Shown: one piece after another, positions 1 to 50,463 of the stretch
How positions within the stretch are numbered: position 1 is the stretch's first letter
How the letters are laid out: each line of letters starts with the position of its first letter
Origin: a virus
Length of the DNA stretch: 50,463 nucleotides
UHGV virus genome: UHGV-1368742
Strand: one strand, 5' to 3'
Program-made: the position numbers and the translations under genes
The notes under the pieces: model-generated
Told to the model about the DNA's origin: nothing
The model's input: the letters and a program-made list of their open reading frames with translations, nothing else
Databases searched by the model: none

Positions 1-267
1 ATCACTATGCAATATTTGTTCTAACAAACAACATGCCTGTAAATCATTTAACTCTGGGTGTGCTTTCATAACAAAATCTAATGCGTTTCCTTTTGCTTCA
101 CAACCAAAACAAAAAAAAGTTCCATCATCCAAACAGATTCGCATTGATGGGTTTATATCATCATGGAAAGGACATAGGATATTAAACTCCGTTGTTGTTA
201 TTTCTTCAACAATTCCATAATAGATTAATACTTTCGCAAGTTCCTTTCCTCCGTATGTTCTTGTCAT
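1..267 (-). CDS. DnaG-type primase, N-terminal zinc-binding domain; 3' end of gene runs off window start
   Basis: Minus-strand ORF from ATG at 267 to position 1, open at edge: MTRTYGGKELAKVLIYYGIVEEITTTEFNILCPFHDDINPSMRICLDDGTFFCFGCEAKGNALDFVMKAHPELNDLQACCLLEQILHSD. This is the CHC2 zinc-finger pattern CPFHxE..PS....G.F.CFGC...GN..DFVM of DnaG. Confidence 0.6.
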   Translation of the reverse strand, partial: MTRTYGGKELAKVLIYYGIVEEITTTEFNILCPFHDDINPSMRICLDDGTFFCFGCEAKGNALDFVMKAHPELNDLQACCLLEQILHSD

Positions 268-277
268 GCATTTTATT

Positions 278-814
278 CTAGCCTTTCTGTTCTGTTATCT
301 TAATGTATGGCTCTGATATTTCAACATCACAACATTTTCCTAACTTCGCTTTGTCCTCTTTACTTATTTTGCCTGTCTCATACATTCTATCAAGTTCTGC
401 TTCGTCCATGCTTTCTTCAACATCAATGAACTTTTTAAACTTCTTTGCATCTACTCCACATTGTTTCAAATATTTAATAAGTCCATCCATATCATTTACT
501 TTGTATATTTTGTTTACAACTGTTTTGTATAACTGCTTTGAAATGTTTTGTTTTAACTTTTCAAACTTCCATGTTAACTTCTTTCTTCTGACTTTTGTTA
601 CTTTAAGTTTCACATGATTTGTATAATAGTTCATTCCATCTTTTAATTCAATGTCAAAGGTTTCTTCTCCTTTTGGAAGATTCGTAAACATAAAATTTGT
701 AACTGCAAGCTGTTCTTTTTTTCTTACTTCATCGTAATATTGGTCGAACTTCTTTTTCTCTTGTTGTGCTTCATACAATCTCCTAACGCTCTGTTCTATC
801 TGTGCTGTATTCAT
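278..814 (-). CDS. hypothetical early protein (Lys-rich, coiled-coil)
   Basis: 178-aa ORF in the minus-strand gene train. No recognisable motif. Confidence 0.45.
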   Translation of the reverse strand: MNTAQIEQSVRRLYEAQQEKKKFDQYYDEVRKKEQLAVTNFMFTNLPKGEETFDIELKDGMNYYTNHVKLKVTKVRRKKLTWKFEKLKQNISKQLYKTVVNKIYKVNDMDGLIKYLKQCGVDAKKFKKFIDVEESMDEAELDRMYETGKISKEDKAKLGKCCDVEISEPYIKITEQKG

Positions 815-1457
815 TCTTCTGTCCTGTCCTTTCTTTGTACTCTTTTACTGCCTGTCTCTGTGCATATAATACCGAATTAATATCCTTTGGATATGTTCTA
901 ATATTTACATCACGAATAAAAACAAGTTCATCAAATGTTAATTCTTTCTCTTCCCCTACTGGTGTCTGTACTCTTACAAGTTCCTTTTTTCTATTTACTC
1001 CGACAACTTTTGCCGACCCTAATTTCTTTAAAAGTTTCCCGTGTTTTGTTTCAATGAATCTAACATAACAAATCATGCATCCTACCTGTAATACATTATC
1101 ATAAATACGCTGTTCTTTTCTTGAGCCATATTTCATTTCGATTTCTTCAAGTGTTGCAAACTTTTTTTCTTCTGTTTCCTCTGTACTTGTTTTAACCTCT
1201 TCTGTTTCAAGTGCCTCTGTTTCAAATCCTTTTGTCTCAACCCATGATTCATCATCTTCATTGCTTAGTGCTGGCTGTTTTTCTACTTTTGTTTTACTTT
1301 TTGTTTCAATCCACGCTTCATCAGTTTCATTCTCATAAGCATTAAGTCTGTCAATCAACTCCTGTTTTGTAAACTTGTGTCCTTTACTCTCCAATGTGAG
1401 TCCTCTGTTTCTTGACTGCTGTTTTAACTCTGCAACTTTCATTTCCTCAAATCTCAT
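783..1457 (-). CDS. SAP/HeH-domain protein, acidic middle
   Basis: N-terminus VAELKQQSRNRGLTLESKGHKFTKQELIDRL fits the SAP / Rho-N-terminal helix-extension-helix motif. Followed by a Glu/Thr-rich acidic stretch. Confidence 0.5.
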   Translation of the reverse strand: MRFEEMKVAELKQQSRNRGLTLESKGHKFTKQELIDRLNAYENETDEAWIETKSKTKVEKQPALSNEDDESWVETKGFETEALETEEVKTSTEETEEKKFATLEEIEMKYGSRKEQRIYDNVLQVGCMICYVRFIETKHGKLLKKLGSAKVVGVNRKKELVRVQTPVGEEKELTFDELVFIRDVNIRTYPKDINSVLYAQRQAVKEYKERTGQKNEYSTDRTER

Positions 1458-1521
1458 TTGTTTTGTTCTCCTTTTCTTTTTATGTCTTAATTATATCACT
1501 CTTCTTTTTGTTTGTCAATAT

Positions 1522-1713
1522 TTATTTTAAAACAATTATACTGATAACTGACAACATATAAATCATTCCAAACAATGATAGGCAAGCTATAATATCATTG
1601 AAATCTTGTTTTGTTATACCCCATTCTTTCCAAAAGGCTTTGAACACTCTTTTGATTATCCTTGCCTTTCTTCTAACTTTTCTCTGTAGCTTTCTGTAAT
1701 TGTACGGTGTCAT
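1522..1713 (-). CDS. small basic protein with C-terminal transmembrane segment
   Basis: 63 aa. N-terminus is Arg/Lys-rich; C-terminus LSLFGMIYMLSVISIIVL is hydrophobic. Confidence 0.35.
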   Translation of the reverse strand: MTPYNYRKLQRKVRRKARIIKRVFKAFWKEWGITKQDFNDIIACLSLFGMIYMLSVISIIVLK

Positions 1714-1733
1714 TTTGTTTTATCTCCTTTTTT

Positions 1734-1976
1734 TTATGCGATTTCTACAGATTCCATAAAACTTCTTAATATTTGTTCTTCCTCTTCATTTGTTAAAAGT
1801 TCCATGTCCCAAAAAGCTCTTACATATCCATTGAAATGAGCTATATATTCATTTTTATACTCTGAAAATGTTTCACAAGAAATTAAACCTTTTTTATAAT
1901 GTTCATATCTATGATGAATTCTTCTAAGTATAAATATTTTTCTTTCTTTTATTTTGTTCATTGCTAATGTTTTCAT
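1734..1976 (-). CDS. hypothetical early protein
   Basis: 80-aa ORF directly downstream of the 43-bp consensus promoter copy at 2004..2046. RBS GGAGAA precedes the ATG. Confidence 0.45.
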   Translation of the reverse strand: MKTLAMNKIKERKIFILRRIHHRYEHYKKGLISCETFSEYKNEYIAHFNGYVRAFWDMELLTNEEEEQILRSFMESVEIA

Positions 1977-2003
1977 ATTCGTTTCTCCTTTTCTGTTCTC
2001 TCT

Positions 2004-2046
2004 TAACTTGATTTAATTATATATCAAGTGGTTAATTTTGTCAACA
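2004..2046 (-). promoter_or_regulatory. consensus sigmaA-type promoter with overlapping palindrome (copy 1 of an identical 43-bp repeat)
   Basis: Minus strand reads gTTGACAaaattaaccacttgataTATAATtaaatcaagttaa: -35 TTGACA, 17-nt spacer, -10 TATAAT. The inverted repeat acttgat...atcaagt spans the -10. Confidence 0.55.
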
Positions 2047-2052
2047 CTTTTT

Positions 2053-2244
2053 TCAATTTTGTAATAAATTCTGCATTTTTAACTTTCTTGCCAATATCCT
2101 ATTTGATTTTATTCTCTCATATGAGAAATCTTCTGTTCCTGTCTGCACGATTTCAAGATTTTCATTATACTCTACATAATGAACTTCATAATAGCTATCT
2201 GTAATTCTTGTTATCAACCCATACTCTCTAAATGTTTTCTTCAT
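2053..2244 (-). CDS. hypothetical early protein
   Basis: 63-aa ORF. RBS AGGAGG (ctaggaggaag) lies upstream, downstream of promoter copy 2. Confidence 0.45.
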   Translation of the reverse strand: MKKTFREYGLITRITDSYYEVHYVEYNENLEIVQTGTEDFSYERIKSNRILARKLKMQNLLQN

Positions 2245-2297
2245 TGTTTTTCTTCCTCCTAGTTTGTTTTGTTTTTGTTTGCTTTGTTTGCTTTCCT

Positions 2298-2340
2298 TTA
2301 ACTTGATTTAATTATATATCAAGTGGTTAATTTTGTCAAC
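2298..2340 (-). promoter_or_regulatory. consensus sigmaA-type promoter plus palindrome (copy 2, identical to 2004..2046)
   Basis: Identical 43-nt sequence ttaacttgatttaattatatatcaagtggttaattttgtcaac, followed by a conserved 5' UTR cctcctagtttgttttg.... Confidence 0.55.
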
Positions 2341-2357
2341 CCCCTTAATTATATTTT

Positions 2358-2699
2358 TTAATCGAATAAGCAATATCTTGCATAGTTATAACCTTGTGTA
2401 TTTACAAAAAACTTTTGTTTTGTTTCCTCATTTACAATCATTATAACATATTGTGTGTAATCTTCTTCACATCCACAAGGAACATCTTTTAAAAAATCAA
2501 AATCTTTTAATAAATTATTTTTGAAATAAACAAATTCTTTGTCATTCATAATAAATGCCATTGAGCAAATTGCCTTTACATTGTAATATTCATTTTCATC
2601 TAACAATTGTTCTGTATATTCCTCAAGTGTATTGTTTTTATTTAATGCAGGCTCTGCTAAATTTAATTTCATTTCTGTTTTAAATGTTCTTTTCTTCAT
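2358..2699 (-). CDS. hypothetical early protein
   Basis: 113-aa ORF. RBS AGGAGG upstream. A third related promoter lies upstream at 2763..2790. Confidence 0.45.
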   Translation of the reverse strand: MKKRTFKTEMKLNLAEPALNKNNTLEEYTEQLLDENEYYNVKAICSMAFIMNDKEFVYFKNNLLKDFDFLKDVPCGCEEDYTQYVIMIVNEETKQKFFVNTQGYNYARYCLFD

Positions 2700-2762
2700 T
2701 TGTTTTGTTCCTCCTAGTTTGTTTTGTTTGCTTTATTAACTGTTTACCTTTAACTTGATTAT

Positions 2763-2790
2763 ATTATAACATATATAAAACAAAAGTCAA
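2763..2790 (-). promoter_or_regulatory. sigmaA-type promoter (TTGACT-N16-TATAAT)
   Basis: Minus strand reads gtaTTGACTtttgttttatatatgtTATAATat. Shares the ttaacttgatt segment and UTR with the 43-bp repeats. Confidence 0.45.
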
Positions 2791-2885
2791 TACTTTTTAT
2801 AAAATATTTTAAAATAAATAAAGCTATATATTATATATAATATAATTAATATATTTATATATTTTATATAGCTTTATGCTTTGTT

Positions 2886-3620
2886 TTATTTATTTGTTTT
2901 ATTATATTTTGTTTCTTTCTTCTTCCACTTATCTGTATAAGTATCATTGTATTTGTTTTTGTATTTGTTATGATATTTGTCCTGCATACTGTGAATTGCT
3001 ATTACATCATAGCCTGTTCCATTAAGCTGTTCACACATTCTGTTGATTTCTTTTAGTTCTTTTGTTACATCCTGTATGAGTTTTGAAATGTAATCTGCAT
3101 CTGCTCCCATTCCATTATTCATACATTTCTGCCACTGTTCCTCATACAGTTCTTTTGTTTCATGTTCCCACTGTTTGTACCGTTCCATTGCGTTCTTTAC
3201 AAACTTAGGAAGAACACTGTCATTCACATCATCTGTTGTGTATTTACTCCAATCTCTAGGAATCATCTGTGGAAACTGCACTTGTCTTAAAGGAATTAAC
3301 TTCTGATGAAGATTTATATATTTATGGTGAAGCTTTCTTTTGCTTGCACATTCATCCATATATTGACATTCTAATTTTCGTTTGAAACCCTGTAATCCAA
3401 GGAAACAAAAATAGTCTGCTAGCTGTTCATGGAAACTTAATGCTTTCTGCATGTGTTCATCAAGTTTTATATATACTTCTTCTGCAATGCTTTCTTGCAT
3501 ACGTTTGTTTCTTTGTGTTCCCATGTATGGTTGCTGTTCCTGTGTATTCCATCCTTGTTCTGTATTTGTTTTGTTTTGATTTATGTTTTCATCATATTTC
3601 ACACCATTTACTTCATACAT
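2886..3620 (-). CDS. hypothetical protein
   Basis: 244-aa ORF rich in K/Q/Y/W. No motif recognised. Confidence 0.45.
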   Translation of the reverse strand: MYEVNGVKYDENINQNKTNTEQGWNTQEQQPYMGTQRNKRMQESIAEEVYIKLDEHMQKALSFHEQLADYFCFLGLQGFKRKLECQYMDECASKRKLHHKYINLHQKLIPLRQVQFPQMIPRDWSKYTTDDVNDSVLPKFVKNAMERYKQWEHETKELYEEQWQKCMNNGMGADADYISKLIQDVTKELKEINRMCEQLNGTGYDVIAIHSMQDKYHNKYKNKYNDTYTDKWKKKETKYNKTNK

Positions 3621-3638
3621 TGTTTTGCCCTCCTATTA

Positions 3639-4013
3639 CTATATTACTGGAAAATTATAGCTTGTTCCGCACAGCTCACAACCGCTAACCATAAAAGTAC
3701 CAACATCTGTCGCAACATTTGTATGATACACTTTTCTACTTCTTAACTGGTCTGCATGGACATTGTTTCCACACTTTGTTCTAAGCACATATTGTGTTGT
3801 TCCTGTTCCGATTGTTATAGCTACCGTTTCTGCACTTGTTACTGTCGGAATTGCCTGTGCTATACAGATACATACTTTTTCTTTGTTGCTATAAGTTGCC
3901 TGTGGAATATTCAGAATCAAAACACCATCCTGTACTGTTACACTATTTGTTTTCACAAAATGAACGCATCCACCGCATCCATATCCATTATTATTGTATA
4001 AACTACATGCCAT
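3639..4013 (-). CDS. Cys/Gly-rich small protein (N-terminal MACSLYNNNGYGCGGC)
   Basis: 124 aa. The N-terminal Asn/Gly/Cys cluster echoes the C-terminal ACNNGCGC of the upstream ORF 4127..4834. Confidence 0.45.
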   Translation of the reverse strand: MACSLYNNNGYGCGGCVHFVKTNSVTVQDGVLILNIPQATYSNKEKVCICIAQAIPTVTSAETVAITIGTGTTQYVLRTKCGNNVHADQLRSRKVYHTNVATDVGTFMVSGCELCGTSYNFPVI

Positions 4014-4052
4014 TTTATATCACCCTTTCTAATACTTCTAATTAAACGAATA

Positions 4053-4072
4053 GGGCGGTTTTTATGCCGCCC
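4053..4072 (-). terminator. GC-rich stem-loop between two genes (terminator/attenuator candidate)
   Basis: gggcgg-tttttatg-ccgccc. A 6-bp perfect GC stem in an otherwise AT-rich region. U-tract on the minus strand is weak (tattcgtttaatt). Confidence 0.35.
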
Positions 4073-4126
4073 CTACAAATATATCACGCATAAGCGGAAA
4101 GTCTCTTAAATCATCAAATAAACACT

Positions 4127-4834
4127 TTAGCATCCGCATCCATTATTACAAGCTGTTCCATAATGTGAAAACAACTGTGCGCTTTCATATGGACTACATG
4201 TCTGATATGCCGGAATTGGTGTTGGTCTTAATGTTGAAATCAGTGTTGCGTTCTGTGCCTGCTGACTCAGCTGGAAGTTTGCTGTCTGTAACTGGTCACG
4301 TAAGCTCTGAATCTCATTCTGTGTCATCAATGCTCTTGTTGCATCACCATCTGCTTTGATAGCGTTTACAATATCACAAGTATTTCTTGCGTTCTCATAT
4401 CTTACAGAATCTATAGACCTCTGGGTAGTGCAACAACAATCCGCAAGCTGTGAAGCAAGTGCATTTGTGTTCTGCATTCCCGCTACTGCTACATTGTTAA
4501 TTGCTTGCTGTGTTCCATTGAAACCATTCAGAAGTGAAGTATTAACCGAATAGAATCCATCACAAATTCCATTCTCCAAACCATTCAATTTATTCATTAC
4601 TGCTTGGTTGTCGAATCCTCTCTGGATTGCACTATCTGTATATGCGCTTGCTGTACTGTTCATACCATTTCCACCCCAGTTTCCAAAATTACCTCCCCAT
4701 GCAAGTAGGAAGAATAAGAAGAAAATCCAGCTTCCGTTTCCATCACCAAACATTCCATTGTTCTCTTTTCCGAGTGCTAATGCATCAGCTACACTCAATC
4801 CATTTCCATCCATTCCCATAATTGTTACCTCCAT
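4127..4834 (-). CDS. Gly/Asn-rich membrane protein with coiled-coil and C-terminal Cys cluster
   Basis: Carries GNGSWIFFLFFLLAWGGNFGNWGGNG (a transmembrane core flanked by Gly/Asn). Also a Q/N-rich coiled-coil segment, and ends ...GTACNNGCGC. Confidence 0.5.
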   Translation of the reverse strand: MEVTIMGMDGNGLSVADALALGKENNGMFGDGNGSWIFFLFFLLAWGGNFGNWGGNGMNSTASAYTDSAIQRGFDNQAVMNKLNGLENGICDGFYSVNTSLLNGFNGTQQAINNVAVAGMQNTNALASQLADCCCTTQRSIDSVRYENARNTCDIVNAIKADGDATRALMTQNEIQSLRDQLQTANFQLSQQAQNATLISTLRPTPIPAYQTCSPYESAQLFSHYGTACNNGCGC

Positions 4835-4868
4835 TAAAATAATTTATATAAATCACTATATGTACACT

Positions 4869-5057
4869 TTAGTGACTCATACCACCCATAAAAGCTTGAA
4901 ATTGTTTATAAGCCTGTTCTATATCTATTCCTCTTTGCTTACATAAGTTTCTTGCTACTTGCTCAAGTTCTTTTTCAGATTTACCTTGCGCCATTTCTTC
5001 TGCTCTTTTAAAAAGCGGATTATTCTGCATCATTTGTTTGCTCAACTTCTGAAACAT
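4869..5057 (-). CDS. hypothetical small protein
   Basis: 62-aa ORF that overlaps the start of 5020..5454. Weak call. Confidence 0.3.
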   Translation of the reverse strand: MFQKLSKQMMQNNPLFKRAEEMAQGKSEKELEQVARNLCKQRGIDIEQAYKQFQAFMGGMSH

Positions 5058-5454
5058 ATGCTGTACCCTCCTTTAGCTCTCTTATCCTTTGTTTCAATTC
5101 ACTTACAACATTTTCAAACTGCTGTTTAGAAACATATTCAACACTTGTTTTATTTTCTGTTGGTTTTAATATATATGTTTTAAGTTCTGCTGAACCATCT
5201 AACAATATTTGCTTTGTATAGATACATCCATTTGCAATATCAGTGAAAACAAATAAACTGCCATCTAAATCAATCATGCTTGCTTTCGCTTCATCATAAC
5301 TTGAAACTGGTCTACCTTTTAACATCTGCGTTTGACTCTGATTTTGCATATATGGCTGTTGGTAATTGTATTGCTGTTCCATCTGTGCAATTCTATTTTG
5401 TGTTAATTGTTGCTGATATGGATTCATCCCATACCCTGTATAATTGTACATCAA
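5020..5454 (-). CDS. hypothetical protein with Gln/Tyr-rich low-complexity N-terminus
   Basis: N-terminus MMYNYTGYGMNPYQQQLTQN...QQYNYQQPYMQNQSQTQM. RBS aaaggagtgg lies upstream. Confidence 0.45.
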   Translation of the reverse strand: MMYNYTGYGMNPYQQQLTQNRIAQMEQQYNYQQPYMQNQSQTQMLKGRPVSSYDEAKASMIDLDGSLFVFTDIANGCIYTKQILLDGSAELKTYILKPTENKTSVEYVSKQQFENVVSELKQRIRELKEGTAYVSEVEQTNDAE

Positions 5455-5548
5455 TCACCACTCCTTTCATGCTTTTAATATATCATACTTTTCACATTTT
5501 GAAATATAAACAAAGTATACTAGGAATAACCTTAAAGAATATGTGCAA

Positions 5549-5573
5549 TAAAAAAGGAGTGCTTTCGCACTCC
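5549..5573 (-). terminator. rho-independent terminator after the sigma-like gene
   Basis: ggagtgc-tttc-gcactcc is a perfect 7-bp stem. It is followed on the minus strand by TTTTTTATT, directly after the TGA at 5575. Confidence 0.65.
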
Positions 5574-5574
5574 C

Positions 5575-5886
5575 TCAAATCATTCTGCCTATTTTCATAA
5601 GCATCTTTCTGTGTTTCTTTTTAACTGCTATTTCAGATAATCCTATTTCATCTGCTATACATTGCAAGGTTTTCTTCTCCTTATAATGCATCCATAAGAT
5701 TTTCTTTTCTTCTTCACTTAACATTGTTTGTTCCATCAAATCACCAAACTCTTTTACAGAGCTTATGTCCTTTAGCTTCGTTCTAGTTTCTGCATTCTTT
5801 TTATCCATGCTTACCACTTCCCATAAACTTTCCGCATACTGGACATTTCTTAGGATTTCCACCTTGTCTATTTCTACTTTTCGCAA
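5575..5886 (-). CDS. sigma-70 region-4-like (ECF r4_2 type) transcriptional regulator
   Basis: LSEEEKKILWMHYKEKKTLQCIADEIGLSEIAVKKKHRKMLMKI matches the sigma-70 region 4 HTH. Only region 4 is present. The ORF-track start is TTG and there is no ATG. The true start may be internal (MDKKNAE..., 76 aa). Confidence 0.55.
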   Translation of the reverse strand: MRKVEIDKVEILRNVQYAESLWEVVSMDKKNAETRTKLKDISSVKEFGDLMEQTMLSEEEKKILWMHYKEKKTLQCIADEIGLSEIAVKKKHRKMLMKIGRMI

Positions 5887-5943
5887 TTTTAACTGTTTTA
5901 ATTGTCCTCGTTTTTGTTACATGTATGCTTGCTTTCGCCATCC

Positions 5944-6234
5944 TTAATTCTCACCACCTTGGTTGTGAACTGCATTGTCGTTATATTGATTTCCGCTTAC
6001 ATCATTATATTCTGCATTTGCGTTGTCTCCGCTTGTTTCAATGTCAACATCTTTTCCATTTGTTCCTGTTGTTACATAATCAAATTGTGATTCATACCAA
6101 ACAAAACAACCAAAGCTAAATGCTGATTGCAAAAACATTAAAACAATTAGAATGATAATTATAATATCTTTTAGTTTGTTAGAACGTTTATACTCTTTCT
6201 GAACGTCTATCAAAACTTCGCTAAATTCTTCCAT
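5944..6234 (-). CDS. small membrane protein
   Basis: One strong transmembrane helix (IIIIILIVLMFLQSAFSFGCFVW). Confidence 0.4.
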   Translation of the reverse strand: MEEFSEVLIDVQKEYKRSNKLKDIIIIILIVLMFLQSAFSFGCFVWYESQFDYVTTGTNGKDVDIETSGDNANAEYNDVSGNQYNDNAVHNQGGEN

Positions 6235-6249
6235 GCTTGTTTCACTTCC

Positions 6250-7245
6250 TTAAATTGTTGCGTCTTTATATTTTCCATTTACTTTTACTTTTACAATTCC
6301 TGTACTGTATTTTCCATCTTTTCTATACATCATACCAGTTTTATATTTACTACCTTGTTTTGTGTAACAATTTGCTTGTAACTTAAATATTGCATACAAT
6401 GTCATGTTTGCTGTTATTATGTTCGTTTCTTCAATATATGAACCACTTCCATTTTGATTTGTGTTCCATCCTAGAAACTTATAATTAGCTCTTTCTGCTG
6501 TTGGCAATGAACCTATTCTGTCTCCATAATAAACCATTCTTACAACGAAATCAGAACCACTAACTGTTCCTCCATTTGATTTTGCATCAAATTTAATTAC
6601 ACAACTTATTCTCTCCCACACTGCATATAAGTCTGCATTTCTTTCATACGACCATATCCATGGCTTTCCAATGTACGGAGTCCAGTCTGTTCCATTACTT
6701 TCCCTCCAACCTTTAAACACATAACCATTTCTTGTAAAAAAGTTTTCTTGCGTAACATAACTCGAACCATAATAAACTTGCTCTGACCATCTGTCCTTTT
6801 GATTCCACAGACCACCGTTTCCATAATAAGTAATTGTATATCTGTCTATTGCCGGAATTGTAAAGTTTACACTTGCTGTGTATGAGTTTCCTCCACCATA
6901 TTCGATTCCTGTAAACCTAGCAGAGCATGTACCAATAGAACTAGATGTTCCTCTATTGTATGTTTTACTGTATGTTCCGATTAAAACTTGGTTTGCTGTA
7001 TCCCAGTCATGTCCAGAACTTGTATTAATGCTTCTACTTCCAATACTTGAACTTGCTGAACTACCCCAGTCAAAATAAAACGTATTAGAACTATCTTGAC
7101 ATGAATACTGCGACCAATACCATACTTGCACTGTTATTGTAGTTTGTGTTTTGCTATTTGAAGATTCTACATGCAATCCTATGCAGCCTTGGTAAGCTGT
7201 TCCTGTTGATGCAGAACTCCATTGTGTACCACTTGGTGCTGACAT
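6250..7245 (-). CDS. tail-associated receptor-binding candidate with two Flg_new (Listeria-Bacteroides) repeats
   Basis: Two repeats: NGYVFKGWRE...ADLYAVWE and ANYKFLGWNTNQNGSGSYIEETNIITANMTLYAIFK. These fit the YxFxGW...LYAxW repeat. Ser/Thr/Gly-rich N-terminal domain. Located last in the tail module. Confidence 0.55.
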   Translation of the reverse strand: MSAPSGTQWSSASTGTAYQGCIGLHVESSNSKTQTTITVQVWYWSQYSCQDSSNTFYFDWGSSASSSIGSRSINTSSGHDWDTANQVLIGTYSKTYNRGTSSSIGTCSARFTGIEYGGGNSYTASVNFTIPAIDRYTITYYGNGGLWNQKDRWSEQVYYGSSYVTQENFFTRNGYVFKGWRESNGTDWTPYIGKPWIWSYERNADLYAVWERISCVIKFDAKSNGGTVSGSDFVVRMVYYGDRIGSLPTAERANYKFLGWNTNQNGSGSYIEETNIITANMTLYAIFKLQANCYTKQGSKYKTGMMYRKDGKYSTGIVKVKVNGKYKDATI

Positions 7246-7257
7246 TTATCACACCTC

Positions 7258-7968
7258 CTACTCAGTTGTGCGGATATATATATCTCCGTCTTTTCCAATC
7301 GAATCACTTGGTTCTGATGCCCCCTGTCTAACTGTAGGCATTGCATCTACCTTTGTTTTAATCTCATTAATTTGATTTTGTAGGCTTGTTGCAACGTCCT
7401 GTCCAAGTTGTCCTTTGATTCCGTCAAACCATTCGTTAAACATTGCCGTAAACTGCGAAAACAAATCAGATGTGCTTATCTGCTGAACAACACCTGTGAC
7501 AAAACCACACACCTCATTGTATGGTCGCATATCTGTTATATCTGACGGACTAAAGCTAGACGCACCGATTGGCTTTCTTATTGTTGCTAACTGTATTTCT
7601 TTGACTGTTGATGTTCTTGAAACACTCACATCATTCTGCTTTAATTCGAGTGACATTTTTCTGTTTGTTTTATCAAGTCTTATTACAACTGAATCTTCTT
7701 GAACATATGATGAACTATTAACTGGAATTGTTAATATTTTGTTTTCCGTTAGTTCATAGTAATATCCATCTATATATGCACTCCCAGCCTTAACAGTTAC
7801 TTTTAATCCACTTTGCGCTGAAACTTTTAACCCATCTGTAGGATTTACAAAAACACCATTTCCGATAAACTTTGAAAAATAGTTTGCAAAATCTTCTGCA
7901 TTGTATGTTCTATCATAAACTCCGCTACTTGTTTCAACTGCGTTAAAAAAACCATACTTTTCTGCCAC
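7258..7968 (-). CDS. tail fibre / structural protein
   Basis: N-terminus MAEKYGFFNAVETSSGVYDRTYNAEDFANYFSKF is typical of the conserved N-terminal anchor of Firmicutes prophage tail fibres. Sits directly after Tal. Confidence 0.5.
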   Translation of the reverse strand: MAEKYGFFNAVETSSGVYDRTYNAEDFANYFSKFIGNGVFVNPTDGLKVSAQSGLKVTVKAGSAYIDGYYYELTENKILTIPVNSSSYVQEDSVVIRLDKTNRKMSLELKQNDVSVSRTSTVKEIQLATIRKPIGASSFSPSDITDMRPYNEVCGFVTGVVQQISTSDLFSQFTAMFNEWFDGIKGQLGQDVATSLQNQINEIKTKVDAMPTVRQGASEPSDSIGKDGDIYIRTTE

Positions 7969-7992
7969 AGCAAATCACTCCTTTCAATTATT

Positions 7993-9501
7993 CTATATCT
8001 TTCTTCCACTCCATGTTCCACCATTTCTAAAACCAATGTACAAATTATTTGAAACATCTATCATAATTATCACACCATCTTGTCCACCATTTGTTACAAA
8101 TACACCTTTCGAATAAACTGGTATTGCCAAACCACTTGGAAAAGGAACATTGCTGTGTGCATTAACAAAAAACGATTTATTTTCTTGTGGAAGATGGTCT
8201 ATATCTTTCGCAACAACATCTGTTTTCGAAATTTTAAGTGACAAAACATCATTCTTAACACCATCAAGTCCAGTTTCTAACTTCTTTGTATTTGCTTCAA
8301 TGTATTTAACATTAACATTGTTTTCCTCAACCTTTTTTATTGCGGTTTCTGACTTTTCTATAACATCTTTGATTCTTGAACCATATGTAAATTCTAGGTC
8401 TGTGATTTCTCTATCATCCTGTCTTGTCACTATTACATTCGTAATCTGTGCATCAATTTCCATTCTTAATTCTTCATCCGCAATCGTAACAAAATCTCCT
8501 ATGTGATAATCCTTTTTATAGGTATACTGTTTTGTTATGTCTGTAACTGTCGCTTTATATTCTTCGCTCAAATCATTGTCTTTGGCTTTTTCATCTGCCC
8601 TTTGTTTCATAAGTTCTTCATACTCTGCATCAGTTAATTTTTTGTTATCTTGTTCACTTTGGATATCCCTTGCATCAACCCACAGTTCTTTCCTATTCCA
8701 ACCTTTACGCTCTCCAAAAGTAATATCTGAATTAACATCTATGTTATACCACTTTCTGTCTGTTCCCTCTCCCTCTCCAGCAATATACACTGTATTCCTT
8801 AGTTTACTTCTATCAACTATATAATCTGTGCTTGCTATATTACTTAATGACTGAGAAAACATAACAGCACTAACCGCATTGTTTGCTCTATGTCTTGTTC
8901 TATCTTCACCAGCTCCAATTATCAATGTCCACCCATCAATGTTCTGCGGATGCTCTGTATCAATAACGACAATGTTTGGTTTTAATATAATTCTTAGTTT
9001 ATCAGCTTCTACGATTTCACTTATTTCATCCCATAATGAGCCGCCTGTCACTTGCTTATCTACTGTGCTACATATTTGTTTTAATCTTTCTTCATCTTCA
9101 AACTCAACGGCAAGTGCAATATTTCTATTGCTATCGTCTGACATTATAAGATTTTGTTTTACCAATTCTTCAATGTATTTATAACTTTTCCCCTTAAATG
9201 TAACTTGCCCTTCGATAACTCTATATTCTAACAGTTTTAGCGCAAGGCTACCTTTTATGGTAAACACTTTGCTTGTTTCACTATCACTTTCACGTTTTAC
9301 CGACTCAATAATACCAAAAACATCATCATCGAGCAGAACATAATAATTTTTTGTTTTATCCATCAAATACAAGTTTTCTTTGTCAAACATTGCGTTAATT
9401 GTGAACTTCCCTATTTCTCTCGCCTTAAACTCATACTGTGAATATTCATATTTTCGGAGAATGCCAACTATACACATTGTATCATCTAATATTGTAATCA
9501 T
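7993..9501 (-). CDS. tail-associated lysin / tail tip protein (Tal, prophage-tail endopeptidase family)
   Basis: 502 aa. Sits immediately after Dit and the tape measure protein. Size and position match the siphovirus Tal. Confidence 0.65.
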   Translation of the reverse strand: MITILDDTMCIVGILRKYEYSQYEFKAREIGKFTINAMFDKENLYLMDKTKNYYVLLDDDVFGIIESVKRESDSETSKVFTIKGSLALKLLEYRVIEGQVTFKGKSYKYIEELVKQNLIMSDDSNRNIALAVEFEDEERLKQICSTVDKQVTGGSLWDEISEIVEADKLRIILKPNIVVIDTEHPQNIDGWTLIIGAGEDRTRHRANNAVSAVMFSQSLSNIASTDYIVDRSKLRNTVYIAGEGEGTDRKWYNIDVNSDITFGERKGWNRKELWVDARDIQSEQDNKKLTDAEYEELMKQRADEKAKDNDLSEEYKATVTDITKQYTYKKDYHIGDFVTIADEELRMEIDAQITNVIVTRQDDREITDLEFTYGSRIKDVIEKSETAIKKVEENNVNVKYIEANTKKLETGLDGVKNDVLSLKISKTDVVAKDIDHLPQENKSFFVNAHSNVPFPSGLAIPVYSKGVFVTNGGQDGVIIMIDVSNNLYIGFRNGGTWSGRKI

Positions 9502-9505
9502 AATT

Positions 9506-10450
9506 CTACATCCCCCTTATATTGAAATACTGTTCTCTATATTCAAAACTAACATCCATAACACCATCACTAGGCTGTGTTTCATACGAATAATAGTTTT
9601 TTCCTATAAGAATTTTAAATAGCTTGTAACCAACTTCCATATTTCCAACAATAGAAGCTTCATCACCGCCTTGTGTGCATAATTTAACGCTTTCTTCTCC
9701 AATATTAGTGTTTATAACGATTTCATCACCAGCCGACATACTCAGAGAAGAAAATATAATTTTTGCATCTTCTGTTATACTGTTTACTTGCTGTGTTATC
9801 AGAAAATCACTAATTGCTTTCATTCGTATAATACATCCAACTGGAACATCACCATTATTTTCAATCAATAAGACTTTTTTCCTACGTTCTACTCCCATTG
9901 TTATTCCTTTTGTTTTAGGAATCGTTAATGGAAATTTGAACTTGTTTTCTGTATCAGAAAATTTAATTGTTTTTGTTCCTTTGTAGAACATTGGATTGAA
10001 GCATTCGAACTCCAAAATAAACTTACATAAAACCTCATTGTTTTCTTTATATGTGTTAGAATATTTTGGTGGTGCTGTTGGTCTTGCATCTAAATAAAAT
10101 CCATTTGCTTCAATCACAATTTCTTGATATATAGAAATCATTCTATCAAGTTCTTCCTTTTTGTCTTGTACTGCTGTTTCACAATTCTCCCAGTATTGCT
10201 CCCATGTGTTTGCCTGTTCTACATTCTTAGCAACAACATATCCTGTTATAGTCGGCTTTCTTGTTCCAACTGTTAAACCAACATAAGACTGCCCTATTTG
10301 ATAAAGCACTCTATATGCTGACATTTCTACGCTAGGTATATCCCAGTCAATTTCATCAATGATATAATAACCATCTTTTGAATCAATAACAATACTGTCT
10401 TTTGTTACGCTATTTGTTAATGTAACTTTTTTGACCATTGTTTTCACCAC
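9506..10450 (-). CDS. distal tail protein (Dit, Sipho_tail family)
   Basis: 314-aa ORF immediately downstream of the tape measure protein. Conserved synteny. Confidence 0.65.
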   Translation of the reverse strand: MVKTMVKKVTLTNSVTKDSIVIDSKDGYYIIDEIDWDIPSVEMSAYRVLYQIGQSYVGLTVGTRKPTITGYVVAKNVEQANTWEQYWENCETAVQDKKEELDRMISIYQEIVIEANGFYLDARPTAPPKYSNTYKENNEVLCKFILEFECFNPMFYKGTKTIKFSDTENKFKFPLTIPKTKGITMGVERRKKVLLIENNGDVPVGCIIRMKAISDFLITQQVNSITEDAKIIFSSLSMSAGDEIVINTNIGEESVKLCTQGGDEASIVGNMEVGYKLFKILIGKNYYSYETQPSDGVMDVSFEYREQYFNIRGM

Positions 10451-10453
10451 CTT

Positions 10454-13400
10454 TTAAAATCCTAACAGTAACTCCCTTTTTGCTTTTTTCATTTGTCTTG
10501 CATACTCATATGCGTTTGGTTTTGTATTGTAGAAATTAAATGTGTCTCCACTATTATTTTTACCTCTACTGTTATTATACTCTTCATTCTCCTGTTTTGT
10601 CAATACCCTTTCTCCTTTATGCAACTCTGCTACATATCCATTAAAAGGTACATAATCCAAACCATTTGCATGTTTACCATTTACACTCCTTGCGGCTGAC
10701 TTCGCATCATTCGCACTACTTACAACACTCTTAAAACCACTAACGATTCCACCAATAAAGCTTTTAATCGACCCAGCAAAACCGCTTACCCATCCGAGTA
10801 TACTGTTTCCTATGCTCTTTAATCCATTCCATAACTGTGACAGAATATTTCTACCAGCACTGTACATCTGACCACCTATTGCTAATATCTTGCTAGGAAT
10901 CTGTGTTACAATGTTCCAAACCTTGCTAGGTAGCTGTTGCATAAATGAAATGAATCTTGAAACAAAATTAGAAGCTGTTTGTGTTCCACTTTGTACAAGC
11001 TGTGAACCCCAAGAAACAATTTTACTCAATGTATTTGATAACCATGACCACACTCTACTAGGTAACTGTGAGAACCACTGTACTACATTTGTTAAGAAAT
11101 TAGAAGCGGCTTCTGTTCCGCTTTGTAACATACTTGAACCCCATTCAATAACTTTGTTTATTGTATCAAGCAGCCACTCCCATATTCTACTAGGTAACTG
11201 TGCGAACCATGTTACAATGTTTTCAATTATTACTGGCAATTCAGTTGTTGCCCATTCAATACAAGACTGACCAAACAAATATATATGTCCTAACATTTCA
11301 CCAATTACATAACCAATCTTGTAAGGCAATTCACTGAACCATGTTACAATCGCATTTATTGTGTTTGGTATTGTTTCATTCACAAAAGTATTAAATGCAT
11401 TCGGTATTGTTTCTGTAAAAAAACTAATCACATTATTAACAAAACCCTGTATTGCTTCAACTGCATTGTTAAATACTTCCGGAATTGTTTCTGTAAAGAA
11501 TGCTTTAACACTATCAAACGCTCCTAAAATAATTTCTGGAAGTCTGCCAAAAATATCAGATGCTTTGTCAAAAAACTCTTGAAACTTTTGTGCCGCTTCG
11601 TCAAGTCCGAACTTCTCTAATATCTTCGCTCCTATATCTCCAATAGTGCTTAGTATTGTACTTCCAATGTTTGTGAATGTTTCAATCACATTTTCAAACA
11701 ACCCTTTTATGCCATCTGCAACTTGTTCAAAATCTCCTGTAAATATTCCAATGAATATATCCATTATACTTAGAATATTATTTAACACTAATTGTATTAT
11801 ATCGACAAGCGTTGAAAATGCACCCTCAAATACCGGGGCAAATATATCACATAATGTCTCCCATGCTGTTTTAATCACATCTGTTATGCTTTCAAAATTA
11901 AAGCCTAACTCATTTATTTTACTTACAAACTCATTCGCAAAATCTGAAAATGTTTTCTTTAATTCGTTAAACGTATTTGTTATGTTATTTCTAAATTCTT
12001 CATTTGTTTTCCACAGTGTGACAAACATTGCAACCAATGTTCCAATAACTGCAACAACTCCTAAAATAGGTGCTATGGCTGAACTAAAGGTTGTTACGAT
12101 TTTTGTTATAACACTTGGTATTCCACCCATACTTGCTACTAATTCAGATTGCCCCATACTAAGAAGCTGTATTGTTTTTGTTACACTTCCGATAACTCCA
12201 CTTGCTGTTTTAACAACTGTAATTATAGTACCTATTGTACTTGCCACTTTTGATAAAATAAGCAAAACTGGCCCGATTGCGGCAATTACAAGACCCGCTT
12301 TTACGATAAAATTCTGCTGTTCTTCTGACAGCTCATTAAACTTTGTTACAAGATTTGTAAGCCACTGAATAAAGTTTCTTATGTTTGGAATCAATACATT
12401 TGATATAACAATTCCCGCACCCTCTAATGCTGATTTAAAAAGTGTTATATCACCCTTTAAATTATCAAGCTGTGTTTGTGCTTGTTTTAAGGCTGAATCA
12501 TTTGCATTTTTTAACCCCTCTTTAAAATCATTGACTTTCTCTGTTGATGAAACTGTCATTTTGTTAAACGCTTGCAAACCATATGTTGTGAATATTGTGT
12601 TTTTATATGCATTTCGTTCCTCTTCTGACATTCCACTCAACTTACCATTCAGTTCATCTACAACGTCATTGAAATCTCTAGCATTTCCTTGTGCATCATA
12701 TACCGAAACACCTAATTCATCAAGTGCTTTCTTGGCTGTACTTGTTGGAGTATACAAATCCATCATTGCTCTGTTCAATGCTGTTGCCGCTTCTTCGCCT
12801 GTTACATTTTGTTCTGCTAACCGTAACAAACTTAATGTTACGCTATCCATGTTCTGTCCATAACTCTTAGCTGTTGCGGATGAAGAAGAAAGAGCTGTTC
12901 CTAATCCTCTAACATCTGTGTTCGCCATTGTTGCTCCTTTAGCAACTAAATCTGTAACACGCTTTGCATCATCCATTCCTTTTCCAAAGCCTTTTAGTGT
13001 TCCTACAACATAAGTAGAAGAATCTGCCAAACTTAAGTTACCAGCCGCCGCAAGATTTAATACCTCTGGCAACGCTGTCATTTGCTCTTCTGCTGTCAAT
13101 CCACTCTGCGCTAATACATTTAATCCCTCTGCCGCTTGCGTTGCGCTGAACGCTGTTGTAGCACCCATATGCTGTGCGAACTTGGAAAGGTCTTGAATCT
13201 TATCTGTTGTCGTTCCCATTGTTGCGGCAACTTGTGACATAGCACTTTCAAAATCTGTTCCCGCTTTAAGTGCCGCCGCTCCTACTCCTGCAAGTGGCAA
13301 TGTTACACTCCTTGACATTGTACTTCCAACTGTAGCAAATGCACTTGAAAGTCCTTTAAACTTTTGTTCTGCTGTGGCTGATTTATCCCCAAAAACTTTT

Positions 13401-13504
13401 AGGTCATTATAAGCGGATTTAAACCCTTTTTGAAACTTACTAGAATCAAGTTCCAAGTATGCCACAGCAGTTCCCATATTAACCGCCATTTTTTCTCCTT
13501 TCAA
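10454..13504 (-). CDS. tail tape measure protein (TP901-type)
   Basis: 1016 aa. Ala/Gly-rich N-terminal TP901-family region (ATTAFSATQAAEGLNVLAQSGL...), hydrophobic central segment. Three tandem repeats of about 40 aa (W..QLPSR.W.WL...GS...QSGT..ASNF). Confidence 0.9.
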   Translation of the reverse strand: MKGEKMAVNMGTAVAYLELDSSKFQKGFKSAYNDLKVFGDKSATAEQKFKGLSSAFATVGSTMSRSVTLPLAGVGAAALKAGTDFESAMSQVAATMGTTTDKIQDLSKFAQHMGATTAFSATQAAEGLNVLAQSGLTAEEQMTALPEVLNLAAAGNLSLADSSTYVVGTLKGFGKGMDDAKRVTDLVAKGATMANTDVRGLGTALSSSSATAKSYGQNMDSVTLSLLRLAEQNVTGEEAATALNRAMMDLYTPTSTAKKALDELGVSVYDAQGNARDFNDVVDELNGKLSGMSEEERNAYKNTIFTTYGLQAFNKMTVSSTEKVNDFKEGLKNANDSALKQAQTQLDNLKGDITLFKSALEGAGIVISNVLIPNIRNFIQWLTNLVTKFNELSEEQQNFIVKAGLVIAAIGPVLLILSKVASTIGTIITVVKTASGVIGSVTKTIQLLSMGQSELVASMGGIPSVITKIVTTFSSAIAPILGVVAVIGTLVAMFVTLWKTNEEFRNNITNTFNELKKTFSDFANEFVSKINELGFNFESITDVIKTAWETLCDIFAPVFEGAFSTLVDIIQLVLNNILSIMDIFIGIFTGDFEQVADGIKGLFENVIETFTNIGSTILSTIGDIGAKILEKFGLDEAAQKFQEFFDKASDIFGRLPEIILGAFDSVKAFFTETIPEVFNNAVEAIQGFVNNVISFFTETIPNAFNTFVNETIPNTINAIVTWFSELPYKIGYVIGEMLGHIYLFGQSCIEWATTELPVIIENIVTWFAQLPSRIWEWLLDTINKVIEWGSSMLQSGTEAASNFLTNVVQWFSQLPSRVWSWLSNTLSKIVSWGSQLVQSGTQTASNFVSRFISFMQQLPSKVWNIVTQIPSKILAIGGQMYSAGRNILSQLWNGLKSIGNSILGWVSGFAGSIKSFIGGIVSGFKSVVSSANDAKSAARSVNGKHANGLDYVPFNGYVAELHKGERVLTKQENEEYNNSRGKNNSGDTFNFYNTKPNAYEYARQMKKAKRELLLGF

Positions 13505-13739
13505 ACAATACTTTGTTTATTCGTACTGTTTATAAAAATCTTTAAAATTGTTATAATGTTTTGTTTCCGCTTTTTTGTTCTGTTCTATATAATAAGGTTT
13601 TTCTCCCTCTGTTAGTCTCAATGTTAATTCACAACATGCTTCATTAAAACAAAAGGCAGTATAACTGTCCTCTATCCCTAGAACTTCACTAGGTAAACAT
13701 TTATACTGCCTTGATATTGCTAATACGCTTTCTATCTTT

Positions 13740-14156
13740 TTACTCTGTACGAAAGGATTCTAATGCTTTTACCCCCTGCTGTGAGTAATTGAAAATGAAC
13801 ATCATCTGTTCATCTGTAAGCTCAATCCCTGTACTTTTGATTTCATCATATGTTGGCTCTACAAAAGTTTCATTTGCAATCAAATCAATTACGTCATAGA
13901 TTTCTTGCATCATACTGTTTTCTTCTGTATCAAGACTACCACTCTGTACGAATAACTCATTTGTTTTAACAAGTAATGAGTTTGGAATCTTTCCCTGTTT
14001 TGCCATTCCTAAAATAGATGGTCTTTTAAGTTTTGCAACAAAAGGTTGCCCCTCCGCAAAATCTGGAAGCCTTACAATATTACCATTTGCATATTGTTTC
14101 AACTGTTCCAAACTTGTTACCTGTTCTGTTTTTGCTGTTTTTGCTGTTTTTGCCAT
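13740..14156 (-). CDS. tail assembly chaperone (gpG-like)
   Basis: 138-aa acidic protein between the tail tube protein and the tape measure protein. Starts MAKTAKTAKTEQ. Confidence 0.55.
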   Translation of the reverse strand: MAKTAKTAKTEQVTSLEQLKQYANGNIVRLPDFAEGQPFVAKLKRPSILGMAKQGKIPNSLLVKTNELFVQSGSLDTEENSMMQEIYDVIDLIANETFVEPTYDEIKSTGIELTDEQMMFIFNYSQQGVKALESFRTE

Positions 14157-14183
14157 GTTCTCATTCTCCTATCTTTTTTTGTT

Positions 14184-14816
14184 TTAATTTACTGCAAGTC
14201 CTGTTTCAAAACTATCCTCATCAGACAATGCTACAGCCTCTGTGAACTTCGGGAGTATTTTCGTATAAGACATTTTATATGGTGCCTCTCCCTCTTTTGG
14301 TGCTGAATTAATTGTATACTCTGGAACTCTAAATACATCATCCTCTGAACTCATTGCAACTGGTGTTCCTTGGCAGTTTGGATATGTGATTTTCTCATAT
14401 CTAACAATCTGACCACTTGCATCATACTGTGCGGAATAACAATCAAGCTCAAATACTTGTCCTTTATCTATACTTCCCGCAACTGGTGGTGTATATGTTA
14501 GCGTATCACCTGTTCCCTCTACTGTACCACCTTGCAGAATCTTAACAAGTTCTGGAATGAATACATTGTCTGTCATTGTAATCTGATGTCCAGTAATTGT
14601 TGTCGTTGCTGGTTTCTGTGCAATCAATCTTCCTAATTTTACAAGTTTAATTGCATCTGTTGTTTCTGTCTGCGGTTCAACTGCGATTTTATTTGCTGTA
14701 TCTACCGCAATCTCTGTTGCATTAGAATCATCACCATCAGCCATTCCTGTTCTTACAACAACAAGCGCAACATCAATGGTTGGGATTCCAACTGCTTTTT
14801 TCTGTGCTTTAGGCAT
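14184..14816 (-). CDS. major tail (tube) protein
   Basis: 210-aa ORF at the canonical position upstream of chaperone and tape measure protein. Thr/Gly-rich, beta-rich composition. Confidence 0.6.
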   Translation of the reverse strand: MPKAQKKAVGIPTIDVALVVVRTGMADGDDSNATEIAVDTANKIAVEPQTETTDAIKLVKLGRLIAQKPATTTITGHQITMTDNVFIPELVKILQGGTVEGTGDTLTYTPPVAGSIDKGQVFELDCYSAQYDASGQIVRYEKITYPNCQGTPVAMSSEDDVFRVPEYTINSAPKEGEAPYKMSYTKILPKFTEAVALSDEDSFETGLAVN

Positions 14817-14829
14817 TACTCAATTCCTC

Positions 14830-15189
14830 CTAATAATTTTCTATTTTTCTACAGCCTTGGTATTGAAATGATACCATATGTGAATTTTTATCTTTATCAT
14901 AAAAACTTGCTGTTTCATTTCCAACATACATAACAAGTGGAAATATTTGTTTCATTTTTTGTTTTGTTTCAAACATGAAACTTTCAATTCTTCCATATCT
15001 GTTTACTGGAATATATAACATAATTGTGTATAGTGGTCTTTCACTTGAAACTGTTTGTTGTTCATATGTTCCCTCCGACTTTACAACAACATATTCTTTC
15101 AAACATTCACCTTTATGTTGTGACGGATAATAAACTTCTGTTCCGTCTACCGCTATAGCATCCCTAATTTGCTCTATAATGCTTTTCAT
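14830..15189 (-). CDS. tail completion / tail terminator protein (candidate)
   Basis: 119-aa ORF between the HK97-gp10-like protein and the tail tube protein. Confidence 0.4.
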   Translation of the reverse strand: MKSIIEQIRDAIAVDGTEVYYPSQHKGECLKEYVVVKSEGTYEQQTVSSERPLYTIMLYIPVNRYGRIESFMFETKQKMKQIFPLVMYVGNETASFYDKDKNSHMVSFQYQGCRKIENY

Positions 15190-15542
15190 TTGATATACCT
15201 CAATAAATCCTTATATCCATCCAAAACTTCCTTAGAACACGCATTAACAGTTGGCTGTAAAATTGCAAATCTTCTTTCGTTACATAACTCTAAATATATA
15301 CCATAGTCAACTCCATGACCTATATATATTCTCGTTCGCATTTTTCCAATTTGTTCAACCCATCCTGTTAGCCTTTGCCTTGCATGTCCTGTTCTGTCTG
15401 TCCATGGTCTGTTCCTCTTAGCATAGTTCTGAAACTTTTTTGCACCGCTTGTTGCAAACATTTTAATTGCAATTTGCGATTTTGTTTCAGCTCTTTCTAA
15501 ATTATCTAACAACTGTTTCGCATCAATTCTAATTGTTCCCAT
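15186..15542 (-). CDS. HK97 gp10-family neck protein
   Basis: Motif NRPWTDRTGHARQRL matches the HK97-gp10-like signature. Confidence 0.55.
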   Translation of the reverse strand: MGTIRIDAKQLLDNLERAETKSQIAIKMFATSGAKKFQNYAKRNRPWTDRTGHARQRLTGWVEQIGKMRTRIYIGHGVDYGIYLELCNERRFAILQPTVNACSKEVLDGYKDLLRYIK

Positions 15543-15909
15543 TTAACACCAACTCCATTGATATATCACAAACAATGTTAAACTCTTGTATATTATTTTT
15601 CTCAATAATCTTATAAGTGTTTTCATTTATTTGTATCATATCTCCATTTTTAATCAGAACAGAATCATCATATGCAACCATTAATTTCGGCTGTCCTTTT
15701 GAATGTGTTTTAGAACCATCTGAAACGCTTTTTGTTATATACCCCTTTTCTATATGAAACAATCCTTGTACTTCTGTTATGCTCTGCTGTTCATCTGTAT
15801 CTTCTCCATAGTTGTTTAATATTGTTCTTTTAACTTCATAGCTTCTGCCATGTGTTTTTATCTCTCGTTTTACTTTGTTTAGTTCTATCTGTAACATTTT
15901 CTCATTCAT
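15529..15909 (-). CDS. head closure / head-tail adaptor protein
   Basis: 126-aa ORF in connector-gene synteny. Confidence 0.45.
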   Translation of the reverse strand: MNEKMLQIELNKVKREIKTHGRSYEVKRTILNNYGEDTDEQQSITEVQGLFHIEKGYITKSVSDGSKTHSKGQPKLMVAYDDSVLIKNGDMIQINENTYKIIEKNNIQEFNIVCDISMELVLNGNN

Positions 15910-16154
15910 CTTAGCACCCCACTGTTTACAGAAACAAAATGGGATGCAAGCATCTTGAAATAACTAGAACTGTCTTTCGTGGTCAAACCACTTACATCCA
16001 ACCCTGTTACTTCTGCTTTGATTATTAATCCATCATAGCTTGCTTTTCTAACATCACCGTTATTTTTTTCTAATAGATATTGCAATTCATCTACTTCAAA
16101 ATATGGTGCTTGTTTTTCTCTCAAGTTGAATTTTAACTGTTCTAAATTATCCAT
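15906..16154 (-). CDS. head-tail connector protein (gp6/gp15-like candidate)
   Basis: 82-aa ORF. Placed by synteny only. Confidence 0.4.
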   Translation of the reverse strand: MDNLEQLKFNLREKQAPYFEVDELQYLLEKNNGDVRKASYDGLIIKAEVTGLDVSGLTTKDSSSYFKMLASHFVSVNSGVLR

Positions 16155-16175
16155 CTACTCACCTCCCACATTTGT

Positions 16176-16478
16176 TTACATCTTACTCTGTTGGATTGCT
16201 TTCTGAATAATCTGTCTTGCTTCTCTTACATTTTTAGCTTTTGAAGTATCAATGTTATGTTTTGTTGCATACTCCGCAAGCTGTTCTTTGTTCATTTCAG
16301 AAATCGGAATTGTATCGACTGAATCATCTTCTTCAATCTGTTCATCTTCCACAATATCATCAATGTTTTGTTTTGTTTCGTCAACAATAACATAACCATT
16401 CTTTTTGAACATTGTCTCATACGAATTGCGACTTACCTTAACAGTATGCTCACCTTTCATAATATTAACCATTGCCAT
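16176..16478 (-). CDS. hypothetical head-module protein with C-terminal SAP-like motif
   Basis: C-terminus MNKEQLAEYATKHNIDTSKAKNVREARQIIQKA resembles a SAP/Rho-N motif. Acidic centre. Confidence 0.4.
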   Translation of the reverse strand: MAMVNIMKGEHTVKVSRNSYETMFKKNGYVIVDETKQNIDDIVEDEQIEEDDSVDTIPISEMNKEQLAEYATKHNIDTSKAKNVREARQIIQKAIQQSKM

Positions 16479-16491
16479 GTTTATTCCTCCC

Positions 16492-17526
16492 TTACGCTAC
16501 TACATCAAGAATATATACTTGGTCTGCTGTTGGGAAGTCTGGCAGACAAATCATTGTAACTTTTGTTTCTACGTTTACTGGGTCTGCCTTTGTCATTGTT
16601 GTAACTGCTACTCCTGTATCTGTGATTGAAACATTTGCAACATTGCTTGACATAAGGTCTGACTCTTCTGGTGTTGTACCAAACCATGTGTTTCCAAGTT
16701 TTCCTGTTGGGAACATAACAAAAACATCTTCTGGAACATATCTTTGAACTGTCCCATCCTCGTCTTTAAATCGTTTATCATTTGTAACAACATCAATTCC
16801 GAATTCGTCTTTAATGAACTGTTTAGCTTTTGCATCTGAAATAAAACCAACACCATTCGTCATTACATAGATTGATTTCTTAATTTCTGTATTTGCTCTG
16901 ATGTACCCAAGCACCTTGGAAGAACATATTGCTCTCTCAGGTGTTACACCAGTATCATCGACAATCTTTGTGATACCAGCTCTGATATCATCAAGAATTG
17001 TTGCTGATGGGTCACTCCAACTCTTTTTTACTGTTACTTTATGGCTTTCATCTACACCATAATCATACTCATAAACCTGTCCATTTCCTTTCATGGAAAT
17101 TGTACCCGTTGTGAGCATCATCATTCTCATACGCTCACGCTGTGCGGAAGCACCCTCAAGAAGTTCAACCTCGTCTGCAAAGATTCTATTCACAATAGCA
17201 TCAATATATGCTTGGTTTCCACTCTCAATGATTTTGTTAAGTTCCTGTCTTAATTCTTCATCAATATATTTGGACTCTTTAAAGAATGGCATATCTGCAC
17301 TTAACTTCTCAAATCCAATTCTCGGTCTTGGAATAGCCTGTACATCAAAAGCTGATGCTTTCAGAACTACTGGAAGTCCATTAGAACCTTTCAGCCATTT
17401 CAGTGTAAGTCCGAGCTTCTTATCATTTGGGAAAAGTTCCTCTCCTAAATATGGCTCTCTGTCCTGTTGTAACAATTCCCAGTATGATGTAATTTCAGAA
17501 CTAATAATAAGGTCATAAATTGTCAT
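16492..17526 (-). CDS. major capsid protein
   Basis: 344-aa ORF between the decoration/scaffold genes and the connectors. Position and size fit a major capsid protein. Confidence 0.65.
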   Translation of the reverse strand: MTIYDLIISSEITSYWELLQQDREPYLGEELFPNDKKLGLTLKWLKGSNGLPVVLKASAFDVQAIPRPRIGFEKLSADMPFFKESKYIDEELRQELNKIIESGNQAYIDAIVNRIFADEVELLEGASAQRERMRMMMLTTGTISMKGNGQVYEYDYGVDESHKVTVKKSWSDPSATILDDIRAGITKIVDDTGVTPERAICSSKVLGYIRANTEIKKSIYVMTNGVGFISDAKAKQFIKDEFGIDVVTNDKRFKDEDGTVQRYVPEDVFVMFPTGKLGNTWFGTTPEESDLMSSNVANVSITDTGVAVTTMTKADPVNVETKVTMICLPDFPTADQVYILDVVA

Positions 17527-17551
17527 GTTTTGTTTTCCTCCTATTTCTTAA

Positions 17552-17956
17552 TTAGCAAGCAACGAATTTAATCATTGGCATTGCCGCTTTTACTGTGTCT
17601 GTAAGTTTTGCTTTTGTTGTTGCGTCAATTCTGTTTGTGTTTACAAATCCGAACAAAAGTAATGTTCCATTTGCATCCCCTGTTGTAACATCAACATCAT
17701 GTAACAGAACTCCTACTGCGTTAGATGCTTCTGTAGAACTACCCGCTGTTGCCGCTGTGAATGCTGTTGTTCTTGCATCAAGATTTCCTGTGAGTGGTGT
17801 TCCAGCTTTAACAACTTTCTTTGTTCCCTCTGCAACTCCGAGTGCCTTACTTACTACAACACCCATAGAAACTTGATGTTCTACTGCAAAAAGAATCTGA
17901 TTTGTATTTCCATATGTTTCTTTTCTAACTCCTGTTTGATTTAACATTTGTTTCAC
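17552..17956 (-). CDS. head decoration protein (candidate)
   Basis: 134-aa Ala/Thr/Gly/Val-rich protein between scaffold and capsid genes. Confidence 0.4.
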   Translation of the reverse strand: MKQMLNQTGVRKETYGNTNQILFAVEHQVSMGVVVSKALGVAEGTKKVVKAGTPLTGNLDARTTAFTAATAGSSTEASNAVGVLLHDVDVTTGDANGTLLLFGFVNTNRIDATTKAKLTDTVKAAMPMIKFVAC

Positions 17957-17962
17957 TCTCCT

Positions 17963-18637
17963 TTATTTAAAATAATGGCTCTTTACTGCTTTTCTTCCAG
18001 CAAGTAATCTTTCAGCCATTGTCCCAGCATACTTTGAATCTCCATTGTTTGATTCTCCGTTTGTATTCTGTTTGTTTTGCTCTGTTGCTTTCTTAACTCT
18101 TGAACGTGTTACTGTTCCTTTTTTATTTGTTTCATCTTCCTCACCAATAGCAAAATAAATCTTTCCATTTGTGCTGTCTTTCATTTCTGCAATTACAGCG
18201 TTAATGTCTTTATCTTTTGTTACTTTTGCTTTTGCGACAATAACTAAATCATCCACAAGCTCTGGTTTTGCTCCTAACTGAATAGCTGACAATTTTGCTT
18301 CTGCGATAACCCTTGCTTCACGCTCATCAACAAGCTCTTTTGTTGTTGCTGTTAATGCATCGTCCTTTTTCTGTAAATCCGTTTTGTTTGCTTCTTCATC
18401 TTCTTTCGCTTTCTTAACAATCGCTTGCAATGAATCTGAATTTTCAACTCCTAAAGATTTAAGATATTCAGCAATCGCATCGCCTTTTACTTTTTCAACA
18501 TCAACATTATTATTCTGCTGTGTATTTGTCTGCTGATTTGTGTTATTGTTCTGCTGTGAATTGTTATTATTTGCATTGTTCTGCTGTGAATTCTGTTCTC
18601 CGTTTGTTCCATTTGTGTTTGTATTTGTTTCTGACAT
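17963..18637 (-). CDS. scaffolding protein
   Basis: Asn/Gln-rich low-complexity N-terminus, then a charged alpha-helical region (DUF4355-like). Directly upstream of the decoration and capsid genes. Confidence 0.65.
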   Translation of the reverse strand: MSETNTNTNGTNGEQNSQQNNANNNNSQQNNNTNQQTNTQQNNNVDVEKVKGDAIAEYLKSLGVENSDSLQAIVKKAKEDEEANKTDLQKKDDALTATTKELVDEREARVIAEAKLSAIQLGAKPELVDDLVIVAKAKVTKDKDINAVIAEMKDSTNGKIYFAIGEEDETNKKGTVTRSRVKKATEQNKQNTNGESNNGDSKYAGTMAERLLAGRKAVKSHYFK

Positions 18638-18642
18638 TTGTT

Positions 18643-18954
18643 CTATTCTCCTTTATTATATAATGTTTGTAAGATTCTTTCCTCTTTCTTCAACTGGTTT
18701 TTCTTTTTCTCAATACCTTTTAAAATTCTCTCCTTGTTTGTCTCGTTTGTTTCTACACTTGCATTTGCTAGTGCTTTTCTTATTTGTTTTTTCAAAATCA
18801 ATGTTTTTTGGTTATCATAATAAGAATCATATTGTTTTCCACAATTCGGACACACTAGAAAAGTCCTTGTTATGTTTTGTTTTCCAACTTGTTTGTTTTC
18901 TTCCTTTATCATTGGATAAAAGGATATTTGACACTTATCACATGTCACTTTCAA
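18643..18954 (-). CDS. zinc-ribbon protein
   Basis: Cys pairs CDKC...CPNC. Confidence 0.4.
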   Translation of the reverse strand: MKVTCDKCQISFYPMIKEENKQVGKQNITRTFLVCPNCGKQYDSYYDNQKTLILKKQIRKALANASVETNETNKERILKGIEKKKNQLKKEERILQTLYNKGE

Positions 18955-19351
18955 TTATATCACCTCCTGTATATATTGTCAACTCTTTTATGAATATTTT
19001 TCCATTTTCATCATAAAAAGTTTTTCCCTTTGAAACTTCATTGAGTAACTTTCTTTTTTCATTAAGTTTCTTTATGAGTCTGTCCTTTTTCCTTACCTCT
19101 CTAGGACTCACAGTTTCCTTTTTAAGACGTTTTCTCATTGCTTTGATAAATAATGCCTTAATCTCTTTGAACGTCTGTATGGACTCATTATCGTCTATCT
19201 GAACCACTTCTACTTCTTTACATCTTACACACTCGAAATACAAAATAACATAATGTTTTTTATCTTCGTCATATATATCTTTTTTCAGTAATGACTTTGA
19301 ATCCAAACTGTTTACCTCTCCACATTTGTTACATACTCTTTTTACTTCCAT
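18938..19351 (-). CDS. zinc-ribbon protein (paralogous in architecture to 18643..18954)
   Basis: Cys pairs CNKC...CVRC at the N-terminus, basic C-terminus. Confidence 0.4.
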   Translation of the reverse strand: MEVKRVCNKCGEVNSLDSKSLLKKDIYDEDKKHYVILYFECVRCKEVEVVQIDDNESIQTFKEIKALFIKAMRKRLKKETVSPREVRKKDRLIKKLNEKRKLLNEVSKGKTFYDENGKIFIKELTIYTGGDIIESDM

Positions 19352-19366
19352 GTTCTCTCTCCTGTT

Positions 19367-20362
19367 CTACATAAAATCTAACGCATACTTATCAATATCT
19401 GGAAATGTTCCTGTTGGTGAATTATACCACATTCCAATTTTCTTAGCTATGTCTTGCATACTATCTGGAATTACAGCTTCAAAAGTACACATTCCATTTG
19501 GATGGTCTAATGGTAACGCATCCTTTGGGTAAACTCCTTGCCCTAATCCATATTTGTCCTCTTTGGCTCTATTCTCACATATTCTGCATACCCTCCCATG
19601 GAAATTACTTGTTATCCATCTATATCCAATAACGAAAGGGTCATTCTTATTCACCGCTTCAAAACTTTGTTGGTATGCATGTGATACTAATGTTCTAGCA
19701 AGCCTTTGTGCGTTGTAATCAACATGTCCAAAACGAAACTTATCATTTATTGTTTCTCCAACGCTGTTTGCTCTTCCAGAATTCACATCTGTTATTCTTG
19801 CTTTTCTTGTGCTATATATAACCTTACTTGCTTTTCTTGCTTGTGGGTCTACATAGCTTTCAATATCAAGTGCTATTTCATATGCGCTTTTTCCTTGTGC
19901 TGTTCCTATTGATATTATTTTGTTTATGCTTTCCTGTGTTTGTTTGTTATAGCCCCATATTGCTTTACTTAGTGTCCAATTATCTTGATATATATTTCCT
20001 GTTATGATGTTCCTAACAATTTGGTCTGGAACATACTTAAATGCTTCATGTATATCTGAATCCTTAAAACCACAATACTTTAAAAATGTTCTAGTGTCAT
20101 ACACCACCGCTTCCGAAACTGTTGTCATACTTCTAACAACTCCATTTTTAATATCTTCATTTAGTTGTTGTATTCTTTTTGTTATGCTCCGCTTTAACAA
20201 TACGAGATTTTGTTTTTGCATGTTTCCATTACCCATACTTGCTATTTGTTTTGTAACATCTTTGTACAGATGCTCATACATTTGTTTTATGTCTTTTTGC
20301 ATCTGTACTGTTGTTGTTTGTCTTACTTGTTCTGCATTTTTTAAACTAAACTTCTGCGCCAT
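19367..20362 (-). CDS. minor head protein (SPP1 gp7 / Mu F family)
   Basis: 331-aa ORF directly after portal. C-terminal Cys/His-containing segment typical of SPP1 gp7 family. Confidence 0.65.
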   Translation of the reverse strand: MAQKFSLKNAEQVRQTTTVQMQKDIKQMYEHLYKDVTKQIASMGNGNMQKQNLVLLKRSITKRIQQLNEDIKNGVVRSMTTVSEAVVYDTRTFLKYCGFKDSDIHEAFKYVPDQIVRNIITGNIYQDNWTLSKAIWGYNKQTQESINKIISIGTAQGKSAYEIALDIESYVDPQARKASKVIYSTRKARITDVNSGRANSVGETINDKFRFGHVDYNAQRLARTLVSHAYQQSFEAVNKNDPFVIGYRWITSNFHGRVCRICENRAKEDKYGLGQGVYPKDALPLDHPNGMCTFEAVIPDSMQDIAKKIGMWYNSPTGTFPDIDKYALDFM

Positions 20363-20384
20363 TGTTTACATCACCCTGACCATT

Positions 20385-21947
20385 TTATTCTTCAAGTTTT
20401 GTTTGTGTTTCAATTTGTTGTACATTCTTTTCGACTTGCTGTTTTGTTCCAATGTTTTCAAGTTCTCCCTGTACTTGTGTATTCATGCTCATGCTATCAA
20501 ACATATTGTTTTCTATTGCTATCTGCATAAGTTCATCATCAATCTGTGCATCTGTTTTGAATTCATCCTTTCTCCACTTCTTAATGTATGACTTTCTACT
20601 TCTAGCATTTGCCGCAATCTCTGAAAGGTCTGACGCTTTTTCATCATCTTCATCTTCCATAAGTGCATAATGTTCTAAAATATTAATGTTATACTGTATT
20701 TCGTCCAATCCTGTCAAAACATATTTTGAAACAACTTCATCTTTGTTTAACATTGCAATATCAAGAATACATTTAACAATAAACTCTAACGCTGGTATCC
20801 ATGCTTTCATTTTTTCATCACATCTTACTTGCAATGGATAATAAAGTGCTTTCAATGCTTTTCCGCTTGTTATTGTCCCCGCCATTGTTTCTTCTGAAAT
20901 GTTTGGAATATCAAGTTCACCGTACATTGTTGTTTTAATTCTATCAAGTGTCGTTTTGACACTTTCTGTATGGTTCATCTGTGGTGCTAATGTTCCAACT
21001 AACGGATGAACTTCATTTTGGTTTTGTTCTGAACGTAAATCCCAGTACGCTCCCGCTCCACTACTTAGATTTGCTGTAGTCTCTGCATTCATATCAACTG
21101 TATAACGAATAGGATTCATTCCTTTTCTTTCGCTGTCTATATCCGCATTTCCTAATCTACTGTACCCAGCTTCATACATTGCTAAATCTTCAATTTCTGA
21201 TATTCCTAATTCATCAAACAATGTTCCATCATTCAGAATAACAACTGCTGGGATATATTCCAACTCTAATATTTGTTCTGGTACAACCTTTTGTTCTACA
21301 TTGCCGATTCCATTGTATAGTGTTGAGCTAAAGTATATTTGTCCATTTATTTCTTCATATCTGTTTACTAAATATTTCTTCTGTTTTGTTTGTTTTGTTC
21401 TATTTACGCTTTTAAAACTTATAAATTTTGTTAATCTGTCTGAATCATAATCTGTCTCATAATAAAACTGCAAACTATTATAAAAATGTGCTTGTATTCC
21501 ATCCTGTTCTGAAAAGTCCACCAAACATGCTACACGTTTTCCGATAAAGCAATCTTTTGCACTTTGTAACAGTGTTCTTGAAAAACCACTTTTTTTTAGA
21601 ACTTTATTTACCAGTGTTTGGTATTGTTGTACTTGTTGTTCATTTTCTTCATCAACATAATTTTGTTGAATTAAAAAATCTGGTGTTTGACTAAACATGA
21701 ATCTTGCTTCTTTATCTATCAATGTTTTAGCAATCTTAAACCTAACATCTGATGCTACATAATCTCCCGCTGTTCCCTCTGTTATAAATTCAGCACCTTT
21801 TTTATAGTCCATATAGTTCTGTTGTATCTGTAACAATTCCTGTGTATATAAATTATATCCTTCTTCTATTTCATTTCTTAAAACAAAATAAGGAAAATTT
21901 CTTAATGCTTGTATTACTTCAACACTATGTTGTTTATTACTAGCCAT
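20385..21947 (-). CDS. portal protein (SPP1 gp6-like)
   Basis: 520 aa. Size, position and N-terminal pattern fit the SPP1-type portal. Confidence 0.8.
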   Translation of the reverse strand: MASNKQHSVEVIQALRNFPYFVLRNEIEEGYNLYTQELLQIQQNYMDYKKGAEFITEGTAGDYVASDVRFKIAKTLIDKEARFMFSQTPDFLIQQNYVDEENEQQVQQYQTLVNKVLKKSGFSRTLLQSAKDCFIGKRVACLVDFSEQDGIQAHFYNSLQFYYETDYDSDRLTKFISFKSVNRTKQTKQKKYLVNRYEEINGQIYFSSTLYNGIGNVEQKVVPEQILELEYIPAVVILNDGTLFDELGISEIEDLAMYEAGYSRLGNADIDSERKGMNPIRYTVDMNAETTANLSSGAGAYWDLRSEQNQNEVHPLVGTLAPQMNHTESVKTTLDRIKTTMYGELDIPNISEETMAGTITSGKALKALYYPLQVRCDEKMKAWIPALEFIVKCILDIAMLNKDEVVSKYVLTGLDEIQYNINILEHYALMEDEDDEKASDLSEIAANARSRKSYIKKWRKDEFKTDAQIDDELMQIAIENNMFDSMSMNTQVQGELENIGTKQQVEKNVQQIETQTKLEE

Positions 21948-21979
21948 TTAATATTATACTCCTTTCTATTATATAATAT

Positions 21980-22008
21980 ATTATAATATATAAATACATA
22001 TAAGTCAA
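21980..22008 (-). promoter_or_regulatory. consensus promoter upstream of portal (TTGACT-N17-TATAAT)
   Basis: Minus strand reads TTGACTtatatgtatttatatatTATAAT, then RBS GAAAGGAG and the portal ATG. Confidence 0.5.
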
Positions 22009-22033
22009 TAATTATTTTATGTTTTATATATAA

Positions 22034-22056
22034 CAAAAGGGTGGATTTCTCCACCC
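22034..22056 (-). terminator. rho-independent terminator after the endolysin gene
   Basis: gggtgga-tttc-tccaccc is a 7-bp stem, followed on the minus strand by a T-rich run. Confidence 0.6.
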
Positions 22057-22080
22057 AATAAATGTTTGTTTCGTTTTGTT

Positions 22081-22995
22081 TTAGAACAACTGGAATCTGT
22101 CCATTGGTACTCCAAAAGCACCAGCGTATCCATCTTGTCCACCTGTTGTTTCGTCATTATACTGCCATGAATAATATCCTCGTTTAACTGGTGATATTCT
22201 GTACTGTGCTTTCTGCCAACTTCCTACTGGTGGATGATAGATAACTTGTACTGCATCAATAACTCTTCCAATACCAGCATAACCATTGTTCGAATCACTC
22301 CAATTACATCCCGAAACAAAAGGCAGCCATCTTCCACCAAGAACATGTACTCTGTATGAAACCGAACCAACATCACATTTAATTGCAATATCTGTTATCT
22401 TTCTGCCTTGTACTCCCGCAAAGTCCTGTAAGTTTCTTACAAATGGATAAATTGTTCCACCCTCAACCCTCACTGCATATGTAAAGTTAACTGGAACATT
22501 GTAATGCCCTCCACTTGCCTGCGGCTTCTGTACTTCTGGTTGCTTTATTCCGTCACCATAATCAATATCACAGAGTTTCAATAAATCTGTAAATCTGTTT
22601 TGTGATAAATTTGCAATTCTAACACCATATGCTGAACCATCTGCGGCAATATATGTATCATTTCCAAGATACACTCCAATATGTCCATTCATCCATACCG
22701 CCCAACCAATATGGTTGTTTGTTCTTTGTGATATTGGAATAACTTCTACCGCTGTACTCTTATATTGTCCACTACCTCTTATAATACCAGTATACCAGCT
22801 TATAAGTCCACTACAATCTACACAAACCTTTCCAGCTTTGTTATCATCACTATACCAAACACAGTTAGAACCATACATTCTTCTTAATTCACGTATTTGT
22901 TCCAAACTCATTACAGTTCCTTTTGCTCCATATACATACGGAGTTCCAATCTTACTTTTTGCAAATTCAATTAACCCTTGTGCTGTTTTACTCAT
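22081..22995 (-). CDS. endolysin: N-terminal NlpC/P60 peptidase plus C-terminal cell-wall-binding domain
   Basis: Catalytic Cys in VCVDCSGLISWY and His in NGHIGVYLG match the NlpC/P60 signature. About 150-aa C-terminal domain. Confidence 0.75.
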   Translation of the reverse strand: MSKTAQGLIEFAKSKIGTPYVYGAKGTVMSLEQIRELRRMYGSNCVWYSDDNKAGKVCVDCSGLISWYTGIIRGSGQYKSTAVEVIPISQRTNNHIGWAVWMNGHIGVYLGNDTYIAADGSAYGVRIANLSQNRFTDLLKLCDIDYGDGIKQPEVQKPQASGGHYNVPVNFTYAVRVEGGTIYPFVRNLQDFAGVQGRKITDIAIKCDVGSVSYRVHVLGGRWLPFVSGCNWSDSNNGYAGIGRVIDAVQVIYHPPVGSWQKAQYRISPVKRGYYSWQYNDETTGGQDGYAGAFGVPMDRFQLF

Positions 22996-23047
22996 ATACC
23001 TCTATAACCTCCTAGAATACCCCTAGAATCAATTCTAATATAATCCC

Positions 23048-23296
23048 TTAGACTTCCTTAGATTCAACCTCTGGAATTCCTGCAACACTCGTTAATAAGC
23101 TTAGGATGCCTGTTACGATTGCTGTACTTACTACTACTTTCCAATCAACTGTACCGATTGTTGTTGATACTCCAATAGTTGCAACTGCTGACTGTGCCAT
23201 AGATTTTACTGCTCTTACAACTGCCGCTTTCATCCATTTCTTCGTATTTACAGAAACTTTAAATACACAATTCTTAAACATGTTTTTTACCTCCAT
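23048..23296 (-). CDS. holin (SPP1/XhlB-type, two transmembrane helices)
   Basis: 82 aa. Two hydrophobic helices (AVVRAVKSMAQSAVATIGV; VVVSTAIVTGILSLLTSVAG), charged C-terminus. Directly upstream of the endolysin. Confidence 0.65.
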   Translation of the reverse strand: MEVKNMFKNCVFKVSVNTKKWMKAAVVRAVKSMAQSAVATIGVSTTIGTVDWKVVVSTAIVTGILSLLTSVAGIPEVESKEV

Positions 23297-23600
23297 TTTC
23301 TAATTTACATAATTCTAATGCATGTTTTGTTTCATCTATTTCTTTTTCATTTCTCTCTATTGCATCCCACTGTTGTTTTTGTCCTTTTCTTACATGTTCT
23401 TTATATTCTTCTATCTCTTTGTTTTGTTTTTCTAGTTTCTCATTTTGTTCTTTTATTTCTTTTGCCAACTGTTCAACTCTTAGTGTTAATTTTGTCATTG
23501 CTTTTGTGTTTTCACTTAGTGGTCTGTATATCGCTGTGAATACTCCGATTAGAGAACTTAACCCTATTACCACAATACCAATCATTTCCGCAGTTGTCAC
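23274..23600 (-). CDS. membrane-anchored coiled-coil protein (XhlA-like lysis accessory candidate)
   Basis: N-terminal transmembrane segment IGIVVIGLSSLIGVFTAIY, then a K/E-rich coiled coil. Overlaps the holin start. Confidence 0.4.
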   Translation of the reverse strand: MTTAEMIGIVVIGLSSLIGVFTAIYRPLSENTKAMTKLTLRVEQLAKEIKEQNEKLEKQNKEIEEYKEHVRKGQKQQWDAIERNEKEIDETKHALELCKLENGGKKHV

Positions 23601-23678
23601 ATTGTTATACCTCCTAATTAGTCAATAAATTTATTATTATTTTTACCATTGTGTTATATTCTTAATTAACTATATCCC

Positions 23679-25691
23679 CTAATTAATTCCCCATCTATCT
23701 CCATTTATTATAATTTTATTGTTTTGAGCTAATAAACTATTCATAGCCACATTACATTCAACAAAATCCGATTGTTCATTTTTGGCTACAACAAAATCAA
23801 AAACGTTTTTTTTCGTAGAACCCTCTAAAAATATGCCATAAACAGAATATGCGCCGTCTGTTTCACCATCAATGATAATACCACTTAATTTGCAAAATGA
23901 AGAATTCAATATTTTTATATGTGCTGTGTCATATTCATTTACCTTTCCTGCATTATTCCAATCACTTTGGAATGATTCAATTAAACATCTTGACGTATTA
24001 TTTATAACCAACGCATTTCTATAATTCTGCTGCGCTGTACATCCTATCAGCGAATTATTAATACTTTCAACTAGATAACCAGCATTTTCATTGTTAGCCT
24101 TATTGCACAATCCCATTCTGCAATTTCTGACCACGTTATTGGCTGATTGCAAACATACACCCGACCACTGTATTTGAATCCCTACACACTCAATTATAAA
24201 ATTATCTGTACCTTGAATATAAATGGCATGTCTACTACAATCTTTTATATAAAGATTTTTTAAAAAAGAGCCTCTGCATTTTCCACCAATTCTCACACCA
24301 TATGTCACATTTTTTATATCACAATCCTTTATAATTCCATGCGTGTCATATCGTTCCAATTTTTCTTCGGATGTTGCTTGCAAATATACGCCAACGCATT
24401 TGCCACCACCATTAATCGATATGCTTTCTACAACGCAATCATATGAACCATCTTTACTTGAAACTACAGCCATCAACACATCAGTATTATCACCTACATA
24501 TTTAATTATTGTATTGTGTCTTTGTTCTCCTATAATTTTATGTTTTGATTGTAATAAAATAGTATCTGATACAACATACTCGCCATTTGGAAAATATACA
24601 ACATAGTTTGATTTAACCGCATTTTTTATAGCGATTGTATCATCTGTAATACCATCACCGACAGCGCCATAATTTTTTACATTTATAGGATAATATGATA
24701 TTTCGCTATCCTTAAAATAAATAAAACAATATTTAAGAAATTTAACACCACAGCACACTCTAATATAACCATTTGACGGTACGGTAAACAACCCATTTTT
24801 TGTTGCACCTCCCTTAACAACATTCACTGTATCAAATGTTTTCCAATCTTTATCAGTGTAAAAAGACAAAACTGCAATAGCTTCATCACCACCAATAAGA
24901 TTATACGCTATTATACTCCCAGCATTTACAGGTATAAAATTAGTGCTTTTATAATCACTAGCGTCTTCTGCCCATCCACTTTTAGAGGATATTAATTTGT
25001 TATTAATCAGCTCTTTTTTTAAATCAAAAAACCTCTTGCTGTAATAACTTGAATCTTCCTTTAATTGATTAACATCATTTGTCAACTCTGTATAATCACT
25101 TGGAATTGTCTCTATTACATCTTGTGCTTTCTTTTCAATTTCTGCTTTCTGTTCATTTGCAACTTTTAACAACTCTGCTTCTAACTGATTATAATAATCC
25201 TTTGCTACTTGCTCCTGTTCCTGTGTTCCATTTGCTTCTAGTCCCTCTAACACTATACCATTAGCTAGTGTTGTATTCCATTCATTTGTTATTGTTCCAT
25301 CTGATTTTGTTTTAATAGCACAAACAATAAAAGAAATAATTCCTTTATATGCTGTTACTTTTCTGCTCAATTCCCAACTGAATGTTACATATTTTTCTCC
25401 ATCTGCTGCTAGGTCTGTAACAATATATTTGTCTTTTCCTGTGTCCAAACCACTCGCATTCTGAAAAACAATTCTTAAAGACAGCTTGCTTAGGTCTATT
25501 CCATTACCAACAAACCTATTACAACTGAAATATTTTCTTTCACCTTTTTCATCACTCATAACACCGAATATTCTTTCTGTGTCTGGAATAATCATTGTTC
25601 TTGTATCTGCGTCTATCACTATTATATCATTTGTTTCTAATTCATTTACTGCCACTTCTGCCGCATTTAGCAATTCATCTACACTAGGCAC
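23679..25691 (-). CDS. tail spike / depolymerase-like protein with right-handed beta-helix (pectate-lyase fold)
   Basis: Motif YPINVKNYGAVGDGITDDTIAIKNAV...YFPNGEYVVSDTILLQS matches the Pectate_lyase_3 / beta-helix signature. Asn/Gly/Cys-rich repeats follow. Confidence 0.6.
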   Translation of the reverse strand: MPSVDELLNAAEVAVNELETNDIIVIDADTRTMIIPDTERIFGVMSDEKGERKYFSCNRFVGNGIDLSKLSLRIVFQNASGLDTGKDKYIVTDLAADGEKYVTFSWELSRKVTAYKGIISFIVCAIKTKSDGTITNEWNTTLANGIVLEGLEANGTQEQEQVAKDYYNQLEAELLKVANEQKAEIEKKAQDVIETIPSDYTELTNDVNQLKEDSSYYSKRFFDLKKELINNKLISSKSGWAEDASDYKSTNFIPVNAGSIIAYNLIGGDEAIAVLSFYTDKDWKTFDTVNVVKGGATKNGLFTVPSNGYIRVCCGVKFLKYCFIYFKDSEISYYPINVKNYGAVGDGITDDTIAIKNAVKSNYVVYFPNGEYVVSDTILLQSKHKIIGEQRHNTIIKYVGDNTDVLMAVVSSKDGSYDCVVESISINGGGKCVGVYLQATSEEKLERYDTHGIIKDCDIKNVTYGVRIGGKCRGSFLKNLYIKDCSRHAIYIQGTDNFIIECVGIQIQWSGVCLQSANNVVRNCRMGLCNKANNENAGYLVESINNSLIGCTAQQNYRNALVINNTSRCLIESFQSDWNNAGKVNEYDTAHIKILNSSFCKLSGIIIDGETDGAYSVYGIFLEGSTKKNVFDFVVAKNEQSDFVECNVAMNSLLAQNNKIIINGDRWGIN

Positions 25692-25704
25692 TTCTTACAC
25701 CTCC

Positions 25705-26013
25705 TTATGTTTGTTCTATATATGTTCTGTTTGTTGTTATTCTTGTTTTGTTGCTTTTCCCTGTTAGTTCAAAGTAAAACATACTTCCATGTGTTACATC
25801 CACTGGAACTGTTACTCTATCCTGTATAATCTCATTCGTTTGTTTTCCATCTACATCATAGAAACTTATAACTCTTTTTGTTTCTTTCCAGTCATTGTCA
25901 AAATGGAATACCAAACATAAATAATTATCAGAACCTCTTACAATGTTTTCAAAATCACATTGTTTGTTTCGTCTTAATAACTGACCAGCAACATCAAAAT
26001 GTAATTCTCTCAT
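25705..26013 (-). CDS. hypothetical fibre-associated protein (XkdW-like position)
   Basis: 102-aa ORF. Synteny only. Confidence 0.3.
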   Translation of the reverse strand: MRELHFDVAGQLLRRNKQCDFENIVRGSDNYLCLVFHFDNDWKETKRVISFYDVDGKQTNEIIQDRVTVPVDVTHGSMFYFELTGKSNKTRITTNRTYIEQT

Positions 26014-26270
26014 AAGCCTGTACCTCTTCTAATTATTCCGCTTGCCACTGTTCTTTCTACTGTTTCATCATGTTCTATATTCAATGGTTCTGAATCATAT
26101 GTTGCAAATACTGGATCTCTTTCTTCAATGATTGCCATACATAATTCTATTCCATTATATATTCCGCAACTATAATCATCACCAATGTTTTGTTCTTGTA
26201 TACCTCTTAGTTGTTTTATACTGTTCTTAACTGTTTTTAACTTCTTCCAACTTCTCAACATTCTTAACAC
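26010..26270 (-). CDS. hypothetical small protein (XkdX-like position)
   Basis: 86-aa ORF. Synteny only. Confidence 0.3.
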   Translation of the reverse strand: MLRMLRSWKKLKTVKNSIKQLRGIQEQNIGDDYSCGIYNGIELCMAIIEERDPVFATYDSEPLNIEHDETVERTVASGIIRRGTGL

Positions 26271-26455
26271 CTCCTATAAGCTTCTATTTACCGCTTATAT
26301 GCTATTTTTATTGCTTACCCTTACAACTCCTAACCATGCTTGCTGTTTGTCTTTATTTGCTTGATATCGGCTACTGTATATTGGTCTAACGCATACCACA
26401 AGGCACTACGTTTCTTCGATAGGCTTTTTATCCTACCCTCTTGCAGTTTCTATTC

Positions 26456-27199
26456 CTACAAGTCTAGCATACCTATTAACTTCTTATAATTTAGAATACG
26501 AACTTTATATTTCCCTCTCACTGTCCAATTCTTCTGAATAGCCTGTGTTATATTTACTTTTCCATTGAAGAATTTCATCGCTTCTGTCTTTGAATAGAAA
26601 TAATACTTTTTATGAGTTTCAATATCAGTTATAACGATTGAATGGTACATGCATTTTTTATTTATCTTTAACACTCTTTCTAAATTTGTATCTTGTAACA
26701 AATAATATTCTTTGCACCTTGTATTCAACCCTCTAAATGTTCTATGCAATTCATCCTGTGCTTCTTTCATATTTGTAAAAGCTCCTACAAAATTCAATCT
26801 AAAATCGTACACATAACACTTTCCTTTTCCATTAGCACCCCACATTTTCTCTACAGTGTTTTCATTAGCCATGTTTTCTTTTTGTGTACACCATCTAAGA
26901 TTGTTTGGTTTGTTATTCAGTTTGTTCCCATCTATATTGTCAACAATGTTTCTTTCTTCTGTATGACCTTTTACAAATGCATAAGCCATTAATCTATGCA
27001 CAAAACATTTTTTCCATCTTCTTTCACCTTGTAGCTTCAATGCTACCTGTTTATATCCACTACTATTAAAACTCTGTACCAATTCCATTCCATCTTTTCC
27101 ATAGACATTTCCATATTTGTCTATTTCATATATATCTAATACTTGTTCATATTCTGTTGCTAATGTATTTACTTTCTTTCTCTCATACATCACTGGCAA
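26456..27199 (-). CDS. free-standing HNH homing endonuclease (HNH_3 family)
   Basis: VHRLMAYAFV...VDNIDGNKLNNKPNNLRWCTQKEN matches the HNH_3 motif. Annotated start is TTG; an ATG 9 nt downstream has a better RBS (AGGAGG). Confidence 0.7.
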   Translation of the reverse strand: MPVMYERKKVNTLATEYEQVLDIYEIDKYGNVYGKDGMELVQSFNSSGYKQVALKLQGERRWKKCFVHRLMAYAFVKGHTEERNIVDNIDGNKLNNKPNNLRWCTQKENMANENTVEKMWGANGKGKCYVYDFRLNFVGAFTNMKEAQDELHRTFRGLNTRCKEYYLLQDTNLERVLKINKKCMYHSIVITDIETHKKYYFYSKTEAMKFFNGKVNITQAIQKNWTVRGKYKVRILNYKKLIGMLDL

Positions 27200-27271
27200 C
27201 CTCCTTTATAATATTGTCGCAATAGCTCTTGGGAACATTATTCTTTCGTCAGTTCCTATGCGTTGCACGTG

Positions 27272-27598
27272 TCAAACAGCCATACGCTGTAAGACTTCCG
27301 TTCTGGTCTGCATTTCAGCCTTTCCAGTTTTTTCTATCGCTTTATACACCCCTAGTCTTGTGGTATTTTTAAAGGTGTGAGCATCTATGTTAAATTCATC
27401 ATATATTACATTGCCTTTTGCATCCCTTGCATACGTTAAATCTTTCAATTCCTTTATTGTGTTTCTACACTTAGGAGAACATATAACCTTCTTAAAACGT
27501 TTTATCTTCTTTGTGTTCTGTAGTCTACTTCCCGCATACTTTTTACAAGCATACATATTGAATCCCTCTTGTCTATAATACTGTATTGACTTTGGTTC
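27272..27598 (-). CDS. terL: terminase large subunit, 3' exon (nuclease C-terminus)
   Basis: The frame is open from the stop at 27602 and reads [29 protein letters not shown]...[26 protein letters not shown]. This matches the TerL consensus ADSAEPKSI...AKKG.GS...C.N.I.EL..Y.W..DK.GN. The exact 5' boundary is ambiguous (27589 or 27598). Confidence 0.6.
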
Positions 27599-28439
27599 TA
27601 TTTATATTCTATGCGGTTCGCTACTCCGCACACGTTCTCTAATGAACTGCTGTAATTCTCATTACAGATTAGACTATATCTTAGCATTTCTGCTCCACAT
27701 GTTTCGGAACGCTTGTTCCTACTCTACTTACTTCCATTACATTTTCCATATCTAACATAATGTGTTTTCGATAGTCGTTGAATAGCTTGTTCTTTCGAAA
27801 GTTTTTTATATGAAAACAAATAACCTTTATGTTGTCTTTCTATTCCTCTACAGACATTTGCAACATGACTTCTATTAAATCCATCATAACTTGCTTCTGT
27901 TGTTGAAACATAGCTTCTAATATAATTCCCATCTAAATCATATTTATAAACTGTCTTCGCTAAACTCCAATTGTTATTCTCTCTAGGAGTTACCCAATTT
28001 AAGTTGTCTGCATTGTTATTCTTTCTATCTTCATCTTTATGATTGACATATTTTCTTTTTGACGTTCTCCCTTTTACAAACGCCAACGCTACTAACCTAT
28101 TAACACGCAAATAGTTTGTTTTATTATGTTTCGTTGTCAATGCTACGTTTAAATAACCGCCTGTCTTTTCATACTGCTTTAGCTCGTGTCTATTACTCAT
28201 ACTCACGTTCCCATGCTTATCTCTTAACGAAAATACTCTGCCATCATACGAAACATAATATCCATCATTTATATGTTCTAATCCTTTTATTTTATTTATT
28301 TGTTTTACTTTCATATATTTATTCCTCCGTTTACTTTAAACTACTACTGGTTGACTAATCCATTGAATTGTCACTCTATGGTATCAATGGCTCTAAAGTG
28401 TTTCCAGTATTCAATGTGGTTTTATGCGACCAAACCTTT
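27599..28439 (-). mobile_element. group I intron in terL carrying an HNH homing endonuclease gene (boundaries +/-10 nt)
   Basis: It separates TerL ...IYADAA(KG) from EPKSI.... It contains the conserved group I P7/J8-7-like element gcuAAGAUAUAGUCuaauc (plus strand 27640s-27660s). The 5' exon can end in U (GCU or GGU). Contains ORF 27724..28314. Confidence 0.5.
27724..28314 (-). CDS. intron-encoded HNH homing endonuclease (HNH_3 plus NUMOD-like C-terminus)
   Basis: LVALAFVKG...VNHKDEDRKNNNADNLNWVTPREN matches HNH_3. The C-terminus YDGFNRSHVANVCRGIERQHKGYLFSY is shared with the 40475..41569 N-domain. RBS GGAGGA. Confidence 0.75.
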   Translation of the reverse strand: MKVKQINKIKGLEHINDGYYVSYDGRVFSLRDKHGNVSMSNRHELKQYEKTGGYLNVALTTKHNKTNYLRVNRLVALAFVKGRTSKRKYVNHKDEDRKNNNADNLNWVTPRENNNWSLAKTVYKYDLDGNYIRSYVSTTEASYDGFNRSHVANVCRGIERQHKGYLFSYKKLSKEQAIQRLSKTHYVRYGKCNGSK

Positions 28440-29492
28440 AGCCGCATCCGCATATATTGGTTTATTACATCTTTCAGCTCTTTGTTTTGTTTTCCTTACT
28501 CCATCCAATAAAATAAATTTATTATCTGTTATATGGTTTCTGTATACTTCATCATAAATATAAAGTATTTTATTTTTATCATCTACTGCACAACTAATCA
28601 ACGCATTATAACTTGTTTCAAAACCAAAGTCCAAACCAAAGAAATGATATTTACTTGGTATGTTTGTTATTGTATTTGTAAATTGTTTTGCGTTTGTTGC
28701 AATCGTAAATTGTGGCAATACTCTTGTTCCACTTGCTCCGAATCTTCCCCACCTTGCAACCGTCCATAAATGCGGGTCATTTATCTTTAATCCATCCAAA
28801 CGTTTTATGTATGACACTGGCAAGAAAGGATTATCGTCTGCAATACTATGATGGTAATATACTCCATTCTTTTTGTTTACTAATGTTCTTCTCTTGTATA
28901 TCTCCTGTTCTTCCTGTATTACGTGTTCTTTTCCTTTATCATCTGTATGCGTAAAAAATGTGTTATATACCCAATTCTCTTTCCCTACTGGGTTTGTTGT
29001 CATAATAAAGTGTAATGACATTTTAGGCTCTCTGATACGTCCTAAAAGCTCTGTATAAGCGTCATAACGTATTTCACTACACTCTTCCATCCAAACGATA
29101 GAAACACCATGTATGGACTTTATTTTCTCTACATTGTCCATTCCTCTGAATATAATTCTGCTACCATTTGAAAATCTTACTTCCATTGGTGACATAACCG
29201 CTACAGCCTTTCCATTCTTCGGCAAGTGCTGATTAGGTAGCGATTCATCACTTAACATGTTCATCTTTTCTAGTATCTCTTTGAATAATGCAAAACACGA
29301 TTCTTTTATTGTTCCATATACCTGTCTTACTACCAAACAGGTTCTTCTTTCTTCTAGTAATTTTAATATGATTTTAAGTGCAACATGGTAACTCTTACCA
29401 CTACCATATCCACCGAATAAAAGGTACTGTTCATAATTCCAATCTGTTAAAAAAGTGGAGAATCTTTTTGAAACATCAATGTTTACATCCAT
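28440..29492 (-). CDS. terL: terminase large subunit, 5' exon (ATPase plus start of nuclease domain)
   Basis: Walker A LLFGGYGSGKS; nuclease start FGLDFGFETSYNALI; ends ...KPIYADAA. The likely start is MDVNIDVSKRF at 29492 (RBS AAAGGAG), not the upstream M at 29558. Confidence 0.85.
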
Positions 29493-29611
29493 GTTCTTTT
29501 CTCCTTTTGTTTTAGTTTGTTTGTAATAACAGAAAAGGACAGATACATCACTTTGCATCTGCCTTTCTGTTTGAATTAATTATACCATATTATATTTTGT
29601 TCGTCAATGCT

Positions 29612-29914
29612 TTACTTGAATATTTTATCAAGAACATCTACCATATTGGTCAACGTATCCATTGCCTCCATCATTTCTTCATATGATTTTCCATGCACTT
29701 CTTTCATGCATTCGTCCCTATGGTTAATCAAATTTTCAAGTGTTGCATTTTTCATCTTGATATCTTCTTTCTTGATTTCACTCATACAAATCACTGAACC
29801 GATTGCATTCATAATTGTTGCCTGACTTTCAAGAATAATATCAAGTTTGTTTTCTACTTTCTCAATTCTCTCTTCAACTGTTTTCTCATTTACTCTTTCT
29901 TTTCTTTCTTCCAT
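29612..29914 (-). CDS. hypothetical coiled-coil protein upstream of terL (position of a small terminase subunit; unproven)
   Basis: 100-aa helical, acidic protein. No HTH recognised. Confidence 0.3.
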   Translation of the reverse strand: MEERKERVNEKTVEERIEKVENKLDIILESQATIMNAIGSVICMSEIKKEDIKMKNATLENLINHRDECMKEVHGKSYEEMMEAMDTLTNMVDVLDKIFK

Positions 29915-29972
29915 TATTTTGTACTTCCTTTCTGAAATAAATGTTTGTTTTTCTTTTAGGCTTATGCCTAAA

Positions 29973-30045
29973 TGGATTATATAGGACTCGAACCTATAAC
30001 TTGCCGCTTATGAGGCGGTTGCTCTAACCATTGAACTAATAATCC
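29973..30045 (-). tRNA. tRNA-Met (or Ile2), anticodon CAU
   Basis: Minus strand reads GGATTATTAGTTCAATGGTTAGAGCAACCGCCTCATAAGCGGCAAG...GGTTCGAGTCCTATATAATCCA. Cloverleaf with a GTTCGAGTC T-arm; the anticodon loop CUCAUAA carries CAU. No encoded CCA. Confidence 0.75.
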
Positions 30046-30134
30046 TTATGTGTTGCTTTCATGCGCTTGAACATTACTCACAACACTTTAGCAAGAAAAG
30101 AAATTTGGTATGCACACCTTTTACAGTGTGCAAC

Positions 30135-30205
30135 TGCCTAGGTTGGATTCGAACCAACACATTAAGGAGTCAAAGTCCTTTGCCTTACCGTTTGGCTACT
30201 AAGCA
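30135..30205 (-). tRNA. tRNA-Gln, anticodon UUG
   Basis: Acceptor stem UGCUUAG/CUAGGCA (one G.U pair); D-stem GCC/GGC. Anticodon stem AAGGA/UCCUU with loop CUUUGAC. T-arm GUUGG-UUCGAAU-CCAAC. Confidence 0.7.
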
Positions 30206-30457
30206 ATACCTGTGTTTTAATGACTTTAACACCTGTCAAACTTTTCAGCAAGTTCCTTTGATATTTTAAAATCACTTCTTCTGTAACACTGTTCTGAATC
30301 TTGTCATCTTTATATTATCCATGTTGTGTTCACAATACTCTAAAAAGTTTGTTTGCGCTACTCTCATTGTTTTGTATACTCTAACTCTAACCATGTTTCT
30401 TGTTAATATCCTCTTTATCTGTTCTTTATTTTGTTCCCTTTGTTTCTTTCTGATTAT

Positions 30458-30486
30458 ATATTAACATAATCCCCTGCGTTTGTCAA
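30458..30486 (-). promoter_or_regulatory. promoter upstream of the tRNA pair (TTGACA-N17-TAATAT)
   Basis: Minus strand reads TTGACAaacgcaggggattatgtTAATATataat. The -35 overlaps the stop codon of gene 30483..30866. Confidence 0.45.
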
Positions 30487-30866
30487 CACTTTTTCTCGAA
30501 TTCATAATTCTTTTTCATTAAAGTTATTACTAGATGGCAAAAACCATCAATCGCATCCTTTTCTCTTTCTGTTCTACCATCTGATATGTTTCTCTTTATG
30601 TTCTTTAAATCTTGTACATACATTTCTTCTTTTGTTGCTTTTGTGACTTCTATAAAATTTCCCTTATATTCTACTCCCATAGATTCACAACACTGTAATT
30701 CTCTTTCATACGCTTGTCTGTATGCATCATACTTGCTTTTAGCTCTTAAATAATACTTTACTTTTTCTCCATTTGTCTCTGTTTTGATTTTATATGTTTT
30801 CATTTTGTTTCCTCCTGTTTTGATTTTATATGTTTGTTGTTCCTTAACTTGTTTATATAATAACAT
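30483..30866 (-). CDS. hypothetical protein; the true start is probably the second Met (MKTYKIKTETNGEK)
   Basis: A 19-bp direct repeat (acatataaaatcaaaacag) flanks the RBS GGAGGA. The upstream copy creates the in-frame duplication TYKIKT...TYKIKT. Confidence 0.4.
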   Translation of the reverse strand: MLLYKQVKEQQTYKIKTGGNKMKTYKIKTETNGEKVKYYLRAKSKYDAYRQAYERELQCCESMGVEYKGNFIEVTKATKEEMYVQDLKNIKRNISDGRTEREKDAIDGFCHLVITLMKKNYEFEKKC

Positions 30867-30885
30867 AACAATATATAAAAGTCAA
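30857..30885 (-). promoter_or_regulatory. promoter (TTGACT-N17-TATTAT) downstream of the terminator hairpin at 30948..30969
   Basis: Minus strand reads TTGACTtttatatattgttatgtTATTAT. Confidence 0.4.
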
Positions 30886-30947
30886 GTAAAATTTTAAATT
30901 TTACACAATATGTTATTATATAATATTTTATATTTATATAATAAAAT

Positions 30948-30969
30948 AAGCACCCTAAAATGAGTGCTT
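30948..30969 (-). terminator. rho-independent terminator after the glycosyltransferase gene
   Basis: aagcac-cctaaaatga-gtgctt hairpin followed by ATTTTATTAT on the minus strand. Overlaps the stop codon. Confidence 0.5.
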
Positions 30970-31837
30970 ATATCTTCTTATATTTATCTGATATTATTTT
31001 AGGTGTGCAATTATTCCATGAAACATTATGATGTAAACGCATTGTTTTCTTTGTTCCACCCATCATGCTTACTGTTACACAACTAGGACAACATATAACA
31101 CTGTAAAAGCTTTTAACATATGTTCCTAAATCTAAATATATATCGGTTAATCCTTTTTTATTCTTCTGCGTTTGCATCTGCTCAATAACAACATCTGTAT
31201 AGGTTAAGAACAGTTTTCCTTGTGTTCCATACAGACAATACGCATTCGTATCTTCGTTTATCGTTCCTAAAAACTTAAACGGTCTATTTGTTTTACAAAA
31301 GAAGCTGTTCATTGCCTTACGCAATATTTTCTCGTAATAACGCTTATTATCCTTACCTCCAATAAAATCCCCACCTTGTGCAAAAGCGATCGTGTATGCG
31401 CCTGTTACATCAAGATAATCAAGCATTATATCAAACAACGTATCTGCATTTTTAACTTTGATGTTCTTAAACTTATTTTCTAAAACAATCTTAAAAGCTA
31501 TTTGTGTATAGTCATCATCCAACACTAAAAAATATTTATATCCTAGTTCTTTAGCAATATCCCAGCACTTGTTACGTGCATACAAAACAATATTGTGTTT
31601 TTCAAAATTGTCCATTGTATCGCATTGCTCCATTGCTTCTTCTTTGTCAAAAACATAGACATTATCATTGCCATAAATTCTTTTATAATCGCTTTCCATT
31701 TCGTCCTCATTGTCTATAACAAGAATTACTTTGCCAGTATATCCAGCTTTCTTTAACGTCCTTAATGTTTTAACATTGCTTGCTCTTCCATGTGTTAAGA
31801 TAAAAACAACAAAACTTTTATGCTTCATCACTGTCAC
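30968..31837 (-). CDS. GT-A fold glycosyltransferase (DxD motif LVLDDDY)
   Basis: N-terminal beta-strand SFVVFILTHGRASN; acidic DDD motif within FLVLDDDYTQIA. Overall nucleotide-diphospho-sugar transferase-like pattern. Substrate unknown. Confidence 0.5.
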   Translation of the reverse strand: MTVMKHKSFVVFILTHGRASNVKTLRTLKKAGYTGKVILVIDNEDEMESDYKRIYGNDNVYVFDKEEAMEQCDTMDNFEKHNIVLYARNKCWDIAKELGYKYFLVLDDDYTQIAFKIVLENKFKNIKVKNADTLFDIMLDYLDVTGAYTIAFAQGGDFIGGKDNKRYYEKILRKAMNSFFCKTNRPFKFLGTINEDTNAYCLYGTQGKLFLTYTDVVIEQMQTQKNKKGLTDIYLDLGTYVKSFYSVICCPSCVTVSMMGGTKKTMRLHHNVSWNNCTPKIISDKYKKI

Positions 31838-32558
31838 CTCTTAACAATGCCACTTGCTCACTCATTTCAACATACCCTTTTGCAATAGCATCTTCAAAGT
31901 CAATAATAACAAGTGCGCTATCTTCCATAAGTTCTTGCATTTCTTTGTCAGCGTTTGCATAGTATTCAGCAATCTTGGAGTAATTAAAACATAAATGTCT
32001 ATAAGCACCATATCTTAGGAACTTCTTTTCTTCTTCTGAAACATTGCTTTGTTTTATTTTATGCAATAGCTCTTTTACTTTTCCAGTATCAACAAGTTCT
32101 GATATGCTTGGTGTTTCTCCTTTTATTTCATACTGTGGAATGTTTGTTTTCATTGTATACTTTTTTTCTTCCTCTTCCACATATTCACCAAAATCAAAAC
32201 CAAACAGTTTCATTTGTTCTTTGTCAAGTTCCTCAAGTTCCTGTGCTAATAAAACATCATCCCATTCACTTTCATTCAGTTTATTATCTACCAGCCTGTA
32301 CGCTTTTATTTGTTCTTCTGTTAAATCTTCTAAACAAACTGTTGGTACTTGTTTTAGTCCTGCTTTCTTTGCTCCTAGTATTCTACCATGCCCAGCTACT
32401 ACACTGTTATGTTTGTCAATGATTACTGGCTGTGTAAAACCAAACTCTTTAATACTATTAGCTATTTGTTCTACTTGTTCTTTACTATGTTTCTTTGCAT
32501 TCTTCTTATATGGTTTTAATTCTTTTATTGGTTTATAAACTATGTTTAGTTCTTCCAT
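31818..32558 (-). CDS. ParB N-terminal domain (ParB/Srx-like nuclease/NTPase) protein
   Basis: KPYKKNAKKHS...QPVIIDKHNSVVAGHGRILGAKKAG matches the ParBc box with GxxR. C-terminal helical acidic domain. Confidence 0.6.
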   Translation of the reverse strand: MEELNIVYKPIKELKPYKKNAKKHSKEQVEQIANSIKEFGFTQPVIIDKHNSVVAGHGRILGAKKAGLKQVPTVCLEDLTEEQIKAYRLVDNKLNESEWDDVLLAQELEELDKEQMKLFGFDFGEYVEEEEKKYTMKTNIPQYEIKGETPSISELVDTGKVKELLHKIKQSNVSEEEKKFLRYGAYRHLCFNYSKIAEYYANADKEMQELMEDSALVIIDFEDAIAKGYVEMSEQVALLRGDSDEA

Positions 32559-32695
32559 GCTCTTCTATCCTTTCTATGTTTTATTTATATATGTTTTATA
32601 TACCTTTGTTATGCTTGCCTTTGTTCTGTTACACGTTTGTTCTATGTTTTCTTACATAGCTTTTTATTATGCACATGGTGTTCTATTTATTTTAC

Positions 32696-32935
32696 TTACA
32701 TATAGCTTAGTAACTTACCCATGTATTTTACGCTTTTAACTTTACAATTTTTTAATGATAATAGTAATACTGCTTTATATTTTGCTTCCTGTATGTTTTG
32801 TGCATAGCATAATGTTTTATTTGTTTGTTCTGTTTCTTTTCCGAAATCATCTAACTTTGTATATACTACTAAATACTTACTTTGTTTTTCATCTTCTATT
32901 TGCATATTTAGTTTTTCTAGTTCAGCAATACCCAT
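32696..32935 (-). CDS. hypothetical small protein
   Basis: 79-aa ORF. Confidence 0.3.
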   Translation of the reverse strand: MGIAELEKLNMQIEDEKQSKYLVVYTKLDDFGKETEQTNKTLCYAQNIQEAKYKAVLLLSLKNCKVKSVKYMGKLLSYM

Positions 32936-33023
32936 TCTAACCCTCCTATCTGCCTTTTCTAGCCGTTTTATTTATATAGGCTTATACTTTATAAGGTTAA
33001 TGATTTAAAACGCTTATATGAGC

Positions 33024-33548
33024 TTATTTACCACCATATACATCATTTCCCCATTCTTCCTCTTCGCTTTCTTCTTCAAGCCAATCTGTTCCATTTTCTG
33101 CATTCCATATTTCTTCGTCATCCTGTTTGTTTGGTTCATACACATCGCCCTGTGTTATTAGGTTGATTGTTACTTCATTCTGTACTTTACCTGTTTGTTT
33201 GAACATATCTAATTTATCCATCATTGTTACAATTTCTTTGATTGCTCCTACATCACCGGTTAAACCTTTTTTAAACAGTGCTACCATTAATAAATTTTGG
33301 TTTGTTAGTTCGCCACTTTTGAAGCCCATGTGCATTAATACTTGTTTTTGTTTTTGTGTTGTTATATCCATTGTGAGTAATGCTTTCATGGATTGCTGTA
33401 ATGCCATTTTTTCATCACGCTTTTTCTTTCTTGCTTCAACTCCAAGCTGTGTTATTCTCTTTCTATCTTCTGGTGTTCTTTCATTCATAGGGATTAGATT
33501 TTCTACTCCACTACGTAATATCTTTGGTGACTTCTTATTTGTTGACAT
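33024..33548 (-). CDS. hypothetical basic protein with acidic C-terminal tail (possible DNA-binding protein)
   Basis: Arg/Lys-rich N-terminal half, EEESEEEEW tail. No confident family. Confidence 0.4.
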   Translation of the reverse strand: MSTNKKSPKILRSGVENLIPMNERTPEDRKRITQLGVEARKKKRDEKMALQQSMKALLTMDITTQKQKQVLMHMGFKSGELTNQNLLMVALFKKGLTGDVGAIKEIVTMMDKLDMFKQTGKVQNEVTINLITQGDVYEPNKQDDEEIWNAENGTDWLEEESEEEEWGNDVYGGK

Positions 33549-33845
33549 TTGTTTCTGTTCACTCTCCTTTTACTTTTGTTCCATAATATCAAATAAGGCA
33601 AGGAAGAATGCTTTGTTTTGCTTCTCCCTCACCAATATTTCTTTTATATAAAAACAGTAAACATATAAAACTAATCAAGTATACGAGGTTTTTGTGTATA
33701 TGAACGAAATTATTTTATAAGTACAAACATGGCTTTTTATTATTTGTTTTATACATCCACTGTTTTTATCTATTTATATTTTGGCTAACATTTATGGCTG
33801 TTACTTATACATTCCTATCCTAGAATATTTCCTTAGTTCCATTTT

Positions 33846-33874
33846 ATTATAGCATGTTACTATCTATTTGTCAA
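33846..33874 (-). promoter_or_regulatory. perfect consensus promoter TTGACA-N17-TATAAT
   Basis: Minus strand reads TTGACAaatagatagtaacatgcTATAAT, in a 340-nt AT-rich intergenic region. Confidence 0.5.
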
Positions 33875-33889
33875 CGATAAAATTATACT

Positions 33890-34066
33890 TTATTTATGTT
33901 TTCTTTGTTTGTTTTGCCTAAAAAGTAAATCCCTTTCTTTCTTGGCTTTTATCCTTTCTGCTTTCACCTTTTCATTTGCTTCATAGTATTCTAAATACTT
34001 ACTACATGTTTCATGGCAATGTAATATTCTTTCTTCACAATTCTTACATGGACTGTGTAACATCAT
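33890..34066 (-). CDS. unlisted small Cys/His-rich ORF (58 aa) overlapping the stop of the upstream gene (ATGA)
   Basis: MMLHSPCKNCEERILHCHETCSKYLEYYEANEKVKAERIKAKKERDLLFRQNKQRKHK. Zinc-ribbon-like C..C...HCH..C, then a basic tail. Below the 60-aa ORF-track cutoff. Confidence 0.3.
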   Translation of the reverse strand: MMLHSPCKNCEERILHCHETCSKYLEYYEANEKVKAERIKAKKERDLLFRQNKQRKHK

Positions 34067-34437
34067 ATCAACCCTTTTCTCCTTAAATAATCTTCCACAT
34101 CACATAAATACAGTATTGCTTCCTGTGTATCCTGTTCCTTTATACTAACAATACCATCTGTGTCTTTTACTGTGTACCTATATTCTGATATCGGAAAACC
34201 ATCTTTTGTTTCATTCTTTAGCTTGTGTTTTACTTTTGTTACAAAGTTCAATATGAATACTACAACAAATGTTACTACAATGCTTTCTAATGCCCCTATA
34301 TGGCTTTTTATCAGCACATATGGGAGTATGATATAAATAATACATACAAGTTCTTCGAAATGCCCTACAAGCCAATTACGAGCCTGTACAATAGTTTCCT
34401 TTGAAGAGCTTGCTACTGCTTCAAATAATTTATTCAT
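34063..34437 (-). CDS. membrane protein (2 transmembrane helices)
   Basis: Hydrophobic stretches LVCIIYIILPYVLI and IVVTFVVVFILNFV. Confidence 0.4.
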   Translation of the reverse strand: MNKLFEAVASSSKETIVQARNWLVGHFEELVCIIYIILPYVLIKSHIGALESIVVTFVVVFILNFVTKVKHKLKNETKDGFPISEYRYTVKDTDGIVSIKEQDTQEAILYLCDVEDYLRRKGLI

Positions 34438-34814
34438 AGTTTCTTTAATCCTTTCATGAAATCACCCATTCCATTCTTTAATGTTTCCAGTTTTGTTTCA
34501 AGCCTTTTTCTATACGGTGGAGTTTTGCACACTTCACATCTGTATTTGTTTTCTTTGTTAAAGAATGCTCCAGCAAACTCTTTACATATTTCACAATTAT
34601 GTTCGAACACTTCTTTTTCATCTGTTATAACATACACTTCTAATTCTACACATCCAATTCCGTTGCTTTCATTTTTCTTTATGTTATAGCTTATGTTTCT
34701 TGAATTATTCTTTGCTATAATGTTTGTTGATATCCATTTACAGCATTCAAGATATGCTTGTTTCATTGTTTTAGCTTTAAACTGTTTACTGATAATCTTT
34801 TCTGCTATTAGCAT
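34434..34814 (-). CDS. zinc-ribbon protein
   Basis: CEICKEF...CEVCKTPPY. Confidence 0.35.
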   Translation of the reverse strand: MLIAEKIISKQFKAKTMKQAYLECCKWISTNIIAKNNSRNISYNIKKNESNGIGCVELEVYVITDEKEVFEHNCEICKEFAGAFFNKENKYRCEVCKTPPYRKRLETKLETLKNGMGDFMKGLKKL

Positions 34815-34818
34815 GGCT

Positions 34819-35286
34819 TTAATCCTCCGATAACTCTTGCTTTGCTTCTACTGCACTTCTATCTGCAAGTTCGTTTAATGGGTCACCATTATGTCCTTTT
34901 ATATGTACCATGTTTATGACCATTTTCTTTTCATACACTAACTTGAACATCTTTTCCCATATTTGTTTATTCTTTATCGGTTTATCTTCTTTTGTTTTCC
35001 ATCCATTCTTATACCAGTTTAAAAGCCAACCTTTTGTTATAGCATTCACAACATATGCACTATCACAATACACTGTCACCTTTTTTGCTTTACTCTTAAA
35101 GGCTTTTACTAATGCCATATATACTGCTGTTAATTCCATTTCATTGTTTGTTGTGTTTCGTTTATTTCCTTTTGTCACACTTGTTTTAAATCCACTGTCA
35201 CATTTTACAAGTTCCACATAGCTCCATCCACCTATTCCCGGGTTTCCACTACAAGCACCATCTGTGTAGAATATTAAATCTTTCAT
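34819..35286 (-). CDS. rnhA: ribonuclease HI
   Basis: IFYTDGACSGNPGIGGW...ELTAV...VYCDSAYVVN...HIKGHNGDPLNELAD. All RNase H catalytic-motif positions present. Confidence 0.8.
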   Translation of the reverse strand: MKDLIFYTDGACSGNPGIGGWSYVELVKCDSGFKTSVTKGNKRNTTNNEMELTAVYMALVKAFKSKAKKVTVYCDSAYVVNAITKGWLLNWYKNGWKTKEDKPIKNKQIWEKMFKLVYEKKMVINMVHIKGHNGDPLNELADRSAVEAKQELSED

Positions 35287-35678
35287 TTGTCTGTTCCTTT
35301 CTTTGCATCTGCTTTAATATCTGCATATAGTTTTACAATAATCTTTGCAACTAACTCCCATAATGTTTTACCATACACCGTTCCAATCCAATCATGCTTT
35401 TCTCTTACTTTTATGCAACAACATGAATAGAATACAAACTTTCTTGTTTCATTCAGCTGTTCATAATACGGTAGAAAACTCTGTGTTCTGTAGTTATACC
35501 TTATACAGATTCCTTGCATTGCTTTTTCTAATATTTCCAAAGGTGCAATCTCTGTTTTTGTATAGTTTTGTTTTTCAAGCATCTTTGCAACTGGTTTTAC
35601 TTTCCAAAGGAAATTGTTTAATGTTTTGATGTTCTCCTGTTTTGTACAATCTAAATTTAAAATCTCTTCTGTTTTCAT
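35283..35678 (-). CDS. hypothetical protein
   Basis: 131-aa ORF. Confidence 0.4.
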   Translation of the reverse strand: MKTEEILNLDCTKQENIKTLNNFLWKVKPVAKMLEKQNYTKTEIAPLEILEKAMQGICIRYNYRTQSFLPYYEQLNETRKFVFYSCCCIKVREKHDWIGTVYGKTLWELVAKIIVKLYADIKADAKKGTDK

Positions 35679-35775
35679 GTTTTGTTCCCCTTAATTAAAA
35701 AAGGCAAGAAATAGAATACTTCCTACCTCCTGCCTTTTATCAACATCTATGCAACGTTTATTTTATTTGTTTGTT

Positions 35776-36465
35776 TTAGATTTCCCAGTCATCATCTTCA
35801 TCATCCTCTGCTTCTTCTGCTTCGGACTCTGCATCAGCGGCTTTCAGAAGTTTTACATAGGCATCTGCTTTCATCTTTGTTTTTGCTTTGATGCCACGCT
35901 CTTTACACATTTTGAAAAGCTCCATTGCTGTTTTCCCCTCATATGGGTCTTTTTCTTCATCATCCTCTGTATCCCAATCATCCTCGTCCTCTTCAACAAC
36001 TGGTTCTGCTTTCTTTGCTTTACCTTTAGAAGCTTTCTTTGTTTCTTTCTTCGGCTCTTCTTCATCAAGTTCACCTCTGTCAAACTTTTCAAGAAGTTCA
36101 ATCAGCGCATCTTTCTTTCTTGATTTACACTTAGAGGAGATTCCTCTTGCACAGCACATCTTGTAAAGGTTTGCCGCTGTCATATCTGTATAATCAAAAT
36201 CCTCGTCCTCTGCTTCTGTTTCAGCTTCTTTTGTTTCCTCTTCCGTCTCTGTCGCATCCATTTCTACACCATCTTTAAGTCCTGTTTCAAGAACTCTTGC
36301 TGTAACCTTTGGAAGTGCTTTAAGAATTACAAGGATTTTATCTCCCGCAACTGCTACCTCTCTTGTAAGCATTGGATAACGTGAACCAATCTCACAGATG
36401 TTTTCTTTGTTCTTTCCCTCAATAATTTCCTTTGCCGCTTCATAAGCTGTCCAATTCTTTGCCAT
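35776..36465 (-). CDS. acidic protein with two SAP-like motifs and DDDWEI tail
   Basis: TAANLYKMCCARGISSKCKSRKKDALIELL and TAMELFKMCKERGIKAKTKMKADAYVKLL. Poly-acidic linkers. The C-terminal tail resembles that of the SSB candidate (48590..49387). Confidence 0.5.
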   Translation of the reverse strand: MAKNWTAYEAAKEIIEGKNKENICEIGSRYPMLTREVAVAGDKILVILKALPKVTARVLETGLKDGVEMDATETEEETKEAETEAEDEDFDYTDMTAANLYKMCCARGISSKCKSRKKDALIELLEKFDRGELDEEEPKKETKKASKGKAKKAEPVVEEDEDDWDTEDDEEKDPYEGKTAMELFKMCKERGIKAKTKMKADAYVKLLKAADAESEAEEAEDDEDDDWEI

Positions 36466-36529
36466 TTTTTTTCTTTCTCCTTTTCTCTTTCACTTTGTTT
36501 TCTAAATCTGTTCTTTTTTTTACTCTTAG

Positions 36530-36558
36530 ATATTAACATATATTTTTGTTTTTGTCAA
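36530..36558 (-). promoter_or_regulatory. promoter TTGACA-N17-TAATAT
   Basis: Minus strand reads TTGACAaaaacaaaaatatatgtTAATAT, upstream of gene 35776..36465. Confidence 0.4.
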
Positions 36559-36575
36559 TACAAAACTTGTAAAAC

Positions 36576-36890
36576 TTATTCTTTTTCTGCTTCACAGCAT
36601 TCACATGAACACGATTCTGCTTCGCATGACTCTGCATGTTCTACAAGTCCAACTGCTTCACACGCTTCTAAAACACAATCAAGTAATGCAATTAAACCAT
36701 CTTCATCAAGTATTCCCAAACTGCCTTTAAGAAATACCTTTGTTTCTTTTCCATCTTCTTCTGTTACAAGCTGTTCTGCAACACTGTATCCGACTTTGTT
36801 TGTTTCACTGTTGTATGCTTCTGAAATCACAACATTTCTTCTGTCCTTAAAACGCTTTGAGGAAAGTTCTCTAAATGTTAATCTTCCCAT
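36576..36890 (-). CDS. hypothetical protein with Cys/Glu-rich C-terminus
   Basis: Ends ESCEAESCSCECCEAEKE. Confidence 0.35.
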   Translation of the reverse strand: MGRLTFRELSSKRFKDRRNVVISEAYNSETNKVGYSVAEQLVTEEDGKETKVFLKGSLGILDEDGLIALLDCVLEACEAVGLVEHAESCEAESCSCECCEAEKE

Positions 36891-37264
36891 TCTTCTCCAC
36901 CTCCCTCTTCTCCGTTGTCTGGTAATTCTAATACTGCCATAAACTTAAGCATGATATATTCTTCGTCTACTAAAGAACAAATATTGTCTAAGTTTACATT
37001 TTCCACAAGTGACTTAAATGGAATTGTTGCATTTCCATCTTTGTCAAAGTTAATTGCTCCAATAGTAAACATACCTAAATTTACTGCTCTACTTGTAGCT
37101 CCTTTTGCATGTAAAGTAATATCATTGTTTAACCCTTGCAATAGTTCTACACTTGTTAGGATTTCATCATATCGTAGTTTAAACTTAACTTGTACTGTTT
37201 TGTTTTTACCAATAGTTAATCCCTCAAATGTAGCAATACCTTTTTGTTGTAACTTTCTTTCCAC
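36878..37264 (-). CDS. hypothetical protein
   Basis: 128-aa ORF with acidic C-terminus. Confidence 0.35.
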   Translation of the reverse strand: MERKLQQKGIATFEGLTIGKNKTVQVKFKLRYDEILTSVELLQGLNNDITLHAKGATSRAVNLGMFTIGAINFDKDGNATIPFKSLVENVNLDNICSLVDEEYIMLKFMAVLELPDNGEEGGGEEWED

Positions 37265-37923
37265 TATTTTGTTTTTCTCCTTTCTGTTCTAAACTTCTGT
37301 TCTTGTTTTCTTCTTTCCTGTTCTTTTTGTTTGAAATAGTTATTTCTTGCATTTATGTTATGTTTTACTTTATTAACATCTATAACATTAATACTTTGTT
37401 TTGTATTACTATTTCTATTTGTTGAGTTAGAATCTAAGTTGTTTAACTTATCTGTGTTGGGCATGAAGCTAACAGCTTCAAAACCCCCTCTTTCTTTCTC
37501 CCCCTTATAATACTCTTCTTCACTTTGGTTGTCAATACCCTTTTTGCATATTTTATACTTTTTTAAGAATTCGCTATCCTCTTCTTCTAACTTACTTAAT
37601 ACATCACGCTCTATAAGCTCCCTATATGCCTTTATATCCTCTTCTTTTATTGCAACCCATACTTCATCCCTGTTAATGAACTGAAAGGCAAATAGAGGTA
37701 TTTTATGCGCTTCTAAAGCATGATGCTCTAACACATGAAATACACTTTGTTTAATACTGAAACTTTCATGGTCTGTACTTTTTAGTTCACAAAGGAAATG
37801 TTCATTTTCTCCATCGCATTTTTCTATCCATCCAGCACCACTGTTCTTTGTAGGTTTTAAACCTAACCTGTGCATTACTTCTGCTTCATTCTTTCTATAC
37901 CACTTTGTACTACGCTTCTGCAT
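37264..37923 (-). CDS. Hjc/RecU-like PD-(D/E)xK Holliday junction resolvase domain with basic low-complexity C-terminus
   Basis: KPTKNSGAGWIEKCDGENEHFLCELKST fits the Hjc pattern GSG..PD...E.K. Confidence 0.5.
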   Translation of the reverse strand: MQKRSTKWYRKNEAEVMHRLGLKPTKNSGAGWIEKCDGENEHFLCELKSTDHESFSIKQSVFHVLEHHALEAHKIPLFAFQFINRDEVWVAIKEEDIKAYRELIERDVLSKLEEEDSEFLKKYKICKKGIDNQSEEEYYKGEKERGGFEAVSFMPNTDKLNNLDSNSTNRNSNTKQSINVIDVNKVKHNINARNNYFKQKEQERRKQEQKFRTERRKTK

Positions 37924-38431
37924 GTTTTGTTAGCTCCTTACACTGTTCTTTGTATTTACAAGTCTTACATGCAGTAGCATATCTTCTACCATAAGATTTT
38001 CCAAAACAACTTTCTAAATCTTCTAACATTTGTTTTGTGATATGTTCATTTGTACAATCTGCATTACAATGATAGCGCATTAAACAATCATCACATAATC
38101 TCTTTTTCTTTTCGCATTTCTCTTCTTCTCTTTCTTCTGCCCTGTTCATACACTCTTTTTTACTATCACAACATTGACATTCCATGTTGTCATCCTCATA
38201 CGTTCCAAAACAATTTTGTTTTAATACCTCTTCCCTTATATCCCTTAATTTTGTTCTTTTGTTTTCCCAGCTTGCTACTACTTCCAAAACATCTACAACC
38301 TCCTGTGCTGTTATAACATCAAGACTCACATTTCTTGATTTAGTTTCACATACTGTTTTAATACAACCTTTTACTTTGTCCGCAAGCCCCTGTAAATTAT
38401 ACTCTTTTTCAATCTTCATTTGTTTCACCAT
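37910..38431 (-). CDS. Cys-rich hypothetical protein
   Basis: Multiple CxxC pairs (ECQCCDSKKEC...CDDCLMRYHCNADC...CKTCKYKEQC). Confidence 0.4.
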   Translation of the reverse strand: MVKQMKIEKEYNLQGLADKVKGCIKTVCETKSRNVSLDVITAQEVVDVLEVVASWENKRTKLRDIREEVLKQNCFGTYEDDNMECQCCDSKKECMNRAEEREEEKCEKKKRLCDDCLMRYHCNADCTNEHITKQMLEDLESCFGKSYGRRYATACKTCKYKEQCKELTKHAEA

Positions 38432-38618
38432 CCTGTTCTTTTAGTTTTTGTTTTGTTAATGCTTCAAGATATTTGATATATCCTAATCCAAGTCTATGTG
38501 TGCTTTTACTTCTGTAATTCTTTCTTGCTTCATTGAGTTCTGCTGTTCCAAACAGGTCTTTAAATCTTGTTTCTGTTTGTACTATTACATAACTGTAATT
38601 ATCTTTTCCATTTAACAT

Positions 38619-39125
38619 TTATTCTCCATACCCCCATTCTAAATGTGCTACTATGTACATCTTTTTCATAATAGCCTTTCTAAGGCTTGTATATGCCCCT
38701 ATATTGAACTTTTCTCTATGAGTAATACAATTTGTTATATATCTAATTAAATCACCTAATCTGTTCTGTAATGTACAATAATCATTACAATGTTTATCTT
38801 TTTCTTTCCATTTTTCTATAGGACAATAATTACAAGCTGAATCAAACCTATATTGTAAATTGCGTTCTTCACTTGCAATATAGCAAGCTGCACAACCGCA
38901 ATTCATTAACAAATTATTCTTTTCATATTCTGTTATCTTTCCACTAGCAAATAGATTAAATAGTGCTGTTCTTTTTAGTGATGCAATATATAGTGTTTCT
39001 ATTTGTTCTGTATTTGTTTTATAATATTCAATAGGTTCATTTGTTCTGGTAATAAATACTTTTAATACTTCTTCCCAAAGCATTATATGTATTTCATTGT
39101 ACCTTTTTAATATGTTTTGTTCCAT
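38619..39125 (-). CDS. Cys-rich hypothetical protein
   Basis: NCGCAACY...CNYCP...HCNDYC. Confidence 0.4.
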   Translation of the reverse strand: MEQNILKRYNEIHIMLWEEVLKVFITRTNEPIEYYKTNTEQIETLYIASLKRTALFNLFASGKITEYEKNNLLMNCGCAACYIASEERNLQYRFDSACNYCPIEKWKEKDKHCNDYCTLQNRLGDLIRYITNCITHREKFNIGAYTSLRKAIMKKMYIVAHLEWGYGE

Positions 39126-39136
39126 GTTTGTTTTAC

Positions 39137-39451
39137 CTACTCACCTTTTATAATTCCCTTTGCTAGTTTACCAATGAACTGTTTGTCCATTCCATTCAAC
39201 CTACTAAACAAATCAAAACCTGTTGTTCCATCAAAATCATAGAAAACATATCCATACTGGGTATTTATTCTAATTGTTTTCTGCGAATATACTTTTTGTT
39301 CCCTTACTAACTGTTGTGCTACTTCATCAAACTTTTTATCACTCCATTTTGGACTGTCTTCTTCATAATACAAATAACTATGTATTAGAACAACCCTTTG
39401 TAGGAAATCTATTTTTAACTTATCTGTCCAATATGCTGGAAAAATATACAT
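39137..39451 (-). CDS. small protein resembling the N-terminal Ia domain of NAD-dependent DNA ligase
   Basis: FLQRVVLIHSYLYYEEDSPKWSDKKFDEVAQQL fits the LigA Ia pattern ...YY..D.P..SD..FD.L...L. Confidence 0.4.
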   Translation of the reverse strand: MYIFPAYWTDKLKIDFLQRVVLIHSYLYYEEDSPKWSDKKFDEVAQQLVREQKVYSQKTIRINTQYGYVFYDFDGTTGFDLFSRLNGMDKQFIGKLAKGIIKGE

Positions 39452-39543
39452 TTGTTATTCACTCCTTTGTTATTATATTTTCTTCTAATCTGTTTTAATC
39501 TCCTTATTTGTTTTATATTACTGTTCTCTTGTTTACAAATAAT

Positions 39544-39572
39544 ACTATAATACATTTGTTATTATATGTCAA
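39544..39572 (-). promoter_or_regulatory. promoter TTGACA-N17-TATAGT with two upstream 17-bp direct repeats
   Basis: Minus strand reads TTGACAtataataacaaatgtatTATAGT. The repeat aataactattttaaaaa lies at 39571..39587 and 39593..39609. Confidence 0.4.
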
Positions 39573-39697
39573 TAACTATTTTAAAAATAAACAATAACTA
39601 TTTTAAAAACTTTTATGTTATATGTTTTATAAATATAAGCTGTATAGCTTTATAAAGAAAAATATATATAAATATATATAAAAAGAAAATTCGTGCT

Positions 39698-39982
39698 TTA
39701 AAAATTTATTTGTTTCATTCCTTTTTGTTTACAATATTGTTTAAAAGATTTTATATTGTTTCTTTCAAATATTTCTCTGGTTCTAAAAACAACGTCATCT
39801 AAATTTATTAATGCTTTTTGTTTTGAAGTATATCTGTTATATTCGATTGCAATTCCTGTTTGATAATGTGTAATAGAATAACACCTATTTTCTAATTTAA
39901 CAATAACAATATTTTTATACTTTGTTTTATAACACGGTTTCTTTATAACTTTTTTGTCACATCCCATTATATTACATTCCAT
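39698..39982 (-). CDS. hypothetical protein
   Basis: 94-aa ORF. Confidence 0.3.
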   Translation of the reverse strand: MECNIMGCDKKVIKKPCYKTKYKNIVIVKLENRCYSITHYQTGIAIEYNRYTSKQKALINLDDVVFRTREIFERNNIKSFKQYCKQKGMKQINF

Positions 39983-40119
39983 GCTCTAACCCTCCTATTT
40001 AACGATTTAAGACACTTTATGCCTTTGCCCTATACTTTTATTACTGAACTATATAAACACGCTAGAAACTTAAAATACAAGCTCTAATAGGTATAATAAA
40101 AGGTAGCTTTTTAGGCTAC

Positions 40120-40362
40120 CTAGAATTCAATGTACGAACCACCTGCGAACATTACTGACGGTCTACTAAACTTATCACAATCAAAAGGATTTAATGATGG
40201 TGTGATAAAACATAAATCACCATAGCAATAATAATGTTCGCAATCTTCAACAAAAGTGTTCTCCCACTTAATAGAACTAATTGCCTTTTCAAAAAGGTTG
40301 TTGCTTGGTGTTGAACACTCATATGCTGTTTTAAGTTTTTCAGAAATCTGTAATTCTTTCAT
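40120..40362 (-). CDS. hypothetical protein
   Basis: 80-aa ORF. Confidence 0.3.
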   Translation of the reverse strand: MKELQISEKLKTAYECSTPSNNLFEKAISSIKWENTFVEDCEHYYCYGDLCFITPSLNPFDCDKFSRPSVMFAGGSYIEF

Positions 40363-40474
40363 TTGTTTGTCCTCCTAATGTGTTATCTCGTTTCTATGAT
40401 ATTATATTATCACAGTTTTAATGTTCTGTCAACAATCAGTTTAAACTTAAAAAAGGAACGCTTGTATATGTTCC

Positions 40475-41569
40475 CTAAAATGTTTCTTCTTTTAGTTTTT
40501 GTTTTGATTTTGGTAAAAATCCATACATTGCAATACAATAGCTATCTGCCATATCATCATTTATTTTACACGGTACTTTCTCACCGCCTATTTTAACGTT
40601 TATAACGCCTTTCTTTCCCCTACCCTTATATTCCTCAACTATATACTTTAGAAGTCCTTTCTGCTTCAAATAGAGGATTGTAGGATACTTGTTTGGATTT
40701 ATTCCATATTTATTCTCTTTTGGTTTACTTGTTCCAACAACTGCATTCTTCCAACTTTTTGTCTCAACAGAATACACTGGTATACTATATGGATATAACG
40801 TATCTATTATTTTTACAATTAACCCAGCTGTAGATATAATATAGTCATAACTTATATGCCCTTGCGAATATAGTCTTATTCTCTCTACTATACAGATTGT
40901 ATTTCGTTTGTCTAATCTATATTCTCTTACTATTTTTGTTATCTTGTTTTCTATGCAACGCCTTTTATCTGCATTTGTTATACAATTTTCAAAGTCAACA
41001 GACCATATATCAACTAATACCGAATCGCAAACTAATGTTATTCCTGTCCGATTATAGCTTTCATCAATTCCAATTACATATTTTTCATTTGTTACATATT
41101 TAAAACTATATCCTTTGTGTTGATTTTCTTCACCCCTACAACAAGCACCAACATGACCTTTATTAAATCCATCATATACTGTACTATTAACGCTTGTATA
41201 GAATTTTCGTTCACGTGTTATATTATTCGTTGCAATCAAATGCTTTTCAAAAGAATAACATATATTTGCCCACTGTGTACACCATTCCAAATTATCCGCA
41301 CGATTATTTAATGGGTTTTCATCAAGATGGTTTACAGTATCATAAAAATATGGATTATCAATAAATGTTTTTGCAACTAAAATATGTATTTGATATTTTT
41401 TTGTTTTTCCATCTTTTGAAAGTTTTACTAAGCATCTACCCTTTTTTGTTATTTCTGGCTTCAATATCTTCTCTTTTTTCTTTGAAATATTTTTTACATT
41501 TCCAAAATTTGATACTTGGTAGATTCCCTCATATCCTTTTATATCTTTCCACTCTTCTATTTGATACAT
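40475..41569 (-). CDS. in-frame fusion: N-terminal HNH_3 homing-endonuclease module plus C-terminal RuvC-like Holliday junction resolvase
   Basis: N-domain: EEWKDIKGYEGIYQVSNFGNVKN (NUMOD4-like); IHILVAKTF...VNHLDENPLNNRADNLEWCTQWAN (HNH_3); YDGFNKGHVGACCRGEENQHKGYSFKY. C-domain: YVIGIDESYNRTGITLVCDS...NDDMADSYCIAMYG (RuvC-type). No start or stop codon between them. Confidence 0.65.
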   Translation of the reverse strand: MYQIEEWKDIKGYEGIYQVSNFGNVKNISKKKEKILKPEITKKGRCLVKLSKDGKTKKYQIHILVAKTFIDNPYFYDTVNHLDENPLNNRADNLEWCTQWANICYSFEKHLIATNNITRERKFYTSVNSTVYDGFNKGHVGACCRGEENQHKGYSFKYVTNEKYVIGIDESYNRTGITLVCDSVLVDIWSVDFENCITNADKRRCIENKITKIVREYRLDKRNTICIVERIRLYSQGHISYDYIISTAGLIVKIIDTLYPYSIPVYSVETKSWKNAVVGTSKPKENKYGINPNKYPTILYLKQKGLLKYIVEEYKGRGKKGVINVKIGGEKVPCKINDDMADSYCIAMYGFLPKSKQKLKEETF

Positions 41570-42024
41570 TGTTCCCTTATATACCTTTCTTTTTTAGCTT
41601 TTGCAAGTTTCTTTCTGAATCTTATTTTATCTTCCTTTGCTACCATCTTTGTATCATTACATTCACAAAATTGAATTCTCTTTATATGTTCAGAAAACCA
41701 TGTTCTTTTTACAAGTTTAAATGTTTTAAGATTTTGGTTATATAAAAGATATTCGTTGCCTACTTTTCCACAATATAGAATTGTATATACATGTTCTTCT
41801 GATTTTAGTTTGAACAGTGTTCCAGCTTCTATTCTGTTGCAATCACTACATCCCATTGTTTTAAGTTCGCTGTCATTTTTAATACTTCCAACAATGTAAT
41901 CTCTTCTGCTAAACATACATCTGTATCTATATCTGTTTAATACACTTTTTTCTTTTTCAGCTTTGTTTAAATAGCAACATTCTGCACAACTTAGTTTCCT
42001 CATGCTTTCAGCCACTCCAAACAT
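41557..42024 (-). CDS. Cys-rich hypothetical protein
   Basis: CAECCY...CSDCNR...CECND. Confidence 0.35.
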   Translation of the reverse strand: MFGVAESMRKLSCAECCYLNKAEKEKSVLNRYRYRCMFSRRDYIVGSIKNDSELKTMGCSDCNRIEAGTLFKLKSEEHVYTILYCGKVGNEYLLYNQNLKTFKLVKRTWFSEHIKRIQFCECNDTKMVAKEDKIRFRKKLAKAKKERYIREQCIK

Positions 42025-42401
42025 TTTTCTTTACTTGTGAATACTGGGTATATATCCCTTTGTGTTTTTCTGATACCAGTGTCTATTGTACTGTTAATAC
42101 ATAAAAAGTTTTGTTTATAGCTTTCTATGTTTTCCCTTTTGTCTGTTACACACTTAATAGGTTTTAGGTTGTATAATGTTTCTTCTTTTCTAACTATGCA
42201 TTCTTTTACAGCGCATTTTAAAACAACATTCTTTTTTGCCTTTTCCCTTTTACTTACAAATACAAGAAAGCATTCTTGCTCCGGTAAAAGCCTTAAATAT
42301 GTTTTGTGTACGTTCTGCATTCCTTTGCACTCCTTTGTTTCACACTCCATGCAATCTAAATATGTTACACGGAGTGCATATGCTTTACAATATTTTGCCA
42401 T
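42000..42401 (-). CDS. Cys-rich hypothetical protein
   Basis: CKAY...CMECETKEC...CAVKEC. Confidence 0.35.
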   Translation of the reverse strand: MAKYCKAYALRVTYLDCMECETKECKGMQNVHKTYLRLLPEQECFLVFVSKREKAKKNVVLKCAVKECIVRKEETLYNLKPIKCVTDKRENIESYKQNFLCINSTIDTGIRKTQRDIYPVFTSKEKCLEWLKA

Positions 42402-42405
42402 ATTG

Positions 42406-43257
42406 CTATAGCCTTTCTTTTACTTTTCCATAGCATACATCTTTCATGTTACATTCTTCTGCCATCTTACAATTATAGCCTGTGCATTTCTTATGCCTTT
42501 TTACAAGCTTGTTTTGTTCTAACAATTTTGTTTTACTTTCCTGTATTCTTTCTAATCTTCCAATATACTGTGCAATCTCACTTGGATTGTATTCATAGTG
42601 GTACACTTTAAATTCCTGTGTATTTTTATCATCACATAAAACAATTCCATGATGTATTCCTGTTAAATACATATATAATTGGCATTGCTTTCTTCCACTC
42701 GCATGGTACTTTTGTTTTTTAAATGTGAATGTATTCACGCTCTTAATTTCTACTATGTATGGAATCTTTTTAACGCTTTCATCATATACGCTTTCAAGCC
42801 TGTAATCCTCTGGTATTTCGCATATAATATCGGGTGTATAGGATAAATCAAATTCATCAGCAAAACGGCTAAAATCGCAATCTAAAGGCTTACACAACCC
42901 ACCACGAATAAATAGCCTTTGCCACTTTTCATGGATTGCATCACCCTCACTGAATATTCTTCTTAAACCTACTGGAACTTGCTCACCCTGTAACTGTTTA
43001 TAAAACAAAGAAAGAACTTGCTGACGTATGCAAAACTTATCATCTGATACAATCACAGCACTGGCATGTAGCCCTTTTCTTTCTGTTGTCTCCGCTCCTC
43101 TTGTCATTACACTTTTAAGGAATTTAAGTTCTTTTGGAATATCCTTATCTAAATAAAATAAACCATTCAACATTTGTTCTATTTCTTTTTCTTGTGTGCT
43201 TTGAATCTTTGTAAAAGTTTTATCTGCATCCTTTTTGATATCATCTACTATTCCCAT
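42406..43257 (-). CDS. Cas4-like PD-(D/E)xK exonuclease with C-terminal Cys cluster
   Basis: The core IPYIVEIKS has an ExK-like arrangement. C-terminal CTGYNCKMAEECNMKDVC is a 4-Cys cluster, as in Cas4/AddB-type Fe-S nucleases. Confidence 0.55.
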   Translation of the reverse strand: MGIVDDIKKDADKTFTKIQSTQEKEIEQMLNGLFYLDKDIPKELKFLKSVMTRGAETTERKGLHASAVIVSDDKFCIRQQVLSLFYKQLQGEQVPVGLRRIFSEGDAIHEKWQRLFIRGGLCKPLDCDFSRFADEFDLSYTPDIICEIPEDYRLESVYDESVKKIPYIVEIKSVNTFTFKKQKYHASGRKQCQLYMYLTGIHHGIVLCDDKNTQEFKVYHYEYNPSEIAQYIGRLERIQESKTKLLEQNKLVKRHKKCTGYNCKMAEECNMKDVCYGKVKERL

Positions 43258-43422
43258 TTTATTCTCCTTGTTCTGAAATAGATAATATGTTTGTTTGTTT
43301 CAAACCGGTGGTGGTACAGAACCTTGTTCTTGCTTGCTTTTCTGTTTCTGCATAACAAAAGAATTTATGTTCCGCACTTCCACCTCCTGTATAAGTTCGT
43401 TTAAATACTATACAATAAAATA

Positions 43423-44343
43423 TCACTCTAACATTTCCTTGTACTTTTTCTTGTGTTCATCCATGATTTCTTTTCTAACAGAATCAAGGTCTGCAAAATC
43501 AACAAAACCACGTTCATAGAATAATGGGATTTCACAGCTCTGCATTGGATTACAAACTTTACTTTTTACAACTTTAACTTTCATAATCATTCCTATACGC
43601 TCTTTCGCTTCTGTGTTGAATGGGTTATGATTAGGGATTTCAATATAGCCTTTTCTTGCTACTTGTATTCTCAGATTTGCACTGTGCTTTAATTTGTGAC
43701 CTCCAGGAGTCTGTATATTATCTCCAAAAGGCAATGCATTCATTTTATCTCTAATCTGATTAATAAATATGACTGTAGTTCCTGTTTGCTCTATTACGTC
43801 CTCAAGCGTTGGTAAATACTTATCCATTAATCTTGCTACTCCACCGATACGCATTTCCTGTTCACTGTCTGTGTTTACCGCTTTTCTGATTTTGTCTATA
43901 TCATCTTTTGGCTGTAAGGATGGTACACTATCAATTACTATTAATGGGATTCCCTCTTCTGCGAATCTTATCGCTCTGTTAAATGCTTTTTCTCCATATC
44001 TTGCTCTATATACAATCATCTGTTTTGGTCTGTTACCAAACAATCTTGCTCTTTCGCTATCGAACGAACCCTCAACAGGTTCAACCAAACACAGCTCATG
44101 CTGTGCGCACATTTGATATGCAAGTGTTGTCTTTCCAGCACTCTCCGCACCAAATATTTCTATAGTTCTTCCTTTGGGGATTCCACCACCAATAATGTTA
44201 TCCAAATCCGCTAACCCTGTACTCCATCTTGGAATCTTAAGTGCATCAGATTTACTTCCCAAACTGTAAACACTTCCTTTTTCCTTTTTGTCAATCTCCG
44301 ACATAAGTTTCAATATTCCGTCTTTATTCATTCCCTTACTCAT
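43423..44343 (-). CDS. RecA-family recombinase
   Basis: LDNIIGGGIPKGRTIEIFGAESAGKTTLAYQM matches the RecA Walker A / L1 region. Confidence 0.8.
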   Translation of the reverse strand: MSKGMNKDGILKLMSEIDKKEKGSVYSLGSKSDALKIPRWSTGLADLDNIIGGGIPKGRTIEIFGAESAGKTTLAYQMCAQHELCLVEPVEGSFDSERARLFGNRPKQMIVYRARYGEKAFNRAIRFAEEGIPLIVIDSVPSLQPKDDIDKIRKAVNTDSEQEMRIGGVARLMDKYLPTLEDVIEQTGTTVIFINQIRDKMNALPFGDNIQTPGGHKLKHSANLRIQVARKGYIEIPNHNPFNTEAKERIGMIMKVKVVKSKVCNPMQSCEIPLFYERGFVDFADLDSVRKEIMDEHKKKYKEMLE

Positions 44344-44807
44344 TTTTTGTATCCCTCCATATATTCACGACATAATTCGCCTAATTCATCTATCGCAACA
44401 TTATTAATTGTAGCTTTATCTGTCAATTCAAGCTCTTCCGCTTTATCAAGATACCATTTCGCTTTGCATAAGTCCTCGTAACCATTTTTGTATTTATGTC
44501 TGCTCAAATATTTATATGCATTTACAATGCAATAATCCGTTACCCTCTGATTCCCAAAAATCAATCTCATGTTATCAATGCATTCAATACTCGTTCTATC
44601 TTTATAATAATCTGGATTTATGTTATCATGTTTGTTTTGTTCTGTTTTTTTCATCTCTGTTTTCTCCTTTTCAATAATAGGTGCTTTCGATACTTCCTCT
44701 CTTACTTTATTTGTTATTGCAGTGCATATTCTTATTTCATTACACTCTTCCCCTGTTACTTTACATGTTCCATCATATTCATACTCACAACCGTCACATC
44801 TTTCCAT
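44340..44807 (-). CDS. DUF3310-like phage protein (Cys-rich N-terminus)
   Basis: YYKDRTSIECIDNMRLIFG...AYKYLSRHKYKNGYEDLCKAKWYL resembles the DUF3310 pattern seen in many phages. Confidence 0.4.
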   Translation of the reverse strand: MERCDGCEYEYDGTCKVTGEECNEIRICTAITNKVREEVSKAPIIEKEKTEMKKTEQNKHDNINPDYYKDRTSIECIDNMRLIFGNQRVTDYCIVNAYKYLSRHKYKNGYEDLCKAKWYLDKAEELELTDKATINNVAIDELGELCREYMEGYKK

Positions 44808-44813
44808 TTTCTT

Positions 44814-45263
44814 CTACCTCGCCATTAATGTACTATTATATTTTACAACTCTACTCATATATTTGTTTTTGCTAAATTCAAGTGCGCCTTGTTCTTTTAA
44901 AGTTTTAATTACCCCCTTTGTAACACTTCTTCCTTTGCATCTATCATAGAAGTCATCATATGATTTAAACACGCCCTTTCTGCGCTCGTTTTCAATGGTT
45001 TCTGCGGCTTTTTCTCCAATGCCCTTAATAATACTTAACCCTTGCTGTATAACGTCCTCTCCATCCATTTTACGCAATGAAGTTTTAGCTGAATAATTAA
45101 CATGAGGTAGCATAACCACAGCACCGTCTTTTACTGCAAACTGTGAATACTTAAATATATCTGCATCATTATCTGCATACTTCATTTTAACATACCAAAA
45201 CTGTGTTGGATAATGTACTTTATAATACATCTGATCTATTGATATTAAAGCGTATCCTGTTGA
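44814..45263 (-). CDS. dnaE: DnaE-type DNA polymerase III alpha, exon 3 (HhH region)
   Basis: STGYALISIDQMYYKVHYPTQFW corresponds to consensus (H)AAAYALIAYQTAYLKAHYP. HhH motif GLSIIKGIGEKAAETI. Listed ORF 44814..45359 includes 32 intron-derived codons at its 5' end. Confidence 0.7.
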   Translation of the reverse strand, partial: STGYALISIDQMYYKVHYPTQFWYVKMKYADNDADIFKYSQFAVKDGAVVMLPHVNYSAKTSLRKMDGEDVIQQGLSIIKGIGEKAAETIENERRKGVFKSYDDFYDRCKGRSVTKGVIKTLKEQGALEFSKNKYMSRVVKYNSTLMAR

Positions 45264-45608
45264 CAATACCTCACACACTTTCATGTGCCACACTACGCTA
45301 AATGTGTTAAGGTTTGGAGCACACCAAAGACATAAGCTTTCACCCTTAGTCCTCTCCATTATGCTCTCTGAATCTTCCCATGTTATATAGGCTTGACTGC
45401 TGATTACCTATTATTTACTACTTAGCACCTCACAATAAGGCTTTTATTTCAGCTTATAGTATCTGAATGATTTTTTCTGAATTTCTTCCGCATTCACACT
45501 TTATTTTTCAATATATGTTGTAGCTCATTCAGCTTTAAGGACTCCCAGCATTTTCGGAGATTTTCAGCACACACTTTACATGTATACTGCACTCAACCTT
45601 TTAAGTCT
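45264..45608 (-). mobile_element. ORF-less intron 2 in dnaE (group I candidate)
   Basis: 5' exon ends ...GFNKGH with CAU (U at the junction); intron ends ...GUAUUG; 3' exon starts UCA (STGYAL). The joined sequence FNKGH|STGYALIS matches the consensus FNKSHAAAYALI in length. No HEG inside. Confidence 0.5.
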
Positions 45609-46685
45609 ATGACCCTTATTAAAGCCATATATGAGCATGCTCGCCCATATGCTATTTGTTTGTTCTTTCGTCAATCCCTCTTGTCGGCATCCTTTAAAAA
45701 AGTCTTTCTTCATTTGTTCAATAATTGGAACGTATTCTGGTTTTGTTAGGTTTTCTGCTTTTTTCATAATCTTCAACATATCAAAACTCTGCTGTGGTGT
45801 TAAGTGTCCAACTTTCTGTGCTACTTCAACCGTTTGTTCTTGGTATAGCATTGTTCCATATGTTTCTTGCGTATATTTATAATATGGTGTATTCTTATCC
45901 ACATTATCTGAAAGTTTATTATGTGCATATGTTTCATGCATGTGCAACTGTAATGGTGCTGGTCTGTTTAGCGCATTCACCGCTATAATATCATTAACAC
46001 AATCACACTGAATCATATCAAGAATCTTTTTAGGTGCTGACTTCTCCATCTGGAATATTCCATCTGTTCTTCCCTCTCTGAATCCCTCTATAACTTCTTT
46101 GCTTTCTTCATCCTCTTCTGTGATTGTATGACCTGTTTTCTCTCTTAACTCACGCATTTCCGACATTGTTTTAAGTCCGAGCATATCAAACTTTACACAA
46201 TTAATATGCTCTAAATCATCTTTGTCAAAACAACTGCTTAGCGCTCCTGTCTTTCTATCTCGCATAATAATACAAGTATAGTCACTTATGTCTGTTCCAA
46301 CCACAGCAACACCAGCCGAATGTTTTCCTAAATATTTTATCTTTCCATACAGTTTTGAAAAATGTTTTATAATGTTATCATACTTCTCATTGAACTCTTC
46401 TGTTCTGTATCCATTCAGCAAATTACTCATGTTCAGTTCATCATCTACTATGAATCCCTTAATATATGACTTAATTTCTGCAATCACTTTTTTATTTTCA
46501 TCTGCTTCAAACCAATCAACATCTTTTGTTGTTTTTAGATTACAAACACTTGCTAAATCATTCACAAGATTGTCAACTCCATACATGCCATAAGAACAAA
46601 TCTGTATTGCTTTGTTTGGATATTTGTTTATAACATAATCAATTACTTCTTGTCTCCTGTCTCGTTCGAAATCTAAGTCAATATC
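45609..46685 (-). CDS. dnaE: DnaE-type DNA polymerase III alpha, exon 2 (palm/fingers)
   Basis: The frame is open from the TAG at 46688 and reads DIDLDFERDRRQEVIDYVINKYPNKAIQICSYGMYGV.... This matches the consensus DIDIDF..RR.EVI.YV..KYG. Contains YQEQTVEVA and ends GFNKGH. Confidence 0.75.
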
Positions 46686-47028
46686 CTACCTTAGTCGTTC
46701 GTTTCCAAACTATCAAGGCTAGACTATATCTTCCACTACTGTGGCATTCGCACTTCGGAATGGTGCTTATCTCCATCCCTACCCCTGTTACTCTCTTCAC
46801 AAGCTAGTCGTTACACCTTTATATACATCTGTATACACTTGGCACGGTATTCCCTCTATCTCACCATCACTGGTTTAGGGTTTCTTAGTCAGATTATTCG
46901 TCTATGGTCTATGCCCTATTATCCTGTTGTAACATTTCAATAAGGAGTCTTATTTTTCTGATACCGTTAGCATATTATAATAATACACACCATTAAACAA
47001 TGTTCACGAATGATGCCCAATTAAGTTT
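46686..47028 (-). mobile_element. ORF-less group I intron 1 in dnaE
   Basis: 5' exon ends ...KKSLP with CCU; intron ends ...AAGGUAG; 3' exon starts GAU AUU GAC (DIDLDF). Contains a P7-like pairing cgACUAGc ... AAGAUAUAGUCUAGcc, which shares the AAGAUAUAGUC element with the terL intron. Confidence 0.6.
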
Positions 47029-48222
47029 AGGCAATGACTTCTTTTCCTTACGCATAAATCTGCTAAAATCAAGGTTATATTTTATACTATCAACTTCTGT
47101 GATTCCTACTGCATAAGCTACAAGGCAATTACAAACAGAGCCTCTTCCCTTTCCTGTTTCAATTCCATTTTCTTTCGCCCATGTTATGTAGTCTCTAACA
47201 ATAAGGAAATAGTCTGCAAATCCGTGGTAATTAATTACTTCCAATTCCTCTTTGCATCTTTTCCAATATTTCTTGTTCCATTTGTTTCTGTTTTTCAATC
47301 CCTGTTTTGTTAATGTTTCAAGCTGTTTCGCTCCATTATCTGATATTTTAGGAAGTTCTAGCTCCAAACCATCTAATATGTTATCTTCTACTTTGTTATA
47401 TATTTCTTTCATGTTATCTGCAAATCTTTCTGCAAGTTCCATTGGTCTTTTAAACTTCTTTTTATAGATTTTTGCAAATCTTTCTGTTATCTCATACTCT
47501 GTAGGCATGTACCTTTCACTGTATGTTCTTTTTACATCCAATGTTGTTTTTCCAATTTCATGCATTTTACAATATGTATCGAAATCTTCCTTACTTCCAA
47601 AATGTGAGTCACTTGTTAGAATACATTTAATATGTTTTCTTCTTGCCATTCCCATAAGTTCATAGTCTGTTCTTTGTTGTGTACCCTGTTCATCTATTTT
47701 ATATGGCTGTATTTCAACATACAAATCTTCTTTAAATATTTCCTTGAACTTATCTAGCAAACGCTCTGCTGTGCTTCTATGACCATTTAAAATGGCTTGT
47801 GATGTTGCACTTGCTATACAAGCTGTTGTACATATAAGTCCATCTGAATATTTTTCAAGTAACTTAAAATCAACTATTGGTTTGTAATAGAATTGTTTTG
47901 TGTTCGCTTCTGTCATAATGTGACATAAATTTTTGTACCCTTGCAAATTCTTCACAAACAAATTCAGATGGTAGCTTTTTCTCTGTGGATTTTCTTTATT
48001 GAATTTTGGTTGAAAATATATTTCACATCCCATGACTGGTTTTATTCCAACTTCATTACACGCTTGGTAGTGTTTTATTAATCCACTAATAGAACCATGA
48101 TTACTTACACCTAACGCTCTATATCCTAATTCTTTTGCGTGTTTTGCTAACTGTTCTGGCTTACCAAATCCATCAAACAATGAATATTCATCATGTCTGT
48201 GGATATCCCAAAAATTTCCCAT
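47029..48222 (-). CDS. dnaE: DnaE-type DNA polymerase III alpha, exon 1 (PHP domain)
   Basis: MGNFWDIHRHDEYSLFDGFGKPEQLAKHAKELGYRALGVSNHGSISG matches the PHP-domain signature. Ends ...ITEVDSIKYNLDFSRFMRKEKKSLP, before the intron. Confidence 0.75.
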
Positions 48223-48303
48223 TCTTCTTTCTTCCTTTCTGTTCTCTATTTTCTACTTAATTATAACAAAAGGGGCTGAAAAAATCAACCCCTATGTACA
48301 ACT

Positions 48304-48585
48304 TTATTTTACTGTTTTCTGTTTAATAACTTCCTCAATCTCTCCAACTCTTCTTCTTGTCTCATTAATAGAATTATGAATCTCTTTAATTCTACACTCA
48401 AGTATTTCTTCAATGTTAAGTAAACGCTTATCGAATTCTGTATTTATTTTATCAAACTGATTCCACATATTACGACCAATCGCATCAAACGAATTTTCAA
48501 TTCTGCTCTTCTCTAATGCCTTTTCAAATCCTCGCTTCTCTGCTTTTCTGATTTTCTTTTCATATTTTGTTCTTGTAATAAACAT
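48304..48585 (-). CDS. hypothetical coiled-coil protein (start revised to MFITRTKY at 48585, RBS GGGAGG)
   Basis: The listed ORF 48304..48708 overlaps the SSB gene. An internal ATG with a strong RBS (gggaggaataaattt) sits immediately after the SSB stop. Confidence 0.4.
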   Translation of the reverse strand: MFITRTKYEKKIRKAEKRGFEKALEKSRIENSFDAIGRNMWNQFDKINTEFDKRLLNIEEILECRIKEIHNSINETRRRVGEIEEVIKQKTVK

Positions 48586-48589
48586 AAAT

Positions 48590-49387
48590 TTATTCCTCCC
48601 AATCGTCCTCTTCTTCATCCCAATCATCAGATTCATTTTCTTCGTCTGCTTCTTCCAAAAGGTCAATGTAATATTCTTTTGACTTCTTTTGTTTACAATC
48701 AATTCCACGTTCTTTGCACAACTTGTAAAGCTCCTGTGGCTTCATGCTTTCGTAATCGTTTGTTTCTTCCTCTTCTTCATCCCAATCGTCTGTTTCTTCT
48801 ACTTTTGTTTTGGCTTTTGTTTTGTTTGATTTCTTCTTAGGTGCATCCTCTTCCTCAAAATCTTCATTGTTATCTGCTGGATATGCCTTATCAATATATT
48901 TCAAAATTGCTGAATCAGATAATGGCTTTACTTTGTTATTTCTGAATTTTGCTTTGTCCAGTGGAATTACAGAATATGTTGTGTTCTGTCCTTTTCCAAT
49001 TCTTTTAATCTCATAGTCTCTATCGAGAAGTGTTCCATATGTTTCATATAATGAAGCAAGTGCGGGAACTGGTGAACAGTTATTAACCGCCGCCATCAGA
49101 AGTTTTACCTCTTTACTTTCAAAATCATAGACACTCCAAACATACATTTTTCGTGTCCTTAAATTTTCGTCCTCACAATACTCACATTCTCTTCCAAACT
49201 CCTCTTGGCATGGAACATTCACACCTAAAGCAAAACTATCATGAAACTTAATTTCCAAACCATCTTCCATATCTGTTAAGAATCTTACTCTTGCTTTTGA
49301 ATCCTCTTTGAAAAACATAAACTTTCCTTTGCTTGTTCCACTCTTACTAATTTCGCTTTTAATGTCTGATAACTTAATTTTTCCCAT
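48590..49387 (-). CDS. gp32-like ssDNA-binding protein with zinc subdomain, SAP-like motif and acidic tail
   Basis: ARVRFLTD...FHDSFALGVNVPCQEEFGRECEYC has a His/Cys3 spacing like T4 gp32 (H-x11-C-x7-C-x2-C). Ends DDWDEEEDDWEE. The likely start is MGKIKLSD at 49387 (RBS AAAGGAG). Confidence 0.55.
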   Translation of the reverse strand: MGKIKLSDIKSEISKSGTSKGKFMFFKEDSKARVRFLTDMEDGLEIKFHDSFALGVNVPCQEEFGRECEYCEDENLRTRKMYVWSVYDFESKEVKLLMAAVNNCSPVPALASLYETYGTLLDRDYEIKRIGKGQNTTYSVIPLDKAKFRNNKVKPLSDSAILKYIDKAYPADNNEDFEEEDAPKKKSNKTKAKTKVEETDDWDEEEEETNDYESMKPQELYKLCKERGIDCKQKKSKEYYIDLLEEADEENESDDWDEEEDDWEE

Positions 49388-49400
49388 GTTGTTTCTCCTT

Positions 49401-49784
49401 TTATTCTTTTGATATGTTTGTTTTATACTCACCGATTTCTACTGCACAAAACTGTTTTGGATTTATGATATAACCACCGAACTCTACAACTGCATTTGCA
49501 TCTTCAAGATAACATTGTTTTATCACTTGAACTATTCTATTGACAGAATCTTTCATTGTTCGTTTTGCTTGTTTTACAATTTCTGTTAAAAGCATTTCAT
49601 CAAAGCTTGCTTTATCTTCGTCACGCATAAATCCGAATTTTGTTTCATATTCGCTACAAATCAGTTTGTACTCTTCACTTTCTTCATTATACTCTCCATG
49701 TACCACCCTGTCAATCGTTAATTTTTCAAGCGTATCTTTATGATATAAATTCATTTTACAAGTTACTTTATATTTCAGCACCAT
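49401..49784 (-). CDS. hypothetical protein
   Basis: 127-aa ORF between the primase and the SSB. Confidence 0.4.
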   Translation of the reverse strand: MVLKYKVTCKMNLYHKDTLEKLTIDRVVHGEYNEESEEYKLICSEYETKFGFMRDEDKASFDEMLLTEIVKQAKRTMKDSVNRIVQVIKQCYLEDANAVVEFGGYIINPKQFCAVEIGEYKTNISKE

Positions 49785-50463
49785 GCTTTCTGACCCTCCT
49801 GGAACGCTGTTTAGCGGCTTTTATTTCTTCCTCTGACATTTCCCCCACATCTTTCTTATCAGCTGGATAATCAAAGCGTATAACATTAAAAAACCGCTTT
49901 AAATACTCTGTTCCTTTTATTCCGCATTCGTCATTGTCCAATGCAGATATTACTGTTGTAATTCCTTTTTGTTTTAATTTGTTCACCTGTTCATCTGATA
50001 TATGCCATCCTAGTATTGCAACAACATTTTTTATATGTCCTCTTGTTTTAAGACTTAAATAATCCATGAATCCCTCACATATATACGGAATGCAGTTCTC
50101 TTCATATGTTCCACATAATGTGTCACGCTTTCTGAACCCCTCATTGTATAAATACTTTCTTTTCTTTTCAACATGCGGGTTCGTTGTTCTTCCTACCCAT
50201 CCCATAAACTTTCCATTGTCCAATATCGGAAATATAAATGGATAAGCAACATTATAATTGTATTTACACTTTGAAACATTCAATGCACGTTTGCTGAATC
50301 CGCGTTTCTTCATGTATTCAATTATTTGCTTTTCATCCCTGCTATCTGCTTTATTCCAATCTGTTGTTTTTAACCCATAGTAATAATCCTTTGCTTCAAT
50401 CAATGCTTGCTTGCTTTGTTTCTTCCTTTTTCTTTTAACCTTTATCTGCAACTTTTCTATTTT
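49768..50463 (-). CDS. DnaG-type primase, RNA-polymerase/Toprim part; 5' end runs off window end
   Basis: EGFMDYLSL...VVAILGWHISDEQVNKLKQKGITTVISALDNDECGIKGTEYL matches the Toprim signature DxD..G. The frame stays open to position 50463, in phase with the zinc-finger ORF ending at position 1. Confidence 0.75.
   Translation of the reverse strand, partial: KIEKLQIKVKRKRKKQSKQALIEAKDYYYGLKTTDWNKADSRDEKQIIEYMKKRGFSKRALNVSKCKYNYNVAYPFIFPILDNGKFMGWVGRTTNPHVEKKRKYLYNEGFRKRDTLCGTYEENCIPYICEGFMDYLSLKTRGHIKNVVAILGWHISDEQVNKLKQKGITTVISALDNDECGIKGTEYLKRFFNVIRFDYPADKKDVGEMSEEEIKAAKQRSRRVRKHGAEI

Follow-up and report, generated by a model that had tools for sequence, protein, structure and literature searches.

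Two predicted mobile group I introns, one ending in A, in the terL gene of a phage genome

In the window, a virus genome of 50,463 nucleotides (UHGV-1368742), the minus-strand terL very probably consists of three exons separated by two independent mobile group I introns, both of which carry an I-HmuI-family HNH gene in a peripheral loop (Table 1). An earlier note on this DNA had proposed one such intron with one HNH gene. That intron (intron 1) is borne out by intron-free alleles, by covariation and by a match of its ORF to I-HmuI, while a second intron with an HNH gene of its own had been missed. The insertion points, the folds and the co-variation of guides with exon ends can be read directly from the sequences; catalysis, endonuclease activity and the endonuclease target are what we infer for both introns.

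Table 1. Features of the predicted three-exon terL region, in positions of the window
Feature	Position	Strand	Description
terL exon 1	28440..29492	-	351 codons, M1-A351; ATPase domain and start of nuclease domain; 3' end GAU GCG GCU
Intron 1	27599..28439	-	841 nt, td-like (IA2-type) group I intron; limits from intron-free alleles
Intron 1 internal guide sequence GGUUU-GGUCGC	28426..28436	-	P1 and P10 pairing
HNH ORF 1	27724..28314	-	196 aa, I-HmuI family, in intron 1 P6 loop
Intron 1 P7 5' strand GACUA	27772..27776	-	From covariation alignment and Rfam alignment
Intron 1 J8/7 and P7 3' strand AAGAUAUAGUC	27672..27682	-	Aligns to Rfam Intron_gpI consensus
Omega position of intron 1	27599	-	A; group I introns normally G
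terL exon 2	27372..27598	-	227 nt; E352 to H-T-F (first two bases of F); mid nuclease domain
Intron 2	26409..27371	-	963 nt, second group I intron; limits from intron-free alleles
Intron 2 internal guide sequence ACUA-GGGGUG	27347..27356	-	P1/P10 pairing
HNH ORF 2	26456..27190	-	244 aa, I-HmuI-like, in intron 2 P8 loop
terL exon 3	26330..26408	-	79 nt including stop; (F)SALWYALDQYTVADIKQIKTNSKHG, then stop

Exons and insertion points of terL

Exon 1 is defined by its ORF, by Pfam Terminase_3 (E=1e-57) and by alignment without gaps to intron-free TerL. As the earlier note had described, the upstream TerL ORF ends in ...IYADAAKGLVA at a stop codon (28424-28422), and a frame that continues TerL opens right after a UAA (27604-27602), from 27601. 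The upstream piece matches Terminase_3 and positions 1-40 of Terminase_3C, and the downstream piece, exon 2, matches Terminase_3C positions 60-145, with which the alignments agree; because these positions fall on separate pieces, Terminase_3C is here one domain in two parts. The limit of terL had been placed at 27272, which has to be revised, as the frame enters intron 2 from 27371 and the 32-codon tail KNTTRL...MAV taken for TerL is read-through into that intron. The frame of the last exon lies instead downstream of HNH ORF 2, encodes the same kind of C-terminus as the intron-free alleles, and aligns to the SPP1 G2P nuclease (...HTIDATRYAFE).

Both insertion points are fixed to the nucleotide by uninterrupted alleles of the same terL (up to 99% amino-acid identity; L017, 99%; L023, 97.8%), in which GAT-nnn-GCN^GAR-CCN and HTF^SALWY are continuous (the caret marks the insertion point). 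A search for an intron-free allele with the window's exact flanks GCGGATGCGGCTGAACC gave unrelated chance matches only (17-nt junction core, IMG/VR; no terL match). The splice sites of intron 1 had been considered ambiguous between two junctions, of which GCU^...A^GAACC is supported by the intron-free alleles and by P1. The other, GGU^...AAG^UCA, deletes the invariant E-P-K, conflicts with both the intron-free alleles and P1, and was rejected.

Splicing in silico yields an mRNA of 1359 nt encoding 452 amino acids, with predicted junction sequences GATGCGGCTGAACCAAAG and CACACCTTTAGTGCC. Alignment of the joined product to TerL homologues, a check that had been suggested at the outset, runs without gaps along intron-free L023 (92.8% nucleotide identity, 443/453 amino acids). 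The ATPase domain and a complete RNase H-like nuclease domain with its acidic motifs (Terminase_3/SPP1 G2P type) are present only once both introns are removed, and GLDFGF, ADAAEP and DAHTFSALWYALD of the spliced TerL align to SPP1 G2P (2WBN). Both introns sit inside conserved nuclease motifs, intron 1 in ADAA^EPK, aligned to SPP1 ADSSEP, and intron 2 in HTF^SALWY, aligned to SPP1 HTIDATRY.

Without splicing, terL would instead have been split by free-standing HNH genes into three pieces, each translated by itself and together forming an active terminase, as happens with some split phage genes; we regard this reading as very unlikely. It would accommodate the separate CDSs deposited in GenBank for CS266P1-4 and for Dulem virus 36 (a genome with intron 1 but not intron 2, deposited as terminase, endonuclease and terminase), a Shine-Dalgarno-like GAGGGA located 7 nt before the AUG of MYACKK (27556), and an in-frame UUG before GAA in relatives with omega-G. 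However, no start codon lies between the UAA upstream of exon 2 and the first 15 codons of that exon, which include the invariant E-P-K, and neither codons 352-366 nor any part of exon 3 (SALWYALD...) has a usable start codon or ribosome-binding site, although both match positions that are invariant in TerL. In addition, both HNH ORFs are flanked by co-varying group I helices with guides matched to the exon ends, and insert 2 has been retained at its site in an ORF-less form.

Folds of the two introns and their HNH genes

Intron 1 contains P1, P3, P4, P5, P5a, P6 (with the ORF inside), P7, P7.1, P7.2, P8, P9.0, P9, P9.1 and P9.2, is without P2, and its fold includes the P7 pseudoknot (P3/P7) and P10. 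Specifically, GGUCGC of the guide pairs with exon 1 GCGGCU to form P1 with U.G at the splice site, and GGUUU pairs with exon 2 GAACC to form a 5-bp P10 contiguous with P1. The guide strand of P1 changes together with the exon codon (GCG/CGC, UCG/CGA and AGU/ACU), and all three variants are fully paired. The 5' strand of P7 holds the G of the guanosine-binding G-C pair, pairs with UAGUC at 27676-27672, and is invariant in 12 relatives. P7.1 (9 bp, one-sided changes only) and P7.2 (5 bp, three compensatory pairs) lie between P7 and P3', an arrangement that places the intron in subgroup IA2. This subgroup was reportedly defined by these extra helices, in work of 1990 attributed to Michel and Westhof.

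Intron 2 contains P1 (CACCUU/GGGGUG), P10 (UAGU/ACUA), P3 (GCGAUAG/CUAUUGC), P4, P6, P7 (GCAUA/UAUGC), one P7.2-like hairpin, P8 (with the ORF inside), P9 and P9.1. It has a canonical U-1 (U.G at the site) and omega-G (AAACG^U), and all 22 of 22 intron 2 copies end in G before UAGUGC. Its P1 reads GGGGUG/CACCUU in three sequences vs GGCGUG/CACGUU in 15, a compensatory change that tracks a synonymous Thr codon. An ORF-less form of 236 nt occupies the same site in L010 and L071; P7 of the L010 mini-intron is GACUA/UAGUC, compared with GCAUA/UAUGC in the window. The presence of intron 2 correlates perfectly with the altered TerL tail and the HNH gene.

Covariation supports both folds. For intron 1 (14 helices), 99.3% of cells are paired and 24 of 74 pairs changed on both sides, compared with 1-5 in slid controls, a level matched by 0 of 500 shuffles; for intron 2, the corresponding values are 96.5%, 15 of 53, and 1-4. 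These counts are drawn from few lineages, and they are conservative, since the ORF-containing alignments are not structure-aware and some helices are misregistered (in the MAFFT rows, P1 outer pairs, P4, P6b, P8 and P9.1 in places). When the 3' half of intron 1 is folded by minimum free energy (MFE) with no other input, P7-P9.2 emerge; the MFE z-scores are modest (−1.7 and −2.3).

The element pointed out earlier as resembling the group I P7/J8-7 core, GCUAAGAUAUAGUCUAAUC at about 27684-27666, does align to the Rfam Intron_gpI consensus, and the core AAGAUAUAGUC is present in 239 phage records, one of them annotated intron_gpI. The covariance-model check that had been proposed succeeded in part. 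When a 216-nt slice is searched, the 3' half of intron 1 (27800-27650) aligns to model positions 109-253 of Rfam Intron_gpI (RF00028) with 30.7 bits and E=2e-6. This is below the gathering score of 50 bits, and a search of the 4.5 kb at 26000-30500 (E<=10) returned two tRNAs only and no group I match. The low score is probably due to the 590-nt ORF in P6 and to the IA2 peripheral helices. On intron 2, RF00028 found nothing at E<=10 in 27190-27390 and nothing at E<=1 in the contiguous 236-nt mini-intron. An Rfam search of a putative third intron likewise gave no match.

The inserts almost certainly do not belong to another type of element, whether intein, group II intron or insertion sequence such as an IStron. 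Elements of these kinds also interrupt phage genes, and nothing specific favours them here. Both inserts hold stop codons in the terL frame, so they are not inteins; the HNH ORF stands alone in each, without reverse transcriptase or transposase; and the helices and the J8/7-P7 core are of group I type.

The HNH_3 ORF of intron 1 is as first described, with its own ribosome-binding site (GGAGG, 8 nt upstream of the ATG) and a Pfam HNH_3 score of 30.3 bits, above the cut-off of 24.8; weak NUMOD1/4 and I-HmuI_NUMOD-like matches accompany it. Residues 18-170 match I-HmuI (PDB 1U3E, E=3.4e-9), and the 3' end of the ORF overlaps P6', J6/7, P7 and P7.1. HNH ORF 2 is a paralogue with 33% identity to ORF 1 and scores 38.3 bits for HNH_3 (cut-off 24.8) and 23.4 for NUMOD1 (cut-off 22.8). 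Its motif reads DNID in the window vs DHID in 16 of 16 aligned relatives (alignment A4), and ORF 1 has NHKD; judging from the motif, the His of DHID would be the catalytic His of the HNH motif.

For a gene of three exons and two group I introns, the following course is predicted. In the transcript, each ribozyme would fold, and P1 would form between its guide and the last bases of the preceding exon, placing U.G at the splice site. The 5' splice site would then be cut by free guanosine docked at the P7 G-C pair, P10 and P9.0 would bring in the downstream exon, and exon ligation would produce an mRNA for a 452-aa TerL colinear with that of intron-free alleles. Each HNH enzyme, made from a ribosome-binding site of its own, would nick or cut the intron-free terL of co-infecting relatives near the insertion sites, and repair would copy the intron plus some flanking exon into the cut allele.

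The terminal A of intron 1 and exchange between alleles

The junction GCU^...^GAACCA had been noted to lack an omega-G, correctly so, as the last base of intron 1 is A. Omega is A in the window, in two more uncultivated genomes (L015 and L100) and in the cultured Clostridium phage CS266P3, and G in nine relatives. Because the intron-free alleles read GCN^GAR, the boundary cannot slide, and omega is assigned as A. Intron 1 is homologous to canonical group I introns and departs from them, in lacking the terminal guanosine, at that position alone; restoring the frame of the intron-free alleles would require that introns of the omega-A lineage be excised after A, not after the canonical omega-G. 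Other Gs that might serve as the 3' splice site (CAUAG^, and UAG^AACC with the canonical 5' site) each cause a frameshift, and there is no compensating indel, since the spliced sequence aligns without gaps to L023.

A change of omega in Tetrahymena (G414 mutants) is reported to impair exon ligation strongly, except where the binding-site G-C pair has been altered as well. This expectation counts against splicing of intron 1, because its P7 G-C pair is unchanged; a switch of the guanosine-binding pair from G-C to A-U, considered as an explanation of omega-A, is absent, P7 being invariant. P10 has 5 bp in the omega-A lineage vs 3 bp in the omega-G lineage (4/5 by eye in CS266P1), and the longer P10 may compensate for the missing omega-G. 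It is possible, if short of probable, that this is a natural group I lineage that splices correctly with omega-A and an unchanged P7 G-C pair, the 3' site being positioned by the extended P10 and P9.0. A literature search on natural non-G omega or G414 mutants gave nothing usable and found no report of a natural omega-A. A search of metagenomes and genomes with the pattern AGTAGCGAACCGCATAGAA for further omega-A introns returned one relevant match (L100) and four chance matches.

Alternatively, the omega-A intron is not spliced at GCU^...A^GAA, which we consider unlikely. Either each site would lie one base further downstream (GCUA^...UAG^AACC), which would create a canonical omega-G but also an A-U pair at the 5' splice site and the TerL change E352K; or most exon ligation would fail, and a trickle of correct product would sustain the phage. 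The base after the omega A is indeed G, the guide permits the shifted register (A-U, then AACC/GGUU), and natural exceptions to U-1 have been reported (bioRxiv 10.1101/2020.01.27.920355). However, all intron-free alleles examined have E352 without exception, as does SPP1 G2P (ADSSEP), and all alleles with the intron keep the U.G wobble, whereas GCA is the codon of most intron-free alleles. P9.0, moreover, co-varies in the unshifted register (AU/AU vs AA/UU). Against both variants, the omega-A intron occurs in four genomes that represent two or more terL backgrounds, one of the genomes being that of CS266P3, which was isolated and propagated.

The source phage has a genome of roughly 50 kb with 33% GC and is a relative of Clostridium phages CS266P1-4. 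Among related alleles, introns 1 and 2 occur in all four combinations of presence and absence. CS266P3 and CS266P1 have exons that are 97-99% identical, and intron 1 of CS266P3 is 76.5% identical to that of CS266P1 and 90.6% identical to that of the window. These comparisons establish, at the level of sequence, that intron 1 is patchily distributed and has been exchanged horizontally. Movement of the omega-A lineage between diverged terL backgrounds argues for its function.

Relation to known introns and implications

A group I intron with an HNH gene in terL is a known class of selfish element, and omega-A is the odd detail. Intron 1 resembles T4 td (IA2, with the I-TevI ORF in P6) in having its ORF in P6 and P7.1/P7.2 between P7 and P3'. 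The two presumably share the stretches AACGACUAUC ... GAGUAGG..CAAG...GAAAC ... AGAUAUAGUC, followed by the P9 hairpin. Unlike td, which ends in G and encodes a GIY-YIG enzyme, intron 1 has no P2, encodes an HNH enzyme and interrupts another host gene. ORF 1 aligns over nearly its full length to the nicking endonuclease I-HmuI, encoded in the DNA polymerase intron of Bacillus phage SPO1 (1U3E); both enzymes are intron-encoded, but their host genes and targets differ. The 3' core of intron 1 also has ~70% nucleotide identity to an unannotated portal-gene intron in Pectobacterium Phimunavirus PP90 and relatives, to which Rfam Intron_gpI aligns over the full model at 30.5 bits. The PP90 core likewise has an HNH gene on one side and the second piece of a split gene on the other; it differs in lying in the portal gene, in carrying its ORF in P8 (Rfam alignment) and in its Gram-negative hosts.

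A terL group I intron is also said to exist in Lactobacillus phage LL-H, as Mikkonen and Alatossava are reported to have described in 1995. The terL genes of Bastillevirinae Bacillus phages contain group I introns with HNH genes, some terL with two or three, and splicing was observed in vitro for SIOphi terL and in vivo for all fragments tested, including the SIOphi and phiAGATE terminase genes, according to the portions of PMC11878797 drawn on here. Likened by description, the introns of the window agree with these in host gene, in element type (theirs being mostly IA2/IA3-like) and in an HNH or other nuclease ORF in a loop; they differ in that the present phage belongs to another group and that omega-A is not described in those portions of PMC11878797.

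For annotation, terL here is one 452-aa protein, as opposed to the separate pieces deposited for CS266P1-4. Because Rfam-based screens miss such introns, gut phage catalogues probably list too few terL genes of this twin-intron kind. The related alleles document how introns have been gained, lost, swapped and stripped of their ORF at two sites of one essential gene. If its splicing is accurate, the omega-A intron would relax a near-absolute rule of group I catalysis and would offer a natural system for studying how P10 and P9.0 can substitute for omega-G recognition. CS266P3 (omega-A) and CS266P1 (omega-G), which share a host and have near-identical exons, make a direct comparison possible.

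Limits of the insert in terL

In the window, the large terminase gene (terL) is confirmed to encode a single nuclease domain split by an insert bearing an HNH gene. The upstream piece matches Pfam Terminase_3 (E=1e-57) and profile positions 1-40 of Terminase_3C, the third piece matches Terminase_3C positions 60-145, and the middle 196-aa ORF scores 30.3 bits against HNH_3 (cut-off 24.8) and also matches NUMOD weakly, in agreement with the ORF end, the HNH_3 ORF with its ribosome-binding site and the reopened frame described in an earlier note. The same interruption is present in five GenBank phages, Clostridium phages CS266P1-4 and Dulem virus 36, whose records annotate the pieces as separate CDSs. 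In these deposits (GenBank OP172775-OP172778 and PP511521; database loci L001-L003), exon 2 is a 'hypothetical protein' in the CS266P phages and a second 'terminase' from an in-frame UUG in Dulem virus 36. Exon 3 carries no annotation in CS266P1 or CS266P3, the two CS266P records that were inspected.

In IMG/VR there are nine further interrupted loci, of which seven are full length and lie on new contigs (loci L015, L008-L012, L014 and L016 are included; L013 lacks its 5′ end). The same database contains uninterrupted alleles of this terL with up to 99% amino-acid identity (L017, L018 and L023). At the insertion site, the intron-free alleles read GAT-nnn-GCN↓GAR-CCN-AAR and the window reads ...GAU GCG GCU↓AAAGG...AAAUA↓GAA CCA AAG. 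The boundary cannot slide because the bases flanking each boundary differ, and comparison with the intron-free alleles therefore defines the insert exactly, at 841 nt. The protein alignment is gapless across ADAA↓EPK against the intron-free TerL of Anoxybacillus phage A403, phiCp-D and CB452P1, in which D349, A351, E352, P353 and K354 are invariant. The earlier note had left two candidate junctions, of which GCU↓...↓GAACCA stands and GGU↓...AAG↓UCA is rejected by the intron-free alleles and the gapless alignment.

Features of terL and of other elements (window positions, minus strand)
Feature	Position	Description
Upstream terL ORF	29492, stop 28424-28422	MDVNIDV... to ...IYADAAKGLVA; good ribosome-binding site
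HNH ORF 1 (196 aa)	28314-27724	GGAGG upstream
Downstream terL frame	opens after UAA at 27601, stop at 27272	ORF reading
terL exons 1, 2, 3	29492-28440, 27598-27372, 26408-26330	exon 3 encodes the canonical ending
Intron 1	28439-27599	P1 GCGGCUAA/UUGGUCGC, U.G at splice site; P2 absent; P3 CCACAU/AUGUGG; P4, P5, P5a present; P6 AGUAGUU/AGCUAUU, encloses HNH ORF; P7 GACUA/UAGUC; P7.1, P7.2, P8 present; J8/7 AAGAUA; P9.0, P9, P9.1, P9.2 present
Hairpin	28325-28337	GUUUA AAG UAAAC
Intron 2	27371-26409 (963 nt)	between HTF and canonical ending; U at -1 (ACCUU↓U), G at omega (AAACG↓UAGUGCC); guide ACUA-GGGGUG pairs both exon ends (P10 UAGU/ACUA, P1 CACCUU/GGGGUG); P3 GCGAUAG/CUAUUGC, P4, P6, P7 GCAUA/UAUGC; one P7.2-like hairpin, P8 enclosing ORF, P9, P9.1
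tRNA genes, upstream of terL	29973-30045, 30134-30205	67 bits each (Rfam tRNA)
Probable third intron	46686-47028 (343 nt)	exon A ends ...KKSLP (CCU↓); P1 UGCCU/GGGCA; P7 core GACUA ... GGAAGAUAUAGUCUAGCC; 3′ end GGUAG↓ before GAU AUU GAC (DIDLDFERDRRQEV...)
HNH paralogue	40475-41569	I-HmuI-like

Fold of intron 1

Comparison of twelve copies (alignment A3) gave a td-like fold for intron 1, in which 99.3% of cells are paired and 24 of 74 pairs have changed on both sides; 0 of 500 shuffles reach that covariation, and slid controls give 1-5. The outer P1 pairs, misaligned by MAFFT and checked separately, follow the exon codon (GCG/CGC, UCG/CGA, AGU/ACU). The MFE fold of the 3′ 202 nt alone recovers P7, P7.1, P7.2, P8, P9, P9.1 and P9.2 (z = -1.7). 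Rfam Intron_gpI has no match in a 4.5-kb search around terL and matches 27800-27650 in a short slice at 30.7 bits (E=2e-6); the covariance-model check suggested earlier thus returns a hit, though one below the gathering score of 50. The 3′ core recurs across many genes in 239 phage records. It is ~70% identical to an element, adjoined by an HNH gene, in the split portal gene of Pectobacterium phage PP90, and there the alignment spans the full Rfam model and scores 30.5 bits. HNH ORF 1 aligns to I-HmuI (1U3E, E=3.4e-9). Fold covariation, the sub-threshold Rfam match and the I-HmuI alignment support the original reading of the insert as a putative group I intron with an HNH endonuclease gene.

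In PP90 (locus L004, KX278419; 1896-2580), the 'head to tail connecting protein' CDSs orf38 and orf40 flank the HNH gene orf39 and are one portal gene annotated as two CDSs; no intron is annotated under the Intron_gpI match in PP90 or the related Phimunavirus records listed. In the window, a hairpin directly upstream of the GGAGG of HNH ORF 1 overlaps the distal P6 pairs, co-varies by eye (GCUU...AAGC in Dulem virus 36) and could gate endonuclease translation.

A second terL intron and other elements

In close relatives, TerL has two alternative endings after ...NIDxHTF. The canonical ending, SALWYALDQYTVADIKQIKTNSKxG, is kept in A403, phiCp-D and CB452P1, and the non-canonical one is found exactly where a 244-aa HNH gene follows; the window encodes the canonical ending downstream of that gene. 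Across 18 copies of the intervening element, intron 2 (alignment A4), pairing covers 96.5% of cells, both-side changes are seen at 15 of 53 pairs (slid controls, 1-4), and P1 carries a compensatory change on a synonymous Thr codon (CACCUU/GGGGUG versus CACGUU/GGCGUG). A 236-nt ORF-less element at the identical terL site in L010 and L071 (same contig, L010:10990-11225), with P7 GACUA/UAGUC, J8/7 AAUAGA and a 4-bp P8 hairpin replacing the 740-nt ORF loop, is a natural derivative of intron 2. Rfam has no match for intron 2 or its ORF-less version, so the case for group I membership is made by anatomy and comparison rather than by the curated model. By these, intron 2 is a predicted second group I intron with its own HNH gene, and the single-intron interpretation, supported for intron 1, is incomplete: it overlooked intron 2, and terL has two introns and three exons. 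The HNH ORF 2 motif (codons VDNI, ~26906-26917) is DNID in the window only; each of the 16 relatives in the alignment has DHID, L017 with its 99% identity among them. The window's ORF 2 may be catalytically dead.

The three exons joined in silico (1359 nt, 452 aa) align gaplessly to intron-free L023, at 92.8% nucleotide identity and 443/453 amino acids including the stop. Homing elements typically sit inside conserved motifs. The TerL motifs GLDFGF, ADAAEP and DAHTFSALWYALD align to their counterparts GLDFGY, ADSSEP and DNHTIDATRYAFE in the SPP1 G2P nuclease (2WBN), and thus both introns lie inside conserved nuclease-domain motifs.

Elsewhere in the window, an ORF-less element between ORFs 48222-46993 and 46586-45576 probably splits a dnaE-like (PHP / Pol III alpha) gene as a group I intron; Rfam gives no match to it at E<=1. 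A single ORF of 364 aa has a third HNH paralogue (tblastn E=3e-17 against ORF 1) as its N-terminal half and a C-terminal half that looks RuvC-like (VIGIDESYNRTG...DDMADSYCIAMYG); either the two are genuinely fused, or a homing endonuclease gene has run on into the gene that follows.

Mobility and the last base of intron 1

All four combinations of presence and absence of introns 1 and 2 occur among related alleles. CS266P3 and CS266P1 share 97-99% identity in exons and 76.5% in intron 1, while CS266P3 and the window share 72-77% in exons and 90.6% in intron 1; this mismatch indicates that intron 1 has been exchanged between terL backgrounds. The Ala351 codon is GCU in every intron-containing allele, giving the U.G in P1, and GCA in most intron-free alleles.

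If the intron-free sequence is to be restored, the last base of intron 1 (omega) is A in the window, L015, L100 and CS266P3, and G in nine other copies. The G-C pair of P7, which reportedly specifies G, is unchanged in the omega-A introns; in Tetrahymena, mutation of omega-G is said to block exon ligation. Alternatively, both splice sites would be shifted by one base and the next G used as omega; the 5′ site would then have to pair as A-U, and the invariant E352 would become K. P9.0 of the omega-A lineage co-varies in the register that puts A at omega (AU/AU versus AA/UU). P10 of this lineage is 5 bp long and includes two G-C pairs (GGUUU/GAACC), compared with three weak pairs in the omega-G copies and, by eye, four of five in CS266P1. 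CS266P3 is a propagated isolate and the lineage occurs in several backgrounds, which argues that omega-A introns work somehow.

Group I introns with nuclease ORFs are documented in phage terL, some genes holding two or three, and their splicing has been demonstrated (PMC11878797); the mechanism assumed for terL introns is the textbook group I one (PMC3679873). The window's introns are alike in type, nuclease ORF and number, and the locus therefore belongs to a known class, in a phage group where such introns were not annotated before. The omega-A lineage is the sole feature of the locus for which no description was found in the literature. As a class, the locus is of moderate to low interest; it would be more interesting if omega-A splicing is real.

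What the first reader, a model, noticed from the sequence alone, without database searches (positions are those of the whole stretch)
30968..32558. ParB-like NTPase/nuclease domain protein adjacent to a GT-A glycosyltransferase
ParB N-domain proteins (GxxR box, VVAGHGRILGAKKAG) and GT-A glycosyltransferases (DxD motif, LVLDDDY) are both recurrent in predicted phage DNA base-modification loci. Here they overlap by 20 nt and are flanked by a terminator. No hydroxymethylase or deaminase was recognised elsewhere, so the substrate is open: DNA base, teichoic acid or protein.
Basis: inference. Interest (0 to 1): 0.55.

Follow-up and report, generated by a model that had tools for sequence, protein, structure and literature searches.

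The report
Phage glycosyltransferase with dedicated ParB-like partner
This phage carries a sugar-transferring enzyme from a DNA-modifying family next to a dedicated ParB-like partner protein; the pair recurs in very different phages (and 16% of complete E. coli genomes), yet the phage lacks the enzymes that normally prepare DNA to receive a sugar, so the target is unknown.

Summary
On the minus strand, a 246-aa ParB-N protein (31818-32558) overlaps a 286-aa GT-A glycosyltransferase (30968-31828) that matches Pfam TAGT strongly. The overlap is 11 nt from the likely ATG start, not 20. A terminator follows.

The window is probably a complete 50-kb phage genome. I found no TET/JBP dioxygenase, thymidylate-synthase-type hydroxymethylase or C5-methyltransferase.

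The pair is a conserved module. 85 of 85 related GT loci with room have the partner, and 74 of 74 partner loci have the GT. It occurs in phages of Firmicutes, Actinobacteria, Proteobacteria, Bacteroidetes and haloarchaea, and in 889 of 5426 complete E. coli genomes (ynaK region).

The constant partner element is an acidic ~115-aa C-terminal domain that matched no Pfam family. The ParB-N domain accompanies it ahead of terminase genes. It is absent when the module sits between DNA polymerase and sliding-clamp genes.

Best reading (about 0.45): an adaptor-dependent DNA glycosyltransferase with an unknown acceptor. Main rival: protein glycosylation. This is a new variant of a known kind, with moderately high interest.

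The parts
33846..33874 (-). Consensus sigma-70-type promoter (TTGACA-17-TATAAT with TG), the likely start of the transcription unit that ends after the GT
   Evidence: 12 of 12 matches. This is a pattern match only; function is inferred.
33024..33548 (-). First ORF of the unit (174 aa), function unknown
   Evidence: phrog_2412 (unknown function, E 2e-16); no significant Pfam family.
32696..32935 (-). Second ORF of the unit (79 aa), function unknown
   Evidence: no family match.
31818..32558 (-). Partner protein (246 aa): ParB-N domain, acidic linker and conserved C-terminal GT-partner domain
   Evidence: phrog_620 over residues 1-235. The protein is acidic (pI 4.98, net charge -14).
32283..32531 (-). 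ParB N-terminal (CTPase-fold) domain, residues 10-92, including GHGR (P-motif Arg59) and the DN motif (D91-N92)
   Evidence: ParB_N at 40.4 bits; resembles Myxococcus ParB, Noc and Spo0J at E about 1e-12; conserved residues.
31821..32180 (-). C-terminal partner domain (residues 127-246), with motif YTxK..PQYE..G..P..EL...RH..FNY..IAEYYA...E.Q.LME.SALVIID...AI..GY. It matches no Pfam family and no solved structure
   Evidence: 1152 representative clusters carry it, and it is always next to a TAGT GT; no PDB relative.
31835..31840 (-). Shine-Dalgarno sequence GAGGTG for the GT, lying inside the end of the partner gene (translational coupling)
   Evidence: read directly from the sequence.
30968..31828 (-). 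TAGT-family GT-A glycosyltransferase (286 aa from the ATG) with R15, D104-D106 (DDD), K171, E192-D193 and H266-H267 conserved
   Evidence: Pfam TAGT 129 bits. The AF2 model (pLDDT 86.6, pTM 0.87) is a GT-A fold. Best structural matches are phage TAGT-domain proteins (E 4e-32, TM 0.86).
30946..30971 (-). Intrinsic-terminator-like hairpin followed by TTTATTATAT, overlapping the GT stop codon

Best explanation
The two genes form a two-component glycosyltransferase module. The GT is a catalytically intact TAGT-family GT-A enzyme that uses a nucleotide-sugar donor. The upstream protein is its dedicated adaptor or activator. Its C-terminal ~115-aa domain is the part that works with the GT. Its ParB-N (CTPase-fold) domain supplies NTP-gated engagement with DNA when the module is expressed with the packaging genes. 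The module most likely decorates phage DNA with sugar after replication and before or during packaging, which would shield the DNA from host nucleases. Shown here: the family assignments, conserved catalytic residues, translational coupling, near-obligate co-occurrence in both directions, one fusion protein, and the split between the two contexts. Inferred: physical interaction of the two proteins, DNA as the acceptor, and the protective role. The chemical acceptor is unresolved. No enzyme that makes 5hmC or 5hmU was found in this phage, so if DNA is the target the chemistry differs from all characterised TAGT pathways.
For: (1) The GT passes the TAGT threshold by a wide margin. It keeps the R...DDD...ED catalytic signature described for DNA-acting phage GT-A enzymes (bioRxiv 2023.12.21.572611). 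Its closest structural relatives are phage TAGT proteins.
(2) Characterised family members act on DNA-borne hydroxyls: the T2/T6 beta-glucosyl-HMC-alpha-GT is PF20691 (PMC13216743), phage GT-A enzymes glycosylate 5hmC, and they resemble trypanosome JGT structurally.
(3) Co-occurrence is essentially obligate. 85 of 85 GT loci with room carry the partner, and 74 of 74 partner loci with room carry the GT. One locus encodes a single 522-aa ParB-CTD-GT fusion (L094). The 11-nt overlap recurs in distant phages.
(4) Both recurrent contexts are DNA transactions. The ParB-N form lies ahead of TerL in 59 unique cases and never in a replisome operon. The form without ParB-N lies within 3.5 kb of DNA polymerase A and beta-clamp genes in 19 cases.
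(5) There is a precedent. A ParB-like protein with a nucleotide-binding domain and a C-terminal domain, but no DNA-binding domain, is required for a phage thymine dioxygenase to act on dsDNA (PMC13229309). ParB-N is also commonly fused to DNA methyltransferases in phages (PMC12704722; phrog_498 hit).
(6) The host range spans Firmicutes, Actinobacteria, Proteobacteria, Bacteroidetes and haloarchaea. That points to a universal substrate such as DNA.
Against: No source of 5-hydroxymethylpyrimidine was found in the window, which is probably the whole genome (3, 8-10, 12, 28, 29). None is annotated in the complete genomes of phages c5 and phi jlb1. TET_JBP, Thymidylat_synt and C5 DNA_methylase are not among the 25 commonest Pfam families in 142 non-redundant neighbour proteins. 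ThyS seeds gave no hit in 2.3 Mb of flanking sequence. The partner is strongly acidic (pI 4.0-5.0) and has no recognisable DNA-binding domain. The P-motif arginine is lost in the Nocardia and Porphyromonas homologs. GREB1, a relative of TAGT, glycosylates a protein (PMC7968844). The GT is only 15% identical to the characterised T-even type enzyme. I found no report of modified DNA in any phage carrying the module.
Confidence: 0.45

Rival explanations
1. The GT glycosylates a protein. The acceptor could be the partner itself, on the conserved Tyr/Thr-rich motif YTxK..PxYxP at the start of its C-terminal domain (as glycogenin primes itself). It could instead be another phage or host protein that the partner presents.
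For: GREB1, whose GT domain is related to TAGT, O-GlcNAcylates ER-alpha (PMC7968844). The partner is dedicated, acidic and lacks a DNA-binding domain. Its conserved linear motif contains invariant or near-invariant Tyr and Pro residues. Glycogenin appears among the weak structural matches. SPASM-type radical SAM enzymes, the commonest accessory gene, often modify peptides (general knowledge). The absence of a hydroxymethylpyrimidine source is no longer a problem under this reading.
Against: Most characterised TAGT and related GT-A enzymes act on DNA. The link to ParB-N, DNA polymerase, clamp and terminase genes is more easily explained by a DNA target. The acceptor motif is conjecture. PDB matches are generic GT-A hits at E about 1e-4.
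Confidence: 0.25
2. This is a canonical TAGT pathway. The GT glycosylates 5hmC or 5hmU in DNA, and the hydroxymethyl base comes from an enzyme too divergent to recognise (a cryptic dioxygenase or radical enzyme) or from the host.
For: The family name and precedent fit. O'Toole et al. note that thousands of contigs retrieved with their phage 5mYOX profiles lack a Pfam TET/JBP annotation. A radical SAM gene sits beside the GT in 8 related loci and could be an oxygen-independent route to an acceptor in phages of anaerobes (speculation).
Against: The window has no unassigned ORF of the ~290-300 aa typical of phage 5mYOX in its early region, and no radical SAM gene. The small complete genomes c5 (31.8 kb) and phi jlb1 (38.3 kb) leave little room. 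Only about 9% of related loci have the radical SAM gene.
Confidence: 0.08
3. The GT modifies a cell-envelope polymer (teichoic acid, LPS or capsule), as the prophage enzyme TarP does, to change phage adsorption. The ParB-like gene would be an unrelated packaging or partition gene.
For: Pyle et al. report TarP as the top solved-structure match for phage GT-A enzymes. Nucleotide-sugar epimerase or dehydratase genes occur near a few modules.
Against: The same module occurs in phages of Gram-positive bacteria, Gram-negative bacteria, actinobacteria and haloarchaea, which share no envelope polymer. It sits in late or replisome operons, not in lysogenic-conversion modules. The CTD-GT linkage is essentially obligate. 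TarP was not among the top PDB matches for this model.
Confidence: 0.05
4. The pair is a toxin-antitoxin-like or regulator-enzyme pair, in which the small acidic partner simply restrains a GT that targets a host molecule.
For: The upstream protein is acidic, the enzyme is mildly basic, and the genes overlap.
Against: The position is conserved inside essential late and replisome operons of both virulent and temperate phages. A natural fusion into one polypeptide exists (L094). The ParB-N domain is unexplained by this idea.
Confidence: 0.05

Closest known systems
ParB-dependent phage thymine dioxygenases (5mYOX176/ParB176; O'Toole et al., PNAS 2026, PMC13229309)
   Same: A phage ParB-like protein with a nucleotide-binding N-domain and a C-terminal domain, but no DNA-binding domain, is encoded next to a DNA-modifying enzyme and is specific to it. 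Conserved NTP-binding residues appear dispensable there, which parallels the loss of the P-motif Arg in some homologs here.
   Different: The partner enzyme here is a glycosyltransferase, not a dioxygenase. In that study the ParB-dependent subclass is linked to kinases, amidotransferases and amino-acid:DNA transferases, while GTs go with the ParB-independent subclass. I could not test whether the C-terminal domains are homologous, because no sequences were available.
Phage TAGT/GT-A DNA glycosyltransferases acting on 5hmC (Burke 2021; Pyle et al. 2024), and the T2/T6 beta-glucosyl-HMC-alpha-glucosyltransferase
   Same: Same Pfam family (PF20691), GT-A fold and R...DDD...ED motif.
   Different: Those enzymes sit with a C5-methyltransferase plus TET, or with a ThyS-type hydroxymethylase. 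They have no dedicated partner domain. Here no precursor enzyme was found, and a partner is always present. The window GT is about 15% identical to the T-even type enzyme.
Kinetoplastid base-J glucosyltransferase (JGT)
   Same: Reported by Pyle et al. as the closest cellular structural relative of phage GT-A enzymes. It glucosylates 5hmU in DNA.
   Different: JGT needs JBP1/2 hydroxylation first, and no equivalent was found here. I could not test similarity directly, because the AFDB library was unavailable.
GREB1 glycosyltransferase domain
   Same: It is related to TAGT. NCBI's pipeline names some E. coli copies of this GT 'GREB1-related protein'.
   Different: GREB1 is a large eukaryotic protein that O-GlcNAcylates ER-alpha. 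It has no ParB-like partner.
Phage ParB-N/DNA-methyltransferase fusions, and the KorB-KorA clamp
   Same: A ParB-N CTPase-fold module is joined to a DNA-acting effector (phrog_498 hit over residues 3-127; PMC12704722).
   Different: Here the effector is usually a separate polypeptide and is recruited through a distinct C-terminal domain. A fusion was seen in only one locus (L094).

Membership tests
TAGT, TET-associated glycosyltransferase (Pfam PF20691) | Sequence match above the curated gathering score | tested here: met
   129.3 bits against a cutoff of 27.5, covering profile positions 2-203 of 205. phrog_842 at 224 bits.
TAGT, TET-associated glycosyltransferase (Pfam PF20691) | GT-A fold with the R...DDD...ED(Y/F) active-site signature | tested here: met
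   The AF2 model has pLDDT 86.6 and a GT-A topology. R15, D104-D106 and D193 are invariant across 11 diverse homologs. Best structural matches are TAGT-domain phage proteins.
TAGT, TET-associated glycosyltransferase (Pfam PF20691) | Genomic association with a 5-hydroxymethylpyrimidine source (TET/JBP 5mYOX with or without a C5-MTase, or a ThyS-type hydroxymethylase) | tested here: not met
   No such Pfam or PHROG hit in about 50 ORFs of the window, including all ORFs of 150 aa or more except the 1016-aa ORF at 10454-13504, which was not scanned. None is annotated in c5 or phi jlb1. These families are not among the 25 commonest in 142 neighbour proteins. No ThyS hits in 2.3 Mb. Sensitivity to very divergent dioxygenases is limited.
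TAGT, TET-associated glycosyltransferase (Pfam PF20691) | Transfers a sugar to a hydroxyl carried on DNA | not testable with these tools
   Requires biochemistry or nucleoside LC-MS.
ParB/Srx N-terminal domain superfamily (Pfam PF02195) | Sequence match above the gathering score, with P-motif GxxR and the DN/EN motif | tested here: met
   40.4 bits against a cutoff of 26.3. GHGR (R59) and D91-N92 are present. The profile matches Myxococcus ParB, Noc and Spo0J at E about 1e-12. The catalytic Glu of GERR is His here, read from the sequence.
Canonical partition ParB (TIGR00180; ParABS systems) | Full-length match, HTH DNA-binding domain and a ParA partner | tested here: not met
   TIGR00180 scores 45.6, below its cutoff of 58.45, and covers the N-domain only. 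No HTH domain was detected. No ParA-type ATPase was seen among the scanned window ORFs.
5mYOX-activating phage ParB (O'Toole et al. 2026) | Nucleotide-binding domain plus C-terminal domain without a DNA-binding domain | tested here: inconclusive
   The architecture is the same. Homology of the C-terminal domains could not be tested, because no ParB176 sequence was available.
5mYOX-activating phage ParB (O'Toole et al. 2026) | Encoded next to a cognate 5mYOX dioxygenase | tested here: not met
   The adjacent gene is a TAGT GT in 74 of 74 loci with room. No TET_JBP hit in the window.
ParB-N/DNA methyltransferase fusions (phrog_498) | Methyltransferase domain fused C-terminally to ParB-N | tested here: not met
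   The phrog_498 match covers only residues 3-127 of the window protein and positions 32-161 of 633 in the profile. No methyltransferase Pfam hit.

The most novel reading that the evidence does not exclude
The module installs a sugar directly on DNA that carries no hydroxymethylated pyrimidine. The site could be a canonical base, a DNA end or the backbone. It would use a dedicated adaptor domain, plus a ParB CTPase clamp when the module is expressed with the packaging genes. That would be a previously unrecognised class of phage DNA modification, present across bacterial and archaeal viruses and in prophages of about one in six complete E. coli genomes.
Probability: 0.15. Interest if true: 0.9.

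Novelty: new variant of a known kind. Interest (0 to 1): 0.6.

Why it matters
Pyle et al. found that about 65% of phage GT-A and GT-B contigs have no neighbouring hydroxymethylpyrimidine pathway, and left them unexplained. This finding defines one large, coherent group within that set. It is a two-gene module with its own partner domain (1152 representative clusters). It has two context-specific architectures and recurrent accessory enzymes: a second GT, a radical SAM enzyme, a methyltransferase-like protein and a P-loop fusion. Because it occurs in cultured Lactobacillus phages and in Rac-like prophages of 889 of 5426 complete E. coli genomes, its substrate can be tested directly. If the target is DNA, it would show sugar modification without a 5hmC or 5hmU precursor, and would extend the recently shown role of ParB-like proteins as activators of DNA-modifying enzymes. 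If the target is protein, it would be a widespread phage protein-glycosylation system.

Tried and rejected
- **Close phage relatives by DNA:** megablast of 28-36 kb found only a terminase match to Clostridium phage CS266P3, so there is no annotated close relative.
- **Solved structures:** sequence profiles of the GT and of the partner's C-terminal domain found no PDB relative. Foldseek against PDB gave only generic GT-A hits at E about 1e-4.
- **AFDB fold search (for JGT and GREB1):** the library was not available.
- **Partner structure:** the AF2 model was poor (pLDDT 59.8; the C-terminal domain helical at 52-78 then below 50), so I ran no fold search on it.
- **Literature:** Iyer et al. 2013 and the supplementary sequences of O'Toole et al. 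are not held. Searches for ynaK/ydaY and for ParB plus glycosyltransferase found no functional study of this pair.
- **P-loop domain fused to the GT (P0087):** no Pfam or PDB match.
- **Radical SAM accessory enzyme:** only weak generic PDB matches to HydG, TYW1 and PylB.
- **ThyS seeds:** T4 gp42, Vibrio phage pv27 TS and pv27 DHFR gave no hit in any locus or in the window. T4 gp42 and pv27 TS do not detect each other, so single-seed sensitivity is limited.
- **Weak DHFR Pfam hit at 36576-36890 (E 9e-4, below cutoff):** not confirmed with the pv27 DHFR seed.
- **Rfam scan of the window:** only the two tRNAs, and no group I intron at gathering score.
- **Rejected idea:** the ParB-like gene as a partition or pac-site protein that merely sits next to the GT. 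The C-terminal domain is linked to the GT in both directions, and one locus fuses them.
Full report
**Observation.** All genes of the window lie on the minus strand. A 246-aa ORF (31818-32558) carries VVAGHGRILGAKKAG. A GT ORF ending at 30968 carries LVLDDDY. The first matches Pfam ParB_N (40.4 bits, cutoff 26.3) and phrog_620 (205 bits, residues 1-235). The second matches Pfam PF20691 TAGT (129.3 bits, cutoff 27.5, E 2.5e-37) and phrog_842 (224 bits). These are not chance matches.

That GTG is part of the Shine-Dalgarno sequence GAGGTG (31840-31835). The ATG at 31828 lies 6 nt downstream and is the start called in the public assembly. The GT is therefore 286 aa and overlaps the partner gene by 11 nt. 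A terminator-like hairpin with a T-run lies at 30971..30946.

**Setting in the window.** The exact GT protein is encoded on ENA contig k119_115333 of 50,583 nt. That is 120 nt longer than the window, as expected for a circular assembly with its terminal overlap trimmed (inference). Relatives carrying both proteins sit on contigs of about 50-54 kb. The window is therefore probably a complete phage genome (33% GC).

A perfect sigma-70-type promoter at 33874..33846 precedes four ORFs in a row: a 174-aa ORF (phrog_2412, unknown function), a 79-aa ORF, the partner and the GT. The terminator follows them. Downstream come a small ORF, tRNA-Gln, tRNA-Met and the large terminase.

**No precursor pathway.** Pfam and PHROG scans covered about 50 ORFs, including every ORF of 150 aa or more except the 1016-aa ORF at 10454-13504. 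They found RNase H, RecA, a Cas4-like exonuclease, a split DNA polymerase III alpha, a primase, HNH endonucleases, and structural and lysis genes. They found no TET/JBP dioxygenase, no thymidylate-synthase-type hydroxymethylase, no C5-methyltransferase and no radical SAM enzyme. The early region has no unassigned ORF as large as the ~290-300 aa of active phage 5mYOX enzymes (size).

**The pair is a conserved module.** tblastn found GT homologs at 39-49% identity in several groups:
- Lactobacillus phages c5, phiLdb, phi jlb1, LL-Ku and PMBT4
- E. coli vB_EcoS phages and a Salmonella phage
- Nocardia phage NTR1
- haloarchaeal virus HHTV-2
- 191-kb Vibrio phages

A Porphyromonas phage homolog was more distant, at 28% identity.

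In c5 the pair forms the first two genes after the cos site. In phi jlb1, the E. coli phage and the Porphyromonas phage the order is ParB-like, GT, TerS, TerL. In NTR1 the GT directly precedes TerL. The complete genomes of c5 (31.8 kb) and phi jlb1 (38.3 kb) have no annotated hydroxymethylase, dioxygenase or methyltransferase.

The E. coli version is full-length in 889 of 5426 complete genomes and partial in a further 691. It is annotated as 'ynaK: ParB/Srx family N-terminal domain-containing protein' plus 'hypothetical' or 'GREB1-related protein'. K-12 strains hold a truncated remnant (ynaK/ydaY).

The co-occurrence holds in both directions:
- Of 89 IMG/VR loci fetched through the GT, all 85 with room upstream carry the partner: 78 directly upstream, 5 with one gene between, 1 downstream and 1 fused.
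- Of 77 loci fetched through the partner's C-terminal domain, all 74 with room have an adjacent TAGT GT.

**Anatomy of the partner.** Aligning partners from eight distant phages shows that the region after the ParB-N domain is at least as conserved as the ParB-N domain itself. Its motif is YTxK..PQYEPxG..P..EL ... RH..FNY..IAEYYA ... E.Q.LME.SALVIID ... AI.NGY. This domain has no significant Pfam match and no relative among solved structures.

In many loci, including the Vibrio phages, the partner is a stand-alone 120-150-aa protein made of this domain only. A phmmer search of 1.84 billion representatives found 1152 clusters with the domain, always C-terminal. Among the best 150, 84 have ParB-N plus CTD and 35 are CTD only. 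Locus L094 encodes one 522-aa ParB-CTD-GT polypeptide.

The two forms track context across 131 unique partners:

| Partner form | Ahead of TerL | Replisome context (PolA or beta-clamp within 3.5 kb; Pfam) | Unassigned |
|---|---|---|---|
| ParB-N + CTD | 59 | 0 | 31 |
| CTD only | 5 | 19 | 11 |
| Unclear | 6 | 0 | 0 |

The partner is strongly acidic (pI 4.0-5.0), while the GT is mostly neutral to basic (pI 6.8-9.4, apart from the acidic HHTV-2 and Vibrio copies). The ParB-N domain resembles CTP-binding ParB, Noc and Spo0J (E about 1e-12). It keeps the P-motif Arg and the DN motif in the window. The Arg is lost in the Nocardia and Porphyromonas homologs.

**Accessory genes.** Several genes recur inside or beside the module:
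- a second paralogous TAGT GT (six loci)
- a SPASM-type radical SAM enzyme always touching the GT (eight loci)
- a class I methyltransferase-like protein
- a P-loop domain fused to the GT (P0087/L022 and L025)

Among 142 non-redundant neighbour proteins, Radical_SAM (9) and the beta clamp (8) were the commonest Pfam families. PAPS_reduct (3) and nucleotide-sugar epimerase or dehydratase families (2) also appear. TET_JBP, Thymidylat_synt and C5 DNA_methylase were not among the 25 families listed; the lowest listed count was 2, so each has at most 2 members. ThyS and DHFR seeds found nothing in 2.3 Mb of flanks.

**The enzyme.** The AF2 model (pLDDT 86.6, pTM 0.87) is a GT-A fold. Its best matches are phage TAGT-domain proteins (E 4e-32, TM 0.86). 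A T-even type beta-glucosyl-HMC-alpha-GT matches at E 1e-8 with 15% identity. PDB matches are generic GT-A enzymes. R15, the DDD triplet, K171, D193 and H266-H267 are invariant across distant homologs. The enzyme is therefore very probably active.

**Mechanism.** The best-supported reading is a two-component glycosyltransferase. The C-terminal domain of the partner binds or activates the GT. The ParB-N domain, where present, provides NTP-gated engagement with DNA. The closest precedent is the ParB-like activator that a subclass of phage thymine dioxygenases needs in order to act on dsDNA. That activator also has a nucleotide-binding domain and a C-terminal domain but no DNA-binding domain (PMC13229309). 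ParB-N/methyltransferase fusions are a second parallel.

DNA as the target rests on four lines of indirect evidence:
- family membership
- the replisome and packaging contexts
- the ParB-N association
- a host range that calls for a universal substrate

No 5hmC or 5hmU source was found. If DNA is the target, the acceptor chemistry would be new. I put this model at about 0.45.

**Rivals.**
- **Protein glycosylation (0.25).** This fits GREB1, the acidic partner without a DNA-binding domain, and its conserved Tyr/Thr motif.
- **A canonical pathway with a cryptic hydroxylase (0.08).** This is limited by the lack of candidate ORFs.
- **Envelope-polymer modification (0.05).** This is disfavoured by the host range and the operon position.
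- **A toxin-antitoxin-like pair (0.05).** This is disfavoured by the natural fusion and by the position inside essential operons.

**Comparison and novelty.** The gene pair is visible in public annotation, for example as ParB-like partition protein plus beta-glucosyl-HMC-alpha-glucosyltransferase, or as ynaK. Pyle et al. mention GTs lying next to ParB-like and terminase genes. They set aside the roughly 65% of GT contigs that lack a 5mYOX or ThyS neighbour as not obviously linked to DNA modification.

In the library I could search, I found no description of several things:
- the dedicated C-terminal partner domain
- its essentially obligate two-way link with this TAGT subfamily
- the split of the two architectures by context
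- the recurrent radical SAM accessory gene
- the absence of a precursor pathway in complete genomes

I could not read Iyer et al. 2013, which may already note a ParB-TAGT association. I class the finding as a new variant of a known kind (ParB-partnered DNA-modification enzymes; TAGT glycosyltransferases), with interest 0.6.

**Limits.** All functional statements are inferences from sequence and context. The partner model was of low confidence, and no complex prediction was possible. Sensitivity to very divergent dioxygenases is limited. The neighbour analysis covers 5-10 kb on each side of the module.

Noticed in passing
window 26456-29558 (minus strand): The large terminase gene looks interrupted. 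ORF 28422-29558 holds the ATPase and the start of the nuclease domain. ORF 27272-27556 holds the end of Terminase_3C. An HNH/NUMOD endonuclease ORF (27724-28314) lies between them, and a second HNH ORF (26456-27199) lies after them. This suggests a mobile intron or homing-endonuclease insertion, but Rfam found no group I intron at gathering score.
   Followed up: partly
window 44814-48222 (minus strand): DNA polymerase III alpha is split over three ORFs: PHP plus N-terminal part (46993-48222), finger domain (45576-46586) and HHH domain (44814-45359). Gaps of about 400 and 215 nt separate them. These could be introns, inteins, frameshifts or a genuinely split gene.
   Followed up: no
window 29973-30045 and 30133-30206 (minus strand): tRNA-Met(CAT) and tRNA-Gln(TTG) lie between the GT operon and the terminase gene.
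   Followed up: no
window 22081-25691 (minus strand): A pectate-lyase-like beta-helix protein (670 aa) and an NlpC/P60-like protein lie between the terminase and portal genes. A holin is annotated here in the source contig. This is an unusual place for depolymerase and lysis genes.
   Followed up: no
loci L061, L068, L037, L063, L066, L073, L078, L091: A SPASM-type radical SAM enzyme (~320 aa, CxxxCxxC) always lies directly beside the TAGT GT, either between partner and GT or just downstream. It may tailor the sugar, or may create an acceptor without oxygen in phages of anaerobes.
   Followed up: partly
L094 9269-10837; P0087 (L022 6663-8054); L025 9455-10846: Natural fusions occur. One is a single 522-aa ParB-CTD-GT polypeptide. 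Another joins a ~180-aa P-loop (GGSRAGKT) domain of unknown family to the N-terminus of the GT, and is still preceded by a ParB-CTD gene.
   Followed up: partly
L044/L045/L095 (CTD-GT-CTD-GT); L035, L042, L062, L071: Phages on 64-82-kb contigs carry two CTD-GT modules in tandem between DNA polymerase A and a beta-clamp gene. This suggests stepwise glycan building coupled to replication.
   Followed up: partly
E. coli genomes (for example NZ_CP033378.1 2597963-2599679); K-12 ynaK/ydaY: The K-12 Rac prophage genes ynaK and ydaY appear to be truncated remnants of this partner-GT module. Intact copies lie next to trkG in Rac-like prophages.
   Followed up: partly
window 39137-39451 and 18938-19351 (minus strand): There is a stand-alone 104-aa protein matching only the N-terminal Ia domain of NAD+-dependent DNA ligase (E 6e-17). 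There is also a 137-aa ORF with a sub-threshold match to the mRNA capping enzyme/ligase nucleotidyltransferase domain.
   Followed up: no
(homolog lists): Across the same group of ~50-kb gut phage contigs, the partner protein is more conserved than the GT. The top 120 partner hits are 72-99% identical, against 54-92% for most full-length GT hits. This could reflect faster diversification of GT specificity.
   Followed up: no

Follow-up and report, generated by a model that had tools for sequence, protein, structure and literature searches.

Open reading frame 40475..41569 (minus strand) in a 50,463-nt stretch of viral DNA (the window) encodes an I-HmuI-type HNH endonuclease joined in frame to a RuvC-fold resolvase. 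Together, the HNH and the first ~60-70 codons of RuvC act as a single mobile cassette, and RuvC's 3' half tracks the resident lineage. The cassette is probably a homing element with neither intron nor intein that targets the conserved 5' motif of the resolvase gene and replaces that end of the gene. The ORF starts with ATG, has its stop codon at 40475-40477 and is uninterrupted over 364 codons, confirming the in-frame fusion described in an earlier note on this DNA; neither a stop nor a frameshift separates the halves. The HNH endonuclease occupies aa 1-160 and is followed by a linker of ~5 residues and the resolvase at aa 165-364. No in-frame ATG, GTG or TTG is found between codons 140 and 175, and the window contains no second RuvC copy. 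The gene is part of a recombination module that also encodes a Cas4-like exonuclease and a UvsX-like recombinase. The features of the fused gene are:

41573..41578, minus strand: RBS-like AAGGGA, 3 nt 5' of the ATG, read from the sequence
41552..41569, minus strand: leader codons 1-6, MYQIEE, preceding the canonical HNH start (E)WKDIKGYEG
41420..41557, minus strand: NUMOD4 DNA-binding module, aa 5-50 (Pfam PF07463, E 1.9e-14)
41264..41347, minus strand: HNH (beta-beta-alpha-metal) motif, aa 75-102, VNHLDENPLNNRADNLEWCTQWAN, from HNH_3 and the I-HmuI alignment
41327-41329, minus strand: His81
41264-41266, minus strand: Asn102
41099..41212, minus strand: NUMOD-like helix region of the I-HmuI type, aa 120-157, with which the HNH module binds DNA at its C-terminal end (PF22083)
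41078..41095, minus strand: linker VTNEKY, aa 159-164, from an alignment of fused, HNH-only and RuvC-only proteins
40478..41077, minus strand: RuvC-fold resolvase domain, aa 165-364, from fold match, PHROG and residue conservation
41063-41065, minus strand: D169
40883-40885, minus strand: E229
40544-40558, minus strand: D338/D339/D342

The N-terminal half is a full-length homing endonuclease of the I-HmuI type. Its description in the earlier note as NUMOD4-like plus HNH_3 is borne out by Pfam, which finds NUMOD4 at the E value listed and HNH_3 at aa 75-99, at the gathering cut-off; the I-HmuI NUMOD-like region PF22083 matches with an E value of 7.9e-4, below cut-off. A family profile aligns with residues 2-171 of the 174-residue I-HmuI chain (PDB 1u3e, E 8e-37), a match that also spans the NUMOD-like region, and Foldseek matches the AlphaFold model of the fusion to the same structure (E 6e-14). 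The domain order NUMOD4, HNH, NUMOD-like helix is that of I-HmuI, a nicking homing endonuclease encoded by an intron of phage SPO1 with the canonical N-terminus MEWKDIKGYEG. Motif residues H81, N88, N89, N93 and N102 align with those of I-HmuI and are kept in 16 of 16 fusions and at least 39 of 43 free-standing relatives, while the position of I-HmuI Asp74 is Asn80 in the fusion and likewise in most free-standing relatives. The latter are ~160-190 aa long, the size of the whole HNH module, and the VTNEKY junction is where they end and where stand-alone resolvases start. Unlike I-HmuI, the fused HNH lies outside any intron, is not free-standing and runs without a stop into the host gene product. 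Rfam detects only two tRNAs across the window and no ribozyme around the fused ORF, Pfam finds no Hint/intein domain in the protein, and the AlphaFold model holds HNH and RuvC folds only, with the endonuclease N-terminal. The fused HNH is a predicted site-specific nuclease, on which the end-points of relics and a contrast in target motif, both described below, bear indirectly.

Two further HNH ORFs, 27724..28314 and 26456..27199, lie on the minus strand like the fused ORF. The end of the fused HNH had been described as nearly identical to the C-terminus of 27724..28314, which does not hold: the 27-aa stretch is identical at 18 of 27 positions, overall identity is 37-39%, and 27724..28314 runs ~27 aa further. 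ORF 27724..28314 does lie between two terminase ORFs, but Rfam finds no group I intron around it at either the gathering score or E<=1, and it is at most a putative intron endonuclease gene. ORF 26456..27199 is only ~27% identical to the fused HNH.

The C-terminal half adopts a RuvC fold with the catalytic acidic residues in the AlphaFold model and is predicted to resolve Holliday junctions. Pfam RuvC (PF02075) does not match the fused protein and matches only 5 of 43 relatives (best E 2.3e-5); the PHROG RuvC-like families phrog_159 and phrog_1770 match at 1.4e-7 and 5.9e-5. The model (pLDDT 93.2, pTM 0.81, pLDDT ~97 across the HNH-RuvC junction) can be superposed on the RuvC structures from T. 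thermophilus, P. aeruginosa, E. coli and lactococcal phage bIL67; TM values are 0.69-0.77, normalised to the target structure in the Foldseek comparison. The RuvC targets 4ep4, 4ld0, 7xhj, 6lw3, 1hjr and 4ktw all have a probability of 1.00. The resolvase half has no sequence similarity to solved RuvC structures at E<=10, and it is the fold comparison that links them. D169, E229, D338/D339 and D342 are kept in 16 of 16 fused and 31 of 31 stand-alone proteins; in the family alignment D9, E69 and D182 are invariant and D178 nearly so, and these residues were assigned to RuvC catalytic positions by order and spacing. The fused resolvase thus shares the RNase-H-like RuvC fold and the D...E...D..D acidic pattern with bIL67 RuvC (PDB 4ktw) and the RuvC family, and differs in bearing a 164-aa N-terminal nuclease domain and a ~40-residue insertion relative to bacterial RuvC (190-208 aligned columns for targets of 150-166 aa). 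PHROG matches and fold together uphold the earlier reading of this part as a complete RuvC-type resolvase, and the fusion protein is presumably active as one.

The fusion is found in independently assembled phages and is under selection as one frame. We identified 15 homologous fusion protein clusters of 362-381 aa and 49-95% identity in ENA, Logan and JGI assemblies, and the junction with its very short linker is kept down to 49% identity. Nine independently assembled fused loci keep the frame across differing junction DNA, and IMG/VR contig L003 is identical to the window at the junction. Purifying selection acts in one frame across both halves. Between the window and fused locus L042 the HNH part shows 27 synonymous and 7 non-synonymous differences (dN/dS 0.05) and the RuvC parts have dN/dS of 0.06-0.07; this is the only pair close enough for dN/dS to be usable, as synonymous sites are saturated in distant pairs (pS 0.7-0.99). 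In those pairs pN/pS contrasts are usable, and HNH pN is 0.13-0.21, at or below the RuvC pN of 0.18-0.26.

These data bear on two explanations that place the fusion outside the protein. A sequencing or assembly error, such as a miscounted homopolymer, might have joined two separate genes, and a run of five A (41080-41084) does lie exactly at the junction: one extra A would give an HNH ORF ending in KYVTNEKICNWN and a stop, plus a resolvase of 204 aa starting MKKYVIGIDES. However, at least nine loci from different studies and with different junction DNA carry the same fusion, the out-of-frame ATG does not occur in L041 nor the A5 run in L040, L003 matches the window exactly at the junction, and purifying selection spans both halves. 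The artefact, which the earlier note had raised against its own reading, is effectively refuted and its probability is negligible. It is also improbable, to a lesser degree, that the fusion exists at gene level only, with the resolvase released by proteolysis in the linker or made separately through non-canonical internal initiation or frameshifting near the A-run, so that the two nucleases act independently. The overlapping resolvase ORF opened by an extra A has the exact stand-alone length, the out-of-frame ATG and the A5 run recur in L002, and a 160-aa N-terminal appendage might disturb dimers, the form in which RuvC enzymes work. Against this, the out-of-frame ATG is missing in L041 (AACGAAAAATAT) and the A5 run in L040, the ATG arises trivially from [DN]-E codons, neither a Shine-Dalgarno-like sequence nor an in-frame start (codons 140-175) is available before the resolvase, and every fused locus retains the in-frame junction.

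The HNH domain is absent from most related resolvases. Among 37 related IMG/VR loci, 36, including close relatives, carry a stand-alone ~204-aa resolvase and one is fused, and fusions make up 15 of the 120 best protein clusters from a search with ~670 homologues in total; loci were sampled via peptide patterns from the fused protein, so these frequencies are rough. An exhaustive search of 1.84 billion entries returned one full-length HNH-RuvC representative. Ten longer candidates for independent HNH-RuvC fusions from that search proved to be tandem HNH-HNH proteins. With the region as query, megablast found no match in 50,697 phage records, and tblastn gave only stand-alone resolvases with 31-54% identity in Clostridium phages CS266P1-4, Dulem virus 36 and Agathobaculum phages. 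The fusion is not widespread in these samples, contrary to the ancestral and widespread fusion that the earlier note named as a refutation. Of the two alternatives offered earlier, the first, a homing endonuclease fused onto a resolvase gene, is supported because close relatives have the resolvase alone and because the HNH is full-size and abuts the resolvase at exact protein boundaries. No free-standing copy of the HNH lies within 3-4 kb of any of 37 unfused resolvase loci, and an HNH beside an unfused resolvase was accordingly rejected as an intermediate state. No 'empty' fused-type resolvase allele lacking the HNH occurs among 100 unfused proteins examined. Homing endonuclease genes have been described at recombination boundaries (PMC10448857), in a paper that does not cover such fusions, and a full-text literature search found no description of an HNH-resolvase fusion.

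The cassette has sharp breakpoints on both sides and has probably moved or been converted recently. Its parts and the tract shared with L003 are:

40861..41077, minus strand: cassette-borne resolvase 5' part, ~RuvC codons 1-57 to 1-72, from blastn and protein identity
41042..41077, minus strand: the cassette's own copy of the resolvase 5' motif, GTAATTGGAATTGATGAAAGCTATAATCGGACAGGA
40674..41589, unstranded: near-identical 916-nt tract, from comparison with IMG/VR contig L003

blastn aligns unfused loci L006 and L008 with the window at 88-89% identity as far as nt 41570, one base short of the ATG, and the upstream sequence with the AAGGGA RBS-like site also precedes their stand-alone resolvases. 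Homology to L001, L004, L006 and L008 resumes at 40905-40861, inside RuvC. The cassette-borne 5' part has no DNA homology in blastn to the resolvases of close unfused relatives, and protein identity there is 43-51% compared with 86-95% further 3'. Over RuvC residues 1-70, the nearest relative of each fused protein is fused (60-93%), with the best unfused protein at 46-59%, whereas over residues 100-200 fused and unfused proteins are intermixed and the window protein is 94% identical to the unfused P0018. The cassette recurs in L042 (92% nt), where it has another upstream context, one that is common to the unfused L001, L004 and L005. L046 and L040 share flanks, 5' junction and RuvC 3' end (~90%), but their cassette interiors are unalignable. 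The 916-nt tract differs from L003 at a single site, 41368, while its flanks differ at ~5-14 sites per 100 nt (~8%), a rate at which about 70 mismatches would be expected. It stops less than 20 nt from the 5' edge of the cassette and is interpreted as the product of recent gene conversion or transfer; window and L003 are the one near-identical pair found. Presence/absence polymorphism at a fixed site (36 of 37 loci) is thus combined with flanking co-conversion, as seen in the breakpoints, the identical tract and the two contexts. Mosaic boundaries and an identical tract could also arise by ordinary modular recombination of co-circulating phages without an endonuclease. We infer that the HNH drives the transfers, and the element appears to be spreading among related phages.

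Remnants of a displaced resolvase start directly precede the HNH in six other fused loci. The relics read MVVIG in L042, MDKVVIGIDE in L044, MNNVTVGIEE in L002 and MSKIVM in L043, and form mini-ORFs, M(G/S)KIVIGIDGG followed by a stop, in L040 and L046. All, with L045 counted alongside L044, are 5-10 codons long and end no more than ~15 nt away from the GID(E) codons. No relic is recognisable in the window or in L041. The L042 gene starts ATG GTT GTA ATA GGA ACT GAA GAA GAG TGG, and removal of GGAACTGAA gives the ATA GAA GAG TGG of the window. The window leader MYQIEE (ATG nnn nnn ATA G...) is possibly a decayed relic of this kind, though this is not provable in the window.

The insertion point coincides with a 5' motif that is near-invariant in stand-alone resolvases (GTAATAGGAATTGATGAAAGTTATACACGAACAGGA) and differs in the cassette's own copy (GTAATTGGAATTGATGAAAGCTATAATCGGACAGGA). 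SYTRTG is present in 90 of 105 unfused and 1 of 16 fused proteins (p 4e-10) and GTAATAGG in 32 of 37 unfused and 0 of 9 fused loci (p 2e-6), p values that are phylogenetically non-independent since the fused 5' parts form one group. From this contrast in sequence, a putative cleavage site would lie near GTAATAGGAATTGATGAA on the cassette-free allele (GTAATAGGAATTGATGAAAGT and GGGAGCATGGTTGTAATAGGAATTGATGAAAGTTATACACGAACTGGAATC in L006/L008), and the cassette's copy may represent a cleavage-resistant version of the homing site. Immunity of the cassette is not obvious, because GGAATTGATGAAAG is still common to its motif copy and the putative target. I-HmuI-type enzymes nick both intron-plus and intron-minus DNA.

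The homing element that we consider probable consists of a complete I-HmuI-type HNH, the ~5-residue linker and a version of its own of the resolvase's first ~60-70 codons, and would be expressed from the RBS and start region that belong to the resident resolvase. Its product would be one 364-aa polypeptide whose C-terminal 200 residues serve as the phage's only RuvC resolvase. During mixed infection, the HNH would nick or cut cassette-free resolvase alleles in the conserved DNA ..GTAATAGGAATTGATGAAAGTTATACACGAACAGG.. (VIGIDESYTRTG), which encodes the N-terminal active-site strand of the resolvase. Break repair would then copy the donor cassette, with the 3' crossover within the resolvase gene's conserved 3' half, co-conversion reaching up to ~135 RuvC codons, and the 5' crossover within the homologous gene upstream. 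If that gene is divergent, the 5' side may be joined by microhomology, so that the first 5-10 codons of the recipient's resolvase remain before the HNH as a relic. Substitutions in the cassette's motif copy would guard against self-cleavage.

A less likely explanation is a domesticated two-nuclease enzyme, in which the HNH is no longer, or never was, selfish and works with RuvC in phage DNA metabolism, for example by introducing nicks into branched or concatemeric DNA ahead of packaging, breaking down host or competitor DNA, or delivering the resolvase to specific sites. The patchy distribution would then reflect ordinary module exchange among mosaic phages. Such an enzyme would account for an HNH dN/dS of ~0.05, as low as in the resolvase part, for distant-pair HNH pN at or below that of RuvC, for a junction and short linker conserved down to 49% identity and for the confident inter-domain arrangement of the model (pTM 0.81, pLDDT ~97 at the junction). 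The location of the gene in a recombination module and the lack of an HNH-less fused-type allele among the 100 unfused proteins also fit, and one report describes an intron endonuclease that benefits its phage via interference with competitors (PMC11620839). It fits poorly with the 36 of 37 loci of close relatives without HNH, with the HNH being a full-length I-HmuI-type homing endonuclease that retains its DNA-binding modules, and with an identical tract that stops less than 20 nt from the cassette's 5' edge. Start relics and an insertion point in the best-conserved coding motif are typical traces of invasion by a homing endonuclease. The HNH is under stronger purifying selection than is usual for a pure parasite, as the distant-pair comparison with RuvC indicates, and the HNH may have a function for the phage. 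Given this strong selection, a fused selfish element and a working two-nuclease protein can both hold.

Known mobile elements share parts of this organization. Intronless homing with co-conversion is carried out in T-even phages by SegF, SegG and MobE, whose genes, without intron or intein, adjoin a conserved gene presumed to be cut (PMC2988022). Common to both are a co-converted stretch inherited with the endonuclease and the borrowing of expression signals from the resident operon. In contrast, SegF, SegG and MobE are separate intergenic ORFs with cleavage sites hundreds of bp away, whereas the cassette HNH is located within its target ORF in translational fusion, duplicates the 5' end and has its inferred site at the insertion point. 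Yeast WHO elements of Torulaspora and Lachancea replace a gene end (PMC7282813; bioRxiv 10.64898/2026.08.13.744650). They too are neither intron nor intein and combine an endonuclease gene with an alternative copy of the target gene end; after integration the former end persists as a relic, alleles that bear an element have a diversified target motif, and subtypes of the element replace each other. WHO enzymes are, however, LAGLIDADG/zinc-finger proteins encoded by separate genes downstream of FBA1, replacing its 3' half, while the cassette encodes an HNH enzyme, replaces the 5' end, leaves relics of only 5-10 codons and joins endonuclease and target in one polypeptide. The cassette has no sequence relationship to WHO elements and would work like one while standing outside that family; WHO-type allele-specific cleavage is indirectly suggested for it by the motif contrast (SYTRTG, GTAATAGG). 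Inteins and in-frame intron ORFs likewise place an endonuclease in the frame of a host protein, where simple deletion would damage host gene expression, but the fused protein has no Hint/splicing domain or ribozyme, and its endonuclease is terminal with no sign of removal. Cas9 and IscB also combine HNH and a RuvC-fold nuclease in one chain. This resemblance is superficial: theirs is an HNH within a split RuvC and is RNA-guided, the fused protein is a tandem of a complete N-terminal HNH and a resolvase-like RuvC, and no Cas9 or IscB structure is among the significant fold matches of the model.

To our knowledge, homing endonucleases are thought to persist within genes only via self-splicing introns or inteins, or else to reside between genes. 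The cassette suggests an alternative solution in phages: in frame at the start of a conserved gene, bringing its own replacement for the 5' end and staying attached to the product. It is possible, though less likely than not, that this is the phage counterpart of WHO and a third way that requires neither intron nor intein, in which a gene end is replaced by a resistant copy and the endonuclease stays tethered to the resolvase. The principle of gene-end replacement, so far represented by yeast WHO elements, would thereby extend to bacteriophages and the HNH family. If the tether matters, the element would supply both the break-making and the junction-resolving step of its own homing, and RuvC dimerisation could pair two I-HmuI-type nickase domains into a double-strand cutter. 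For studying target choice in DNA encoding an active-site strand, avoidance of self-cleavage and displacement between subtypes, a natural, sequence-defined system is available in the alleles with and without the fusion, the relics and the two subtypes of the cassette. The biochemistry of a compact, naturally tethered HNH-RuvC protein could also have practical interest. For annotation, the cassette accounts for some gut-phage resolvases being ~160 aa longer than others, with seemingly unrelated 5' parts.

The window encodes an HNH endonuclease fused in frame to a RuvC-type resolvase, both in a single ORF. The gene and the domains assigned by Pfam are:

40475..41569, minus strand: HNH-resolvase fusion ORF, 364 aa, ATG start, without internal stop
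aa 5-50 of the fusion: NUMOD4 (E 1.9e-14)
aa 75-99 of the fusion: HNH_3 (exactly at the cut-off)
aa 120-157 of the fusion: I-HmuI NUMOD-like region (sub-threshold)

This agrees with an earlier note, which had read an HNH/RuvC fusion here from the sequence alone. In PHROGs, residues 1 to about 165 match HNH families and residues ~161-355 match RuvC-like resolvase families (phrog_159, 1.4e-7; phrog_1770, 5.9e-5). The solved homing endonuclease I-HmuI (1u3e) was matched by a family profile over nearly its whole length (E 8e-37). An AlphaFold2 model computed from an alignment of 90 sequences is confident (mean pLDDT 93.2, pTM 0.81), and its top PDB match in Foldseek is again I-HmuI (E 6e-14), followed by the RuvC resolvases of Thermus, Deinococcus, Pseudomonas, E. 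coli and lactococcal phage bIL67 (TM 0.69-0.77 relative to target). At the sequence level the resolvase half is distant: it has no match in the PDB, Pfam gives it none in the window protein, and the Pfam RuvC profile recognises just 5 of 43 relatives. Across the alignment of all 16 fusion proteins, the HNH motif retains H81, N88, N89, N93 and N102 and the resolvase retains its acidic residues D169, E229, D338, D339 and D342, the family invariants of the resolvase having been checked separately. The endonuclease half belongs to the I-HmuI/NUMOD4-HNH family; the resolvase half, at the C-terminus, has a RuvC fold and comes from a divergent phage family.

The reading frame is maintained across the fusion junction (...AAATATGTAACAAATGAAAAATATGTAATTGGAATTGATGAA... 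in the window). Free-standing HNH relatives (160-190 aa, at most 50% identical to the fused module) end in GY.WKY plus 0-5 residues, and stand-alone resolvases start M(xx)VVIGIDES; in the aligned fusions these two ends abut via a linker of about 5 residues. We first suspected a hidden frameshift, with two genes joined by error at an A5 run, as one added A would yield two overlapping ORFs, the second starting MKKYVIGIDES and having exactly the length of stand-alone resolvases. Comparative data rule this out. Full-length fusions from independent assemblies (362-381 aa, 95% down to 49% identity) make up 15 clusters in the protein database, and all nine fused loci with retrieved DNA keep the frame although their junction DNA differs; the out-of-frame ATG is missing in one (L041) and another linker is used in a second (L040). 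No in-frame start codon lies between codons 140 and 175 and the window contains no second RuvC gene, and therefore the phage resolvase can be made only as a fusion polypeptide.

The fused state is rare among related phages. Only one of 37 related IMG/VR loci (L003) is fused; the earlier note had proposed looking for the N-domain in relatives, and in the other 36 it is missing, the resolvase standing alone with a start 2-6 codons ahead of VIGID. No free-standing copy of the fused-type HNH was found near the resolvase in these unfused loci. When 1.84 billion representatives were scanned exhaustively with phmmer, one full-length fusion representative was found, and the other long matches that were checked are tandem HNH-HNH proteins. 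Many public proteins (P0242-P0389) are head-to-tail arrays of 2-6 NUMOD4/HNH modules (300-966 aa), all 10 of the candidates checked being HNH-HNH tandems, so endonucleases of this family seem to undergo in-frame fusion repeatedly. A different phage (L002; Logan ERR3340832 contig 13370) encodes a fusion with 70% identity (P0004) at a genome position that differs from that in the window.

Breakpoints with unfused relatives delimit a candidate mobile unit. The upstream gene shared with two unfused loci (L006, L008) is 88-89% identical at the nucleotide level up to 41570, the base before the ATG, and homology restarts only at 40905-40861, corresponding to resolvase codon ~57-72. Against such relatives, the first 100 residues of the window's resolvase part are 43-51% identical and the remainder 86-95%. 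When the resolvase parts of 16 fused and 100 unfused proteins were compared, residues 1-70 of every fused protein were nearest to another fused one (60-93%), the best unfused match being 46-59%, while over residues 100-200 the two classes intermix (mean identity 0.71 fused-fused, 0.73 fused-unfused). On these relationships, the moving unit comprises the HNH domain together with resolvase codons 1 to ~60-70, and the 3' half goes with the resident lineage.

In six distinct fused loci the start of a resolvase gene precedes the HNH domain (a slash separates the relic from what follows):

L042: ATG GTT GTA ATA GGA ACT GAA GAA / GAG TGG (MVVIG..)
L044: MDKVVIGIDE / RWKD
L002: MNNVTVGIEE / RWED
L043: MSKIVM..
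L040 and L046: separate mini-ORF M(G/S)KIVIGIDGG*, which overlaps the HNH start or directly adjoins it

In L042, blastn homology to an unfused locus (L001) covers the relic codons, after which the match is to the HNH of the window. Every relic ends within about 15 nt of the GID(E) codons, and a second, complete motif copy (KYVIGIDES) follows the HNH. In the window (leader MYQIEE) and L041 (leader MDIEK) the leader is too short or too decayed for a relic to be called. From these remnants we infer that the DNA for the N-terminal active-site strand is where the element enters the resolvase ORF, with the relic ends marking the break.

Among unfused genes, the DNA surrounding the VIGIDES-coding motif varies unusually little (..GTAATAGG.AT.GA..A.AGTTATACACGAACAGG..). 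The octamer GTAATAGG occurs in 32 of 37 unfused loci and in none of nine fused junction copies (p 2e-6), and SYTRTG follows GID[EQ] in 90 of 105 unfused but 1 of 16 fused proteins (p 4e-10), neither set of counts being phylogenetically independent. Fused proteins carry nine variants of this peptide, and overall divergence of the region is alike within the classes (0.57 unfused, 0.62 fused). The contrast fits a recognition site from which element-bearing alleles have mutated away. Given this lack of independence, and since fused junction copies still contain the core GGAATTGATGAAAG, immunity of the cassette's own motif copy is something we can only infer.

Several comparisons give evidence that the cassette has moved recently. 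Window positions 40674-41589 (916 nt) differ from L003 by a single mismatch, whereas each 100 nt of flank has 5-14 differences upstream and 8 directly downstream; at the flank rate we would expect ~70. From its start 20 nt upstream of the ATG, the tract continues ~190-230 nt past the heterology boundary, into the portion of the resolvase gene that is shared, a shape suggestive of co-conversion. The segment at ~40134..40440 directly downstream of the fusion, including an 80-aa ORF (40120..40362), is missing from L003, which is elsewhere 93% identical. The same cassette (92% nucleotide identity) is found in L042 with a different gene upstream, one for a methyltransferase; unfused L001, L004 and L005 share this context at ~92%. 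L046 and L040 are ~90% identical in flanks, 5' junction and resolvase 3' end and unalignable at the DNA level in their cassette interiors, so two cassette subtypes have been swapped within one framework.

The first of the earlier note's two readings, a homing endonuclease fused onto the resolvase gene, is supported by these data and extended. In the mechanism we propose, the HNH domain would nick or cut the VIGIDES-coding motif in the cassette-free resolvase alleles that co-infecting relatives carry, and repair would copy the donor allele. The 3' crossover would lie in the resolvase gene, within its conserved 3' half, and the 5' crossover within the upstream gene where this is homologous, as for the window and L003. 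Where the upstream gene differs, short-homology joining (RuvC ..ATT GAT GAA, HNH ..ATA GAA GAG) could form the 5' joint, and the first codons of the recipient gene would remain as a relic. For its translation the element would rely on the ribosome-binding site (AAGGGA, 41573-41578) and start of the resident gene, and its own 5' copy would restore a full resolvase; clean deletion would then be impossible without destroying resolvase expression. The fusion gene neighbours a Cas4-like exonuclease and a UvsX-like recombinase, and in T4 break-repair homing uses such functions together with resolvase (PMC2988022).

Both halves are under similar constraint. Between the window and L042, an unsaturated pair, the HNH part shows 27 synonymous and 7 non-synonymous differences (dN/dS ~0.05) and the two resolvase parts dN/dS of 0.06-0.07; in distant pairs, where synonymous sites are saturated, HNH pN (0.13-0.21) is not above that of the resolvase. 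We consider it probable that the HNH domain still drives transfers as a selfish element, and rather unlikely that it is now a working partner of the resolvase, though the two readings are not mutually exclusive.

The element's way of moving resembles intronless homing of the T-even Seg/Mob endonucleases (PMC2988022) and, more closely, the yeast WHO elements, in which an endonuclease gene and an alternative half of essential FBA1 integrate by replacing that half (PMC7282813; bioRxiv 10.64898/2026.08.13.744650). It is not a WHO family member, because enzyme class, gene end and organism differ and the endonuclease is fused to its target's product. Without a splicing domain it is no intein, nor is it intron-borne, and its architecture is unrelated to Cas9/IscB despite HNH and RuvC in one chain. 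A full-text literature search of incomplete coverage found no description of an HNH-resolvase fusion, which is absence of evidence only.

Other features of the window, all on the minus strand, include further HNH ORFs and genes spread over several ORFs:

28422..29558: terminase ORF, Terminase_3 and Terminase_3C profile positions 1-40
27724..28314: HNH_3 ORF between the terminase ORFs
27272..27556: second terminase ORF, Terminase_3C positions 76-145
26456..27199: third HNH_3 ORF, with NUMOD1, 247 aa, free-standing, directly downstream of the second terminase ORF
46993..48222: polymerase ORF, phrog_405 positions 43-443
45576..46586: polymerase ORF, phrog_405 positions 499-795
44814..45359: polymerase ORF, phrog_405 positions 796-937
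29973..30045 and 30134..30205: two tRNA genes upstream of the terminase region
23679..25691: pectate-lyase-like right-handed beta-helix protein, 670 aa

The large terminase is spread over two ORFs within 27272..29558. The enclosed ORF, previously called an intron endonuclease gene, lies in a region without a group I intron match in Rfam, both at gathering score and at E<=1; an unrecognised intron, a split gene or some other arrangement may account for the two terminase pieces. The stretch said to be nearly identical in this ORF and the fused HNH is identical at 18 of 27 positions, with 37-39% identity overall. Of the three HNH_3 paralogues that had been proposed, the third ORF exists as described and is only ~27% identical to the fused HNH. 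The DNA polymerase (phrog_405) occupies three consecutive ORFs within 44814..48222, separated by gaps of 406 and 216 nt; since it is a single 907-aa ORF in L043 and shows a faint LAGLIDADG hint in L040, further mobile insertions or a gene in pieces are suggested. The UvsX/RecA-like recombinase has 306 aa in the window (43423..44343) as against 625 aa with two separate RecA_N matches in L001 (1..1802) and L041 (1..1462), which implies an insertion, perhaps an intein or endonuclease, in those phages. The 670-aa beta-helix protein is probably a tail-spike depolymerase.

Follow-up and report, generated by a model that had tools for sequence, protein, structure and literature searches.

Two small ORF-less intervals with group I intron structure interrupt the dnaE gene of a phage at active-site codons

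Automatic pipelines report the essential replicase of the phage represented by virus genome UHGV-1368742 as three unrelated ORFs. In the window, the whole 50,463-nt stretch of DNA that was analysed, three minus-strand ORFs follow in succession (46993..48222, 45576..46586, and 44814..45359), for which ORF callers give three proteins of 409, 336, and 181 aa. The question raised by this locus is whether the three ORFs are remnants of a broken gene, separately translated pieces of a polymerase, or the exons of a single gene. The dnaE of this phage is very probably one gene with two small ORF-less group I introns at active-site codons; recognition of the introns restores one 906-aa Pol III α and prevents dnaE from being read as fragmented or dead.

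The initial annotation assigned the ORFs to the PHP, palm/fingers, and HhH parts of one Pol III α, and both Pfam and an alignment with the Thermus aquaticus enzyme (2hpi) agree. It also placed two ORF-less introns between them, which proved to be 343 and 345 nt long with stop codons in every frame. The boundaries first proposed were confirmed, and the gene is laid out as follows (↓, exon junction):

47029..48222, minus strand: dnaE exon 1, 398 codons (1194 nt), PHP domain and first part of the palm, up to ...KKSLP; final base U
46686..47028, minus strand: intron 1, 343 nt, ORF-less, group I, at P↓DIDLD, after a Pro codon and before that of the first catalytic Asp
45609..46685, minus strand: dnaE exon 2, 359 codons (1077 nt), DIDLDF... 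palm and fingers ...GFNKGH; last base U
45264..45608, minus strand: intron 2, 345 nt, ORF-less, group I, in the fingers, inside the motif FNK(G/S)H↓S
44814..45263, minus strand: dnaE exon 3, 149 codons and stop (450 nt), STGYALIS... and the HhH domain

The lengths of the exons are all divisible by three; that of intron 1 is not, and each intron contains 7–13 stop codons in every frame. The joined exons encode a 906-aa Pol III α with Pfam domains PHP (6–172), DNA_pol3_alpha (300–568), finger (573–731), and HHH_6 (805–887), the second of which spans junction 1 (aa 398/399). The alignment with the Thermus enzyme is gap-free over ...SLP↓DIDLDF... and ...GFNKGH↓STGYALIS..., and in Taq numbering the intron 1 site lies between P462 and D463. 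The 5′ end of exon 2 lacks a start codon, and its first ATG comes 33 codons later, at 46586. The exons contain no frameshift or stop, and dN/dS for each exon against four uninterrupted homologues is 0.013–0.055; they are under purifying selection. As predicted, both 5′ exons end in U (T at 47029 and 45609) and both introns in G (46686 and 45264), as do the relatives of intron 2. The same gene, with the whole 409/336/181-aa ORF arrangement, occurs in identical form in one further assembly, and the 181-aa exon-3 ORF with intron 2 in two further assemblies, one of which also has the 336-aa ORF.

Uninterrupted homologues exist: the proteins of 81 clusters (95–98% identity) are unbroken and exactly 906 aa long. 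The DNA of one relative (L003) is colinear with the window except for two deletions, of 343 and 345 nt. L003 is continuous at both sites and Clostridium phage CS266P1 at site 2, and their junctions are exactly those predicted from the window; exons 1 and 2 are likewise uninterrupted in three further intron-less homologues (L005, L006, and L041). Relatives show all four states (no intron, intron 1 only, intron 2 only, and both), and the 767-aa protein products correspond to alleles carrying intron 2 only. Intron 1 is precisely absent from 37 related loci and present in 19; intron 2 is absent from 51 related loci and from CS266P1. Both introns thus show precise presence/absence polymorphism. Inserts at site 1 measure 262, 343/344, 438, 656, 770, 823/824, or 840/842 nt and those at site 2 345 or 1145 nt, the long forms containing an HNH_3 ORF (intron 1 relatives) or a LAGLIDADG_3 ORF (intron 2 relatives; 266 aa in L004 and L050). 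Neither window copy contains an endonuclease ORF. Nowhere among the homologous phages do the intervals appear as coding sequence, the outcome that would have spoken against introns; they are precisely absent, or the same intron is there with an ORF for a homing endonuclease in one of its peripheral loops. Taken together, the related phages present every stage of the homing cycle at both sites in dnaE: empty, with endonuclease, with partly deleted ORF, and ORF-less.

Site 1 also bears a strong synonymous-codon signature when empty (CCA versus CCU). The Pro codon at −1 is CCU in 19/19 intron 1 alleles and in 3/37 intron-less ones (Fisher p = 3.6e-12). In 13 unrelated viral contigs from IMG/VR, whose flanking exon shares only 35–60% aa identity, the P↓D(I/V)D site is likewise occupied by members of the intron 1 family. 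Both introns probably originated by homing: arrival would have been driven by endonucleases such as those of the sister copies, an I-HmuI-like HNH gene in loop L6 of intron 1 and a LAGLIDADG gene in loop L6a of intron 2. The window copies have no endonuclease gene and would therefore be in the ORF-less state of the homing cycle or be mobilised in trans during co-infection.

Intron 1 can be divided into the following parts:

47014..47018, minus strand: internal guide sequence GGGCA, pairs with exon end UGCCU (P1; U·G at the splice site)
47005..47012, minus strand: P3 5′ strand CAUUCGUG, partner strand at 46745..46753
46973..47002, minus strand: hairpins A (46991..47002) and B (46973..46985), in the interval from the P3 5′ strand to J3/4
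46838..46971, minus strand: P4-P5 domain, GCUAACGGUAU (46961..46971) pairs with AAUACCGUG (Q element, 46838..46851)
46820..46837, minus strand: P6a hairpin, same place as the ~160-aa HNH endonuclease ORF of relatives
46719..46819, minus strand: catalytic core, P6′/J6-7/P7 (AAGGUGUAACGACUAG), P7.1, P7.2, P3′, P8, J8/7 and P7′ (AAGAUAUAGUCUAG)
46686..46718, minus strand: P9 stem with GAAA tetraloop and the terminal G (46686) that ends every family member

Its conserved sequence elements of the P/Q/R/S type are GCUAACGGU, AAUACCGUGCC, GUAACGACUA, and AAGAUAUAGUC, and the P4/Q pairing encloses a P5 extension of ~110 nt that is missing from two short relatives (L053 and L075). Across 17 sequences and the helices P1, P3, hairpin A, P4, P6, P7, P7.2, and P8, 97.4% of cells are paired, with both-side (compensatory) changes in 24/39 pairs; none of 500 shuffles reaches the observed value, and slid controls give 32–40% paired. 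P7, suspected from the outset, is among the helices supported in this way. The U·G at the splice site is present in 17/17 sequences, next to a G-C pair that becomes A-U in CS266P1 and CS266P3 (UACCU/GGGUA). P3 is 100% paired with 5/7 pairs changed on both sides, and hairpin A is 100% paired with 3/4 pairs compensatory; P7.2 also co-varies, as does P7.1 by inspection. Hairpin B, P7.1, part of P8, and P9, which are backed by inspection only, were kept out of the formal count because MAFFT lost their register. Phage introns of the IA2-like subgroup are marked by P7.1 and P7.2 hairpins between P7 and P3′ and by the helix order P1-P2-P3-J3/4-P4. In intron 1 no hairpin lies between P1 and P3, and two lie between the P3 5′ strand and J3/4, so that the helix order departs from this textbook one. 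An alternative P3, pairing UGCU before J3/4 with AGCA in L7.2 and taking a CAUUC/GAAUG hairpin as P8, was rejected because L053 does not conserve that hairpin. Both sides of the putative UGCU/AGCA contact are invariant, one of them having been fixed by the search pattern. P10 potential is seen in relatives (AAUAUU/GAUAUU) and amounts to only 3 bp in the window copy. Minimum free energy z-scores for the two introns are −1.9 and −2.3.

The suggestion that intron 1 shares an element with the terL intron also held: AAGATATAGTC occurs in exact copies at 46722-46732 (minus strand) in intron 1 and at 27672-27682 (minus strand) in the terL region. For the terL intron, a simple ADAA↓EPKS junction was dropped, as it yields no terminal G.

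For intron 2, the parts that bear on its fold are:

45590..45598, minus strand: guide region GGUUGAGUG, in which GUG pairs with exon CAU (P1, U·G), GUUGA can form P10 with UCAAC of the 3′ exon, and GGUU closes the P1 extension
45317..45412, minus strand: core with Q element AAUAGGUAAUCAGCAGUCAAG, P6/P6a, J6/7, P7 (GAGCA), P3′ (GGAGA), P8, and P7′ (UGCUC)

The initial annotation saw no obvious P7 here; a P7 is in fact present, with the unusual, non-consensus sequence GAGCA/UGCUC, after an R-like AUUCAGAGA, and it co-varies (GAACA/UGUUC in L004). Only UAAU separates P7 from P3′, hence there is no P7.1 or P7.2. From P3 to P8, 98.4% of cells are paired and 23/41 pairs are compensatory (slid controls, 30–44%) in a set of six sequences from about four lineages that includes introns of Staphylococcus Twort-like phages. 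The set is this small because few new relatives were found: an IMG/VR search with TTCAGAGANCATAATGGA returned one new homologue (L172) and several chance matches to coding DNA. Both introns therefore have a group I structure supported by covariation. The P1 extension of intron 2 co-varies too (GACU/GGUU, CAAUU/GAUUG, CAAAC/GUUUG); its pairing with the exon in P1 spans only 3 bp, in a register inferred from three sequences. One alternative register would put U-A, not U·G, at the splice site. The Q element matches the motif AAUAGGNAAUCNGCAGNCAAG (93 occurrences in 83 IMG/VR loci), and in about 75/93 of these occurrences an R element, GGUUCA(A/G)(C/A)GA, follows within 90 nt.

Comparison with Rfam by Infernal, which had been proposed as a check, was uninformative. 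Neither intron reaches the gathering score of RF00028 (Intron_gpI; 50 bits). Intron 1 gives no match even at E ≤ 10 (376 nt searched), and intron 2 gives a partial match of 16.9 bits (E = 0.049) to model positions 60-145 (P4-P6-J6/7). Related Staphylococcus-phage introns used as controls score 28.8 and 39.2 bits, also below threshold, and that of Romulus goes undetected. Because the model is insensitive to introns of this kind, its negative result was given no weight. Rfam and GISSD models are also reported to miss phage introns (PMC11878797), and failure to reach the RF00028 threshold reflects the model rather than any defining trait of the introns.

The sequences suggest the following pathway. 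dnaE would be transcribed as one precursor holding two group I ribozymes, each of which would fold into a canonical P3-P8/P4-P6 core. Free guanosine bound in P7 would attack the phosphodiester after the last U of the exon, held opposite the guide G in P1; the released 5′ exon would then attack after the terminal G of the intron, with P10 aligning the 3′ exon. Splicing of both introns would yield an mRNA for the single 906-aa Pol III α, and in unspliced RNA translation would end at in-frame stops 11–12 codons into each intron. Both insertion sites fall in codon stretches that are among the most conserved in the enzyme, that of intron 1 immediately 5′ of the first catalytic Asp of PDIDxD and that of intron 2 inside FNK(S/G)H. 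Both introns are probably catalytic, and their removal by splicing is likewise probable.

Three other readings of the locus were weighed. It is very unlikely that the insertions, although derived from group I introns, include one or two dead ribozymes, with dnaE recently inactivated or in need of a splicing factor or host Pol III. The absence of endonuclease ORFs marks a late stage of the homing cycle, at which degeneration is expected, and the intron 2 guide has an A at one position where relatives have G. However, this A improves the P10 pairing of the guide (GUUGA) with 3′ exon UCAAC, and the differences from relatives inside the helices of intron 2 are compensatory, in P3 (UCUCC/GGAGA versus CUUCC/GGAAG), in P7 as described above, and in P9b and P5a. 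The core helices of intron 1 are all intact, the exons are constrained and open, and an identical gene or intron was recovered from three independent samples, all of which argue against recent inactivation.

Still less probable is a truly split gene, whose three ORFs would be translated apart into fragments that assemble without RNA splicing. ORF callers do give three proteins, and in cyanobacteria split dnaE genes are joined by trans-splicing inteins. Fractured genes of this general kind have been surveyed (PMC2677866). Cyanobacterial dnaE inteins are likewise selfish elements at a conserved dnaE site, but they are translated and removed at the protein level, whereas the window intervals carry stop codons in every frame and change in the manner of RNA helices; neither has the intein signature of an in-frame ORF continuous with both exteins and containing splicing blocks. 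A start at the first ATG of exon 2 would lose the catalytic DIDLD, the stretches by which the ORFs run on into the introns (KLNWASFVNIV and RLKRLSAVYM, each ending in a stop, and MERTKGES...) are not conserved as protein, and close relatives make one 906-aa chain. Least credible of all is an assembly or chimera artefact, or an element of another class (group II intron, IS, or MITE). The DNA source of the window is probably metagenomic, yet the same structure is found in independent ENA and Logan assemblies, and isolated phages carry intron 1 (CS266P1-P4) or a member of the same family (EF1). The boundaries show neither target-site duplications nor terminal inverted repeats. Group II introns are six-domain RNAs of at least about 600 nt with a domain V and usually a reverse transcriptase ORF; intervals of 343-345 nt are too short, and no Rfam group II family matches either of them at gathering or at E ≤ 10.

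The one-gene reading with two introns makes dnaE a well-supported but ordinary case of a known kind of phage mobile element. Group I introns with or without an endonuclease, at highly conserved codons of phage DNA-metabolism genes and patchy among close relatives, are familiar from the DNA polymerase genes of SPO1, SP82, and Bastille, whose introns encode I-HmuI-type nicking HNH endonucleases, and from td, nrdB, and nrdD of T4. These systems figure in the reference lists of PMC7685451 and PMC2504315. The SPO1, SP82, and Bastille polymerases belong to family A and that of the window to the C family (DnaE-type), and the window dnaE differs from all of these systems in having two introns of unrelated lineages, both ORF-less, in one gene. 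Among the known systems closest to intron 1 is the Pol III α intron of Enterococcus phages EF1/EF5 (MF001358/MF001361), annotated in GenBank for EF1 as "HNH homing endonuclease # Phage intron", through which the family at the P↓D(I/V)D site was already known; our literature search for a group I intron in a phage dnaE found no paper, only this annotation. The EF1 intron belongs to the same ribozyme family, has the same helix order, lies at the same site (ELP↓DVDID) of a C-family polymerase from a phage, and shares with intron 1 an identical 33-nt core stretch, GGUAGGGAUGGAGAUAAGCACCAUUCCGAAGUGC. It differs in its length of ~840 nt with an HNH gene in L6, its polymerase is only distantly related, and the EF1 stretch examined has no second intron at the FNKSH site.

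The closest isolated relatives are Clostridium phages CS266P1-P4 (OP172775-8; DnaE about 71-74% aa identity), whose dnaE is annotated as two hypothetical proteins and a "DNA endonuclease I-HmuI". In them intron 1 occupies the identical site, with P1 changed in the compensatory manner noted above; unlike the ORF-less window copy, it is 840-842 nt long with an HNH ORF. They lack intron 2, exons 2 and 3 being continuous (...GFNKGHSTGYTIIS...). The Streptococcus thermophilus lysin intron (Foley et al., 2000, as cited in PMC3952083) has the architecture of intron 1 (P1, P3 5′ strand, two hairpins, then GCUAA-P4) and shares GGUGUAACGACUA and AAGAUAUAGUCUAA with it; its host gene is lysin, its endonuclease ORF lies in the P8 loop instead of P6, and the UGCU/AGCA contact is missing. 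Introns of Twort-like Staphylococcus phages (e.g. Romulus, vB_ScaM-V1SC04), in a gene downstream of the tail sheath and not in dnaE, share the P3-P4-P5a/b/c-P6-P7 core of intron 2 (66-69% identity over ~200 nt; 23 compensatory pairs across the combined set), and intron 2 differs from them in P1, P2, and P9 and in its non-consensus P7.

The intron 1 lineage (the window copy, CS266P, EF1, the 13 IMG/VR contigs, and the S. thermophilus lysin intron) might form a structural subclass of its own among group I ribozymes, undetectable by current covariance models, a proposal that we put forward tentatively and consider rather doubtful. Its candidate features are the lack of a P2 between P1 and P3, two conserved hairpins from the P3 5′ strand to J3/4, an invariant L7.2 loop AGAUAAGCA complementary to UGCU immediately 5′ of J3/4, and GGUGUAACGACUA in place of GGUUCA-R; one branch would have become specific to the P↓DxD catalytic codons in C-family polymerases that share only ~35–60% identity. 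If so, the lineage would merit its own model, and many phage dnaE genes annotated as two "hypothetical proteins" would actually be intact.

Current concepts are unchanged by the dnaE introns, which are a good textbook-style case and no surprise. Both escape standard Rfam screening, a concrete sign that counts of group I introns in gut-phage genomes are too low. In the GenBank entries for CS266P1 and EF1, the second dnaE piece is begun at an AUG made of the last three bases of the intron.

The dnaE gene, which encodes DNA polymerase III alpha (Pol III alpha), lies in three consecutive minus-strand ORFs (46993..48222, 45576..46586 and 44814..45359) and is predicted to be arranged as follows.

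48222..47029, minus strand, dnaE exon 1, 1194 nt
47028..46686, minus strand, intron 1, 343 nt
46685..45609, minus strand, dnaE exon 2, 1077 nt
45608..45264, minus strand, intron 2, 345 nt
45263..44814, minus strand, dnaE exon 3, 450 nt

The initial annotation proposed a three-exon split at these boundaries, on which the ORFs, exon lengths, joined coding sequence, Pfam domains and structural alignment agree. All three exon lengths are divisible by three, and the joined exons encode a 906-aa protein of about 105 kDa with predicted spliced junctions ...UCAUUGCCU^GAUAUUGAC... (junction 1; ^ marks the insertion point) and ...AAGGGUCAU^UCAACAGGA... (junction 2), which contains the Pfam domains PHP (6-172), DNA_pol3_alpha (300-568, running across junction 1), finger (573-731) and HHH_6 (805-887). 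When compared with solved structures, the spliced protein aligns with Thermus aquaticus (Taq) Pol III alpha without a gap at either junction (RFMRKEKKSLP^DIDLDF opposite Taq RFLNPERVSMPDIDTDF; YGFNKGH^STGYALIS opposite Taq YGFNKSHAAAYSLLS), thus intron 1 falls between the residues matching Taq P462 and D463, just ahead of the Asp that comes first in PDIDxD. Each intron contains 7-13 stop codons per frame, the first in-frame stop occurring after 11-12 codons; the last base is U in each 5' exon and G in each intron, as originally described.

Presence of both introns is polymorphic among relatives. A protein search with the spliced product returned uninterrupted 906-aa homologues in 81 clusters (95-98% identity), along with three 767-aa products that correspond to exons 1 and 2 plus a 10-codon read-through into intron 2. 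At the DNA level, the window aligns colinearly with one related contig (L003) that lacks exactly the two intervals; this, together with the 81 clusters, answers the question, raised by the initial annotation, of whether related phages carry an uninterrupted dnaE. Nor are the intervals polymerase coding sequence in homologues, the outcome it had set against its own reading: L003 lacks both, and the introns of other relatives carry endonuclease ORFs. A second contig (L004) lacks intron 1 and has an intron 2 of 1145 nt containing a 266-aa LAGLIDADG_3 ORF; among isolated phages, the closest are Clostridium phages CS266P1-P4, whose site 1 intron measures 840-842 nt and carries an HNH_3 (I-HmuI-like) ORF, and whose exons 2 and 3 are uninterrupted (...GFNKGHSTGYTIIS...). 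Among 58 related loci surveyed, site 1 holds an intron in 19 and none in 37 (inserts of 262, 343/344, 438, 656, 770, 823/824 and 840/842 nt), and site 2 holds one in 3 and none in 51 (inserts of 345 and 1145 nt). What sets short site 1 inserts apart from long ones is that the ORF in one loop has been lost, in part or entirely. Close relatives form a graded series of intron 1 copies (L032, 656 nt; L048, 438 nt; L053, 262 nt; vs. L033, 824 nt and L047, 770 nt) across which the HNH ORF is partly or fully deleted, and a P5 extension of ~110 nt is present in some close relatives and missing from others; these copies look like snapshots of a cycle of homing endonuclease gene gain and decay.

Intron 1 is a predicted group I ribozyme. 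Its classical P, Q, R and S elements are GCUAACGGU, AAUACCGUGCC, GUAACGACUA and AAGAUAUAGUC, respectively. Further features are hairpins P7.1 and P7.2, a GAAA tetraloop capping the P9 stem, and G as the last base. In an alignment of 17 sequences, from which loop ORFs and the variable P5 extension were trimmed, 39 pairs in P1, P3, hairpin A, P4, P6, P7, P7.2 and P8 were paired in 97.4% of cells, with double-sided changes in 24 of the 39; these values were reached in 0/500 shuffles, and moving the 3' partners by 1-3 columns left 32-40% paired. The splice-site U.G is invariant (17/17). Its neighbour in P1 is G-C, replaced by A-U in the CS266P phages, where a synonymous substitution in an exon Leu codon is matched by C-to-U in the guide sequence. 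A search of the IMG/VR viral contigs with the core pattern TAACGACTA..AGATAAGCAC..ATAGTCTA found intron 1 RNA in 13 unrelated contigs, whose polymerase flanks are merely 35-60% identical; the downstream exon begins D(I/V)D in all 13 and the upstream exon, where matchable, ends (L/M)P.

The helix order of this lineage is atypical. The P3 5' strand directly follows the guide sequence, its partner being the segment immediately upstream of P8, and two co-varying hairpins separate it from J3/4 (strand and hairpins at 46973..47012; 830-885 in the lineage member L178 and 455-520 in Enterococcus phage EF1). In more typical phage introns (the IMG/VR AATAGGNAATCNGCAGNCAAG motif set), unlike in intron 1, the P3 5' strand adjoins J3/4, and the Rfam consensus order also differs. 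The S. thermophilus phage lysin-gene intron and the EF1 Pol III alpha intron share the atypical order, which is therefore a trait of the lineage rather than a defect of the window copy. The invariant L7.2 loop of this lineage (AGAUAAGCA) is complementary to UGCU before J3/4, a putative contact.

Intron 2 is likewise predicted to be a group I ribozyme, of a lineage different from that of intron 1. It shows distant similarity (blastn, 66-69% over ~200 nt) to Twort-like Staphylococcus phage introns, which sit in the gene after the tail sheath. When the window copy was aligned with two LAGLIDADG copies (ORF trimmed) and three Staphylococcus phage introns, 41 pairs in P3, P4, P5, P5a, P5b, P5c, P6, P7 and P8 were paired in 98.4% of cells and 23 of them showed compensatory change (slide controls, 30-44% paired).

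Compensatory helix differences between intron 2 of the window and its closest relatives
P3: window UCUCC/GGAGA; relatives CUUCC/GGAAG
P7: window GAGCA/UGCUC; relatives GAACA/UGUUC
P5a: window CUGAAUGA/UCAUUCAG; relatives CCGAAUAA/UUAUUCGG
P5b: window UAUU/AAUA; relatives UACC/GGUA
P9b: window GCACAU/GUGUGU; relatives GCUUAU/GUAAGU
P1 extension: window GACU/GGUU; relatives CAAUU/GAUUG and CAAAC/GUUUG

The initial annotation had seen no obvious P7 in intron 2; the GAGCA/UGCUC helix, compensatory to that of the relatives, overturns this, and it escaped notice because its sequence is non-consensus. The exon part of P1 is probably CAU/GUG, with U.G at the splice site and directly 5' of a 10-bp P2, the register being the least secure assignment, and exon 3 begins with five bases to which the guide-region GUUGA is complementary (P10). 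The Q element matches the P5'-P4'-P6 motif AATAGGNAATCNGCAGNCAAG, found at 83 IMG/VR loci and usually followed by a canonical R element. Contigs with this motif include giant-virus MAGs (several GVMAG contigs; also L135, L159, L163 and L167), and on some, three copies lie within ~1 kb, which suggests that group I introns can be clustered within a gene.

Screening with Rfam Intron_gpI (RF00028) returned no match in the window at the gathering score. This check, proposed in the initial annotation, gave a partial, sub-threshold match for a 376-nt segment containing intron 2 (P4-P5-P6-J6/7, model positions 60-145, 16.9 bits, E = 0.049) and none for intron 1 even at E <= 10. Related Staphylococcus phage introns used as controls scored 28.8 and 39.2 bits against the 50-bit threshold, the Romulus intron was missed, and the same shortfall of Rfam and GISSD models on phage introns was reported for Bastillevirinae (PMC11878797); the Rfam negative therefore carries little weight.

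Several independent results contradict the views that the introns are dead or that the gene is truly split. dnaE is under selection, and its introns constrain its exons: each of the three exons, compared with four uninterrupted homologues, has a dS of 0.27-0.75 and a dN/dS of 0.013-0.055. The last codon of exon 1 (47029-47031) is Pro CCU in 19/19 intron 1 alleles, vs. CCA, CCG or CCC (mostly CCA) in 34/37 empty sites (Fisher p = 3.6e-12). Intron 2 alleles have GUCAU^UCAAC in 3/3 cases, vs. 3/51 empty sites (p = 8e-4), and the codons at this junction (45261-45263) are CAU^UCA when occupied vs. mostly CAU/CAC^AGC/AGU when empty (L003-L058). This bias fits a need for U at -1 and for P1/P10 pairing; it would also be expected if flanks were co-converted during homing or if empty sites resisted the endonuclease, the three being inseparable on the present codon data.

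Each of three further rivals, an assembly artefact, an intein and a group II intron, is likewise at odds with several independent results, and the three-piece arrangement was found again in independent ENA and Logan assemblies. Samples with this phage include the sources of ERZ28662756, ERR13898720 and ERZ27261243. Structure, polymorphism and selection are demonstrated here; we infer catalysis and mobility for both introns. On the best explanation, they would be independent group I introns that splice themselves out to leave one intact DnaE mRNA, intron 1 descending from HNH endonuclease-driven homing and intron 2 from LAGLIDADG-driven homing, both in an ORF-less state in this genome.

It has long been known that phage genes for DNA metabolism can harbour group I introns at conserved codons (T4 td, nrdB and nrdD; the SPO1, SP82 and Bastille DNA polymerase genes). 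Jug gut phages are reported to have ~18 group I introns per genome, interrupting terL and nrdD, and DNA polymerase genes split by endonuclease sequences, with metatranscriptomes confirming splicing of part of the predicted introns (PMC12880540). Our literature search found no published description of a group I intron in phage dnaE; the EF1 GenBank record already places an HNH labelled "Phage intron" between two parts of Pol III alpha, at the site and with the ribozyme of intron 1. Mild novelty is confined to the intron 1 lineage, which Rfam does not see and whose helix order is atypical, and to how faithfully this lineage keeps to the polymerase P^DxD site. In GenBank, the second polymerase CDS begins at an ATG formed by the last three bases of the intron in CS266P1 (L001, 4143-4145; ..AAAUG^GAU..) and likewise in EF1 (L179, 1297-1299; ..ACAUG^GAU..); as a result, each deposited protein gains an artefactual Met, and one gene appears in the records as two proteins.

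The large terminase gene is also interrupted (26456..29558, minus strand), and two tRNA genes are found a short distance 5' of terL.

30134..30205 and 29973..30045, minus strand, two tRNA genes (66.8 and 66.9 bits for 29973..30045 and 30134..30205)
28422..29558, minus strand, ORF matching Terminase_3 and positions 1-40 of Terminase_3C
27724..28314, minus strand, HNH_3/NUMOD ORF, its 3' end running into a group I core
27672..27682, minus strand, AAGAUAUAGUCUAA of this group I core (CAACGACUAUCG ... AAGAUAUAGUCUAA), part of a putative intron
27272..27556, minus strand, ORF with Terminase_3C positions 76-145
26456..27199, minus strand, second HNH_3/NUMOD1 ORF, directly after the preceding ORF
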